Shown here one piece after another: positions 1-64,000 of a stretch of 64,000 nucleotides of DNA. Every line of letters begins with the position of its first letter. Position 1 is the stretch's first letter. The DNA comes from Sphagnum compactum (lineage: Eukaryota), in contig OZ234493.1 in NCBI GenBank assembly GCA_965153455.1, forward strand, positions 31,982,213-32,046,212. Direction: 5' to 3'. The notes beneath the pieces were generated by a model, which was not told the DNA's origin, did not search any database, and saw nothing but the letters and a program-made list of their open reading frames with translations. Both the position numbers and the translations under genes were made by a program.

Positions 1-47
1 AAAGTTGAAGTGTGAATCCCAAGTGTGTGTTTTTTAGGTGAACTGAC

Positions 48-3000
48 CTCAGCAATCTGGCCATTTTTCATGACCACAATCCGATTGGCAGCACGTACAG
101 TTGATAATCTGACACATCCACACCGCCCATTTTGTGTCTGAGAGATCAAGGAAAGCAATTTTTTTTTGCCAATGAAATGACGAAACCCAAGACCAACAGT
201 GAAACAATCAGACATCACACAACTTTTTTTTTTTTTTTTTTTTTGTGGCTCCAATGATGCTTGGCTCATATGCCAGGGAAAAAGAACATTAAATAGTTTG
301 ACACCGTGAGTCTTGTGTCTTCTTACCTATGAGCAATAACTATAACCGTGCGCTTCCGTTTTCCGTCCCCTCTCATAGCATGGTCTAACGCTTTCTGAGT
401 ACCAATGTACCAACACCCAAAACACCACACAAAGATGAGGCGAAATCTGAATCAATATAACAGTAGTAGATCTGGAAGGTGTGACAAGCAGAGATGAAGA
501 AAGCTCATGTTGTTTTGTGAGAGATGTCAGATACAAGTAGAAAAACTGGGCTGACGGGCACCAAGAAGCCTTGTTCTAGATTTGCACAAAAGCTCATGTT
601 TTGGCAGCCTAGTTTTTCTAGCCTGCATACCTACCTGCACATAGTGTTCACTTTCAGCATCAAGAGCACTGGTGGCCTCATCCAAGATCAAAATGGATGG
701 ATCCCTCAGCAGAGCTCTTGCAATTGCAATTCGCTGTTTTTGGCCCCCACTTAAGCGTGAGTTGTCGACCAGAGTTTTGTAGCCCTCAGGAAGCGACATA
801 ATGAAGTCATGGGCATTTGCTTGTATTGCAGCCCGTTCAATGTCCACATGGCTCACTTTTCTTCCACACCCATAAGCTATATTTGAGGCTACATCCATGC
901 TGAAGAGTCGAGGTTCCTGGTTTTTATTGAGAACCCAATAATGCCACCCAAAAAAATGAAGGTACATGAGCAAATTGTGAGTCATACATACCAATTGTGA
1001 TACACAATCCATCCTCTTTGGAGGATATGATTTAGTATCTGGATATGGAGGTCTGCCTAGTGATATGCACCCACACAATCACCCCATCTAATAATCATCC
1101 ATCCGAGAAAAACAGATCATACCTGGTTCACAACACCAAGTTGCTGCCGAAACCATTTTATATCAAGACTTGTGAGAGGAACCCCATCAATCAATATCTG
1201 CAAAATTACCCATCGGCTCCCATAAGACATCCAATTTGGGGGCCAAAAAAAAAACTCCAGTGCAAAAACAAAGCGACATGAGGTTTAAAGCAAACAGCAA
1301 TTACTTCAAGTAGTAGGGTTTAGGGTTTAGGTTATAGTGAGAAAGCAAGTAGCAGAAGAGACTTTGGAGTGTTTTTTGTGAGGGGGGGTAGAAAAGTGCA
1401 CCTGACCACCAAGAGGTTCATAGTGACGGAGGAGCAAACCAACAAGTGTGCTCTTTCCACTGCCACTGAGACCCACCTACATCAAAGCACAACACCCCAG
1501 ATCTAAAGACTTGGGTTCAAATCTTGAAAGAGATATTTCACAGACAAAACTCAAGATGGAATAAAAGAATTTCAGCAATAAAATTACAAAGTGCCTCATG
1601 GGGGGATTTGGAAACAAGAGAGGTGATGCATGAAAGCAAAAAGCTTTGGGACGTGGCAGACGTACCACAGCAACAAGCTCACCAGGATACAGGGACAAGT
1701 TCACATTGCGCAATACGTAAGCCTGCATAACAACCAAATGAGAGACTATGGACTGCAAGGACAGGTTCTTTGCTAGTTCTGTCATGAAAATGGCCGGTTC
1801 TTTAGAGTTTTTGAAACAACCAGACCTAGAGGTTCTTTAATTTTGATTTTTTTTTCAAAGAACCAGAACTGGCGGCTATCTGATTCTGGAATATTTAAAG
1901 AACCAGAACTGGTGGTTCTTTAAAAATTCAAAGAACCACCCAACACTGGTTTTGTCTCCTGCCAAAAATCAAACCACCCTCTTCAGCAATTCCCTGCAAC
2001 TAGTAGCAGACTGATGGACAGGTTCTGCACCCTCAACATCAGTGGATGTTTGTTTCTTACCTGGGGTCGAGTAGGGTACTGAAAAGTGATGTCGGCAAAT
2101 TGAATGTGTCCTTGCACTTCTGGCAGCTTGATGCCTGCATCCACAAAGCAAAAGCTTCAGAACCCACCACATACTTGATGCATCAGATTTGTGAGTAAAA
2201 TCCATTGGATCAGGTTTAAACAGTTTTGACACTAGTCTCATTTGTGTCAAGCACAAAGTCCATATCTTTTGCATGATATCAGAGAGATGATTATCCTTCA
2301 CAGCTTCCATTTTTGTTAGTTCAAAGTACCCATGTTCAAAGTACCATGCAAAGAGAGTTGCTTGCTGGGTGGTAGGTCAAGCAGCTGGAAGACTTTCTCA
2401 CTGGCACCAATCGCCTGCATCAAAGAGGACCAATGGTCACCAACCCACCACGTAGAGTGTACAACCCACTCAGAGTAGAGAATGAACTTGGTAAGCTGTT
2501 CAGCAGTGATTTTCCCCGACATGACAAAGCCACCTCCCATCATCAACGCCACCACCTACACAGCCAGCAACCCCACTCAACATAATAAGAAACAGGCATC
2601 TCACAGCTAGTTGAAAAAAACATGATGGAAAGCTACTGTGATCACAGCAGCCTAATGGAAGATGTCCTTACTGCTGATGTTCCTTTCTTGTTAGAAACTT
2701 CTTCAAAGAAAAGAGAAATCTCAATATTTTTGATGAGAAAATGGGACAACTTGGGTGTACACACCTGTGTAGCGTTGTATAGGGTGTTGGAGCTCCAGTT
2801 CCAAAAACCATATGCTACACTTTGCCGGAAGTTGATGTCCTCCAGCCTATTCAACCACTTCCTATATCTGCTCCACACCCCCCAACACATTTCCCAACAG
2901 TTTTAATTTTTATTTCTGTTTATGAGCATTGACTCAGTATGTATGTATGTACCTGCCATGGAAGTTGGTGCATTTTGGTAGAGCAATAACAGATTCCTGC

Positions 3001-6000
3001 CTGGAATCTTCCCAAAAATCATGAATTCATTACTATGATTCCTTTGCTTAACTGAATGTGGAAGAGGGAATAATACAGAGTTGGGTCGGAAACAAACAAG
3101 AAGGGAATAGAAAAAAGGACCTGGCCACTTCTTCTTTTTCTGTTCCGAAGGTGCGCACCACCCTTGCCAATGACAAGGTCTCCTCTGCTACCTCATTGGC
3201 TGATGCCACTGAATCTTGTGCTGCCTTGGCAGTCTTCTTCTGATACCTGTTGCATCAACCAAGTAGCAATCTGTCATAGATGATGATGAAGACGCCAAGT
3301 CGATCTTGAGGTAAAAGGTCGTCTCTTTTTTGCCTCAAAAAATGTATGATCAATACTACTATACAGGAGTTGTTGAGTGTCAGGAATGATATGAGTTGAG
3401 GGACAGAGGGGCAAATGAGAAAGACAAACACCGACCTGCCATAAACACGCATGAAGTACCACATCATGTTGCAGATGAGGAATGTGGACAAGGCCAACTG
3501 CCATGAGAGCGTCATCAAATACACAAAAGCTCCAATTCCCTGGATTCAACTGGAAACACTAGTTCAAAACTTTTTTCACCAAAGTATTTTGGAATATTTG
3601 GTTTTATATTTTGGAATATTTGGGTTTTACGTTTTGGAATACTTGGGTTTCATGTTCTGAAAATATATACTTTATATATTGTGGAATAGGCAAAAAACAG
3701 TCTGTGAAACATCGTCTTGACCCATGTTCAAAGAAAGGGCATGATGCATCACCTGGAGTGCGTTTCGGAACATAATGTTGAGGTCGTTGCCAATGATGCG
3801 TGACACTTGCTGACAGTCAGATCCTAGTCTGCTTGTAAGCGCACCCACTGCCTCTACATCAAAGAAGGCAATATCCTGCAACCCATCATAACAGTTTCAG
3901 CTGAGGAAGTCGGTTTTCAAATGAATACAGGAAAATGAATTCTCCAACCAACCCAGAAAAAGTTTGCTAAACCATTTTGTGACAGAGCTGGCTGTAGCAT
4001 TTACAGTCCTAATGTACCTGATTCAGGAGTGTGGAAAACAGCTTCTCTCGCATCCGGCGCACCTGACACAAATCCAAAATTCCCCAGTCAATTTCACAAA
4101 TACAAGTCTCCTAAACCAACTGAATGAAGGACCATCCACAAATGGGTTGTTGATACTCCCACTACTACAAGCAGCCAGTTTTTTCCAAATGCACAAAAAC
4201 TCGCCTTTTCTGTTCATCCAGAAACAGGTTGCTTGGAGAAAATTTACTTACCAGAATTTGATTGGCGACTCCAAAGCATGCACCTCTTATACCACTGGAC
4301 CCACAACCCACCGAGAAGAAAAGACAGAGGATCTGTTAAAATCCACATGAATAATCCTATACTGTCTTTGCACACACAGAGAGAAGCACCACAAGTTCAA
4401 ACCCAAATCACAACATGCATAAACCCAATCACATGACAACATGCATCCCTGTGCGATTCAAAAGTCCAAGAGCATATTTATTTATTCATACTCAAACGGA
4501 TCATCCTTGTTCCCATACAATTGTGTATATTCTCATATATGAATAAAAAACCAGAGCAAGGGCTAAATTATGACCTGAAGAGGCCATATGTGCAGCTCAT
4601 GACCGCAAGCAGTTTCGCATTTCTATAGAAGTCATCTCGCAGACCACTCTGTGCTGCAAATATCGTGGCTGCCACATAGTGTGGGATTGTGATTTCCGAT
4701 AACTGTCACAAAAGTGGGACACAAACAAAGTCAGCCGCCCAAGTTTCCAAAACACTGTCTACTGGCAAAGTGCTACAGTACTCACAAATAAAAGAGTTCA
4801 TCACAACAGGGTGGGTGTGCAGAGATTCTGTTTGGAAAAAATGCACAAGAAAAACATTGAGCACCACCAGTGTCACTTGCTATTATATAAAAGAGCACTT
4901 TAGCAAAACAAGCAACAGACAACACATTTTCAGAGGATTTTTGTCAGTTTTGCATGTTTGAAGACTTCCTAATTTCTTCCTAAAGAAAAAGTGGGGATAT
5001 GTCCATCCATCTCCAACAGTTATGCAAAAAGCTTCAATCCTTGCAAAAAAACGGGGAAAAAAAAAAAGCCAAATTTGATACCTGCCTCTGGGGTTAAGAG
5101 TGTCATGCATTGTGATAAGCAAACCCAAGAAGACAACAACAAACAACAAAACAACCACAGAGGATGGAGGAAACTTACAGCTGCTATAATGAGGGCAGTG
5201 AAGGCAGCAGCAATGACGAGTCGGTCGGGTGAAATGAGAATCCACAGCCGCTTCATGGCCTCAACAAATGTAATTCCATAGGCTTCTTGTTGGTGTTGTC
5301 CCTTGTCCATTACATCCCACCAACTGCCATATGGCAGCAACGATTTGATAGCATCCCATACTTGCACTACTTGTTCTACAAATGTCAGATTCTCTGTCTG
5401 TGTTGCAGCTCCGTTACCCGCATCCTTCGCTGCACATGACACACTTGTGCAGTGAGTGTGGTGATTTTGCACAACAAACCAACTGAGGCAGCAGATCCAT
5501 CAGCATATGATTATTTTTGCAAGAATATCCTATTCTTCTTCCTTGGAAGAATTCCATGGGAAAATCTATAATTCCAGAAGCTATAAGTGCACTTGAATCT
5601 GAGAACAAAGATTGAGATTCTGCAAAGAACCCATATGTGGGTTTTGAATAATACTACTGCACAGACTTGAATCCAACAACAATAACAATCCATTCTGCAA
5701 AACAATCCATTTGGTGGTTTTGATAATGTGCAAAACTTGGTACTTAGAAAATGTGCAAGAACTTGCCTCGGGATTCATAAGCGCTGCCATTGGTGGTGGT
5801 GCTCAAATCCGAAGAGAAAATTGCTCCATCACCTGCAGTGTCGGTGCCCAAATCCGAAGAGAAAATTGCTCCATCACCACCTGCAGCAGCAGCAGCAGCA
5901 GCACTGCAAATCACTGCCGGATGTCTGTGCAATTTCCTGTGTAGCACCAGATGTGGCAATGCATTTCCGTTCCAATTTGTGGAGGGATTTGTTAAGGGAT

Positions 6001-6355
6001 TTGATTGCAAGGACTGAAGCTGTCTGCATTCATAAGTGCCCACTACTTCCTCCGTTCTGTCACTGCTGCTCCTTTCGCGCTGGCTATGATGATGGTGGAT
6101 ATGGTTGTTTAACCCATTCAATTTGCACACACTTGGCCTCTGCACAACTGTCAATCCTGCGCCATCCATCCTCAGCTGTCTTGCATTAGGGTTTCTTTTG
6201 GCAGAAGCTCTGGACAGAGATTTCTCCAAGCAAGCGCTCAAGGGAGATATTTTTTCGGAGCAAGCTCTGGTGGGGGATTCTTCGGGGCTACGAGAGAGAG
6301 GAGGAGTCAGACTACAAGGTTGCCATGATAGCAACCCTGGAGGTGGTGTGCCCAT
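48..6355 (-). CDS. ABCB26: Half-size ABC transporter, B family (ABCB26/TAP1-like, probably plastid-targeted); 3' end lies beyond the window start
   Basis: Exons join in frame: 6355-5767, 5429-5179, 4702-4575, 4294-4252, 4062-4018, 3875-3753, 3539-3436, 3246-3121, 2867-2765, 2555-2345, 2134-2061, 1722-1666, 1476-1402, 1197-1123, 916-635, 394-327, 108-48. TMD motifs ([29 protein letters not shown]), Walker [11 protein letters not shown]-loop VNQEPRLF, signature LSGGQKQR, Walker [14 protein letters not shown]-loop IAHRLST. The S/P/R-rich N-terminus resembles a transit peptide. Start ATG 6355 is inferred. Confidence 0.9.
1790..1948. mobile_element. Truncated copy of the same hAT-type MITE family inside an ABCB intron
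   Basis: Ends in CCCAACACTG like 22707-22716 and shares CTAGAGGT.CTTT.ATTTTGATTTTTT..CAAA with 22363-22396. Confidence 0.5.
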
Positions 6356-6804
6356 CAAACACACGCACTTACTCCAAATGGGGTTCCTCCTCCTCTTCCA
6401 ACAACAAATACAAAACCCACCACTCTTATCCCATCATCACAGTGTTTGTTTGTTTCTTCCCGGATTGATGTGACAACAAACAAACTGCACAAACTGACAT
6501 TGTCAGTGTGACAAAACCTTGGAGGAATTCTTCATGATGGAATGAAACTTTCAAGGAATGTTTTTCCCCCCTTGTAACCGAAGATAGACTATCCTCCTCC
6601 TCCTCCTCCTCCTCCTCCCCAACTTCTTCTTCCCAGACCAAGATCGTCACTTCCTCCTGAAACAAATCTCTCAAACCCTAAAGAGGATTCTAGAAATCTC
6701 TTGAACCCAAAAGAGGATTTGACTTCTTGCTCAGCTCTTGACCAATTTTGTTTTCTGCAAGAAGAAGAACAACACGTCCATCAGACGACATTCTCCCACG
6801 ACCC

Positions 6805-7150
6805 ACGAAAGATTTTTGCTCATTCTTCCACAACCCACAACAGATTTTTGCACATTCTTCACATTCTTTCACAACCCATCAAGATTTGTGCACATTCTTC
6901 CACATCACACAACAGATTTATGGGCTTCCTTCACATTCTTCCACAACCCACAAAAAAATTTGCAATTTCTTCCACAACCCACAACAGACTTTTGCACTTT
7001 CTTCACATTCTTCCACAACCCACAAAGTATTTTGCACTTTCTTCCACAATCCACAACAGATTTTTGCACTTTCTTCACATTCTTCCACAACTCACAAAGA
7101 TTTTTGTACTTTCTTCCACAACCCACAACAGATTTTTGCAAATTCTTCCT
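6805..7150. repeat. Tandem minisatellite, core TTCTTCCACAACCCACAACAGATTTTTGCAC, alternating ~31 and ~41 bp subunits (~72-bp higher-order unit)
   Basis: The core motif recurs about 10 times and explains the stop-free ORFs in all three + frames. Confidence 0.85.
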
Positions 7151-7234
7151 CAAAATACAAAAGACTTTTGTTGCCTTCTGCGTCTACTACTCCACCACAC
7201 AAATTCCATTCAATTCCCATTTCATTCCATTCAA

Positions 7235-7525
7235 ACAAAAACAACAAAACTTCGAATTGGGTTACCAAATCTGCGTGCAATCTCGAACAAAACTTCGAAT
7301 TGGGTCGCCAAATCTGTGCACAATCTCGAACAAAACTTTGAATTGGGTTGTCAAAATCTGTGGGCAATCTTCAAACAAAACTTCGAATAGGATTGCCAGA
7401 TTTGTGTGCAATCTTCAAACAAAACTTCGAATTGGGTTGCCAAATATAAGTGCAATCAATCTCAAACAAAACTTCGAATTTGGTTTCCAAATCTATGTGC
7501 AAAATCTCAAATTGGGGTTTACCAA
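7235..7525. repeat. Tandem ~43-bp repeat AACAAAACTTCGAATTGGGTT..CAAATCTGTGTGCAATCTC, about 6-7 copies
   Basis: Directly visible degenerate head-to-tail copies with no unique spacers. Confidence 0.85.
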
Positions 7526-8227
7526 ACTGAGCTAAGCAAACACCAACCCAAGAATTAAAATGAAAAGAAAGAAAACCACAACCAAAACCCTAATTCAGGC
7601 ACTCAACTTCCAAAATCATCAACCCAAAAGCAGAATTTTTTCTCTTTTGAATCTTTTTACCCAATCTTCAAAATGCAAACAAAGAAACTCAAAAAAACTG
7701 GGTACCAAATTTGCTCAAGCAAAGACAACCCCACCCACCAAAAGAAATAAAATTCAAAGAGAATAAAAATGAAAAATTCAATCCCCACTCTTCTACAACA
7801 CTTCACTTCAAACCCAAGCAAGATTTCTACCCCCAAAAAAAAAACCTAAAGAAAATTTCCACCAAAAATTCCAATGCAAGCAAAACAAAATCCAAAACAT
7901 GGGGTACAAATGCTATCTAGGTAACCCATGATGGATCCCCAACAAAAAAGAACAAAACAAAACAAAACAAAAACAAACAAATCCCAAACCCTAATTTAGT
8001 GGACCCTGGAGATCTGAAAAAAGATAGCTCTTACCCTCCATGTTATTAGTCTTCTTCTCTTTTTGTTCAAAAGAAAGAGAAAGAGGGACAAGGACCCAAA
8101 ACCATAAAAGCAACAAGAAAGAGTTTAGGTACTTTTATAGGACTATGTTTTCTCTTGAGTACTATAACAACAATTGCAATAAAAATAGTGAGTGAAGTAG
8201 GATCTTACACTATGTAAAATCTTGGAG

Positions 8228-8229
<2 letters not shown>

Positions 8230-8261
<32 letters not shown>
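8230..8261. repeat. (TA)n microsatellite
   Basis: Direct reading. Confidence 0.9.
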
Positions 8262-8264
<3 letters not shown>

Positions 8265-11200
8265 TCAATTCTATATTTTCAATAAGTGTTATGTCCAAAA
8301 TGTTTAATGTGCAATTTTTGCAAGGCAAGGGAATGACAACAATTCATCATCTCTAGAAATTAATATGGCACAACTAATTCGACATTTATAACATTCTCTA
8401 CAAACATAAAGATTGACCTTAACAAAAGCCAATTAATTACTTATTGTTATTAAAGTATGCAATTTGAGAACATAGAATAAAACTATTTAGTTAGTTACTA
8501 AATTAGTTTGTTTTTGTATTATTTTAGAGGTTCAATGGGGTTTTAAAGTTTTGCAAAGTTTTTTTAAAAATTCCAATTTGAGAGAATGCCAAAAGAAAGG
8601 TTTATTATTGACTTGGAATGAATGAGGGTTGGTCAAAGGAAGAGGTGGGTAATTGGACTCCATAATTTCCAAGCTATCTTAGTAATGCAAATAAAGAGAT
8701 GGATGTATATTTCATGCATTTGCAAAGTGGTGGAGGAGATGGAAACAAGAAACCTTTGTTGAGTAATAAACAAGTGTGTGAGGAAGCCTTGTCTCCATAA
8801 AAGTAATCGTATATCAAGGAATACAATATATATGTTTCTTTTTATTTTAAAAAGAAAATTGTTGGCTTTGCCCATAAGGAAGAGATTACACATTGGTCGA
8901 TTGGTGTAAAATTTGGACATAAAATTTTGAATTGGACATTAACTCAATGTATGAATGACATCTGAAATATTACATGTGGATATGATGAATGGCCATGTTC
9001 CATAGAATAGAATGGATGCATTTAGATGAGAAGATTTGGATTTAGTAAAAGAATTTTATTTTTTAGGTTGAACTTGTCATTAAAAGCAAAGTTGTTACAC
9101 AATGTGCTGCTTGTTTTCCTTTTGAAATGTGGCCATTAGTTCATCAATCTTGGTGATTTGGAACCCACCAAGTTACCTCAACCTTAAACTTCAAGCAAAT
9201 TTTGTTCAACCAACAAAAAAACAACCCCCCCCAAAAAAAAAAAAAAAAAATCTTACACAAAATTTAGGTCATACCATGTTTGTTCCACACCCATTTTTAT
9301 CATCATAATTTTTTAAATAGGGACAACTAATTCATACTTGAACATATTACATCAATAATCATCCATCCTTGAATGTATGATTTCTAAAAGGATGTAAAGG
9401 TTTTTATTATTAAAGACAACTAACACCCTAATAAGGAAGGTACATCAAAGATAAATGGGCATTAAGAATCACTTAAATTTTGTGATATTTGAACAAAATG
9501 TTACTCAATCAACTTATGATAATTGAGATCATGATAACTCTCTCCGAAGCACCTCATCAATATTGAAACTAACCTCATGAAACATAACCATTTACATTAT
9601 GTGAAAATATTCATACCAGATGTTTTTTAGAAAACAAGAATGTATGCAATAAATCATTTGAATTCAAAGGGATATTATTCCTCAAAAAGTTGAAACTATC
9701 ATGTTTAATCATTTTTCACCTTTTTGACAAAGGGTGAAGATTGGTGGATATTTAATGTCATAAAGTGTGGTGATAATTGTTGAGTAAAATGTCAAGATCT
9801 CAAGGAACTCGTGCAATCACCAAACCAAAAATTCACACGCATGAGGTTGAGTATGGAGTTCATGTGAAAAGTTGAAATTTATATCTTTTATAATAATAAA
9901 GTTTCAAAGAAGCATAAAGCCATGTCAACCTTTGTCTTTTTCAAGATTTTGTTTTCATTATTATAATCTCCCAAAGTAGAATATTGCTAAAGAAATAGGA
10001 ACACCAACTATGAAAAATAATCAAATAACGACATTTCAAGTTGTATGGATTGTTTGCAAAACAACCATCAATTTATACATTCACTTATATTATTTCAAAC
10101 TTCATGCATCGATCTTCATTTGCAACTTAACGAGCATTACTTTTCTTTGGTTTTTTTATCCATGGTTGTCTTTGTTTAAAATATGGTTTGATGTGGTGTC
10201 GACTATGTTCAATGAAGTTGTTAATACTTGTTTTTCCCCTCTTATTGAACATTGGTTTACATTTGAAGAACCAATGATTTTAACACAGTGGATGTTTCAT
10301 AGGTTATGTAAAATTGTAATTGACCTAAAATTGAAAGAAGTTAAAACACAAGTGATTCAGAAGATGTAATAAAGCAAACATTAGGGTGTCATTGATTCAT
10401 GACACAACTTGCAATATGTTTTGAGAACTAATACTAAAGCCTTTCTATTCATCTAGTTGTCCATGTTATAGTAGTTAAAGTACAAATCAACAATATTGGC
10501 AAAAAAACAAAAAAAAATTATGATAAAAAGTTGTTTATTGACTATAATACTTCAATTGTCCAAATATGTATGTAATGAACATACATGTGTATGAACCTAA
10601 CTACATTAAATGAATGTGCATCTGACTAAAATTCGACAACTTAAAACATACGAATCTTGGTGGGTGACAATATTAACACCATTTTTTTACTCATTGTAAT
10701 TTTTTTCTTCACACAAGTTATAACCCACTTAAACGTATGTAAGTTGGATGTTATATTAAAGGCCAGGTATCTAAATAATATCACATTAATCCATTATGAC
10801 ATAGTGTCAAAAGATGTCACGATTATAATTACTAAAAGACACCACAATTGTTGAACATAGACATATCATGTGCATGGTTTTAAGAAAATGGGAATTGGTT
10901 TGTAAAGGTTTCTATTATAATACATTATATGTTTTACGCAAATTTCTTGTGAAACCTTTTTGAAGTTCAAAGATTATGAGCTTGCAATATGATGTAATTT
11001 AATTTGTACTTAAAATTAAGAGTTGAAATACATTAAGTTTATAAGTAAGTGTTCAAAACCTAATTTAAAACAAACAAGAAAGAGGTTGGAATAAGCAAAA
11101 AGAAAAAAAAATCACACATTACAAAGGAAAAGGAGGTTGGAAGTGAAAAAATAAAACAAAATGTTTATCTTTTCAAAAAGGGAAGAAAGGTTGGAAGAAA

Positions 11201-12872
11201 TGAAAATTTATAGCCACCCCTTCCAAAGGAGAAAGAAGTCGAAAGAAGAGAAAAAGTTTGTTTTTGAGCATTACAAAGTATAAAAACATTGGAGGAAAAA
11301 AGTAAATTGTCCACGTAGTCCAAAGAAAAAAGAAGTTGGAACTAACAGAAAAATTGTTCATCCATTGCAAAACAAAGGGAGGTTGAAGGGGGGGGGAAGG
11401 GAATTGCAATAGTTTAATCAATTTAATGGTAATTAAATTTTTTAATTACCAATTTTTTTAAAGAAATTTAATGCTATTTTTAAAATAATTAAGCTGCATA
11501 ATGTTAAAAGTTTTGAACGATTAAAGGTTATAGCTAGTCATTAACATGTTTTTCATTTCTCTATTTTTTTCATCCTAATTTGGACATGCTTTAGTGAAAA
11601 ATACAATGTCACAAGTGCACATTTTTGGTGGATATCATTATATAAATTTAAATTTTTTGTAATATAAACTTTTTGGGGGAAGGGGGGGGGAATTTGTCTC
11701 ATTTTGACATTATTTATAATTTTAGAATAATTTTTGCTATTTTTATATAGTTTTGATGAATTTTTACTAAATGTTTGTCAATTGATGTTTAATCTTGTTG
11801 GGGATGATTGCCAACAATGTTACATCAATTTTGTATTTAAAAAAACATTGATGTGAATCTATAGCAACTTAGAACATACATTAACCATAAAATCGAAGTT
11901 ATTTAAAATTTTAACAATCTACCAAGAGTCACAAAAAGGAAAGTTTTTAAAATGTTAATTTTTACAATATTTTTGGACAAAAATGTTCAAATGGGTTGAA
12001 TTTATAGTTGAAAATTGTACAAAACTTTACATCATATTGATATTTATTTACCATGTGCGAAATAAAAATATGAAAATGTTTTCAAAACTAGTATTCATTT
12101 ACAACACACATATATAGTTTCCTTTCTTGTGATAATATAAATATTCCAATTTAAAATATCCATGTTGGCCTTAAAGAAGTACATTTTTTGGGGCAATAAA
12201 ACAATAATTAAAAGTTAAGCAATGATGTGTATATAGATAGACAATATATTAATAAGTTTTTAGTGATGATGATTTATTGGAATTGGTTTAAGTAGGACAA
12301 CTTTAATTTCCATAAATCATCGTCGTAGATTAAACAATTGCAAACTAGAATCTGTTTACCCTATTTCCAAATGAATAAACTTGGAGAGGTTTTTTTTTTT
12401 AATTTTTTCTTTTTTAAGTTTTTTTTAACACTATATTCACAATTAAATTTTGAACACCTTTTCTACCAATTTGCATCCCATTTATCTTCAATTGAATTTT
12501 AGTCCAATTGTTGAATTGAATTTAGTTGAATTGGAATTCAATTCAATTCAATTCAAATTCCATTCAATGTATTTGATTTCAATTTAAAATTTTGAATTGA
12601 ACTCAATTTGATTTAAATTCAGTTCAAGTTGATCGTAATGTTGTTCACACCTCAAATTGATATATGAATGAATTAATGTCTTTCATTTCAAAAACATTTG
12701 AAAAACAAATCTGCTCCACGAAAATATTTGTTTTTTTTTTTCAATGTTTTTAATCTTATTGCGTGTTACACATTACATCATATCACTATTACCTTTTGGT
12801 TGAAATTCATTTATATTGAAGTTATTTCAACATGTCATGTCATTGACTTATGAACATATGTTATTTAATAAA

Positions 12873-13012
12873 GCTTCATGTGGACATGTTGATATTATTC
12901 AAGAGATTATTAACACAGGAACAAATGTCAATGCAAAAGGTGAGAATGGAAAACTACATGTTATATTTGACATGCGGAAACAACCATGATGGAGTTGTTT
13001 CAATTTTATGCA
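12873..13012 (+). pseudogene. Frameshifted ankyrin-repeat fragment
   Basis: Reads ASCGHVDIIQEIINTGTNVNAKGENGK, then after a frameshift MLYLTCGNNHDGVVSILC. This matches the ankyrin consensus (A..GH.DIV..LL..GA.VNA....G.TPL..A). Confidence 0.6.
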
Positions 13013-16000
13013 TGGTATTTTGTCTCCTTTTTAGTTTATTTTTGTTTCATAAATGATAAATTGTATAAATTTTTGTGATTTCTTGCAATTATATAAATAT
13101 TATATGAAATTTATATGCACAAAAGGCAAGAAGGAAGGAATGTGAAAACACATTACAAGTTTGATAATAATTCAATGAAAATATGTTTCAAACACAAAAC
13201 AAGAATGGAAGTTAATTATATAATTACAGATATTAGGGTGAATGCATGTTACAGTGTACAAAAACTGTCACAATTTGACAATTTTCAATACCTATCCAAG
13301 TTTCATGCATCATGGTAGAAATTTAGAAAATATTTTTCATTAATATTTTATAATAGATGATGGTTTATGTCCCAATCTAACATTATGTTGTGCAATCAAT
13401 GCACATATGAATGATATAATAGTCTAACAAAGTATTATTTTGATTTGTAAAGCCTTGTCACATTTTTGCACTTACAACAAAAGGACTAGAAAGTATTACA
13501 TTTAATGATAAATTTTCCATGAAATTTTACACATACATAAAAGAAACTATAAAAAACAATCTTTCCCATCAAATTTTTCAAATTTTTTTTAAGTCACAGA
13601 ATTTAGATAAGATGGTTTTAAAGTGTTCGTTAGTCCATTACGGTGTGATAATGTTGATGATTAGGATTTTTTTAGGTTGAAAAAGTTCTTCCATTGAAAT
13701 TTTACTTGGATTGAATGTTTTTTAATCATTTGACAAAAATAAAATGAAGTTTAGGATTTTTTTTTAAATGGAAAATTGTTGTCAAATAATGGTTGAAAGG
13801 TATACTTGTGAATAATATTTTTTTTGAAGTACACATTTAACATTTATTTGTCTCATAAAATCAAATTTTAGCAAAATTGAATAAGGATTTATGAGTGTTT
13901 ATAAGATAATATACATGTAAAATGTCATTTCATCATTCTTACAAGATTATGTACATAATATGAAAAAATAAACTAAAATAATTTTCTGCATGTATTGTGA
14001 CAAAGTCAATGGTTACTAACAATCTATTGGGATAATAACATGTCTCACAAATCAAATTTTCCTATCATAAATATATAGAAAATCTTTTACACGAATCTTT
14101 TATTGAATTAAAAAATTCCTTTTATATATATTCATGATGGATGAAATTTGTGATATTTTCATAGTTTTTTTGAACATTCATAAATTGAAAATTCAATTTG
14201 GAACATCATTAATTGTATGAGTTGATGATTAACATTGTCCTCATTACAAATGTCATTGTTTGACGAAAAAGTTTAATAAACTTACAATATAAAAATGAAT
14301 GAGTTGTTATTTTATGGATTTAAAATATCATTACAACTTATGAAAACTTTTTAACTATTATATTTGACATTGTAGAAGATGTAAATGTTGCCATTAGTCA
14401 AACATAACTTGATGAAATCAAATGGTTTATATATCTTTTAAATTTCATTCGGTGATCCTTGTCCATTATGCAAACGTGACCTATTAAAAGAAAAAAATCC
14501 ATTTTTTTATTGCATGATTTATCATATGTGGATGTCATTATTATATTTACATTTTATTTGTTACCATAATACCTTGGCGTCTTTGAAACTAATTATATAA
14601 TTTGTAAACAAACTATAATTTTCAAAAAAATTCAAGAAAAAAAATTTGTGAAAGAAAATATCATCTTTTGGAATATTCAAAAATGTTTTAAGTGTTAACA
14701 TGAAATATTTCAAATTTCATTCATTATTTTACACACATGTGTTGAAGTTGCCTTTTGTATTACATTAATCAAATGTAATTGAACAATTTTGAGAAATATA
14801 TGATTTTATTAAATCACATTTGTGATTTTTATATTCCATGAATATGTTGGAGGGGTTGCCACTTTCTTTCAATGTGTGTTATTCATTGAATTAAATGCAT
14901 GGGATGATGAATGCCTTACTGCAATAGAAGTTTTACAAAAACAAAAAGAAGGGAAAAAATCAAAAAAGGAAAAAAGGAAAAAAAAGTGATTTAGATTTTA
15001 TTAATACACCAATGCTTGCCAGTTGGATGCAAATTGAAATGGGAAAGATTTTAAAAACCATACAAGTTTATCACAATAATTTTTTTTATGTATAGTTATA
15101 TACTATTCCTTTCAGATTTCATATATTTGAAACATGTTGAAGGTTTGGCTCTTGATTTCAAATTCTACATCACTCAAAGATTTAATATTTTGACCAAATC
15201 GATTGGATGTTAACCATAAATCACAAATTTTTCAACTTATTGTCACTATGCATCACACCAAGGTTTTGAAAACCTTGACATCCCTTTGTGCATGTTGGTA
15301 TTTAAAAGTGCAGGATTCACATTCAAGTGCATTTATGTTTCACATTTTCATTCAACAACTACACTTTTAGGATTAATGATCTATCTTATTTATGTTTTGA
15401 AACATGAATCTTAGATTATAATCAAGGCCTACAAATTATGATTGTAAATTGTTCTAATTGTTTTAGATTTCAGCATTTTGTTTCATACGAAACAAAATGT
15501 GTCGGTGTATTTTAAACCATTAAAACACACTTTATATCTCTACATTCTATAATGGATTTGATATTGATTAATTTTCATAATTCTCATAGCTCCAATATGT
15601 GGTAACATTGAATTTCACGTGACAATAATTTTTGGTTTGTACTCAAAATCAAAATTATAAATCAACTAGTATGATACTCCATGATAATTACAAATTGTAA
15701 ACCAAAATTGCTGAATTTTTAAAATACTTAATATGAATGAATTTGATGTTTAGAATGAATTTATTATGTCTAACTAATTTCATAAACATAACATTCATAA
15801 AAATAATGCAAACTTGTCAACTTTGATAAAATGTTTTGATGATATTTCATTTTCAATGTTGACTTAAATATGTTATTAATTTTGATTAAAAGGTGTCCAC
15901 TAAAATATTACAATAATGTTAAGTTAAAATTTAATTATTTTATGTTTATATATTTTACTTAATTAATAAAATGTGATTAATGTAAATTTATTATATTATT

Positions 16001-16363
16001 TTAAATTCCCATTATTAAGGGCAAATGGGATGTTGTCTTAACAAATGTTCTCAAATACAAACATCCTTAATAAATAAAAATTCAAGTAATCGGACATTTT
16101 GGTTCAAGACAACTTAAGCTTGGTCAAAAACGAAAACACACCTAAATAGTGCTAATGATGACAAAAGACAATGAAGAACAAATAAACAAAAATGTCAAAA
16201 AAGAACAACAAATTAATGATAACACATAATAATAGAAGGGTAAAAAATGCATATTAGAAACACCATACGTGTTAGGTTGAAGATGAATTTTTAAATTTTT
16301 GAATAATAAAAGGCACCAGGACATTAAGGGTTGATGGTGTTGGATATGATGTCGAGGCCCTCA

Positions 16364-17180
16364 TCTCACAACCCTAACTTGAAGGAATGTGGGGATGGCA
16401 CTCACACTCCCGAAATGGGGACTTAAGAGTCCTCCGAGACTCCTAAAAATTCAGAGTTCAATGGCAAGGGTCAAAACACCTTGCATTGAAGTGTTTTTTA
16501 TACCGTTAGAAAGGTCTTGAAGTGTAGATGTCGAAAATGGCCTTGCATGAGCCATTTGGACATCTACAGCATAATTTATGAACGAAAGAAGGGCCTGGAA
16601 TCAAATTGGCAATTTGACCCCCGATCACTAAAAGTTGGGAATTGACCCGACGCCGATGTGGGCAGGTGGAGTGCAACATGCCGTTGGAAAGCTCTTGAGG
16701 AGAGCTACAAGTTTGCTTTAGACCTCATCCCAATCGAAGGTCTGAACAAGGAGTTATGAATTCCCAAAGTCTCGGGAGTCCAAACCGGGACAGTTTCGGG
16801 ACTCCTCCTTGGGAGTCCCAGGAAAAAGAGCCATTTGGATGTGCCGCGGAGTAACGCAGAGAATACTATATGGGGGAAGGTGGTGGCTTCCCCCGAGTTC
16901 GGCCCGTGGTGAGTCATGTGAGTCCATGGTCGCCCGTGGCTTGTCCTAGCACTGAAAGTGCTTCCAAATGTGAACTCATCAACTTGTTGGTTAGTTTGAT
17001 GCAGGTTCGAGTAACTAAGTAAAGCTTGTCCCTCGCCCTAGTCTGATCCCGGAGCTTCAGCACGCCCCTCTACCCCTTTTAGTGCTAGAAGCTGGGAGCG
17101 TGCACCAAGTTCCAAATTATTCCGTTGTTTGACTTCTTTGGACCCAACTTGGGTCTAATAAGGAACTTGGGAGCGCGTCA
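16364..17180 (+). mobile_element. Solo LTR (817 bp) related to the gypsy LTRs at 29027 and 42717
   Basis: Termini TCTCACAACCC (decayed TG) and GAGCGCGTCA, 5-bp TSD CCTCA (16359-63 and 17181-85). Collinear with the reverse complement of the gypsy LTR (ACTATA.GGGG.AAGGTGGTGGC, GGGAGTC motifs). Confidence 0.9.
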
Positions 17181-20100
17181 CCTCACATGCACCAACAAGC
17201 ACATAGGGGAAGGTTGTAATCATTATGGTAAAACATATTTTATATGATATATTCTTTTGAATTGGGGACCATTGGGAAACTTGATAGGAAGGATGTTTGG
17301 GGGACATTAGAAAGTCCCCCCAAAAAAATTGTTTTTCAAGCAATGAGGAACACACAAAAATACATCACAAGTGCCAAAAATGTTAATGGTTCAATAGGTG
17401 GAAATTCAATTTCAAATTTAATAAGTTAATGAAAGTGAAAATGATTTCATGGAAAATTTACATGATCATGGATTACTAATGTTTAGTAATTAATTATTTA
17501 AAAAAAACCCATCCAAGTTATTAAAATTTAACAACCTTAATAATGGGTAATCTACCAAACAAGAACAAACTTGAATGTGAAAGTTATGAATGTGTAACAA
17601 ACACATGTAATCCCCAAAGGCCATTCAATTGAAGACCTTAAACCCTAACCTTAAAACCTTAGTATCATGTTAGAAAAAATAAGTTCAATGCCTATGGAAC
17701 ATATGTGAAAAACTCAATACTCAAAGGAATATCCAGATGATGTGGGTAACTAGAATCTACCCAACATGAGAAACTGAAGATCATTTGGAAATGGAAGAAA
17801 GGACATAGTACATGATTAGGTGGGAAATCAAACTCAAGTATCAATTTCCCACATAAGCTTTGTTTAAGACTAAATTCTTCTGGTTCCCTTTTGGGGGAGG
17901 GTGCGGGTGTTGGATTTTTGTGGTGCCCAATGTGTTCCCAATATGTTATCATCAAGTTCCTGATGGGTTTTCAACATATTCCTTGACAAGTTCCCAATAG
18001 CTCTCATTTTATCCCATATTCTTTGCCGTAAATTCTACTATTGTAATATATATTACAACTAGTCTTGGGTAGCTTGTATGGGCATGCTAGTACTTTTGTT
18101 GGGTAACAAAGGAGAAGCTACCCTTTCCACTCATGTTTTTTAAAAGCTTGTGAACACCAACAACAATGTTGGATGTGCCAATAAGAAGGCCACCAATGGC
18201 ACCATCAAAGTGGTTGGGAAACTATTTTTTGTTGGGTACCAATTCCTTAGCTAACCATGGTAATTAGCCATGATACTTAGTTTAGTTGTTGTTTTACTAC
18301 CTACTTCTAACAACCCACAAGTAGGGTAGTAATAAGTAGTAAAAAAACAACCCTTACCTATGTATAAAGTATAAACCATCTTCTTACCTACACAGTTGTT
18401 ACTTATTTTCCTACCTACTTACCTATATATGACCTACCTATTAAATCAATGGGCAATCAAGGTGAAACTAGATATTAATTCGGTTTGAGGTTATTCATCC
18501 ACAACCGAGGCATAATGGGCATCCAATGGATGGTATACTAGTGGGTGTGGGTTCACTCTAGCCAATAGGAAGTTATACTTGGAGAAAAAAATATTAGTAA
18601 TATTTTCTAACTTCCTCACAATTTCCTACCTTTTTTGTTGCATCATATTATTATTTATTATTTATCCACACTTTTTTTGGTTGGAATGTTCACCTAATTA
18701 TTTCAAAAGATTGGGTCTATCACCCCTAGTTTGAATATTCCACAATAAGATTAGAAGGTCCAACATATTTACACAATAATTTGTACATAGTGAGAAGGTA
18801 TGGCTAATACTATAAATCTTGGCTACTATTCTTTTGAAGCCCATTGTCTAAAAACCCTCATACTTACATTAAAGATATAAAGTTCTCTTTCCAAGAGGTA
18901 GAATGGGTCAAAATGAACCAATGTTCACCATACAAGATGGATGGTGTGTGGATTAAATTAACCATCCACGTCCATCTACCTACCTATAAACCAACAAATG
19001 CCTTACCTATCTACATAATAATCTTTTACATTCCTTACCTACTTAAATATGACATTTTCCCACTTATGGAAGTAGGTACTTTGGGAATGGGTTCTGGAAA
19101 GTCAAAAGGTTTATAAAATAAGTTACCAAGCTAGAATTGTGGTAACTCATCGACAAACTAGAATTGAATCATTTTCAGCACTTAGAGAAATTTCATCTAA
19201 TATTTGGAAGGCACTTTATATTTGTGCATATTTTTCATAAAAAAGATGGGTTATACGATTATCCTTAAGAATGGGAGGGAAATTATGCCTATTTATAGGT
19301 GTAAGATCCTTCCCAATCTTAAGGAATAGGTGTAAGGACCCTCCATGCCTTTTGTTTATGATCTACATATGTTTAGGCTCACAATAGTCTCTTCCTTGTG
19401 ACTTACAATGGGAAATGCCCAAGGGTGGGGGAAAATTCCAAAAATGCAAGGCTAACTCAAACTTAGCTATTGCATTGTTCGAGGCCCCTTCTTTTGGGAA
19501 CACCCCCCACCTTAAGGTTTTACCATACATGCAATGGGTTTTAAATGGATGATGCATTAGTGGGTTTTGGGTCACATAATTTAGTAGGATGCACTCCTAA
19601 AAAGGGGTTCCACTTGTAATCCTTATTTGGGCCTCTAGCAATATTTATGACATCCAACAAAGAGATAAATCACACCAATAAACATGAAAAACTACACCTT
19701 TTATTTGGGCCTCTAGCAACATTTCTCACATCCAAGATAGATAAAGTGTGTTAATTGTTTCTTGATCCTTATCCATTTGTTTATGAAAGAAGGTTGTTTG
19801 TTTGTTTTGCTTGTCATGTTCGGATTTTTTCCCAAACCATAACACTCTTGGTACCATTGAAAAACCCATTGTTGAATAAGGTGCATCAAGTTGGTTTTAT
19901 AATGTTTTGACTTATAGTGGAGAAATTATTGAATATTGAACAATTTTTTCACTAAAAAATCATTTAACTCAAAACAAAAATCTATAGGGGAATTTGGGCA
20001 CATTCTTAGTGTTTTTGGAAAGCCTTTGATGAATAAGATTTAACTAAGGTGATTTGGAATTTTTTTAATTTGAGGTGTAAAAGATATTGAATTTTGAGTA

Positions 20101-21982
20101 GTTTTGTCACTAGAAATTCAATTAAATTACAAAACATGATTTTGAAAAGAAAAATTAATTGAGTAGCTAGTTCACACTTGGTCCAACAATAAAAATTACA
20201 TTAACAACCTTTTTTTTTATGTTGTATTAGCCTTTTGCAAATCTTGAAAGTTGGAATAACCATTCCTTCAAGTTCCATTTATGTTTGAGGTCCATTTATT
20301 TTATGTGCTTGTAGATTTGTGCTTTCAATGTACTCAATTTTTAATTTGAATTTTGTAGCTTAATGAAAGTGGTCATTTTAGTTTTTAAGATATGGAAAAG
20401 GCATATTCGTAGAATGGTGGAGGTGATTTCAATGGTGAAGAACCTTGCATGGCTAAAAATAATTAGGCCCTACCTCATTGAATTTTTAGGATGCTTGTGA
20501 TTGCCATTGCAATTTGATTTTACAACTTGAAAGCTCCATCCTAGTTTTTAAACTATAATTGATCAAAACTTGTAAGTTTATAGTCTCAAGTCAAAAAAAA
20601 AATCCTTTACAATTTTTTAATGGGATAACGTTTTCAATCTACTCTTTGAGTTTCTTTGTTGCATCACCTTGTTCAATTTGTGTATTTTTATGAAGATCTT
20701 GGAACAATTGAGCACCAAAGGTTTGAGTTTGCATTTTTGTGTTTTGATGTGCAAGCTTATGTGTTTTCACATTTCATAAATCTATGGTGAATTGAAGATT
20801 TTTTGAGGATTACCATTAGAGGCTTTGAACGACTTTCATTCTATTGTTCTTTTCTTTTTTCTTCCAACCTTTTATTATGATGTCATTAACAAGTTTTTAG
20901 TATTTCAACCATTCCAAAAACCTAAAGCACATTATGCTCTTCATCCTTGTGTTAAATTTGATTGTGTTCCCAGAGGACTTATAATTCATTTATTGGTCCC
21001 AAGTATCTTCTTAAAGGAGTTTGGTCTCCTCCAAAATATGTGGGTTGTCTCGTTGAAAGTCATGTGAATGAAAGGGTCAATTTGTTGCAGACATTTCTTA
21101 ACATTTTCGACATGTTTGAAATCCATCCTCAACCACCACCGTTCAAATTTGACAAGCTTGAAATGATTTTTAGTTTTTAAACCTTAATGAAATTATTGAA
21201 TTATCTAATTTTCATTTTAAACCATCAACTAACATTGAATTGTTTAATTTTATGTTTGACATGCCTTAGGAAAAACAAAAGAGAGATTGGAAGATGCCCA
21301 AGAAAAGTTATAACAAGACGAAAAATTTCTAAACCAAATGGGTAGCAAAATTAACATGGGCAAAGGGTTTAGTGTTAGATGGGGGGTCTATTCACACTGT
21401 CCATTTTTACTCATTAAAATTTGTTGCCACATACATCACCCCAAAATTTTTTTAAAAAAATTGTATACTAATAAACATGAAAAATGAAACAATACAAGGT
21501 GAGATTGTTTAAACATAACCATTTAGGGCCATCATTATTTATGACAACAATGAAGAATAATCATTTTGGCATTAGTGCCATTACAAACACTACATCCTAT
21601 TCACGTTTATCGACATAATCGGAACTCTTCATTGTCAAACAACAATTTCATCCAAAATTTATTATGCAAGTAAAATATTTGTTATAGTTGATGGGGTTAC
21701 TCTAAGAGGTAAGGGGTTTTCTAATCAAGTAAGTTTTGGGTTAGCAAATTATGTCATTCTCTAATCAAATTATATGACACAGTCTTCCAATTCCAATCAT
21801 ACATATGTAACGGTGACCAAAACACGTCTGTTGAACATGAGTTTTGTGTGAAATCGTTGAATCTATCACCTAGACCTTAATGTGAACCTTAATGTGAAGG
21901 AATGGCCTTACCCAAATTGTGTTGGGGCATGTCACCTAACTCATCCCAATAGGCTTGTTAGCATAATACCCAATGTAAAGAC

Positions 21983-22716
21983 TAATGTTGGGTGGGTACC
22001 ACAAATACCTTAAGGCATCCCAATTCAATCCCCTTAGGGTATCACCATGAATGATACCTTGATTGAAAATCAAACTATCGTTTCTCACTTGTGTGAAAAT
22101 TGGATGTGAGAACTAATTTTTAAAAAAGGAACAATTTTTTTGGAAAACTGGGTAAGGTCTAACCCTTTACCCAGGTTAGGGTCTCAAGGGTTTTAAAATT
22201 TGCATGTTAGGCCTAATTTGCCTTGGGAGATGGGAGATCCAAGGGAGGGCTAGTATTTGGTGGTAGGTACCTATTAATGGTAGGCTTGGTCAGATGGCAA
22301 TGATGTTTGGAGAGTTCATTTACAATCATGATTTATTTTTAAAATCTTTCAAAAACCTTGAACTAGAGGTCCTTTGATTTTGATTTTTTTCAAAAAGCCA
22401 GAGCTATTGTCAAAAAAAATTTCAAATCAATAATTATATAATCTTAATTTTATTTTTATTTTTTAAAATTCTAATTAAAAATATAAAATAATACCCGGTT
22501 CGTGAGAATCGACAAAGGATAACCGAATGTTCTCAAATTTCTGAGAACCAGCATTGTGAGAACGGGCTTTATTTTTTAAAAGAAAATGTTGATATGTTTG
22601 CTTGGTGTAGAAATTTTTTAAAAAAAATTTGGGGAGAATCGGACCCTTTTGTAAATTACTCTGTGAGAACCGGTCCCAACGAGTATCACAAAAATTGTGA
22701 TACCCGCCCAACACTG
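21983..22716. mobile_element. Non-autonomous hAT-type element (MITE)
   Basis: Imperfect TIRs: TAATGTTGGGTGGGTACC on the left and GATACCCGCCCAACACTG on the right (rc CAGTGTTGGGCGGGTATC). 8-bp TSD GTAAAGAC/ATAAAGAC. Internal GAGAACC motifs. Confidence 0.7.
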
Positions 22717-24368
22717 ATAAAGACCTGGGCAAATTTTCATATTATAATTGTAGGACATGTTGCAGCCCATCATAATATTTCATGTGAGGAGGGCATGTGT
22801 TTCAAAAAACATTATACCCATTCCTACATGTGTTTTGTAATGCTCATCCTCATTTTAAAAATTTGATTTCTTGTGAAAATTGATCTGTATCTATCAAGTA
22901 TCATGCGAGAAATTTTTGAAAATAAAAATTCCCCCAAAGTCTTAATGCTAAGTAAAAGCCCCTATATAATGCTAAGCTTTATCCGAATCAGGCCCATGCT
23001 TTGGCTTCACCTCATGCGGGCCCTTATTATTCTTGTAAAGCCCACAGCCGAGGGCTTTACCCTATTTACATATAATGGTCGGCGCCTTCACCATTCCATA
23101 GTACATACTACACATCTAGATGCCTAGACCACAGGGAAGCTCTCTGAAGCCCGGTTTGCCCGGTCCAATTGTGGCAACTAGCAAGTGAGCTCGGGTGAGG
23201 GGAAGTATTCGCGCGCTGCGCGATCGCAAAAGCGCAGTGGCAGCGGAAAGTAGACATTGGCTTCGTTGCGGTAGAGATTCTGAGAGACTGAAAAGGCAAG
23301 TAATCGCGATGTAAGCAAGCAAGACGGCGGGCCCGGGCAAGGGTTATAAGCATCTGCGCGCTTGTCAATGCTCCGAAGAAGAGAGAAGCGTCGACTTAAG
23401 GTTTAGAGAAGGGAATTGATGAATTTTTGCAGCTGTTGTTGTTGAGGTTCTTGAGGAAGAAGGAAATTGGAAGCTCTGTAGATGCCACAACACTCACTGA
23501 CAAGCACTAAAAGAGGAGTTTTCTGCGGAGGATTTTCGAAAGAAAAATTAGTTGTGATTCCTGAACGTCCAGCTCCCAGAGCTCCACTGCAGCTGCTACA
23601 GGTCCAAGGAGAGAGAAGAGAAGAACAAGCTTCTTACAAGCTTCTTCTCAGTCTTCTTCGCAAGGCGGGTGCGAGAAGGGTCCACAAGCTGCGAACACTG
23701 CTGAACCAGTTCTCATTACCGTTTGGAGGTGGGCAAGGTGGACCGGGCCCTGCTATTCTGAAACGAAGGAGTAAGGGAGGTAGGCATTAGAATAAGGTCT
23801 GAATTGGTCTTCAAGCTGATCGATGCGCGAGAAAACTCGTAATTCAAGACTTGCGCGACAACAAAGATGACCGACAACATAAGACGCTAAGCCACACTAT
23901 GTTGTAGGAGTAGGAGCGACAACAGCAAAGTAGCCCCCACCCCGCGTTCATTCACCCGAGGTTGAAAGAGGTTGGGCCCGCCATCGCCACTGTCTTCACT
24001 GTTACCAACCCTGTTGTGCCAAGCACAAACGCCAATAAGGACAGTTCCAAGTTCTTGGTTTTGACTTCTGAGGCCTTTTTTTTTTTTTTTGGGAGGGTGA
24101 GGGAGGGACGTCTTTTTCTGTCCTCCTTTTTTCTTTTGTTATCTAAACCTCTTCTTTTTCTCTTCTTTTCCTTGAAACCTAAACCTCATTTCTTCTTTTT
24201 TCAAAGCTCTTTTCTTCTTTTCTTCTTTTCTTCTTTTCTTTTTAAAACCTTAGACCTCTTCTCTTCTTTAAACCCTAAACCTATTCTCATTTCTTCTCTT
24301 TCACTTCTCTAAATCGTAAAGCATTGCTTAGATTTTTCCCTCTATTTTTTCAACTCACTTACTTGCCT

Positions 24369-25188
24369 TGTCGCAACCCCACTTTGTCCAAGTGTGGGGG
24401 TGAAGCCCAACACTTGGAAAAGTTGGAGGTTTGGAGTCCTCCGGGACTCCCGAATGTTCAGAGCTCGACAGCAAGGCCCAAAACACCTCGCATTGGGGTG
24501 TCCTTGGTGTCATTGAAAAGGTCTTGAAACGTAGATATCGAAAATGGCCTCGCATTGGTCATTTGGGCTTCTGCAGCCCAAGTTATGGGCAAAAGAAGGG
24601 CCGGGAGTCAAACTGGCAATTTGACTCCCGACCACTAAAAGTCGGGAATTGACGTCTTCCCGACATCCGATTTGAAAGTGCAACATGGCGTTGGGAAGAT
24701 CTCAACAAGGGCTACAACTTTGGTTTAGACCTCGTTGCGATCGGACTCTGCACTCGGGAGTTCTGGCCGTTCAAAGTTCCGGGAGTCCAGTCGGGACAAT
24801 TTCGGGACTCCATTTCAGGAGTCCCAACAAAATATGCCATTTGGATGTAGCCTCCACGGTGAGCTGCAGAGATAACTATAAGGGGGAAGGTGGTGGCTTC
24901 CCCCGAGTTCGGGCCGTGGTGAGTCAAGTAGTCCAAAGTGCCCGTCGCTTGTCCCAACACCCAAGGGTGTTCTCGAATGTGAACTAACCCATTTGTGGTT
25001 GGTTTTGTATGCAGATTCGTGCTTGATCTACTAGTCCATCTTCCTAGTCTAATCCCGGGGCTTCCAACTCAACCCTCTACCCCTTTCTAGAGTTGGAAGT
25101 CGGGAGCGTGCCCTTCGGTCCCAACTTTCCGTAACTTCACATTGGTGAACCCTCAAGTGGGTTCACCCCGGGACCAAGGAGTGCGTCA
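24369..25188 (+). mobile_element. Solo LTR (820 bp) inserted in the leader of the outer LINE
   Basis: TGTCGCAACCC...GAGTGCGTCA termini, perfect 5-bp TSD TGCCT (24364-68 and 25189-93), homologous to the other LTRs. Confidence 0.93.
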
Positions 25189-25279
25189 TGCCTAAAGAAA
25201 CCTCTTTTCAACAATGTACCAGCCAGGCTGTATTGGGATCTTCTAACCATAGGCCCTTCTCCTATACCAAATTTCTAGA

Positions 25280-25313
<34 letters not shown>

Positions 25314-25406
25314 TTAATGGTTAAAACCCCATGTGTTTTTTTACTTCTCAAGTTTTTAAAAAAAAATAGACATTGGTTTAAGGTTTAAGATTTGAAAAAC
25401 TCTGCG

Positions 25407-26245
25407 ATGGCACTTGATGTGGCACCGCTGTTGTGTCTTTTCAATGTAGCGTCAGACATTTTCACGCTGAAAAAGGACAATGCCAAGACGTATTGTAATA
25501 ACGTCGGGCTCAATGTTCCAGACAATGCACCCCTGGCGGTCTACCAGGTAGCCTTAGCTGGGCACTGGCTAGTCATGGGCCTCAAGACCAACAGCTCACC
25601 TGTTGATGCGTGGTTGTCCAAGATGGAGGCGACCATCGAAAACAGTGCATCTCTTGCGGCTGTTAGCAACCTTGCGGTCAACCAACTGATGGAGCGTGAG
25701 GCAGCCGCGGCTATCACAACCAAGGCTACTTTAGCGGAAGAGCCCAAGTGGACCATAGTGATGGCCAAGAACATGCGCCAGGTGGTCAGCTGGGCTGTGG
25801 AGACCCTGGCTGACGCGCCCAAACAGGAGGAGCGCAAGCTCAACTTACGCCTCATGGGTTTTGAGGCTAAGGAGGGCGAGACCAAGAAGGAGCTGGTACA
25901 GCGGTTCAACACAGAGCTATTGCAAGGGCAAATGAGGCTACGCACCAAGGTCGTCGCCGCCAGGCGGTAGCGGCTTGCGAACGCGCGAGCTTCCACCTCG
26001 ACGGTAGGTGCGCGCTCTGATGCGATCTAGCTGAAATTCGCAATAAGCGAAGACCGTCAGGGCGCAAAAGCCTAGCGGGGACCAAGCTAGGCCTAAACGA
26101 GGACCTCACGCCCGTGCAATAGGCGTTCAAGTCGCAACTATGGCCGCTGTTCAAGGAGGCCAAGGCAGCAGGCAAATGCGCCCTTTGGCGCGCAGCCGAG
26201 CTCTTCATCAATGGCACTTGGATTTGCTCACCCTCCTCTATCTAA
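25407..26245 (+). pseudogene. ORF1 remnant of the outer LINE (RRM/CTD-type ORF1)
   Basis: MALDVAP...EERKLNLRLMGFEAKEGET...GTKLGLNEDLTP...AELFINGT, interrupted by stops and a frameshift. Confidence 0.65.
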
Positions 26246-26269
26246 GGCCACGGGGACCAGAGAGACCTA

Positions 26270-29026
26270 TGCATGGTATTATGGAACATGCACGGGGGTG
26301 GTGTAAAAAAATTGGAAACGGGGGTGCAAATACTAGAGTTATTTCAGGATGCTGACCTTGTATTATTAACCAAAACCTGACACTTCCCAGGCCAACATTT
26401 GCCACACGTTGAAGGGTTTGACTCACTTGCGGTTGTGCGCATTGTGAAGCCGGGAAGAACAAAAACGATAAAACATAACGGGGGGTTGCTGTTTACTTTC
26501 GTAGTCACTTCAGCCCAAACCTATCATAGTGGAAGGAAGGAAGCCATGATTCTTATCTATGGCTACGGGTCAGCAGGGGTGTTGCCCTCACTTGTATGTC
26601 TGCGTGGTGTATGCTGCCCCTATTGGCTCCAAACATGAGAGCGAATCCTTGTTCTAAAACCTAGCAACAGATATTGCTGAAGTTCAGACTCTAGGGGGCA
26701 TAGTATTATTGGGAGGGGATTTTAATATGCGTACTGCAACGTTACCAGATACCATTGACACTAGCGACCTTTGTGAACTATTACAGGCGCCTGAACTTGT
26801 TGAGACTTAGCAACCAAGTGTTGTGGTTAAACGACAGAATCGCGACGCTAATGTTGGCGGTTAGGGCCGCAAGCTCCTGGACCTATGTTGTGACGCTAGA
26901 TTGCTCATCCTCAATGGCTGAACACTTGGTGACGAATCAAGGGAGTTCATTTGCTTGGCAAATGGGCGGCGTAGCACTATCGATTATATTGTTGGCTCAC
27001 CTGCAATTTGGCAAGTTGCTACACACCTCGAGGTGATAACAGATGACACCCGCTATTGTGCGATGGGGGGAGACTCTGACCACAGGCCGTTACGCCTACG
27101 GTTGAACATCGATTATAACTTTGTTGAGCCACAACATATAGTTGTAACAATTTTTTTTTACCTAGGTTCAAATTTGATAAATCAAAAGCTGAAGAGTATC
27201 AGTTTGCACTAGCAGCGAATCTTGGAAACCTATGGGTTGCTTACTCAACCGGGCATCTGGGGGTAGATGGGTTAGCTGACCTACTGCAATAGTGCGTGGG
27301 TGTTACAGCAGAGTCTACTTTTAGTAACAAGCCTTCGGGAGGAAACTATAGAATGACACATTGCTATAAACCCTGGTTTGATGCTGACGGCTATATAATG
27401 AAGCGTGAGCTGAGGCTCTAGCTGAAAGCCAACCCCGATTCACACGTCATTAAACATCAGGCAAGTAAACTTAAAAAATTACTAAAAAAGAACAGAATTT
27501 TTTGGGAAACTACAAGAACTCAACATATGTGTACGTTTGCTAAGGTGCATGCAGTTTCGTTCTGGAAAAAGTACCGGCCAAGGGCACCCGTTGTGGGCAA
27601 AATCAATGCAGCTACGTTTTTGGAAAGCTTCCGCGAGCTAGTTGGCCAGTCTCCGCCACCCATACGGCTGCGAATTGATCACTCGGCCCAGGTGATGGAA
27701 CCTCCACCTAGCCACACCCTAAACATAGATATCACACTTGCTAAGCTGCTTGAGGCGCTAAAAAATCTACAAAGGAATAAGGCTGCTGGTTTGGATGGTA
27801 TGAAAGCTGAGTTCATTTTGGATGCGGGAGAGCTGCTACACATGCCATTATTGACAGTGTTCAATTGCTTTCTAATGGAAGGCTTTCCAAAAGCCCTTTC
27901 CACTGGGGTGGTCCACGTGCTCTTTAAAAGGGGCGATGCCTCTGAATTTGATAACTATAGGGGGACAACTATTGGGCCTATCTTAGCAAAGTTATTCACT
28001 ATGATCCTTGACAAAAGGCTGAGCGAGTGGGCTGAACAACATGGGTTGCGTGCCAAGGGTCAAGCTGGGTTCGCAAAGATTACAACACTACTGACCAACT
28101 CTTCATACTGCAAACTCTGATAAATAATAGTAAAGCAAAAAAGAAGCCACTTTATTGTTGCTTTGTGGACTTCAAAAAGACGTTCGATACTGTGCCGCGT
28201 GAAGTGTTGTGGGAAGTGTTGGCTAGCCTTGGGGTGGAAGGACGCTTCTTGTGATGCCTATAGGCGATGTATACCAAGGATACCGTACACATCAACCACC
28301 CAAGCGAGGGTGTCACCTCCAGCTTCAAGTGCCAACAAGGTGTGAAGCAAGGTTGCCCTCTCAGCCCCCTACTGTTTGGGCTATATTTGGATGCCTTGGA
28401 GGGGCGCCTGGACGGCAGAGAATGCGATGCACTGACCTTAGCAAACGTGCACGTATGGGTGTTGCTTTTTTGCAGATGACCTTGCTCTGACGTTGAAGTC
28501 AGAGCCGGGATTGCAACAATAGTTTAATGCGCTCCAGCAGTTCTGTGCTGAACGTGGACTTACAGTGAACGTGAAAAAAAACAAAAGTCATGGTGTTCAA
28601 CTCTACTGACCCATGCCAAGAGTTTGTGTTTGAAGGTGATGCTATTAAGCGTGTGCAGACCTTCAAATACCTGGGGATCTTGCTCGAGACCACCCCGAAC
28701 TTGGACAGTGCAGTGGAACATTTAGCAATTGCCAATAGGCGCTCGCTGTTCGCATTGAACCGCCGTTGTGCCGAGCTACGTATTATGGATGTCTAGTTAC
28801 GTTGTGACCTCTTCAACACGTTGGTGCATTCCACAACAAACTATGCTTGTGAGGTTTGGGTGGATTCCAAGAAAATAGAGGCTATTGAAGTAGTGTACCG
28901 AGGGTTCCTCAAGTCCTTGCTCGGGGTGTAAAAAACAACTAGCACGTCCATCGTGTTGGCAAAATTTGGCAAATTCCCCTTTGCACATTTTGCATGGGGA
29001 CAAGCGCTGTTGTACTATAACCGTGT
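26270..29026 (+). pseudogene. ORF2 5' part of the outer LINE: APE endonuclease and reverse transcriptase, with many stops and frameshifts
   Basis: WNMHG, LLGGDFN, STIDYIVGS, SDHRPL (APE); KAAGLDG, YRGTTIGPILAKLF, CFVDFKK, GVKQGCPLSPLLF, a frameshifted FADD region and FKYLG (RT). Confidence 0.85.
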
Positions 29027-29363
29027 TGACGCACTCCCAAATTCCTAGTGGACCCACTTGAGGGTCCAAGTGTGTGGCAATGCGGAAGGAGTTGGAACTT
29101 GGAGCACGCTCCCGACTTCTAGCACTAGAGGGGGGGGTGAGAGGGGTGTGCTAGAAGTCCCGGGATAGACTAGGAAGAGTTGACAAGCTTTACTCACTCA
29201 CACGGGCCTGCATGAAACCACACAAAGTGGTTAGAACTCATTCTGGGTCCTTTTGGTGTTGGGACAGCCACGGGTGAACTCGGACTCACTTTGACACACC
29301 ACACCCCGGGCTCGGGAGTAAGCCACCACCTTACTCCCTATAGTATACTCTGTGACTCGTCGC
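29027..29363 (-). repeat. 3' LTR, distal segment (TATA-like box, R/U5 side)
   Basis: Matches 42717-43054. Confidence 0.95.
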
Positions 29364-29469
29364 ATACGCTGCGGCTCGCCGCACTCCGTTCCCGGTTCAC
29401 GTATCAGAGAGGAGTGCAGTTCTAGATACCGAAATCAAAATTTCTTGATGTTTTCCTGAGCGCTTTTCG

Positions 29470-32363
29470 ATGGTGAAGTCGAATATCTCATCTGAGGCTG
29501 AAGATTTTCAAATCTCCAAACTTAATGAGTTCTCTCTCGTCGCTGATAGAATTAGGAAGGCGGGCCGAAACGCACGGCAAGGAGTTGGAAAGTTCAAAAG
29601 CAACACCAACCCTAACGGTGGCGGCGCCCGCCTTCCCGATCTTTCAAGCGGAGAAAATAATCAGCTCACCAACGGATCTTTTCCTTCGGCTGCTCCGATA
29701 GTGCTGTGCTCTCACGATTCTCCTCACGAGCTAAGCGATGCTCCTCACGGAAAATTGCTCAGCGAAGGAGAGAGAAAAGCAACTCTAGCATCGGAGGCCC
29801 AGACTGTGCCCGTAAGCTCGACGAGATGTCTATTCCAGGACCGAGGGACGCAAGCAACCTCGGAAAGGAGCGATGGCGGAGCCCGAAAAGTTCATCTTCA
29901 ACGGTCATTTCCGGACTCTCTCCTCCCGGACATCCCAGCGAAAGCTTCAACGGACGCGGACGAGGCATCAGGTCAATCTTCTCCTCTCCAGGTACTCTCC
30001 TCTCAATCCCTCTCTCTCCCTCGTTTATCAGAACCCGTTTCTGTGCTCGGTGGGGGAAAGTTGGATCAGGAAGCCCGGGGAGCCACGGCTGCGAAGCAAG
30101 TGGCAAGGGAAGACACCTCAGCTGCAAGAGCGAAGGATCCAAGCGAGAAGAACGACAGAAGAACATTGAGAAAGAAGCCGAGCATACATACATCGGCTCC
30201 GCCTACAAATCCGACTCTGATCGTGCAGCCGGGCAATGGACCAGGAAGAACCTCCCCCGCGGGGGAGGAAACCCAAGGCCCATCGCCGGTTGACTACAGC
30301 GTGGAGCTCAAGGTGGATTTCCCGAAAGAAATGGTGAAAGAAATGCAAGGCAACGCGGCCAGGAAGGCTCGCAGAACAATCATTGGTCGAATGATCGAAG
30401 GAAGAGCGACCTTCAAAGAACTTCAAGAGGCTCTGAGGCTCCACCTTCCGGCCACATACACTTCAACAACGCTCTTAACGAGAGGCTTCTTCCTCGTCCT
30501 CTTCGAGAATGAGGAAGGAGCTACACAAACCAGAAAGCTCGCATCGGTGGACTGGAACGGGCTCAGCCTTTCCTTTTCCAGATACAACCCGAACTTTAAC
30601 GCCAACGCGCAAGGAGCGGAAGCACTCCTCACGCACACAATAAAGGTACAATTTCCTGACCTACACGAGCAGTTCAGAAACGAGAAAGCTCTCACCATAA
30701 TGGCGAGCAAGCTCGGTGAGGTGCTCGACATAGAGGAGGCAGACTCGTACATGAAGAGACCCGCCGGCCCAATGGTGACGATCGAAGTGAAGACCATCAC
30801 CAAGTTAGCGGGATATATCAGGATCCCCTCCATGGCGGAGGGCGCCTCCGTCACGGACACAATTCGCCAGAGCATTCTGTACTCGGGACTCCCAAACCAA
30901 TGCAGAAAATGCCGAAGATTCGGGCATCAAGCCCGAACGTGCAACAACGCAAGAAGCAAAACATATGCTGGGGTCACAACACACAACTCCTCATCAAACG
31001 CGACTGACGGCGGGCTGCTGAGAGCGCGCCAATCCCTTGGAATCGCCACGCGCGAGAAGGAGCACGGCCCCACTCTGACAGCGGCTCACGATCCGCAGAC
31101 CGCCGATAGAATACGAGATCGCACGGGAACGAGGAAGTCGTGGAATCGTACCTCGGCCCCACTCCCATCGACAGATACGACAAGAGCTCAGGTAAGCAAT
31201 CGGTCATCGAATCCTCACCGAAGCTCACCAATCGAAGCTCAGACGGACCTAGAAATGTCCGAACCTTCATCGCCTCCAAGCCGGGCAAGGGGTGAAACTC
31301 GGGCGGAGCCCAAAAATCCCCCAGAGACTGCCACGACACCTAAAAACAAACTTTGTTTCGGGCTTCCCGGAATCCCCGACCCGCAAGCACAAAAGTTGGA
31401 CGCGAAGACTAACCCATTCGCGATCTTTAACGAAGGAAGCCGAGGGGAAAGCAAGTGCAACAGGCAGCAAGAGGACGTCTCGGAAGGCTGGCCCTTCCAA
31501 GGACAAAGGAAGCATGCTCCCAAGCTCGCTTCGCCCAGGCCGGAATCGCAACACGCTCTCCCCCACACCCCCCAACAAGACACAACGCCTGGAGGAAAAA
31601 GAGGACAGCTCCACTCAGAGGTTCACACCTCTTTCTTCTCTTCCCTCGGCATGTCAATCCCAGACAACGGAGAACCATTTAGAGCTAGGATTTGGCCGGT
31701 CCTTACAAGAGAGAAAAATGGAAATACGGAGACCTTAGTTCACTTCAAAAATCAGAACAAACCGAGCCTCCCGCTCAGTTAAGAATCACGGGTTCCGCCG
31801 AAGTCACTTGGAATCAGGACTCGGCCTGGGCGGACCTTATTCAAAGACTAGAGACGGAACTAGAAGAGAAAGTTCTGAGATACAAGTTAACGCTCAAAGA
31901 GCGGCCCCAACTAGAGTGGAGCTGGCAAAAGGAGCCGAGCAGAGGCGGGACGGAATGCACCATCCTAGCCCACATCGACTCGGGATCCAGTGCATTGAGC
32001 ACCCAAAACAAACGCCACTTGCACTGGAAAGTCCTGGACAACTCGCACGAAATGAGCAACGAGATGGAATTCTCGGCTCAAGCCCATAACCTGCTGATGA
32101 AGACCGAGGCCACGCTTTCGGAACACCAAGAAAGCAAAAACCGATCAGCCAGCATTCAAGCTTCGCCACAGGCGGCGAGAAAGAAGAGGTTCATCAAGCT
32201 CAACCTCAATCTATTTGACCCGCAGCCGACGATCAAGAACTGCCCCGCCATTCCGAACCAAGAGCAAGAGGTCGGAAGCAAAGAGGATCAAACAAGAGAG
32301 ACGCCAGAAGAAGAGGGATCGATCGGCCACAAGGCCGCCCGGAATCGACTCACCTATGTCTGA
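29470..32363 (+). pseudogene. LINE ORF1 (about 964 aa if a 1-nt deletion near 31779 is repaired): DUF4283-like region and CCHC knuckle
   Basis: RGFFLVLFEN...LSFSRYNPNF...IMASKLGEVLDI...YSGLPNQCRKCRRFGHQARTC. Adding one T joins LPLS to LRITGS of the 31692-32363 frame. Confidence 0.85.
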
Positions 32364-35300
32364 TAAAACGTTAACTCTGGCTTCCCTCAACGTCAGGGGC
32401 ATAAGGAGGGACTCCCCCAAACCCAAGGAGATCAAAGCTTGGATGGCCTCACTACCCTCCCCTCCTCAAGTCCTCCTAATTCAAGAGCATCACCTTGGCA
32501 AAGAAGACATTCAGAATGCAGCGAAGGGTATGGAATTTTGGAACGGTACCGCGCTGTGGAACGAGGGCATTCCCATGGGCCCCTCGCAAAGGATGAGTGC
32601 TGGAACGGCAATCTTGATAGACAGAGCGTCCTCCCCGCTCATCAAAGACCATGGCATTCTGATGGAAGGCCGGGCTCAATTCGTATCGCTCCAGTCCCCG
32701 GAGGGGGGGACTCTAACGATCATCAATGTGTACGCCCAGCGATCATCAAGAGAGAGGGCCCCCCTCTAGCGAAAAATCACCCAGGCGGATTTTGCAACGG
32801 ACCATGTCGTGGTGGGAGGGGACTTCAACCACCTCGAGGAGACAACACGACGTGGAACAGCCGGCGAAAGGCAAATCCACAGGCGGGAGGCAGCCGCCTG
32901 GCACCAAATGACATTGAGATATGGCCTCGCTGACGCCTGGACGCTCGATAGCTTCAGGAAGATGTCGAAGAAGAGCTTCACCTTCGACAACGGTAGAGCC
33001 GGAGCCCTTTCGGCCGTCTCAAGGATCGACAAATTTCTTGTCTCACAAGAAATCGAGGAAAGAGGCGGACGCATGGAGGCCGCGGCCTCCATCAGAAAAC
33101 TTTCCGACCACTTTCCGCTCATCATCACAATATGGGGACACCACCCACCACCAATCAATTCCGCTCGATTCTTCGACGCGGCCTTGCTCAGCGAGGAGAG
33201 TTGTAGAACCGAGATGTTGGAAGCTTGGAACGGGGGCACGGAGCGCCCCACTGATGGCCGCGGTTGGGCAAAATGGCTCGAGGAGTCATTGTGCAGAGTG
33301 AACCTTTGCAACGCGCGCATGGCAAAAGAAAAAAGGCGTGCTCAGGGGACACGCGTCAGATCATGCGCCAAAAAAATCCAGCTGGCGGAGCTCCAGCTGC
33401 AAAAGGACCCCACTAACGTGGAGGTACGAGAGATCCTGTCGGACGCCCAAGGCAAGCTGGCGGAATACTTCCAAGCCACCGTGGAACGCAACCGACACAT
33501 CACCGCCGCTAATTGGCTCAGGTACGGTGACACCTGCTCCAAACTTTTCTTCGATTTCCACCGAATAGGAAAAAAGAAGACGCTAATGAGGGAACTGGCA
33601 TCCGACGAGGGCACCATCGCGGGCCAATCAGACCTCAGCCACCACGTCACAAACTTCTACTCCCGCCTCTACACCTCGGAAGCCAGCAAGGCCGGCACCG
33701 TGGAAGCACAAGAGCGGTGCTAGCAAAGCGTCCCGAGCAAAATCTCAAGAGAGATGAACGAGAGACTGACACGTCGTCTCTCGCTAGAGGAGGTGCGCGA
33801 CGCCATCAGAGCTTTGCCCAAGGGCAAAGCGCCGGGACACGATGGCATCCCCATGGAGTTTTTCCACGAATTCGAGCAGGAGATCGCCCCGGATCTCTTG
33901 CAAGCCTTCTCGGAAATGCTCACTGAGGGCGCCACCTCGCCTTTCATCAACAAAGGAATCATAACTCTCATCCTGAAATCTGGGGACAGAGCAAAGCTCA
34001 ACAATTGGAGGCCCATAACGCTACTTGGTAGCGTATACAAAATCCTTGCAAAAATTCTCGCCGGAAGGCTCCAAGCGGTCCTCCCGGACACCATACGACC
34101 CAATCAGACGGGTTTCGTGGAAGGGAGGTCAATTCTCGACAACGTATTCATGGCGCAGGAAGCCCTCGGCTGGGCCGAAGAAAGCAATCAAGACTTGGTC
34201 TTATTCTTGCTTGACTTCGAAAAAGCCTTCGATCGTATCGAGTGGAATTTCCTATTCTCCGCTCTGGAAAAACTAGGATTCGATAGCACCTGGATTCGTT
34301 GGGTGACCTCTCTTTACAAGGGGGCTTCATCAGCCATCAAGATGAACGGAGTGACTGGCCCGGATTTCCAATTGGATAGATCGGTGAGGCAAGGTTGCCC
34401 CCTCGCACCGTATCTATTCATTCTTGCCACGGACGTCCTCGGATACTTACTGGCCGACCCCACACACGGGGTAGAGGGCTTGTCTCTCCCGAAGGGCGGC
34501 CTCATTAGAGACCAGACCTTCGCAGATGACACTGCCCTCTACCTCAGAGGAACTCCCTCCAATCTCGACAAGGCCCAAAGCGTCCTAGACCTATTTTGCG
34601 CTGCCTCAGGCGCAAAGATCAACTGGCACAAGTCAGCGGCCATATGGGCAAGCAACAACGAGCGGACTTGGCAATGGGGAACCGACGTAGGACTCAAATG
34701 GGTCCCGGACGGTGAAGGCATCAGGTACCTCGGAGTTCAGGTCGGCTCACACCTTCCGGCAGAAGCCAACTTTGATAAGATGATGATGGCCTTGAAAAGC
34801 AAGCTGATAAGTTGGAGCCACAGCCGTTTATCCCTGGCCGGAAGGATCTTGGTTGCCAACCAGGTCCTCCTGGCTTCCATGTGGTATATCGCCGCGTGTT
34901 GGAACCCCAACCCCCGGATGATCTCCCAGATCAGAGGAGTGGTCAGGAATTTCATCTGGGGCGGCAAGGACGCCCCAGCACGCGCCAAAGTCAAATGGGC
35001 CACACTAACGCTACCGACCCCCCAAGGGGGGTTGGGAATCATCGACCCCAAGGCCCAATCTGAGGCTCTGCTGGCCAAACTGCTCATCAGGGGGCTTGCC
35101 CCGGGAGGCGAACCCTGGAAAGAGCTCCTCCGACACAAGGCTGACCAGACCCGACTCCCCGTTCACAGCAAAGGTCCCAACACCCCGGACCTGAACTGGA
35201 TATTTGCCGCTCCAAAGGTCAAGAGAGTTCCTTGCTCTATGTGGAAGAGCATTATCGGCGCCTGGATGCACGTGAGACCCGGCCTCACCAAGGCGGAACC

Positions 35301-36714
35301 ATCCAACATGGCAGAAATTCTCAGACAACCGTTATTCGGCAACCCTCTAATCCTAAATGAGAGAGGAACTCCGCTAGGCCTGGGCGGCTCGAGGGACGGA
35401 AGCGCATTTGCGAGAGCCGGTCACTCTCGGACAAAGGACCTCTGGAACTCGGAGGCGCAAACCTGGAAAAGCCTCGCAGAACTCGGAATGAGCTACCATC
35501 CCTCAAACAGGGAATGCAAAGAAGCCATCACAGCCAGAATTCCGTGGAGCCTTTCGGAAAGCCCCAACACCCTGAAGGAAGGAGACTGGGTAAGCAACCC
35601 CACTCCCCTCGCAGGGGCCCCGCTCGACTGGATCTACTTCGTGCTCAGCGCAACGTCGGGTCAAGCCAAAGCGATCGAATTCAAAAGAAGCGCCCAAAGC
35701 GGACGCATCCAGGCCTCCACGAATCAAACCATCACCATCGCCACCGGAAACCTTCTTCCGGTCAGGATTCTGGCTCAAGACAGACCCGGATCCCACTTCA
35801 AAATAGCAAGAGAACTGAGGAATCCCAACAAGAAGACCTCGATCTTCTGGATCTTCGAAAACGGCTTCATTCAGGACCTTCCCTGGGACCCAGGGGAATG
35901 GCGATGGCATCCCTCCCAGCCTCTCGGGGACGCGCCTTTCTTCGGATACACCGCCAAGAGAGGCTACATCAATGCCAGGAGCCCTTCGTCCACCCCGCAC
36001 ATAATCTTGTTAATCCAAGGCCTCAATCTCCGCAACACAACAACGTCTCAAGCCATCGCCAGATTATGGCACAATGTTCGCCCAAGGAAAACGAGCACTC
36101 TCATCTGGCTCACCCTCAACCAGGGCCTTCCGGTGGGCTCCTGGCTCAAAATCATGGGCCTCCCCTCGCAATGCAAGGTGTGCAACTCGGGTGCCGAGGA
36201 GACCCCGCAACACTGCCTACTTGACTGTCCTAAAGCTCAAACCGCCTGGAAAGCTTATGAGCGTGTTTGGACCGAATGGAAAACCAACCGAAATCTTGAG
36301 ATCTCCTGGCCCTTCGTTCTCATCGGTGAAGCCGTCCTGGAATACGAAGATGATCCTCCTGGCCAACTCGCGTACCACACGGGCGGCTTCACTTATCCCC
36401 GCCAACCACTCGACATCCTCCGGAGCTTCGTCCTCTACTTTATCTGGTCGGAAAGGTGCAGAAAGCACTTCGATGATCATTACTCCCTTCGCAAAATCTT
36501 GCTAGACGCCTGGGCGGCGACGGTGGAGGTCGGTATGGCCACCTGGAAGGCTATTAGATCTCACCGTCAGCCCAAGGACCCTGAGATTCAGCTTAGCATT
36601 GAGCGTAATTTTAGGAAAGAATGGCTTCACCTGAACATTCTCGGGACGGACAGCGCCACCATTCGGTGGCACTACCTCCCCCCCCTGTACTTTCTCCATT
36701 TATCTAATAATTGA
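32356..36714 (+). pseudogene. LINE ORF2 (1452 codons): APE endonuclease, RT and C-terminal zinc finger, with two in-frame TAG stops
   Basis: SLNVRG, IQEH, INVYA, GGDFN, SRIDKF, SDHFP; KAPGHDG, NWRPITLL, LDFEKAFD, RQGCPL, FADD, RYLG; CKVC...HCLLDC. The three ORF pieces share one frame, with stops at 32767 and 33721. Confidence 0.93.
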
Positions 36715-36751
36715 AGGGGCTGCTGCCTCCCTCTCTGCAGGGATTCACCCC

Positions 36752-37380
36752 CTGTGACTCGTCGCGGGGGTGGCATCCAAATGGCCTTTTTGTCCCGGGA
36801 CTCCCGGGACTCCCGCGTGGGAGTCCCGAAATCGCGCATTTTCGGGACTCCCGCGACTTTGAAGCTTCGTAACTATCGGAGCAGACCTCCGATCGACTCG
36901 TCGTCTGAAGCAAAGTTGTAGGTCTCGTCGAGACCTTTCCAACGGTATGTCGCACGTTTTCTGCAGCCAAGTATTTCGGGTCGATTCCCGACTTTTAGTG
37001 GTCGGGAGTCAAAACTGGCGGACTCCCGGGAGTTCGACTCCCGGGCCTTCTTTTGGCCATAACTTGTGTTTCAGATGTCCAAATGAGCAATGCGAGCCCA
37101 TTTTAGACATCTACACTTCAAGAGCTTTCCATTGATATAAAGAGCGCAACAAGTCATTGAGTTTTGACCCCTCAAAACGCTCTCTAAAGTTTTGAGAGTC
37201 CTTTTGGGACTCCACTCTCACCAACTCCCAACATGGGAGTTCACTTGGGAGTGTGAGGGTTCACTCCCTCACACTCTTTGCACTCCCGGGAGCATGTGAT
37301 ATGACTCCCGGGTCTACTTATAGGCTCGCACACTTGCGACCCCCTTGCCTTGGTCGCGAGCCAAGGCTAGGGTTGCGACA
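36752..37380 (-). repeat. 3' LTR, proximal (U3) segment, including the second copy of the LINE TSD
   Basis: Matches 43041-43669. Confidence 0.95.
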
Positions 37381-37390
37381 CTCTCCCCCA
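37381..37390 (-). promoter_or_regulatory. Polypurine tract
   Basis: Minus strand reads TGGGGGAGAG directly before the 3' LTR TG. Confidence 0.88.
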
Positions 37391-38176
37391 CTAGAAAAAG
37401 AGGTCAATGTCCTCATTGACACTTAGAATTTATTTCTTCAATGCAATTGCTTTTCTTTGGATCCTTGGCCATCAAATGCCGACTCCTTGCGGCTTGGACC
37501 TTGTCTCAAGCTAACTTAGGCGTCCCCAAGCTTCCAACACTCTCTTGACAAGTCCAAGAGGGTCTCATAAAAAACCCTCTTCCAATGCTTCGTCAAAAGA
37601 CCTAAACTAGCCTAATTGACGAAGCCCTCATTTGGGAAGCACTTTCCATCCTTCCCCTCATGAGGAACTCAAGTCAAGTCTAATCTTGACCTAAGCTACT
37701 TGACATGACTCCTTTCCCAATCTCGCGCCTCGGTCACAACAACCAAGCCTTAACAAAAAGGTATGCCTATCAAGGTACGAGAAGCAACGTTTAGGCTCTG
37801 CAAAGGCCTAAGTCCCAAGCTACGCGATTATAGTACGCGAACGGGGTCATGACTTCCCGCGTTGGCTACCACTACCAACCAACCCTTCGGGATGCATTTT
37901 GGGCATGTGCACGTCCTCGCAAGCTCACCTTGCTTGCCTCCTCTTTTGGGACCAAGATTTCTCTTAGCCCCCAAGTAGGAGTCCGATTTTGATTTGAGCT
38001 TACGCAAGAGAGTTCCATTTGTCCATGCCATTTGACAACCCCTTTTCTATCATACTCACTTATGTTTGTGATGCAATCTCTTCGAAGTTTTAAAATTTAG
38101 CCTTCATTTCACTTGCAACTTGATGTGGTACATTTGTGTAACTTTCCGCCCCACTAAAAGAAAGGTGATGTCCTCA

Positions 38177-41100
38177 TCACGCTCTATGTTTCCTTTGCCT
38201 CTTTGCCGGTCTATTGTGGAATTCTTCTATGGCTTCTTGGGCATGTTCCATATCGGACTCATTCACCCAAGATGCCTCTATGGGATGGTAACCTTTCCAC
38301 TTGACCAAGTACTCCCGCTCTCGCCCCCTTAATTGCTTTGACTTGAGCACGGCCTCCACTTCAAACTCGGGTTCATTGTGAACCAAGTCCGGAGGGGGCC
38401 TTGAGTTGTGCTCTCGATCGGGCCTTGAGGCATCACGGGCGACCGGCTTCAAAAGCGAAACATGAAATATGGGATGAACCTTAAGATTTTTCGGTAGTTC
38501 TAATTTGTAAGTGTCGGGAAATTTCTTTTCCAACACTTTGAATGGACCCGCATATGGGCCCAAGAACTTATGACTCAATCCTTCGGGCAACCGGAAGTTC
38601 TTGATGTTCAACCATACTTCATCCCCTTCTCCAAAATTCACCTCTCGACGGGACTTGTCCGCAAAACTCTTGTACCTTTTATGCGCCTTCTCAAGATTGG
38701 CCTTGGCCATCTCCCACAAGCGCCGCCTTTCTTCATCAAGTTGTGTGACCATGGGCACTTCCTCACTTGCATCATTTGGGGGTTGCCCAACCCAAGTTGT
38801 GGGCACAATTGGTGACTTGCCCGTCACCATTTGAAATGGGGTGGCCCCCGTTGCCGAATGCTCCGAATTGTTGTAACAAAATTCGGCCAACTCCAAATGG
38901 TCCACCCAATCTTGTTGATCCGCCGCCACATAATTCCTTAGGAATTGTTGGATCACCAAGTTCACCCTCTCGGTTTGTCCATCCGTTTGGGGCCGAAAGG
39001 AAGTGCTCATCTTGAGCTCGGACCCCATGCGCTTCCACAAGGCTCTCCAAAACTTGCTTGTGAACTTGGGGTCTCGGTCCGACACAATGTCCTTTGGGAG
39101 GCCATGATGCTTGAACACGTGGATGAAGAACAACCTTCCCGTCTCTTGGGCCGTGGCACTATCCTTGGTAGGAATGAAATGTGCCATCTTGCTAAACCGA
39201 TCCACCACCACCATGATCGCATCAAACCCCTTTGATGGTGGCAAACTCACCATGAAATCCATGGAGACACTTTCCCACGGCCCTTCCGGAATGGGTAATG
39301 GTCGCAACAATCCCGCTTGCTTTTTATTGAGTGCCCGGTTTTGTTGGCAAGTCAAGCAAGTCTTCACGTATTCCTCCGCATCCTCCTTCAAGTTGGGCCA
39401 ATAATAGGACTTCTTGAGGAATGTGGTGGTGCGCTTTGCACCACCGTGACCCGCAAGGGGCCCATCATGGCATTCCTTCAAAAGCACATCTCTTAGCCTC
39501 CCTTTTGGAACATAGAGCCGACTTTGCTTATACCACAAAAGTCCATCTCGCAAGTGGAAGTGGGACTTGATCCCCTTTTGAATGTCTTGCTTCCTCTCCT
39601 TGGCAAATTCATCCCGGCGGCTCCCAAGTCGAACATCCTTTTGGAACTTTGTTTCCCCCACATACACCACTTTGAGTTGGTGTTTCCGACTCAATGCATC
39701 CGGCACCACATTTTCCTTCCCGGGCTTATGCCGAATGTCCACATTGAACAAAGCCAATGTGTCTTGCCATCTCACTTGCTTTGATGACAACTTTGGTTGA
39801 GTTGCAAAGTACTTCAAGGTGACATTGTCGGTCCACACAACCACGTCCTTGGAGCCTATGTAATGGCCCCAAGTCTTGAGACAATGGATGACGGCCCACA
39901 TTTCCTTCTCATGGGTTGGCCACCTTCGCTCCGTCTCACTTAGCTTCTTGCTTTCAAAGGCCACCGGCCTTCCATCTTGCACTAGGACTCCTCCTATGGC
40001 GAAGTCGGACACATCGGAATGGATCTCAAAGTCCTTGTCAAAATCCGGCAACTTCAACACGGGCGCCTTCACCAAAATGCCCTTCAAGGTTTCAAAGGCC
40101 TCATTGCATGCCTTTTCCCATTCATAAGTTCCGGATGACTTCTTCAAAAGGTTTGTCAAAGGTGCGGCTATCTTTGCAAAGTTCTTGATGAACTTGCGAT
40201 AATAAGATGCCAATCCTAAAAAGGACCTTAAGGCGGGAACGGAGTTAGGCGGTTCCCAATCCAAGATTGCCTTCACCTTGTGGTCATCCATTTTCAAACC
40301 TTCTTGGGTGATCCTATGCCCAAGGAAGTCCACCTCCGAGACTCCAAACTCACATTTCTCGAACTTGGCATACAACTTGTTTTCTTTTAACCTTTGGAAC
40401 ACCTTACGAAGGTGCTCCGCATGCTCCTTCAAGGAGCTACTATAGATCAAAATGTCGTCTATGTAGACGACCACAAAATCATCAAGCCACTCTCGGAAAA
40501 TATCATTCATGAGGGTGCAAAATGTGGCGGGTGCATTGGTGAGCCCAAATGGCATCACCAAGAATTCATATGAACCATACCTTGTGCGGCAAGCGGTCTT
40601 TTCCTCATCCCCTTGTGCAATTCGAATTTGGTAATACCCGGAACGTAGGTCAATCCTACTAAACACTTTGGCTCCCGAAAGTCGATCAAACAAGTCATCA
40701 ATCCGAAGCAATGGATACCGGTTCTTCACGGTCACCTTGTTGAGGGCTCTATAATCCACACACATCCTCAAAGTCCCATCCTTCTTGTGAACAAAAAGGA
40801 CGGGGGCCCCATATGGTGACTTGCTAGGCTTGATGTATCCCTTTGCAAGGAGTTCTTCGAGTTGAACCTTGAGCTTTTTAAACTCTTCATGACTCATTCG
40901 ATACGGGGCCTTGGCGGGAGGTGCCACTCTCGGGACCACCTCAATGGCATGGTCCACTTGTCTTCTCGGGGGCAACTCGTCGGGCAACTCTTCGGGCATC
41001 ACATCCGGGAATTCCTCTAACACTTGCTTGATGCACTTGTGGGGGCTCACCACCTTGGTGGCCTCCTTTGGTTCAAACTCATCCAACACCCGCATCACAC

Positions 41101-42666
41101 ATAACATGCCATAGCCTCCCCCACACTCTTTTTCCAAGTTCTTTCCCAACATCAAGTGGATGGTGGTCCCACCCACACTAAGCACTTCATGTGCCTTCAC
41201 TCGCACAATCCCACTCTTGGATGGGATCCTAACTAGCCTATTGTGCCCTTCTATGAGCACATTGTTTTGTGTGATGAATTCCATTCCCAAAATGCAATCC
41301 ATTCCCCCTAAGGTGGAGACTAACAAATCCACCTTGCCTCTCCAATTCCCCAATTGGAGTGGCACATCTCTTGCTTGCAACTTGGTGGGATGGGGAATCC
41401 CATCCGCAAAGTGCACCTCTATGGGTGCCTTGAGCTCCTCCAACCGGAGCTCCATTCTTTGGGCACTTCTTGGGTTATGAAGTTGTGGGAAGCGCATGTG
41501 TCCAAAAGACATAAAACTTCCCGCTTAGAAACTTTCCCTTTTAAGAAAATAAGGTGGTTACATTCACCTTGGACTAGGCTAGCGGAAAGGGCACTTACCT
41601 TAGGAGCCCCATTCCCCGATTTGGGTTTGGGGCAATCCTTGGAGTAATGCCCCACTTCATTACAATTGAAGTATACTCCCTTGGGTTTCCCACTAGCATC
41701 TCCCTTGGGTTGGCTCACTTTGAAAGGAGCCCCCTTCTTGATAAAATTTCCTTTGGGTTTAAAACCCGAGCCTTGGAATTGTTTAGGCTTTTCCCGTTTT
41801 GAGGTGTCTTGGCCTCGGTTCCATTCCCCTTCATGGCGTGCCTTCTTATGAGGGAACTTGTTATCCCTTTTGAATCCGGACTTCTCACCACGCCCAACAT
41901 CCGAAAAGCCTTCCACTTTCATGATGGCTTCGGTTAGTGAGGCGGGCCAATTCTCCTCAAGTTTGGGTTTGGCCCAAGTGGGAAGTCCCATCACAAAATG
42001 GCACACTCGGTCTAACTCATGCATATGCCGAATCTCAAGCATGAGTTCGGAATAAGCCCTCACATATTGGCGCAAGTTGTCATTGCTCCCATTCTCAAGG
42101 TCACGAAGTTTGCATCTTGAAATGTAATCGGAATTCTTGGGAATGAATTCCAACTCAATACGTTCCTTGAAGAATTCCCATGTGTAGCCATGGGTCTTCC
42201 CTTCTTCTTGCCTCACCGTCCTCCACCATGTGGAGGCATAGCCCTTCAAATAGGATTGGGCAAGTTCCACGGCCGAATGCCGACCAACCTTGGCGGCATG
42301 AAGGTAGTCCTCCATTTCCGCAAGCCAAACATCCACAACCTTCCGATCCCGGGCCCCATCAAAGTTCCCGGGCCTAGCGGGCTTGAATCCCACACTTTTG
42401 GATGAACCTCCCTTGAGGGCCGCAACCAATTCACTAAAATCGGGCCTATTCATTTTGAGTAGGACCTCCAATTGTTCCGGGGTGAAGAGGACTCCATTTG
42501 GTTGTTCCTCTTCATTTTCATGCTCCTCAAGGCTAACACGGTCTTCTTCATCTTCGGAATGGTTTTGTTCCTCCTCCCTCATAGCTTCGGGAGGAACCTC
42601 TAGGTCTTGGGTGGGTTCTTCCACCACGGGCTCTTGGACTAGCTTGCGGGTCTTCTTTGGTGCCAT
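38177..42666 (-). pseudogene. Gag-Pol polyprotein with one frameshift near 41468
   Basis: Starts MAPKKTRK at 42666. Gag core; Zn knuckle YFNCNEVGHYSKDC (first Cys replaced by Tyr); protease [15 protein letters not shown]; RNase H; integrase HDGPLAGH...CLTC and DD35E core; GPYAGPF; chromodomain FEVEAVL...YLVKWKGY...SW. Confidence 0.93.
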
Positions 42667-42702
42667 CGGGACTCTCCAATAAGTGGATCGAGCTCTCCCC
42701 GA

Positions 42703-42714
42703 GCTCTGATACCA
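42703..42714 (-). promoter_or_regulatory. Primer-binding site complementary to the initiator tRNA-Met 3' end
   Basis: Minus strand reads TGGTATCAGAGC 2 nt after the 5' LTR. Confidence 0.92.
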
Positions 42715-42716
42715 AA

Positions 42717-43669
42717 TGACGCACTCCCAAATTCCTAGTGGACCCACTTGAGGGTCCAAGTGTGTGGCAATGCGGAAGGAGTTGGAACTTGGAGCACGCT
42801 CCCGACTTCTAGCACTAGAGGGGGGGGGTGAGAGGGGTGTGCTAGAAGTCCCGGGATAGACTAGGAAGAGTTGACAAGCTTTACTCACTCACACGGGCCT
42901 GCATGAAACCACACAAAGTGGTTAGAACTCATTCTGGGTCCTTTTGGTGTTGAGACAGCCACGGGTGAACTCGGACTCACTTTGACACACCACACCCCGG
43001 GCTCGGGAGTAAGCCACCACCTTACTCCCTATAGTATACTCTATGACTCGTTGCGGGGGTGGCATCCAAATGGCCTTTTTGTCCCGGGACTCCCAGGACT
43101 CCCGCGTGGGAGTCCCGAAATCGCGCATTTTCGGGACTCCCGCGACTTTGAAGCTTCGTAACTATCGGAGCAGACCTCCGATCGACTCGCCGTCTGAAGC
43201 AAAGTTGTAGGTCTCGTCGAGACCTTTCCAACGGTATGTCGCACGTTTTCTGCAGCCAAGTATTTCGGGTCGATTCCCGACTTTTAGTGGTCGGGAGTCA
43301 AAACTGGCGGACTCCCGGGAGTTCGACTCCCGGGCCTTCTTTTGGCCATAACTTGTGTTTCAGATGTCCAAATGAGCAATGCGAGCCCATTTTAGACATC
43401 TACACTTCAAGAGCTTTCCATTGATATAAAGAGCGCAACAAGCCATTGAGTTTTGACCCCTCAAAACGCTCTCTGAAGTTTCGGGAGTCCTTTTGGGACT
43501 CCACTCTCACCAACTCCCAACATGGGAGTTCACTTGGGAGTGTGAGGGTTCACTCCCTCACACTCTTTGCACTCCCGGGAGCATGTGATATGACTCCCGG
43601 GTCTACTTATAGGCCCGCACACTTGCGACCCCCTTGCCTTGGTCGCGAGCCAAGGCTAGGGTTGCGACA
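42717..43669 (-). repeat. 5' LTR (953 bp) of the chromovirus
   Basis: Near-identical to 29027-29363 joined to 36766-37380. Confidence 0.95.
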
Positions 43670-43674
43670 TGTGT

Positions 43675-44592
43675 GAGCACGGTCACTAAAAACCGCATCT
43701 TGGGAAAGGCATGGGAAGCCGAGCTCGCTATACTTGCTGCGGGAAAGAACTATTGGGCTAGATTCATGAAAAAATGGCTACTCAAGAATCGGCCTCAGGA
43801 GGTGGTAGGTTTTTTGCCTCCGGTTCAACCGTCGTTGGAAACGGCGCCTAAGCCTGCAACGACCTATGTGTTCCAGGCGAGGACTGCTCAATCGTCGCTG
43901 GGAACGGCTCCTGCGACAACGCACATACATTCGACCCGTCTAGCAGGGGTGAGAGGTTGGGCGGAGAGCCAAGTACTTTGGTGCAATGCGCACAACGTAT
44001 GGGTGGGAGTTCAGATGGCTAAGTTGGCTGCGTTACAACTAGTGTAGTCAGTTGGTGCTAAATCTACGACAGGAAGCCCGATCAACCAGGAGGCTGGGCC
44101 CCACCCCCTCCAGGTTTTCCCCACACGATATTGAGTGTAAAAAGGCTGAAGGATAATATGCGGCTGATTTACATTGAAAATCTCTTTACCAACTGCAAGA
44201 TTGGGACCAGCGTGCAAACAAGATACTTGCGTTTCAAGGGTATGTTGTACGAGAGCGAAAGCTATTTGTGTGACATCAGTTGCGTTCAACTACAGAAAGC
44301 TTTGGCCCGGTTTCAATGTGATAACACACAGCTTGAGGTAGTGCTAGGTGCGTGGAAGGGCGTGCCATATGTAGTGAGGCTTTGTCGAGGCTGCGATTTG
44401 GGGAAGGTTGAGGATGAAGAGCACTTGCTTCTTGTTTGTCCAAATACACAGAAAGTTAGGGAATGCTTTTGTTCGGCCTTGCCCCTCACCCACACTAACA
44501 CTCTTGTTGAGCTCATGCAGACTACGAACACGGTCGCCCTGGCCAAGTTTGTGGCATGCTGCCAGTACCAAAGGACAATATGTCCTCCATGA
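43675..44592 (+). pseudogene. ORF2 3' part of the outer LINE, with an RTEX-type Cys/His C-terminus
   Basis: ALARFQCDNTQLEVVLGAWKGVPYVVRLCRGCDLGKVEDEEHLLLVCP. Confidence 0.8.
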
Positions 44593-45358
44593 TCTACCTT
44601 TTGTCTAATGGACTCTCTGGTCCGTTTGGGACGTAAAATTGTAAACAAAAAAAAAAGAAGTATGCATGGAGACATGGAGTAGAACCCTCAACAGCAGGGC
44701 AGAGGATAAGAGACATGAGGGAAAAAAAACAAAGAAAGCAAAAAAAAAAAAAAAGGAAAAAAGGATTCGAGTGAGAACCTCATTTTTCCATTCCGGGAGA
44801 AGTTCTCTTGCCCAGTCTGCACATTCTCACATGAAGCGCGTTTACGCTTTATCCGATTCCGCCACGAACGATCTCATGGGTAGGTCTACCGCCTGGATCG
44901 GCGGGATGCCATCGAGTACGGTTGACTCTCTGGCTGTCTTCATCTGCAATCACCAGGCAACACGCAAGCCCACTGCAATAAGTTAATAATCAATTATAAG
45001 AAAACACATTAGCTGCGACTTCGACGGCTTTTGTAGCCATCAGATTCCGCCGTTTGCGTTGACTTTTGCAGCCCAGGTACAAACTGATTTAACACCCAGT
45101 TGTAGGAAGCGAAAGCTTCATACCCATTGCTGCAAAGTCGATCACTCTCACCCACACCCCCCCCCCCCCCCCCCGCCTCGCCCTTGAAAACGTCCAGGAG
45201 GAAGACGGCCGGCCGGCCCTGTGGAGCTTTCTGAAGGCACAGCGGGTGCAACTACCTACTTGAAAGGAGCGAGAAGCTTGAAGACGCCCCCCACCCGCTT
45301 CTGTTATTAGTCCCTATCACTAGCTCAGTCTACAGCTGTTGTTGAGAGTGAAGCAAAA

Positions 45359-45434
45359 ATGCCTTTCGGGGAGCTGGAAGTGTACGTGGAGGGCGCCCTC
45401 GGTATCAAAGACACTGGTATTTTTGGTGCGTCTT

Positions 45435-45487
<53 letters not shown>

Positions 45488-48400
45488 CTCTCACATATTT
45501 TTTCTCACTGCCCCACCCATCTACCTTTTGTCTCAGCTTCCTGAGAACAGTTTCTACTCTTGAGCTGCCAATTGTGATCCTCTCACATGGTCGGTACTAG
45601 TGATGACAGTGGCCACTAGAGAAGAATATATCACATGTCTGCACTCCTGAGAAAGAAAAAACTTTTCGTATGAGGTTCTTACCATGCTGCACACATCCAA
45701 GATCACATACGGAAATCTGATGCTCTACTCTTTTTCTTGTCAGATCCCAGTTGAGCTTTCCTTAAATTGGCACAATAGACCCAGGATCCTATGCAGCCAC
45801 TAGACTTCTTGTCAGATCCCACTTGAGTTTTCCTTACTTTGGCACAATAGACCCAATATCCTTTGCAGCCACTAGACTTCTTGTCAAATCCCAGTTGAGC
45901 TTTCTTTCCTTACTTGACACAATAGACCCCAGGATCCCTGAACCCAACAACCAACCCACTCCATTACTTTATCCTTCAATTGACAACACAAGCCCACAAC
46001 AATGGAGAGTGTCTTCTTTTGCTATCTGCACAGACGCATCCTAGAATATCTCCGGACTAGATCTGTCAATGTTCAGTAAAACCTCATGGATTGGTAATTG
46101 CAGACAAACTTTGTGTACCTGCTGTTGGAGCCTGAATGCATGAGCTGTAGTTCCTCATGAATAAGATCAAAAAGCATACAGTTCAGCAACTTCTGAAGTG
46201 AAGACAATATGTGAGATTGACTAGGTACATATGAGGACTTATCAGGATTGGTTTTTCTTCTTGACCACACTGTGATTTGGACTGACAACTATGTAGTTGA
46301 AATGCATGGCTGTGGTGCAGGCAAGTCAAGTCCTTACTGTGTGTTGACATGTGGTGCGCAACGGTCCAAAACTCCAATCGCCCAAGGTAGGTACAAATTC
46401 TGGAATCTTGTTGCCAAATATGCAGCTTGAATCAAATCCATCATGACGTAGTCCAGTGGCAAAAAACCAAGAAAGGAATTAAGGCCTTCAAGTAAGATGC
46501 AAAGAGGAAATGTACTTGCAATTGCAGTTCATATATCTGTGTAGTGGCAGCATCAAACTGACAGCCTTTGAACTGGTTGTGTTCAAATTCCATTACATAC
46601 AGTTTGGCTGCAAAAATTAATCCACAAGAAATAATTAGGTTTTACTTCCCATATGTGATGAGAATCAAGCCCCCCATCCAATGCTCACTGCAGATGAAGC
46701 CAACTGTTGCTATGCAGATGCAGGTGCCAATCCTTACTGGAACACAACATTCATGTTCAAGATCGACAGAAGCTGTCAAGAAATTGGCATTAAGATCTAC
46801 TGCCATAATACCCTTGCAGCTGATGATGAGCTTGCCTACACAAGGTATGCAGTCTACAACAAGCAATTTGCACAACTCTCCACAGAGCTAAATTTTTATA
46901 AAGACAGCTCCTTACAGAAATGTGACAGAAGGTTTTTAACCACAACCAATACATGCATCAATCATTGAACCTTGGAGTTTAGTCAATGGTTCTCACCCAA
47001 CTGGTTTATTGAGAGCCTTTCTTTTCTTGTTTGCTTGTTTTTTGGGGGGGGTCGTTGGCTTCATGGCTGCAGTTTATCGTTCAGGAAGATATTCTTTGAG
47101 GGCCATTTTGTGCCCCTTCAAAGTTTCAATATGCTGCGCCCTTCTGGCCACGTCGGAGGCCAGATCAGAATGTCTCTCACATTCTTCAGTGATACTCTGG
47201 TGCGAGCCTCCTTCTGCATCAAAAAACCTAAAGACTTTGGGGCAAGAAGTTAGTTGCTCCATTCTGATTTGATTGGTAAATCACTGATGTTGGCATGTTA
47301 AAATCCCAAGCTTACACTCCCTCTTCTAATCGAGCCTCATAAACCTGTGTTGCAACAGCAAACATGTTGCCTGAGATTATGTGGCTATAGTAGTCAGTTA
47401 TCAGACAGCTGCATTTGCAAAAGGATGCTAAGACATCATGATGCATATGTGTCCTGGTTGTCATTGCAATCCACTTTTCTATATCTTCATCAACTAGACA
47501 TTAAGAGATTGAGGACTCTATTAATGTTTTTTTTGTTGCATATGTTGCAGAAGCATCAACAGGGCCAGTATTCTAATCCAGAAGCCACACACCATAGAAC
47601 TGTCTCAGAACCATACAGGTCAGAATACACCCCGGAGGCTAGTCTGAGGCCCTTGGGAGGTCAACCTGCTGCTGCAAGGCCAGATTACAGATCTGACAGA
47701 GGTTATTCATCTCCAGGCTCAATCCGATCACCAGCTCCAGGTTACCCTAATCAAGTTCAGTTTCATCCTAATCAGCAGCAGATCAGTTTTGAAGATCCTC
47801 AAGACCCTCGTCAGTCTTATGACAACTATGATGACTATTGCCCTCCTCCCAACATACAAGCTAAGCCCAAAGATCAATGCTCTGTGCAACAATATGATCT
47901 TGGAGTCCAAGCAGCTCCAAGTCCTCACACTGTTGACCAGAATTCAATTCCTGGTCACATTCCAAGGCGTCATCCTGATCCTGCCTCTCGGCCCATTGTA
48001 CCACAACCTACAGGCCATAGGTCTGCAGAGCATTATGTTGATACCATTCCGGCAGAAATTACTCAACACAGAGGTCATCAACCTGGAAAAGGCCATCAAG
48101 ATCCCACCAATTCCACCAAATCAATACAACCCACAGGTAGCCATTCTGAGGAGTGTTACAATGATCCTGCTCTGGCTGCTACACCAAGGTCTAGGCCTTT
48201 AACTCATCGTCCTGAGCAAGAACAGCATGCAGCCAGTGCATACAGTTCAGTAGCAACACCACTGGCAATTTTCTCTGGTCGTGATCGGCGTCTCCCTCAC
48301 CTGCTGGAGCATGCACCACCTGGTCATCAACAGGCTCCTGGGGTTGAGCTCTCGTCTGGAGTGGCACCACCTGTGGTACAGAAAAAGGCTCAACCTGGTA

Positions 48401-51400
48401 GTCTTCCTGTTGGTGTGCAATCAAAGAGTTCTACTGATCAAAGCAGTTACAGCTCCAGAGGGACAGACAATGAAGGTCCTCTCTACCAACCCAGACGGTT
48501 TGCAAATAGGCAACAGCCCCAACCACCAACAGATCCAAAATCCAAGGACCATGGGTCAGACTCAGATGGTTGCACCAAATCCAAGAAATCAAAATCTACA
48601 ATGGTAGAGAGGTCCCAAAAGGCTCAAGCTATCTCAAGGCTGAAACAGGTTCAAGATCAGGCACGTTCACAAGGTGGTCTTCCTAAAATCCAATATCCTG
48701 TTTCTATACAACAAAAGGTTCCACTTGATGAGGCCACTTCCAGTTCCAGAGAGATGGATAATGAAGGTCCTGTCTACCGCCCTGGAAGGTTTGCAAATAG
48801 GCAGCAACAGCCTCCACTTCCAGATCTGAAATCCCAGGATCCAGGGTCAGATTCAGATAAATCTCCCCATTCCAACAAATCAAAATCATCTGACAAATCT
48901 GCACACTTGGACTCAAGAAAATCACAAGCAAGTGCAACACCAAATGTAGCAAATGAGATTCAGCAAGCTGAGGGAGATTGTACAGTCCAACCCAAGGAAA
49001 AGCTGACTGAGACTTTAGCAGAGACTCCTGAAGTTCCCACTCATCAGAGTCCAAGATTGAGAGCCTCCTCTTTCCAAAGTGTTCAAAGCAGTCAACTGCC
49101 TACAGCCCCATATGAGGAGCTTCCTACAAGACATCATCCTCATGTTGGTCATACTGGTTCAGACTCTGATGTGAAACCCAATGGATCTACAAATTCTGAG
49201 TTCCAAATATCACAAGCAAGCCCACTGCAGGCAACTACAAGTGCAAAACTTTCCTCTCAACATGTAACGCAGGAATCTCATTCACCTGTTTGTCAACCAC
49301 CTCCTGGCACTTCAGGTCAAAGCAATCAAAACAATCAATCTACCAGTGTGTCTCAACATGGCAATCAAAGTCCTCATCTTCCAGGCCTGGATGGATCCTA
49401 TTTTGATGCCGCCTCTGATGAATCCAAAAATTCTAAAGCTTCCTATACATCTGCAGCATCAAGGAGGTCAAAGACATCTAATGCTTCTGCACATTCCAAT
49501 CACTCCACTTTAGTGTTGCAATCTGCACCTGCCAAAAATCCAGCATCGAATTTTGGGGGCTCTAACCTACACAGAAGTGTTCCCTTAGGTGGTGCCTCCT
49601 CTAGCAGGACCCCAAATTCTGATGTCAGTGTTCACAAGTCCCTTTCTTTCAACAAAGAAGCAGACATTGATGGTGGAAGTGGTCCTGAGGAGGACCTTCG
49701 AAGTGCCTTGCACTTACATGTTTCTGCTTCAGAGGATGGAGATCTTGGAACTAAAACCAGAGCAGACAAGGACCCTGGAGCTTCTGAATGTGAAGATTGT
49801 CATGTCAAGGATGAAATTGGTCAATTTGATCATGTAGGTGATGGTGCAGGGTGTTCCGAGAGTAGAGATTCCCAGATCACAGGTGGAATGAGGAAAGCCC
49901 AACAAGGGGACAACGGGGAGCAGGATGAAACTACTGACATTGCAAACACTATCTATTACACCCATCCTGTCCATAAGTATGAAGTGAAAGAATATGAGCA
50001 TGAGGAGCTTGATCTCAATCAGCAGTACAAGGGCGAGTCTGAGAAGTCTAGAATTTACAAGCAAGATGAGGAGGTGGACAACAATGATCATGAACAAGAT
50101 GATGAAGACTATGAGAACTATAAGCATGAACAGGAGACTCATACTGAGGAGCAGAATGAATACTATGAGAACTATGATCGTGAACAGGAGACTCATGCAG
50201 AGGAGAATGAGGAGGAGAGTGAGGGTTATCGATATGTACCTGTTGAAGGACATTTGAGAGTACTTGGAAACTATGCTCCATACAAACAAGATCACATTGA
50301 CTATGCAAACTATGAGCATGAACAGGAAAATTCTGCAGAGGAGCTGGAGCAAGAGGAGTATGAGGAGGAGAGTGATGGTTATGCTTACACTTCTGAGGTA
50401 GTCGTACCCATTGAAGGAGATTCCAGGGCACTTGGAGAACATCCTCCTAGTGGAATTTCATCTCATGCAAAGATGGGACAAGCTCAAAATCATTACTTCC
50501 AACCAGATTCATTTTCTGGACAACGCACAGGATTGCATGGCTCATCATTCATCAGGGTTCAAAGTAACAGTCCCCAAGTTTCACAGGGGAGAATGTCCAG
50601 AGGTCCAGATCAACAGTTCCAAAGGTATCCTGCAGACAACAGCAGTCCTCACTATGAACCACAACAATCACTTCCTCACCAAGATTTTCGCAATAATGAA
50701 CCTCAGCAGCACATCTTCAGTAAGTATGAGGAAGTCCATAGGTGGCTGGCAAAGTCTAGTACTGCTGGCTCACCTCCCGATTCTCCTGATAAATCAGAAG
50801 ACTTAATGCTTCCTACTCAGGATCACATTCATCAAAGACAACCTCCACACAACCCTCATCCACAACTACAAAGACCTGTAATGTTCCATCACCTTGCTAC
50901 TCCTGATTCTCCTGATAGATCAGAAGATTTAGTGCCTCCTACTCAAGATCACATTCATCAAAGACAACCACCACACAATCCTCATCCCCAACTACGAAGA
51001 CCTGCAACATTCCATCTCCCAGTTACTCCTCATTCTCCTAATAGATTAGAAGATTTAATGCCTCCTACTCAGGATCACATTTATCAAAGACAACCTCCAC
51101 ACAACCCTCATCCCCAACTACAAAGAGCTGTAACATTCCATCAGCCTGTAACTCCTGATCAAGTTAGGCAGTACAACCGACAGGTTCCAGACCCAGCAGA
51201 GATGATGCCAAGTGAATCTTTTGATGCACCTGCAGTTGAAAAGCCACCCATCATGAGTATGGGACAGGAACTAAGGCGCAATAGTGGACTCAATGCAATC
51301 TTCAAAGGAGCATTAAAACTAGGCAAAGCTTCATTGCCTTTCCTTGGGGATGTAGCAAAAGCTGTGGTGGTACAGGAGGTCACAGGCCAACCAGTTATTA

Positions 51401-51564
51401 TAGGAGAGAGGAATAGACATCAAGTTCAGCACATGAAAGGAGGCCAACAGATGAATAGAGGTGGAGGGCAGGGTGGACAAGGTCAGCAAATGCATAGTGG
51501 CTTTGTTCAGGGGAGGCCAAGACCACGTCAGCAAGCCATGCAACCTGGAGGTTATGGTGCATAA
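45359..51564 (+). CDS. C2-domain protein (elicitor-responsive/PP16-like C2) with a very long low-complexity tail, about 1466 aa
   Basis: Exons 45359-45425, 46321-46386, 46718-46844, 47073-47199 and 47551-51564 join in frame at GT-AG sites: MPFGELEVYVEGALGIKDTGIFGKSSPYCVLTCG...GANPYWNTTFMF...DDELAY...GGQIRMSLTF, then a 4-kb last exon. Confidence 0.85.
45734..45940. repeat. About 72-bp tandem repeat, 3 copies, in intron 1 of the C2 gene
   Basis: TTCTTGTCAGATCCCAGTTGAG...CACAATAGACCCAGGATCC..GCAGCCACTAGAC recurs. A (CT)n(CA)n tract lies at 45436-45484. Confidence 0.8.
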
Positions 51565-54319
51565 CAGCTAGGTATTCATGTGGAAATATATCTTATCAAT
51601 GAACTAGGCTACTCCTGAAATATTCCCAGCTTGCAGCCTCAGTATAATGTCTATTTCCAGAGCACACTAGTATCCTACTACAGAAAGATCACAATCAATA
51701 GACCTAAAGGCTTTGAGGGATTCGATGGAAGATTGGAGAGCATATCCCTACCTCTTTACAGGAACATGGATCAACAAAACTGAAAGCAGTAAGCCTCCTT
51801 TACTCTGATTGCTCTTCTGTGCAAATCTCTGCTTTCAATGATATAGAGGACATATGGGAAGGAGTTTTAAGGCTTGCCTTGAGCTGTGAACATCAGTGTT
51901 GCTAAAGTGTGCTATATTGATGAGGTGCTTTCCTTGGTGTATCAGGTGCCTCCAAGAATTTTTCCTGCGCAAGAGATCATGCTCCATGAAACCTCCATGA
52001 ATCCACCTGTGCAGATTTGCATCCACTTTGCAAACAGTTTCCAGGCTAGTTAAGCAGTTAGAGTACTATTTGTAGCCAGCTATTTGTAGCCAACAAAAAA
52101 TAAGGAGATTGAAAGTGTGGCAAGTGATTTGGGAGTGAGTGACTTCTGTAGCAACCTTCATGGGATCTAATTACTACTGTACAATGACTGACTCTGTAAT
52201 TGTGATTGTGAACAAAACAACATTGAGTACTCCTACACTCCATCTCTACAAATTGTTGGTAGTTGATGTGGTGAGTTGTCATGTGCTGGATATTTCTTGG
52301 CCAGTGTTTGCAAAGAAGCAAAATCACATTTCTGCAAAAGGGGGACTGAAAACCAGAGGTCAGTCTGATGCAAAAGCTTGCAGAAGGGCACTCACATGAA
52401 GATTGGCTTTTGCAGTGATAAGAGAGGATTGCCATACCTGGATCATCAAGGTGGAAGTTGGGAATAGATGCTTTATTGGCAAGTCTATCCTGTTCCTGGT
52501 GGAAGTCACAGCAGTCCTAACTTTAAACATGGTAGTTGGTTCTCTTAAAGAATTCAGGTTCCTGGGAGATGATCTGAAACAGAACAGTAAGTAATTGATC
52601 TTAGTCTTTCAGGTATTTCAGTTGGTATGAATTCAGGTGCCAAAGAAATCCTCTTTGCTACAAATTCCAGGACACAGAAGCCCCACACTAAGTTCCATAG
52701 CACAGACAATAGCAGATATTGGGTCTGTCTGATATTCTGTCTTGAAGCTGCAGCCCATGCATACCTTTCATGCATCACTAAAACCATTTTCTCTGTTTCG
52801 AACTTATGCCTAAGCATGCAAAAATGATGAAGATCAAACAAAGGAAGAAACTTGTACTAATGCAATTTTGCAGTGCGAGCACAATCTTGTCTGATCTCCA
52901 CGCGAAGAAGACGTGAACGCACAATTGGGCCAAGAAACAAGAAGAGCTTCACGAGATCAGCAAAGACAATAAATCTAGTTTCAATTTTCTGGTGTGAAAA
53001 GGACTTCATCGAGTGGACCACCCCGTTCATTGACCCTAAATTTATGGCCTGTGGAATTTGGCGGGTTTTTTCCCGTATGACAAGAAAAAGATTTTTTTAA
53101 ACCTGGGAATTTGCGGTCTTCCAATGTGAACAAAGAAGAAGATTTATGGCCTCTGGGAATTTTTGGCCCTTTCCCACGCATATAAAATCCGTGCTGGGCG
53201 GGTATCAGGATGTCGCACCTGATACCCTTCGTTTCTCGGCGTGGTTCCCAGAGAGATCTAACGGCCGCTGCCCCCCCCCCCCCCCCCCCCAAAGTCAAGC
53301 CATGGGTTCTGACGCATAACCACGGTTCTCAAAAAACCTGAGAACCGATTCTGATATGTATGATAATAACCGTCGGTTCTAAACAAATCTGAAGAAGCAC
53401 GACCTTTGGTAGAATTGCCGGTTCTTTTTGTTGGCTGTATTGTGAAACCCGCTGGTTCTTTCAAGGGGGGGGGGGGGTGTTTTTTTCCAAAGGAAAAAAG
53501 CTGGAATTAATTGGAGGAGGTTCTTTTGATTCTGATGATACTTTTGATTTATTTTATTTTTGAAAATTGGAGGTTTTTAGATTGTGATAAATTCTTAAAT
53601 TGTGGTAAATATTAATTTGTTAATTAGGTGACGGTTTAAAAATTAATTCGAAGGCATATATTTGAACAATCTCATTGGTCACAAATTTATTTAAATGCTA
53701 GTTAAAACCCAAGTTTTAAACTCCTTAAAAATCAATTCAAGACTCCCATTTTAACAATAAGACTAGACCATAGAGGATTATTTTTTCATCCCTAGCTAGG
53801 CTCAACAAGCCTATTCCACGTTGCATGTTCCACAACGTAATCAACATCTCCCATTATCGATTTGATTCATGAAGCACATTCCAAAGTGAAATTGCCATCT
53901 CCACCGTCGATCGAGTGACTCAAAGTAATAATACCATTGATGATTCATAATTTTAAAATACATTTTATGCTTCAATCACATTTGATGTTAAGTTAGTGTT
54001 CAACGGATGTTAAGGGTCGACCACACTTTAGAAATAGTAGAATTAATTTAGGTTTTCATCCTAACACTAAATATGGAGAAATGATGATGGAATCGATTTT
54101 GTTAACTTTAACATAACATTGAAGTATGTACATTTTTCCTTTTGATCTTTTTTTTTCTTTTATTTGTAGGTTTCATGTTCTTCTTTTTGTTCACAAATTT
54201 TTGTAATCTTTGGTTTTTGTTTTTTATTAATTTTTCTTCTACTTGTTTTTTTTAAAAAATAAAAATTGTTCTTTTGTTATGTAAATTTTTGTGCTTCACT
54301 CATGTGTTTGTAGTTCACC

Positions 54320-55500
54320 ACATGGATTACAAAAAATTGATGGTTGCATTGGGGATGATTGTCATCCTCATCAAAAGGTTATAACATATTTGGGAGGAAG
54401 ATGATCATCATCACTATCTTTTCCATCAACACTTTACAATGATAAAAAAAACCTTGTTCTTTTGCTGGTAAATGTTGCTTTTGCACAATTTGTGACTAAC
54501 ATTCAATTTGGTTGTAATGGGGTATGGTTTAGGGTTTTGAGTCTAACCATGAAATATATGAAATCAACGGTTTTTATGTCCTTCTTGACAAAATACGATG
54601 ATGAATAGTGGATTTAAAACTTCAAGATGTTGAAAGACACATTGTCAACAAGTTGACATAGCCAACAGGTTGAAGCCATTGCATCAAATATCCTCTTCTA
54701 GTGCTTACAAAGGTTTGAATGGCTTGTGTGATTTATAAACCATCCCATGATTCAATCTTGTTGACTTGCAATGAATTGTTTGCCATTAACAAATCAACTA
54801 TTGTGTTGGTTATATGTGAGGTTATTAAAACTATCAACATTGTGTTCAAAAGTTCGATTTCATGGCTAGTGGGACAAAATATGAAGGTTGTATTGTTAAA
54901 GTTTTAAAATTATTGCAATTTACAAAATGTGCATGGTACCATAGACAATATGCACATCTCCATTTCAAAACCCAATATTTCATTTGCAAAGGATTATTTT
55001 TATCACAAAACATGAGGCTATTCAATTGTGGCATAAGTAGTTGCAAATTTTAGGAAGTGGTTTATTGACATGTATGTTGGTTTACTTGGAACATCAATGA
55101 CTTCCAAGTTCTATGAGGATTTGGGTTATATAAACAAGTTCAACATAAAGGTTTGTCAACTTGGTGAAAAATGTTGAAAAAGGTTTTCCTTCACACCTTC
55201 TTAATGATAAAGGATACCCTTTGTTGCCTTGGATCATAACATTTCACGAAGAAGGACAACAAAATTTCATGTTTGAGCTTTTGTATAATAAAAAAACATA
55301 AACCTGAACAATAAATGGTGAAAATTACTTTTGGCATTTTGAAGCAAAACTTTTGAAAGTTTTTATACAAAATTGACCCTAATATCATTTTAGTTTCAAA
55401 TGTGTTTACATGTTGTCTTTTTCACAAATTGAAAACCATTTAAAACCATAGCAGCCATGGCAAGTTATTGTTCTTTTATTCATATGAATGTCAAAGAATT
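54320..55500 (+). pseudogene. Decayed PIF/Harbinger (DDE_Tnp_4, HARBI1-like) transposase
   Basis: ELFAINKSTIVLVICEVIKTINIVF, LQNVHGTIDNMHISISKP, DYFYHKT*GYSIVA, FIDMYVG, LNDKGYPLLPWII, TFGILKQNF, spread across frames. Confidence 0.8.
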
Positions 55501-58500
55501 CAAACCAAAAATCCATTTGATGAAATGTTAAGTTTAAGTTTTGATTTAGGACCTCTAAAAGTGAATAACAACGCATTGAACATGAATCAATTTTGTAAAG
55601 GACTATCAAAAGGACTCATATAATAAAACACATTTGATGGGAAAAAAATTAAGTGAATAAAAACTTATTAACCACATTAAAAAAACACTCATACCTTAAG
55701 ATATGTGGAATTGTAAAACTTAAAAATTTCAAAAAACTTTCCAAAGTTGATCTAGAATTTTAAAACTTCAAAAGTTCTTTGCCACAAATAAATGGGGTAA
55801 AATGTACATGATGTGTTAAGACAAGTTGTAGTTTATTATACAAGAAAACATAAAAAATTAAAAATTAAAAATTGGTTATGATTTGAAACTATTATCATTT
55901 TAAAAGATGAAACATTGAATTTACAAGGAATCAAAACACTTTCAAAAATTCATATTTATTCAAAAATCATGAAGAAAAAAACATGTCATGTACTTGGACA
56001 ACTATAAGCATTTATTATAACAAGTTTCCAAAAAACTTGTTCCAAAATTCATTCATATGAAAAAAAAAATTGGGAAAAAAAACATGTAGTCCTTTTTTAC
56101 AATAATCTTGTTGGCTCATTTGCACCCTTGAATAGGATCAATTTTAGTTTTTGTGTCAAATTGGCCATGTCCAAGGGGTGATGTAAGTATTGGCAAATTA
56201 TGTTTTACAAAAGATGTTTGACCCATCATGTGTATCAAGTTTGTAATTGCCTTCACCATACTCATTTGAGTTCAATTCAAATTTTCATCTCGATGTCTAA
56301 AGTACTCCAATTACTTTTGATTTTTTTGAGTTGAATTTTTTTTCATTTCTCCTCAACTTAAAGGTTCATTGAATTAATGGAATTTATAGATTCAACAAGG
56401 GCTTTCGATCCCTTATCCTATTGCTTCCACCAAGTTTTGATGGGTAGCAAAATATGTTTTGGAAATGCTTATATTGCTAAAACATTGACCACTTCAATTT
56501 GATCATGTTGAATCTTCAAATGGCATTGGGATTTTTGTTTTACATGAACTTTGGTGTTGTTTGTTCGTGGCAGACAAAATCCTTTTGATTGCATTCCAAG
56601 GATATGTTGGATTTGCAACACTTATGTTATTATTGTTGATTTATTTGTCTGAGCCTTATTTATTATTGCATTCGTGATTGCTTTGATACTGACAAGGCTC
56701 CAAAGTATAGGATCATTATGTTGCAAATCATTATGATGCATGAGAATTTTGACTAATGTTATACGATCATTATTTGTTACGTAAATGATATTGAAATTGA
56801 ACACTATGTATCATGGTTCTAAACAACTATACATGAATGCACTAAAATCATTATAAAGAGTGAAATGATCATGCATGAGGGAGTCTTAGTCTTATGCAAC
56901 AACTTTAGATTTTTAACAAGTAGAATTGGGAGTGTACACATTGTCATTTGGGTCCATGAAATTTTGGGAATGTGAAGGGTCAAAAGTAGGTTTGTTGCTC
57001 ATACATGTATCAATCATTTCATAGATGATTTTGTTGAATAATTTAGGAAAATTTACCAACACTCTATTTACAAGATAAATGTTTTAATACGCCTCGTTGT
57101 AAGCCCATTCCTTAGACCTGTGCTTTGGTAAAATCCCATGGCAATTGCAAATATTTCTTTCCATTTCATTATTGCACTCTCAAAGTAAACCCTAGAATCA
57201 ATGTGATGTCTATTGAAGTTGTATGTTCGTTTCTTTTTGCTTGAACTAGGGATACAACACTTCAAGGAATTTGCATATCAACTAATTTTTCAACTACTTT
57301 TTAGTCATAAATGACACATGTGATTATAAATTTTTCTAGTCACCTTGGACAAGACACATAAAATTTTAATTGCAAAAGACATTACATGCCACCAAGTTGA
57401 AATGATAATCAAATTAAAATGCAATTTACACCCATTTTTCTTCTAGCTAATACCTAGCCTAAGTGACATGGTTATTCGTGATAAAAATGCATATTGACAT
57501 ATGCTTAGGTGGCATAGTCATTAATTTGCAAATAATTTTACAACTAAAATGTAACAACTTGAAGATGTTTAAGGTTTTTTTCCATTGAAATGTTGACACA
57601 TGGCAAACTCCAAGTTAAACAAATGGCAACATGTGACCTACCTAAGCTAGGTATGTTAGGCTAACTAGGTTATTTAATTTATTTAGTTTAGGTTGTGTGG
57701 CCTAAATTAAATAGTTTAAACAAGGCAACCTAACTTAGGTCACTTAAGCTAAAAACATGGGCCATAGAGCCTAGGTGACCTAGGTTAGACACTTAAATTA
57801 CTTTAACTTAAACTAAGGTATGTAGGTTGTAATAATAAAAAATTTGATCCCCTCACCTCCGCATTGAAGGGCAAAATGCTTATCATTGCACCAACCTTTT
57901 TTATGTAATATAAAAAGGAACCACTTTGTAATAAAAAAAATTTCTAACCTATTCAACCTACATTGGGTTATGTGGGCTACCTACTTAAGAGTTGCTTCCT
58001 AGGGTACCCAGGGCTTAAGCTATTTAAGGTATGTAAGGGTCAACATGACATATTGTATGCATTAACTAGCCATTAGCATATGTACATTTATAATTATGAT
58101 ATATAATCATAATTCAAGTTGAAGAAGTCATTATGTGTTGTTTATTCACTTATGAACCACAATACCAATCACAAAAACATTTGAATTTTAATCTATCGCT
58201 AAGTGCCATTGATTATGGATGATACAAACACACATTTCATTTTCATTTAACTAATAATAGTTGCAAATCATAATCACATTTGTAACTTAAAACCATTTGT
58301 AATTGAATATGCAACTACAAGTTGTTTTGACCATGGTGCCACAAATTGTTTTGAAATGGCAATCACAAAAATGGTTGATTTTGACATAAGTCACAAATAC
58401 ATGGGTTAGTATGGACATGATTCTTTATATTGCAATTTCTTCATGTTCTCAATTGAGCTTCATGGGTTTCTTGATGGTTTTGTTTCATTTGAAATATTAG

Positions 58501-61500
58501 AGCCTTGTGATTTTCTTTTGTGTTTCTTCTTCATCTTGATGCTTTTAAAATGAATGTTTACTTGGATGGAACCATCATTTCCAAGTTTGAGAATGCATGA
58601 ACAATGTTAATGGACTACAATTTGTCACATTTTCACTAACAAATTTCTTTTAGATGTTATTTGCATGCACTTTGAAATTTTGAATGAATCAATCATAGGG
58701 GGATGATCAAATGTTTAAATGTACTTAACTTTTCAAATTGTTCGTCATTGTTGCCCAATGTTTGTTTGGTGCTCATTCCGTATTGTTATTCGTTCATGAT
58801 TGCATGACTTTGTTTATTGTAATGTTCGTGGTGAGAAGTTTGCACTAAATCTATTGTTATTGTGATGATTTTGTTGTTGTTACTATTGTTGTGATGGATT
58901 TCTTGTTTTTTTAAAGACAATGAACAATTTTACATTGATGGCATGTTCTTCTTGTTTCTACAAAGTTGTCTTGTTTTGTAAAAATGATGAAAAGTTTTAC
59001 AGGTAGGCTCATGTGTGAATTGCCCAAGGTTACCAAAGAGGAGTTTCATAACTTACAAGTAAATTATATCGGTTTTAAAAAAAGGTTTTAATTAACATTG
59101 TGATTTTACTTTGAAATCTATATCTTTTTAGATTTGATAGTAGCTACTTTGTCTCCTTTCTTGGACTTAAGTTTAAACTAACTTCCTTGCCACATAGGCA
59201 TCCATGTCATATTTGGTGCTATATAAAATTGTAAATGTGACCTCAAGATGAAATTCATCATTATTAAATTTGATTTAATTACAACTTACTTCTAATTGTG
59301 GTCAACCCTTTATTCTTTTAGTTTGCTTGGGATGAATTAAAACAAAAGCAAAAGTGGAACAAATAGATTTTGATTAATCCGATTAGGGTTGGCCAGTTTT
59401 TAAATGCCCATCTGGTTCTTGATTTGATTCTCAGACCAGTTCCCCCAATGAGAACTAGGTGGCACCATTACATGTGAGAACTGAAGTGAGAATCAGTCTT
59501 AGGTTTTCACATATGAAAATCGATCATGAAAATTGGTTCTTTTTGTTAATTATTTTTTGGGGAAAATTGGATAGGTTTTCTCATGAAATCAATATTTGGT
59601 TCTCAAGTAGACTAGGGTTTTTAAACAACAACCACTACCTAAGGAGGTGGAAACATTGTTTAAGGTTAGGTTTTTAAATAATAGTTATAAAAACTCTATG
59701 AAAAAAATGGTGTTTTGTGACTAGCCTTGCAACTCAATTTTTGAATTACAGAAGACAATTACAACTCATTGTATTTATATGCCATGAATGTAAATGGACA
59801 AATTGCATGAGTTGTAGAATTGCAACTCATCATATGTACAGTATAACTTATTGCAACTCAATTACAACTTAATCAAAACAACTCATTTTCAACTACTATG
59901 CAACTCCATAATAATTGCATTCATGATGTCATTTTGACATCATTGATTGTCATCCATCTATTAAAATATGACACGTGGCATTATGAAGATTTTTGAACAT
60001 TTAAAAATGATTATTTTTTTCGAAATATTGATCTCCATCGTTCATTATGATTGTTAATGATGGTTTGATATTATGACATGTGGTATAATTTTTAAAATTG
60101 CCACGTGGCATATTTAAATATATTTTGGAATAAATAAATATAAATATATTTTTTAGTAATTAAAGTAGGTCGGGTGCAAGTACATAGATAGGAACCAACG
60201 GGATTACTTTACAAAAAGACTGTGAGTCCTTTTTAATTTTTTTTCATTTTTTCATATGAAAGAATTTTTAAATGAAATATTTTGTAACTTGTTATTATGA
60301 ATAAATATAGATCACATGGGTGTTAAACATTGTTAAATAAATATGAATTTTTCAAAATGTGTAAGTTATATTAGATTCTGCATTTCATCTTGAAACTTTA
60401 TCATAATTTTGAATCATACCAAATTATGCTAACTATTTTAGGTTTTTGTATTTTATATCATAAACTACAACTTTGTTTTGTATGTCATGCACATTACACC
60501 CCATTTACATGTGGTAAAAGACTTTTGAAAATTTAAAAATTTGAAAAATACTTTAAATTTTTAAAATTTTAAATTCCATATCTTTTAAATTGTGAGTGTT
60601 TTTTGAAGTAAGTTGCTATCATTTATTTTTTTTGCCATCAAAATTATGTAATTACAATAGTCCTTTACTTAGTCCTTTGTAAACTAACCACATTTGATGC
60701 ATCACATGTTCATGTTCAAACGTCTTTTGTAAAAATCAAAACCCAAAATTTAATTTAATGAATTTTTAATTTGAATTCCTCAACTTTGATATTAGTCATT
60801 TAGCACAATTTGAAATGATTAACATAACTTTAAAATGCAAAAAAAAATAAAATGTAAAAAAGTTCATAGTTTTCACCACTATTCAACATGGTTTTCGGCT
60901 CCTATCTTTGTATTTGCACCTAGTCATACATGACCATAGGTAGGTAGAAAAATAGGACCTATTTACTTACATAAGTAGATAAGTAGGTAGGAAAACACAA
61001 GACCAAATGAACTAAAGAATAATCATGAAATTATATTTTTAAATTTTATGTCTTGCCTTTAGATTAAACTTTTTTGAGCTCATCCTAAAATGACATTTAT
61101 ATTTTAATGTGAGAATATATGAAAAAAAAGCCTTCTTTATATGATTTGTAACATGGGATTCAAAGACAAAACATATGGGTTAAATTTTTTAGTTGTTCCT
61201 TAGTTGCAACTATAACATTTAAGTGCTCAGCATAGGCCAGACCCAAGGGGAGGGCTCCATTGTTTCTGGTGTCCAAAAAAAACTTGAACCCCTCCTATTG
61301 GTGTTTCTGTGACACTAAAATTTGTCAAAAAAAAATACAATTGAAATTTTATGGGCCACCCAAAGTAGAAGGGGTCAAAAACTTAAAAAAACAAACCATC
61401 GAATGCTACAAAGGCCAGTTCCCAAACACCTAAAAAATCCTTATAAGTTGCTTTGTTGCTATTAGAGTTGAAAGATGATTTGTAGAACTTCAGGTGGCAC

Positions 61501-63019
61501 TTTTATAACATTTTAAATCATTTTAAATGAATAAGAAATAAGAAAGTTATGAAGTTTGAAAGTAGGAGGGGTCCAAAGAAGAAAAAAGGACAAAAATGTG
61601 TTTTGTAGTTTGGAAAGCTTATTTCATTTCTTGTTATTTTTTTATTAGTCCTTTTCCTTTACATTTCAAAGATCATTTTTTAAAGTTTGAGGTAATGTTC
61701 CCATAACATTTTAAATCACTCAAAGTGAAACACATATGATGAAGATAATTGATGAATATGTATCTTTATTAAGTTACAAGTAGTTGTATTGTAGTCATAA
61801 CATAGTTAAATAGTTAAGCTTTAGTAATGGCATATTAGTGATCGTACTAATTATATCAATGGGAATCATAATAAAAAATTAGTTACAAATGTATTCCATA
61901 ATGGGTGGTGGAAATGTGGACACATGGCATGATTACACATGTGTTTACATTATACTTAGTTGCAACATAATTGTTGTTCTAGTGACATGTTTACAATAAT
62001 TTTAAAGTAGTTGCCAAATGCAACTTTTTATAAAATCAAACATGGTTGATTACATATGTATGTACAATGTATATAAATTACCGTATAGAAGACCCATTTT
62101 CAATTCACTTTCAACTATAATACAACTAACTAATTTTTTGACATGGTAATTACATGTATTAATAAATACGATGTATTTATTAATACATCGTATTTCTAAG
62201 GGATAATTGCACACTGGTTGGAATACCCAAAAGATAATTGCATAGTAGTTGTATATGAATTGTTTTTTGAAGTTTAGTTGTGGGGTAGTGTGGTTTCAAC
62301 GAACCTGATTTCTCATGGTGAAAAAGCTAATGCTTTTTTTTTTCCATCTTTTTTGTAGTTTTAACTGTTTTGTTTGTGGTTGTTGGTTTGTTTTGGTTTG
62401 TTGTTTTTTGTTTTGTTGCTTTGTGTTGGTTATTGTTTCACATTGTGTTGGTGGTATTATTTTATGGTTGGTGTTTTTGCTTTATGTTAATGTTGTTATT
62501 TTGTGTTGTTGTTGTTTATTTGCATTAGTGTTGTTACGCGCTAATGTTGTTTTTTTGCACTAGTGGTGCTACTATGTGCTAGTGTTATTTTTGTTTCATG
62601 CTAATGTTGTTGGTGCTTCACGTTGGTGTTAGTGTTTTGTTCATTTACCTTTTGGCCCAAACCCTACTATTGTTGCGTTATGTTGTTGTTGCAATTTTGT
62701 GCTAATGTTGTTATTGTTTTTATGGTTAAAATGGTACTTCCCCCCCTTTTTCCCTTGCAAGTGGGAGCTTAAAGTTTGAGGCACAAGACCTTTGACAAAA
62801 TTATATATATATATAATTTTTTTTGAGTTTTTTTTCATTTCTTTGTTTAAGTTTTTTTCATTATTATTATTATTTTATAATATTTTATTTTATATTTCAT
62901 ATTTTGTTGTTTTTTTGTAGGATTTTCATAACTTGCATATTCCTATTACAAAACCCCATTACATTTTTTTTTGTAAGACTTTACATATTCATCTTGTTTT
63001 GTAAATGTTTAGAAAATGG

Positions 63020-64000
63020 ATTGCATCTTCTAAAAACTATCAACATTTTCTAAAAATGAAAATACATGTGATGTATTTATGAATGAAGTAAAGATGGAAG
63101 ATGAACCTTTGCAAAAACCTAAAGAAAATGCAAATGTTCAAACAGAAGGAAATAAGAATCTAGAAAATAATGAATAGAAGATGAAATAAAAATTGAAAAA
63201 GTTACATTCACAAAGATTACTTTGGAAACCAAATAACAAAAATGCATTGTGTTGGGCATTTATTATGTTAATGATAACAAAAAAAATTAATTTAATAACT
63301 CCTTAAACCATGCATTATATTTTTTGTCACAATAGTCTTGTTTTGAATTTCAATCCAAAAACTCAAGCTAGGAAAGGGTTAACCATATATAGTACAACTA
63401 ATGGTATAATTGCATTGAGGAAACATATCAATTCAAAAAATTGAATTTAAAAAAAAATTGAAAAATAAGTTAATTGTCCTTTAAGACAAGATGAAAGATA
63501 ACCTTCCAAAAAGAGACAAAATATTTCTTTCACTCCATATTTAATTTTTTTGTTGCAAAATAACCTTTCAATGATGATGATGTGTATTCAAAGCAATTTT
63601 TGGAAGATTTGAGTATTTTAATTGTCAAAACCATCTTCGTTTACAATTTGGGGAAAATAGTTAGTTGAAAAGGTTTAATATGCATTTGTGTCTAAGAATT
63701 GCTTTTGTTTGCAAAAACTAATTTTCTTATGAATTATTATTCAAATTAGTGGAAAAAATCAAACAATTATATGTTTTACTAATTTTAACATAATGTCATT
63801 TTGCAACTACAAATTCTGATTTGTGGGTATCAAAAGATGGACATGATATTTTTGCATTGGTGATCAAATTTTTAAGAGTTGATTGGCAACCGAAGCACAT
63901 TACCCATACTTTTTTTGAGCCAACAAATACTAGTGGATAAACCTTAGCTAAAAACTTGATAAATTTGTTGGAGGAAGAAAATTATTGCTTATGTTATGGA
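63020..64000 (+). pseudogene. Decayed hAT transposase, 5' part, continuing beyond the window
   Basis: FWKPNNKNALCWAFYYVNDN...TTNGIIALRKH (BED-finger-like) and DLWVSKDGHDIFALVIKFLRVDWQPKHIT...TSG*TLAKNLINLL (first catalytic Asp region). Confidence 0.75.

Follow-up and report, generated by a model that had tools for sequence, protein, structure and literature searches.

The LINE described here very probably belongs to a long-lived plant lineage of the L1 type that integrates preferentially at one position in the LTR of a chromovirus, always antisense. The window (the 64,000-nucleotide stretch of Sphagnum compactum DNA that was analysed) holds a single copy, which is full-length but dead, its ORF2 carrying two in-frame stops. 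This copy is bounded and organized as follows:

29350..29363, no strand: left copy of the 14-bp TSD, CTGTGACTCGTCGC, matching the right copy at 14 of 14 positions
29364..36751, + strand: full-length LINE, 7,388 bp without poly(A), junctions read directly; 3' end ...GGGATTCACCCC
29470..31782, + strand: ORF1, 770 aa, with DUF4283 (Pfam PF14111, E 5.7e-07) and a CCHC knuckle (CRKCRRFGHQARTC) visible in the translation
32356..36714, + strand: ORF2 (endonuclease, RT, zf-RVT), a reading frame of 1,452 codons with two in-frame TAG
32380..33111, + strand: apurinic-type endonuclease (APE) domain (Pfam Exo_endo_phos PF03372, E 5e-09, TAG taken as X)
33979..34743, + strand: reverse transcriptase domain (Pfam RVT_1 PF00078, E 5.4e-33)
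36040..36249, + strand: zf-RVT zinc-binding domain (Pfam PF13966, E 6.8e-12)
36715..36751, + strand: 37-nt 3' UTR, its sequence conserved throughout the family; two small hairpins predicted
36752..36765, no strand: right copy of the 14-bp TSD, CTGTGACTCGTCGC, matching the left copy at 14 of 14 positions

The two TAG stops lie at 32767-32769 and 33721-33723; other copies of the family have G at position 32768, and thus TGG (Trp) in place of the first. An earlier, sequence-only reading had called the element a complete 7.4-kb APE-RT LINE, which is right as to length but wrong as to intactness. That reading also placed the LINE antisense inside the chromovirus 3' LTR with a perfect 14-bp TSD, and in this it was correct: the TSD copies are identical, and the chromovirus lies on the minus strand, so that the LINE on the plus strand is antisense to it. 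The host element and its kin occupy these positions:

16497..17180, + strand: diverged solo LTR of the same family, 72% identity by sequence comparison, site unoccupied
24510..25111, + strand: second diverged solo LTR of the same family by sequence comparison, site unoccupied
29027..29363, - strand: chromovirus 3' LTR, promoter-proximal/R-U5 part (3' third in LTR sense), from LTR alignment
29314..29349, no strand: conserved LTR hairpin GGGAGTAAG-CCACCAC-CTTACTCCC (29314-29338), then TATA-like TATAGTATACT (29339-29349), adjoining the nick site
36766..37380, - strand: chromovirus 3' LTR, U3 part (5' two thirds in LTR sense), from LTR alignment
37381..42716, - strand: chromovirus internal region by Pfam, gag 41419-42888 and pol 38177-41512
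42717..43669, - strand: chromovirus 5' LTR, from LTR alignment; target at 43041-43054 unoccupied

Protease, RT, RNase H, integrase, and Chromo domains, plus gag, are recognized on the minus strand (Pfam), and the window as a whole is a nest of TEs; an Rfam search of it found no match. Removal of the LINE and one TSD copy restores a 953-bp LTR (29027-29363 plus 36766-37380), which matches the 5' LTR (42717-43669) over its full length at 98.6% identity. In the 5' LTR a single instance of the site is found, at 43041-43054; its sequence, CTATGACTCGTTGC, has 2 mismatches to the 14-nt TSD. This match to an LTR with a single empty site indicates that the LINE insertion was clean, and later than integration of the LTR element. 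Fourteen X21 reads, together with contigs from X1 and X7, contain the empty-site joint (29349 to 36752).

The junctions place the first nick at CACAG^AGTATACTATAG, in the LTR-sense strand. The sequence-only reading had proposed this nick, and the palindrome AGTATACT that it noted beside the site is present, as are the motifs it quoted from both solo LTRs. Written as 5'-...CAG^AG(T/A)ATACTATA-3', the priming nick follows nucleotide 629 of the 953-nt LTR; immediately downstream come the TATA-like motif and the conserved hairpin, both within 36 nt of it. The hairpin stem is preserved by paired changes across LTR variants.

Whether other copies share this position was read from metagenome contigs of a related host; the window's own genome contributes one junction. 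Searching for ORF2 relatives gave 266 pattern matches and 111 relatives, and the best 80 of these 111 loci represent 52 distinct copies (clusters). Of these 52, 41 have a readable 3' junction. Twenty-five of the 41 (61%) lie in the same LTR family, every one in the window's orientation, and 21 of the 25 coincide in position with the window's to the nucleotide. Anchored on the LTR motif ACATCCAAATGGC, the junction sits exactly 22 nt upstream in 21 clusters and in the window, and is offset by 19 nt in cluster L027. Even on the assumption that half of the genome belongs to the LTR family, the chance probability of such a tally is below 1e-49. The remaining 16 junctions lie outside the chromovirus LTR family (their flanks begin with A in 12 of 16 clusters), so this is a strong preference rather than an absolute rule. 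The idea that LTRs serve as a dedicated target, raised by the sequence-only reading together with a proposal to tabulate flanks, is thereby upheld in these metagenome copies. A working criterion for target specificity (Kojima), as stated in the available part of PMC4494074, is that over 20% of flanks be of a single kind; the LINE family surpasses it. An exact 20-nt search with the last bases of the window LINE, run on viral and metagenome contigs, found no match and no near-identical end, and an ORF1 search of viral contigs found no match.

Chance nesting, in which an unspecific L1 lands in a very abundant LTR while TEs pile up in gene-poor regions, is already refuted for the LINE family and retains practically no probability. 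The LTR is indeed abundant (its copy-equivalents run from hundreds to thousands, those of the LINE to about 4-30; the estimates, summed contig depths set against exact-match contigs, should not be taken as copy numbers), the window is itself such a nest, and the chromovirus has inserted many times into LINE bodies. Nevertheless, 21 independent copies and the window share one nucleotide and one orientation, the P value holds under generous assumptions, and identical junctions assembled separately in 2-4 samples argue against assembly artefacts. Two related candidates were rejected: integration of the chromovirus beside a LINE, because the junction is internal to the LTR and hence not an integrase product; and assembly chimeras, because the shared stretch is at most 7 nt and the junctions recur across separate assemblies.

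Alternatively, one old LINE-in-LTR event might have spread passively, through chromovirus retrotransposition, segmental duplication, or LTR gene conversion. All relatives are decayed, as this would have it (none of 40 examined has a stop-free stretch over the C-terminal 604 codons, the window copy has its two stops, and no active copy is among them), and L057/L058 and L004/L061, about 3-6% apart on the tree, may be orthologues or duplicates. Yet the divergence of LINE and flank is uncoupled: across 231 pairs, LINE identity shows no correlation with flank identity (Spearman 0.10, p 0.11); the most similar LINEs (pairs at 93%) are surrounded by LTRs only 76-79% identical, and the most similar flanks (88-90%) carry LINEs 69-73% identical. 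Moreover, unoccupied LTRs of the same subfamilies that hold occupied ones are present in the related loci and in the window, where the LINE occupies just one of two LTRs that are 98.6% identical. The same tail also ends copies that lie outside LTRs. In the LINE tree, LTR-site copies are found throughout (26 of 42 rows) and make up all 4 rows of the window's own clade; one clade of 5 rows has none.

The events themselves differ in TSD length and in 5' truncation point, which again is not expected of copies of a single insertion. The 5' junction is readable in five events only: window, L013, L027, L049, and L057. The TSD is 14 bp in the window and in L057, and about 135-150 bp in L013; L027 has a target deletion of 19 nt; and L049 reads LTR-left, 14 nt, truncated LINE. 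L013, L049, and L057 are truncated copies with the same 3' junction. (An automatic TSD search returned L012/13/45 only. Among copies outside LTRs no TSD was readable, the apparent 5' ends being chromovirus insertions or contig ends.) In L057 and in L058/59, two LINEs stand head to tail with 14 nt of target between them; an Rfam search at the second shared target found no match. Differences between copies, counted by codon position since no relative has an intact frame, are 0.24/0.16/0.47 for positions 1/2/3, a third-position excess which indicates that the LINE lineage diverged while coding, under selection to remain so. Together, the shared site, empty LTRs, varied TSDs, tandem copies, and uncoupled divergence indicate repeated independent insertion, not co-amplification, and passive spread is highly improbable.

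A third possibility accepts the targeting and takes it away from the endonuclease: the 3' end of the LINE RNA (or an LTR-bearing read-through RNA) would pair with LTR DNA, or a host or chromovirus factor would act at the core promoter or hairpin, the nick itself being rather unspecific. The LINE tail, ...TTC(T/AC)(C/T)CTG, resembles the LTR sequence that leads up to the nick from the left and spans it, ...TATTCT|CTG; off-target flanks that mostly begin with A recall ordinary L1 nicking; and the conserved hairpin and TATA-like motif are close at hand. As bounded by the TSDs of the window and L057, however, only 3 nt (CTG) could pair with the primer strand. Furthermore the second nick is also position-specific, at 14 nt in the window and L057 with L049 consistent, and sequence-specific APE enzymes such as that of R1Bm cut both strands at fixed positions, according to the available part of PMC1919474. 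Targeting by such means is therefore unlikely, though less so than passive spread.

Recognition by the LINE's own ORF2 protein is the basis of the following model. The protein would recognize the LTR site by means of the APE domain, perhaps together with other regions, and would select its RNA by the conserved 3' end, as in the "stringent" type. The RNA would then be copied through target-primed reverse transcription; the tail, which lacks poly(A) and ends in ...C(T/C)CTG, has up to 3 nt in common with the primer end. The second nick is 14 nt away in most readable events, and sometimes farther. Abundant LTRs would constitute a renewable and harmless landing pad, with a minority of insertions presumably going elsewhere, mostly to A-rich sites like those of ordinary L1s.

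The sequence-only reading labelled the element L1/Tx1; domain content and nearest named relatives point to an L1-type plant LINE. The APE endonuclease is N-terminal to RT in ORF2, which is L1-group architecture, and ORF2 is colinear in endonuclease-RT order with about 900 residues of human LINE-1 ORF2p (residues 3-906, E 5e-60). The accessory domains are DUF4283 and a CCHC knuckle in ORF1 and zf-RVT in the C-terminal part of ORF2, a combination that we take to be typical of plant L1s. The nearest named protein matches are to Closterium and Cryptomeria, both streptophytes. The 14-bp TSD and 5'-truncated copies are marks of target-primed reverse transcription. The 3' poly(A) tail of relaxed, mammalian-type L1s is absent from the window LINE and from every copy whose 3' end was read, which fits the stringent plant type instead. 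The 3' UTR has highly conserved sequence and two predicted hairpins, with compensatory change in 0 of 9 predicted pairs. One nucleotide, one orientation, and independent insertions (21 clusters and the window) place the family in the functional class of target-sequence-specific LINEs, of which tandem copies parted by target or TSD (L057, L058/59) are a further mark. Target-specific insertion is also a Tx1 behaviour, shared here (25 of 41) without being proof of Tx1 membership.

The closest precedent in the available text of PMC4494074 is a pair of crocodilian Tx1 families that prefer LTR retrotransposons. Like the window LINE, these are APE LINEs with another transposon as multicopy target; tandem copies sandwich the TSD, and the preference is strong, not absolute (PMC4494074). 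The Tx1 clade, however, is described there as animal (PMC4494074), whereas the window LINE has plant L1 hallmarks and streptophytes for nearest relatives. Land-plant L1s form a monophyletic group apart from the Tx1/vertebrate F lineage, as far as the accessible account in PMC3747384 extends.

R1Bm, a member of the R1 clade that inserts in 28S rDNA, likewise combines an APE endonuclease, a multicopy target, and fixed cuts (available part of PMC1919474). The R1 clade also needs no poly(A) tail, and has a short overlap between RNA 3' end and target; it differs from the window LINE in clade, in host kingdom, and in targeting rRNA genes. The TSD of R1 is 14 bp. Human L1 shares target-primed reverse transcription, TSDs, and 5' truncation, but nicks loosely at T-rich/A sites and requires poly(A), whereas in the window family one LTR site takes 61% and poly(A) is absent. 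The stringent-type monocot lineage of LINE1-1_ZM has a conserved, structured 3' end instead of poly(A), a likeness by description; unlike the window LINE, it has no target specificity reported in the available portions of PMC3472496 and PMC3747384.

That the lineage exploits the chromovirus core promoter, beyond hiding in LTRs, is a tentative and rather doubtful extension. When the TSD has its usual 14 nt, the first base of a full-length copy is 25 nt (11 nt plus 14 nt) from the TATA-like element, and 25 nt is the classical TATA-to-start distance. The element faces the other way relative to the LINE start; in the LTR subfamily of the window it is a palindrome. If the extension were true, each insertion would sever the chromovirus U3 from its own TATA box, and the LINE would gain an external promoter starting at its first base. 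This would solve the LINE promoter problem, which R2 solves through rRNA transcription. It would also make this the first sequence-specific land-plant LINE, with an origin separate from that of the animal Tx1 and R1 clades, and locked in an arms race with the chromovirus that it targets.

Plant L1s are, to our knowledge, treated as unspecific, and in the literature that was searched no plant LINE with a defined target site was found. Most known sequence-specific APE LINEs belong to the Tx1 and R1 clades of animals (available part of PMC4640811). An LTR-targeting plant L1 lineage would show that specificity arose independently in the green lineage, and would be a natural case of a retrotransposon that lives off another and may disable its target's promoter. 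It would also supply an enzyme of plant origin whose landing site is defined and multicopy, of interest because R2 site-specific retrotransposon proteins are, by partial accounts, under development for gene insertion. For annotation, composite LINE-in-LTR structures could pass for new LTR families. At the many chromovirus insertions within LINE bodies, it is the LTR termini that abut the LINE.

The LINE (window 29364-36751) was examined together with its host element, and the following features describe both.

29350-29363 and 36752-36765: the two copies of the 14-nt target-site duplication (TSD), CTGTGACTCGTCGC, from the junction sequences
29364-36751, + strand: LINE insert, 7,388 bp, between the two TSD copies
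29470-31782: ORF1, 770 aa, with DUF4283 and a CCHC knuckle
32356-36714: ORF2, with endonuclease, reverse transcriptase and zf-RVT
32767-32769 and 33721-33723: in-frame TAG codons of ORF2
43041-43054: unoccupied target, CTATGACTCGTTGC, in the second LTR; a single occurrence, differing from the TSD at 2 of 14 positions
between the two LTRs, - strand: gag (Retrotrans_gag, zf-CCHC), by domain search
between the two LTRs, - strand: pol, 1,111 aa, with protease, RT, RNase H, integrase and a C-terminal chromodomain, by domain search

Removal of the insert and one TSD copy leaves an LTR of 953 bp (29027-29363 plus 36766-37380), which aligns over its full length with the second LTR (42717-43669) at 98.6% identity. 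The gag and pol domains, including the chromodomain, therefore identify the host element as a chromovirus, with the insert antisense in its 3' LTR. Reads of many LTR copies reach the LTR end at 29027 and continue into ...GCTCTGATACCA; this is presumably the complement of the tRNA-Met primer-binding site, which places U5 at the low-coordinate LTR end. Four sequencing runs were compared, and the unoccupied-site joint (29349 to 36752) occurs in contigs of X1 and X7 as well as in 14 X21 reads.

Within ORF2, the apurinic-type endonuclease (Exo_endo_phos, E 5e-09 with the stop read as X), the reverse transcriptase (E 5.4e-33) and zf-RVT (E 6.8e-12) are all recognizable, and some 900 residues are colinear with human LINE-1 ORF2p (E 5e-60). 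The ORF2 stop lies 37 nt before the end of the element, which has no poly(A). It is full length but dead, given its two in-frame TAG codons; other family copies carry G at position 32768, restoring TGG (read comparison). The sequence-only reading had described a complete LINE, antisense in a chromovirus 3' LTR with a 14-bp TSD. The junctions, the rebuilt LTR and the host domains bear out the insertion; "complete" holds for the length but not for the broken ORF2. The 64-kb window contains no second copy of the LINE.

Relatives were sought with the C-terminal 604 ORF2 residues, which gave 266 pattern matches and 111 relatives among metagenome contigs (some up to 132 kb). The best 80 of these 111 (loci L001-L080; 55-83% identity), from another, related host, fall into 52 clusters at a threshold of at least 98% identity over at least 1 kb, many of them assembled separately in 2-4 samples. 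All copies among these best 80 share the conserved tail TGA-TGGGGCTGYTGCCTCC...GGGGTTC(A/T)C(Y)CT(G), and poly(A) is absent from all those examined. An exact-match search of viral and metagenome contigs with the last 20 nt of the LINE found no match.

Of the 52 clusters (best 80 of 111 relatives), 41 have a readable 3' junction. Here the same LTR family follows the LINE in the window's orientation in 25 clusters, and other flanks follow in 16; homology extends to the LTR end where divergence permits (e.g. L029/61, L046, L010). In 21 of these clusters and in the window, the junction lies exactly 22 nt upstream of the conserved LTR anchor ACATCCAAATGGC. The L027 junction is offset by 19 nt from this common position, and the L004 flank is only 17 nt long and identical to that of L061. 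In L057 and L058/59 a second LINE follows the 14-nt target with its 5' end and ORF1; in L049, where the contig stops short of the LINE 3' end, the order is left part of the LTR, 14 nt, truncated LINE. If the LTR family made up half of the genome, at least 21 of 41 junctions (best 80 of 111) would fall by chance within a 5-nt window in one orientation with P < 1e-49. The proposal that the LINE family targets the LTR is thus supported by related copies of another, related host: the tabulation of flanks suggested by the sequence-only reading returned 25 of 41 junctions in the LTR and 21 of 41 clusters at the same LTR position and orientation (best 80 of 111).

The same tally might arise from one LINE-in-LTR event multiplied, with the copies as passengers. 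Several observations stand against this. Unoccupied LTRs share the variable 22-nt stretch with occupied ones, both in the loci (L067e resembles the L017 flank, L005e the L029 flank, and L071e the L010 flank) and in the window, where one LTR of the pair carries the LINE and the other does not. The target alterations vary: a TSD of 14 bp in the window and L057; a duplication of ~135-150 bp in L012/13/45, with copies 87% identical; and a target deletion of 19 nt in L027. The 5' truncation points also vary (ORF2 residues ~583, 633 and 733). Two pairs, L057/L058 and L004/L061, are close enough for duplicates or orthologues and so speak for multiplication, and L011 and L069 have a common flank at 96.6% identity; after merging all three pairs, 23 of 38 (best 80 of 111 relatives) are still at the LTR, or 61%.

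LINE and flank have moreover diverged without correlation (Spearman 0.10, p 0.11, 231 pairs): the closest LINEs (93%) lie in LTRs 76-79% alike, and the closest flanks (88-90%) adjoin LINEs 69-73% alike. A maximum-likelihood LINE tree of 42 rows, 26 of them LTR-site copies, places such copies in both major branches; the clade of the window LINE has four rows, every one an LTR-site copy. Off-target copies, with a 3' junction outside the chromovirus LTR, are scattered through the tree, and one five-row clade is entirely off-target. Multiplication of dead copies would agree with the finding that stops interrupt the C-terminal region in every one of 40 relatives examined, so that all are fossils. 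However, the per-site differences between copies are 0.24, 0.16 and 0.47 at the first, second and third codon positions (136 pairs of 17 rows), so the lineages were not passengers: selection for a working ORF2 acted while they diverged. Together, these observations point to many separate insertion events for the LTR-site copies.

Nesting also occurs in reverse. In L004, L010, L011, L014, L021/22, L033, L035/36 and L060, LINEs that look truncated beside LTR sequence adjoin an LTR terminus (...GCGTCA or ...GTTGCGACA), at varied LINE positions. These are chromovirus insertions into LINEs, of the kind expected from integrase. The LINE-into-LTR junction is fixed and internal to the LTR, as for an endonuclease-primed event. 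Insertion between the two families thus goes both ways. A LINE in L036 is split by an LTR copy (1077-1763) that has its own target unoccupied. Further nesting within the target LTR is seen at L002:4963-5192 and L001:4775-4897, where another LTR copy begins (LTR positions 1-235, 90% identity) and breaks the LTR flank ~110 nt past the LINE end.

The junctions place the priming nick on the LTR-sense strand, 5'-...CAG^AG(T/A)ATACTATA, between LTR nucleotides 629 and 630 in numbering from the LTR 5' end (953 nt in all). The second strand is broken at a distance of 14 nt in the window and L057, with L049 consistent, and of ~140 nt in one event. CTG both ends the LINE tail and starts the TSD, which allows pairing with the primer over as many as 3 nt. 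The 22 nt right of the nick are variable among LTR subfamilies; the most conserved part of the LTR region lies left of the nick on the LINE-sense strand and includes an 8-9-bp hairpin, GGGGGAAG-CCACCAC-CTTCCCCC, with CCACCAC as the loop.

29314-29338 in the window, and LTR copies of L005, L013, L014, L035, L036, L060, L067 and L071: hairpin beside the TATA-like motif inside the LTR

Variants occur in the window (GGGAGTAAG-...-CTTACTCCC) and L035 (GGGGGATG-...-CATCCCCC), and the hairpin is kept by paired changes: AAG/CTT to ATG/CAT, and GGGGGAAG/CTTCCCCC to GGGAGTAAG/CTTACTCCC. Directly after it comes (A/T)TATAGTAT(T/A)CT. The hairpin may be a promoter or leader element, or part of LINE recognition. 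In the mechanism proposed, the ORF2 protein would read the conserved left block and nick beside it, and would bind its own RNA via the conserved 3' end, which contains two small predicted hairpins without covariation; reverse transcription would then begin on the ...CAG-3' primer.

Counting the 14-nt TSD and a further 11 nt, the first LINE base in the window lies 25 nt downstream of the start of the TATA-like palindrome, and in the LTR sense the insertion parts U3 from the TATA-like motif. The promoter-parasite idea of the sequence-only reading is compatible with this spacing and separation, and is judged unlikely because a single full-length 5' junction stands behind it.

Of the 16 non-LTR clusters (best 80 of 111 relatives), 12 have an off-target flank whose first base is A, which suggests a second, ordinary L1-like nicking mode, or a minimal A tail. 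Such flanks usually open with one to five A (L011, L021, L034, L039, L041, L042, L053, L056, L064, L069, L074, L077, L080), and the LINE tail there stops variably at ...CT, ...CTC or ...CTG. Three distinct copies from different tree branches (L039:4837-4911, L056:4843-4890 and L074:2469-2544) have the same 45-75-nt 3' flank, AAAGAGGGGATA.GGGGTGAAAGCAG..CCAAAGACAGG, beyond which they diverge. This flank is possibly a second target, short or terminal; an Rfam search with it found no match.

Kojima and Jurka assign most reported target-specific non-LTR families to the early-branched, Tx1 and R1 groups, and count transposons among the targets (PMC4640811). Kojima describes tandem copies with a TSD between them and uses a 20% criterion for specificity (PMC4494074). 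Ohshima finds land-plant L1s monophyletic, groups Tx1 with the vertebrate F lineage, and describes one monocot L1 lineage whose structured 3' end is conserved (PMC3472496, PMC3747384). The window LINE resembles Tx1 and R1 elements in behaviour but differs in carrying plant L1 domains, and its nearest named relatives are streptophyte proteins. The evidence supports a target-specific APE LINE, of plant L1 type by its domains, aimed at a chromovirus LTR. The literature covered, with subscription journals and Repbase notes outside it, yielded no plant LINE with a defined target.

Summed read depth is 150-820 for the LINE (3' bin up to 1,127) and 14,600-138,000 for the LTR; these sums, which are not copy numbers, correspond roughly to some tens of LINE copies against hundreds to thousands of LTRs. 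Exact-match LINE contigs have a depth of 39 in X4. Another X4 contig (record 14; 1,288 nt), matching window 32949-34235 at 92% LINE identity, has about four times that depth (160 versus 39). It may represent a related LINE subfamily of which the window's species has several copies, near-identical and therefore young.

Elsewhere in the window, another retroelement has left a short RT-like stretch at 28093-28398 (+ strand; 30% identity to LINE ORF2 residues 680-780), ~630 nt beyond the chromovirus 3' LTR. No Pfam family matches an open frame of 1,405 aa (47347-51564, + strand), which contains tandem repeats at 48405-48887 and 50774-51159. Two further tandem arrays, at 6808-7167 (period 72 nt) and 7240-7457 (~44 nt), both lie within a 265-aa open frame (6738-7535).
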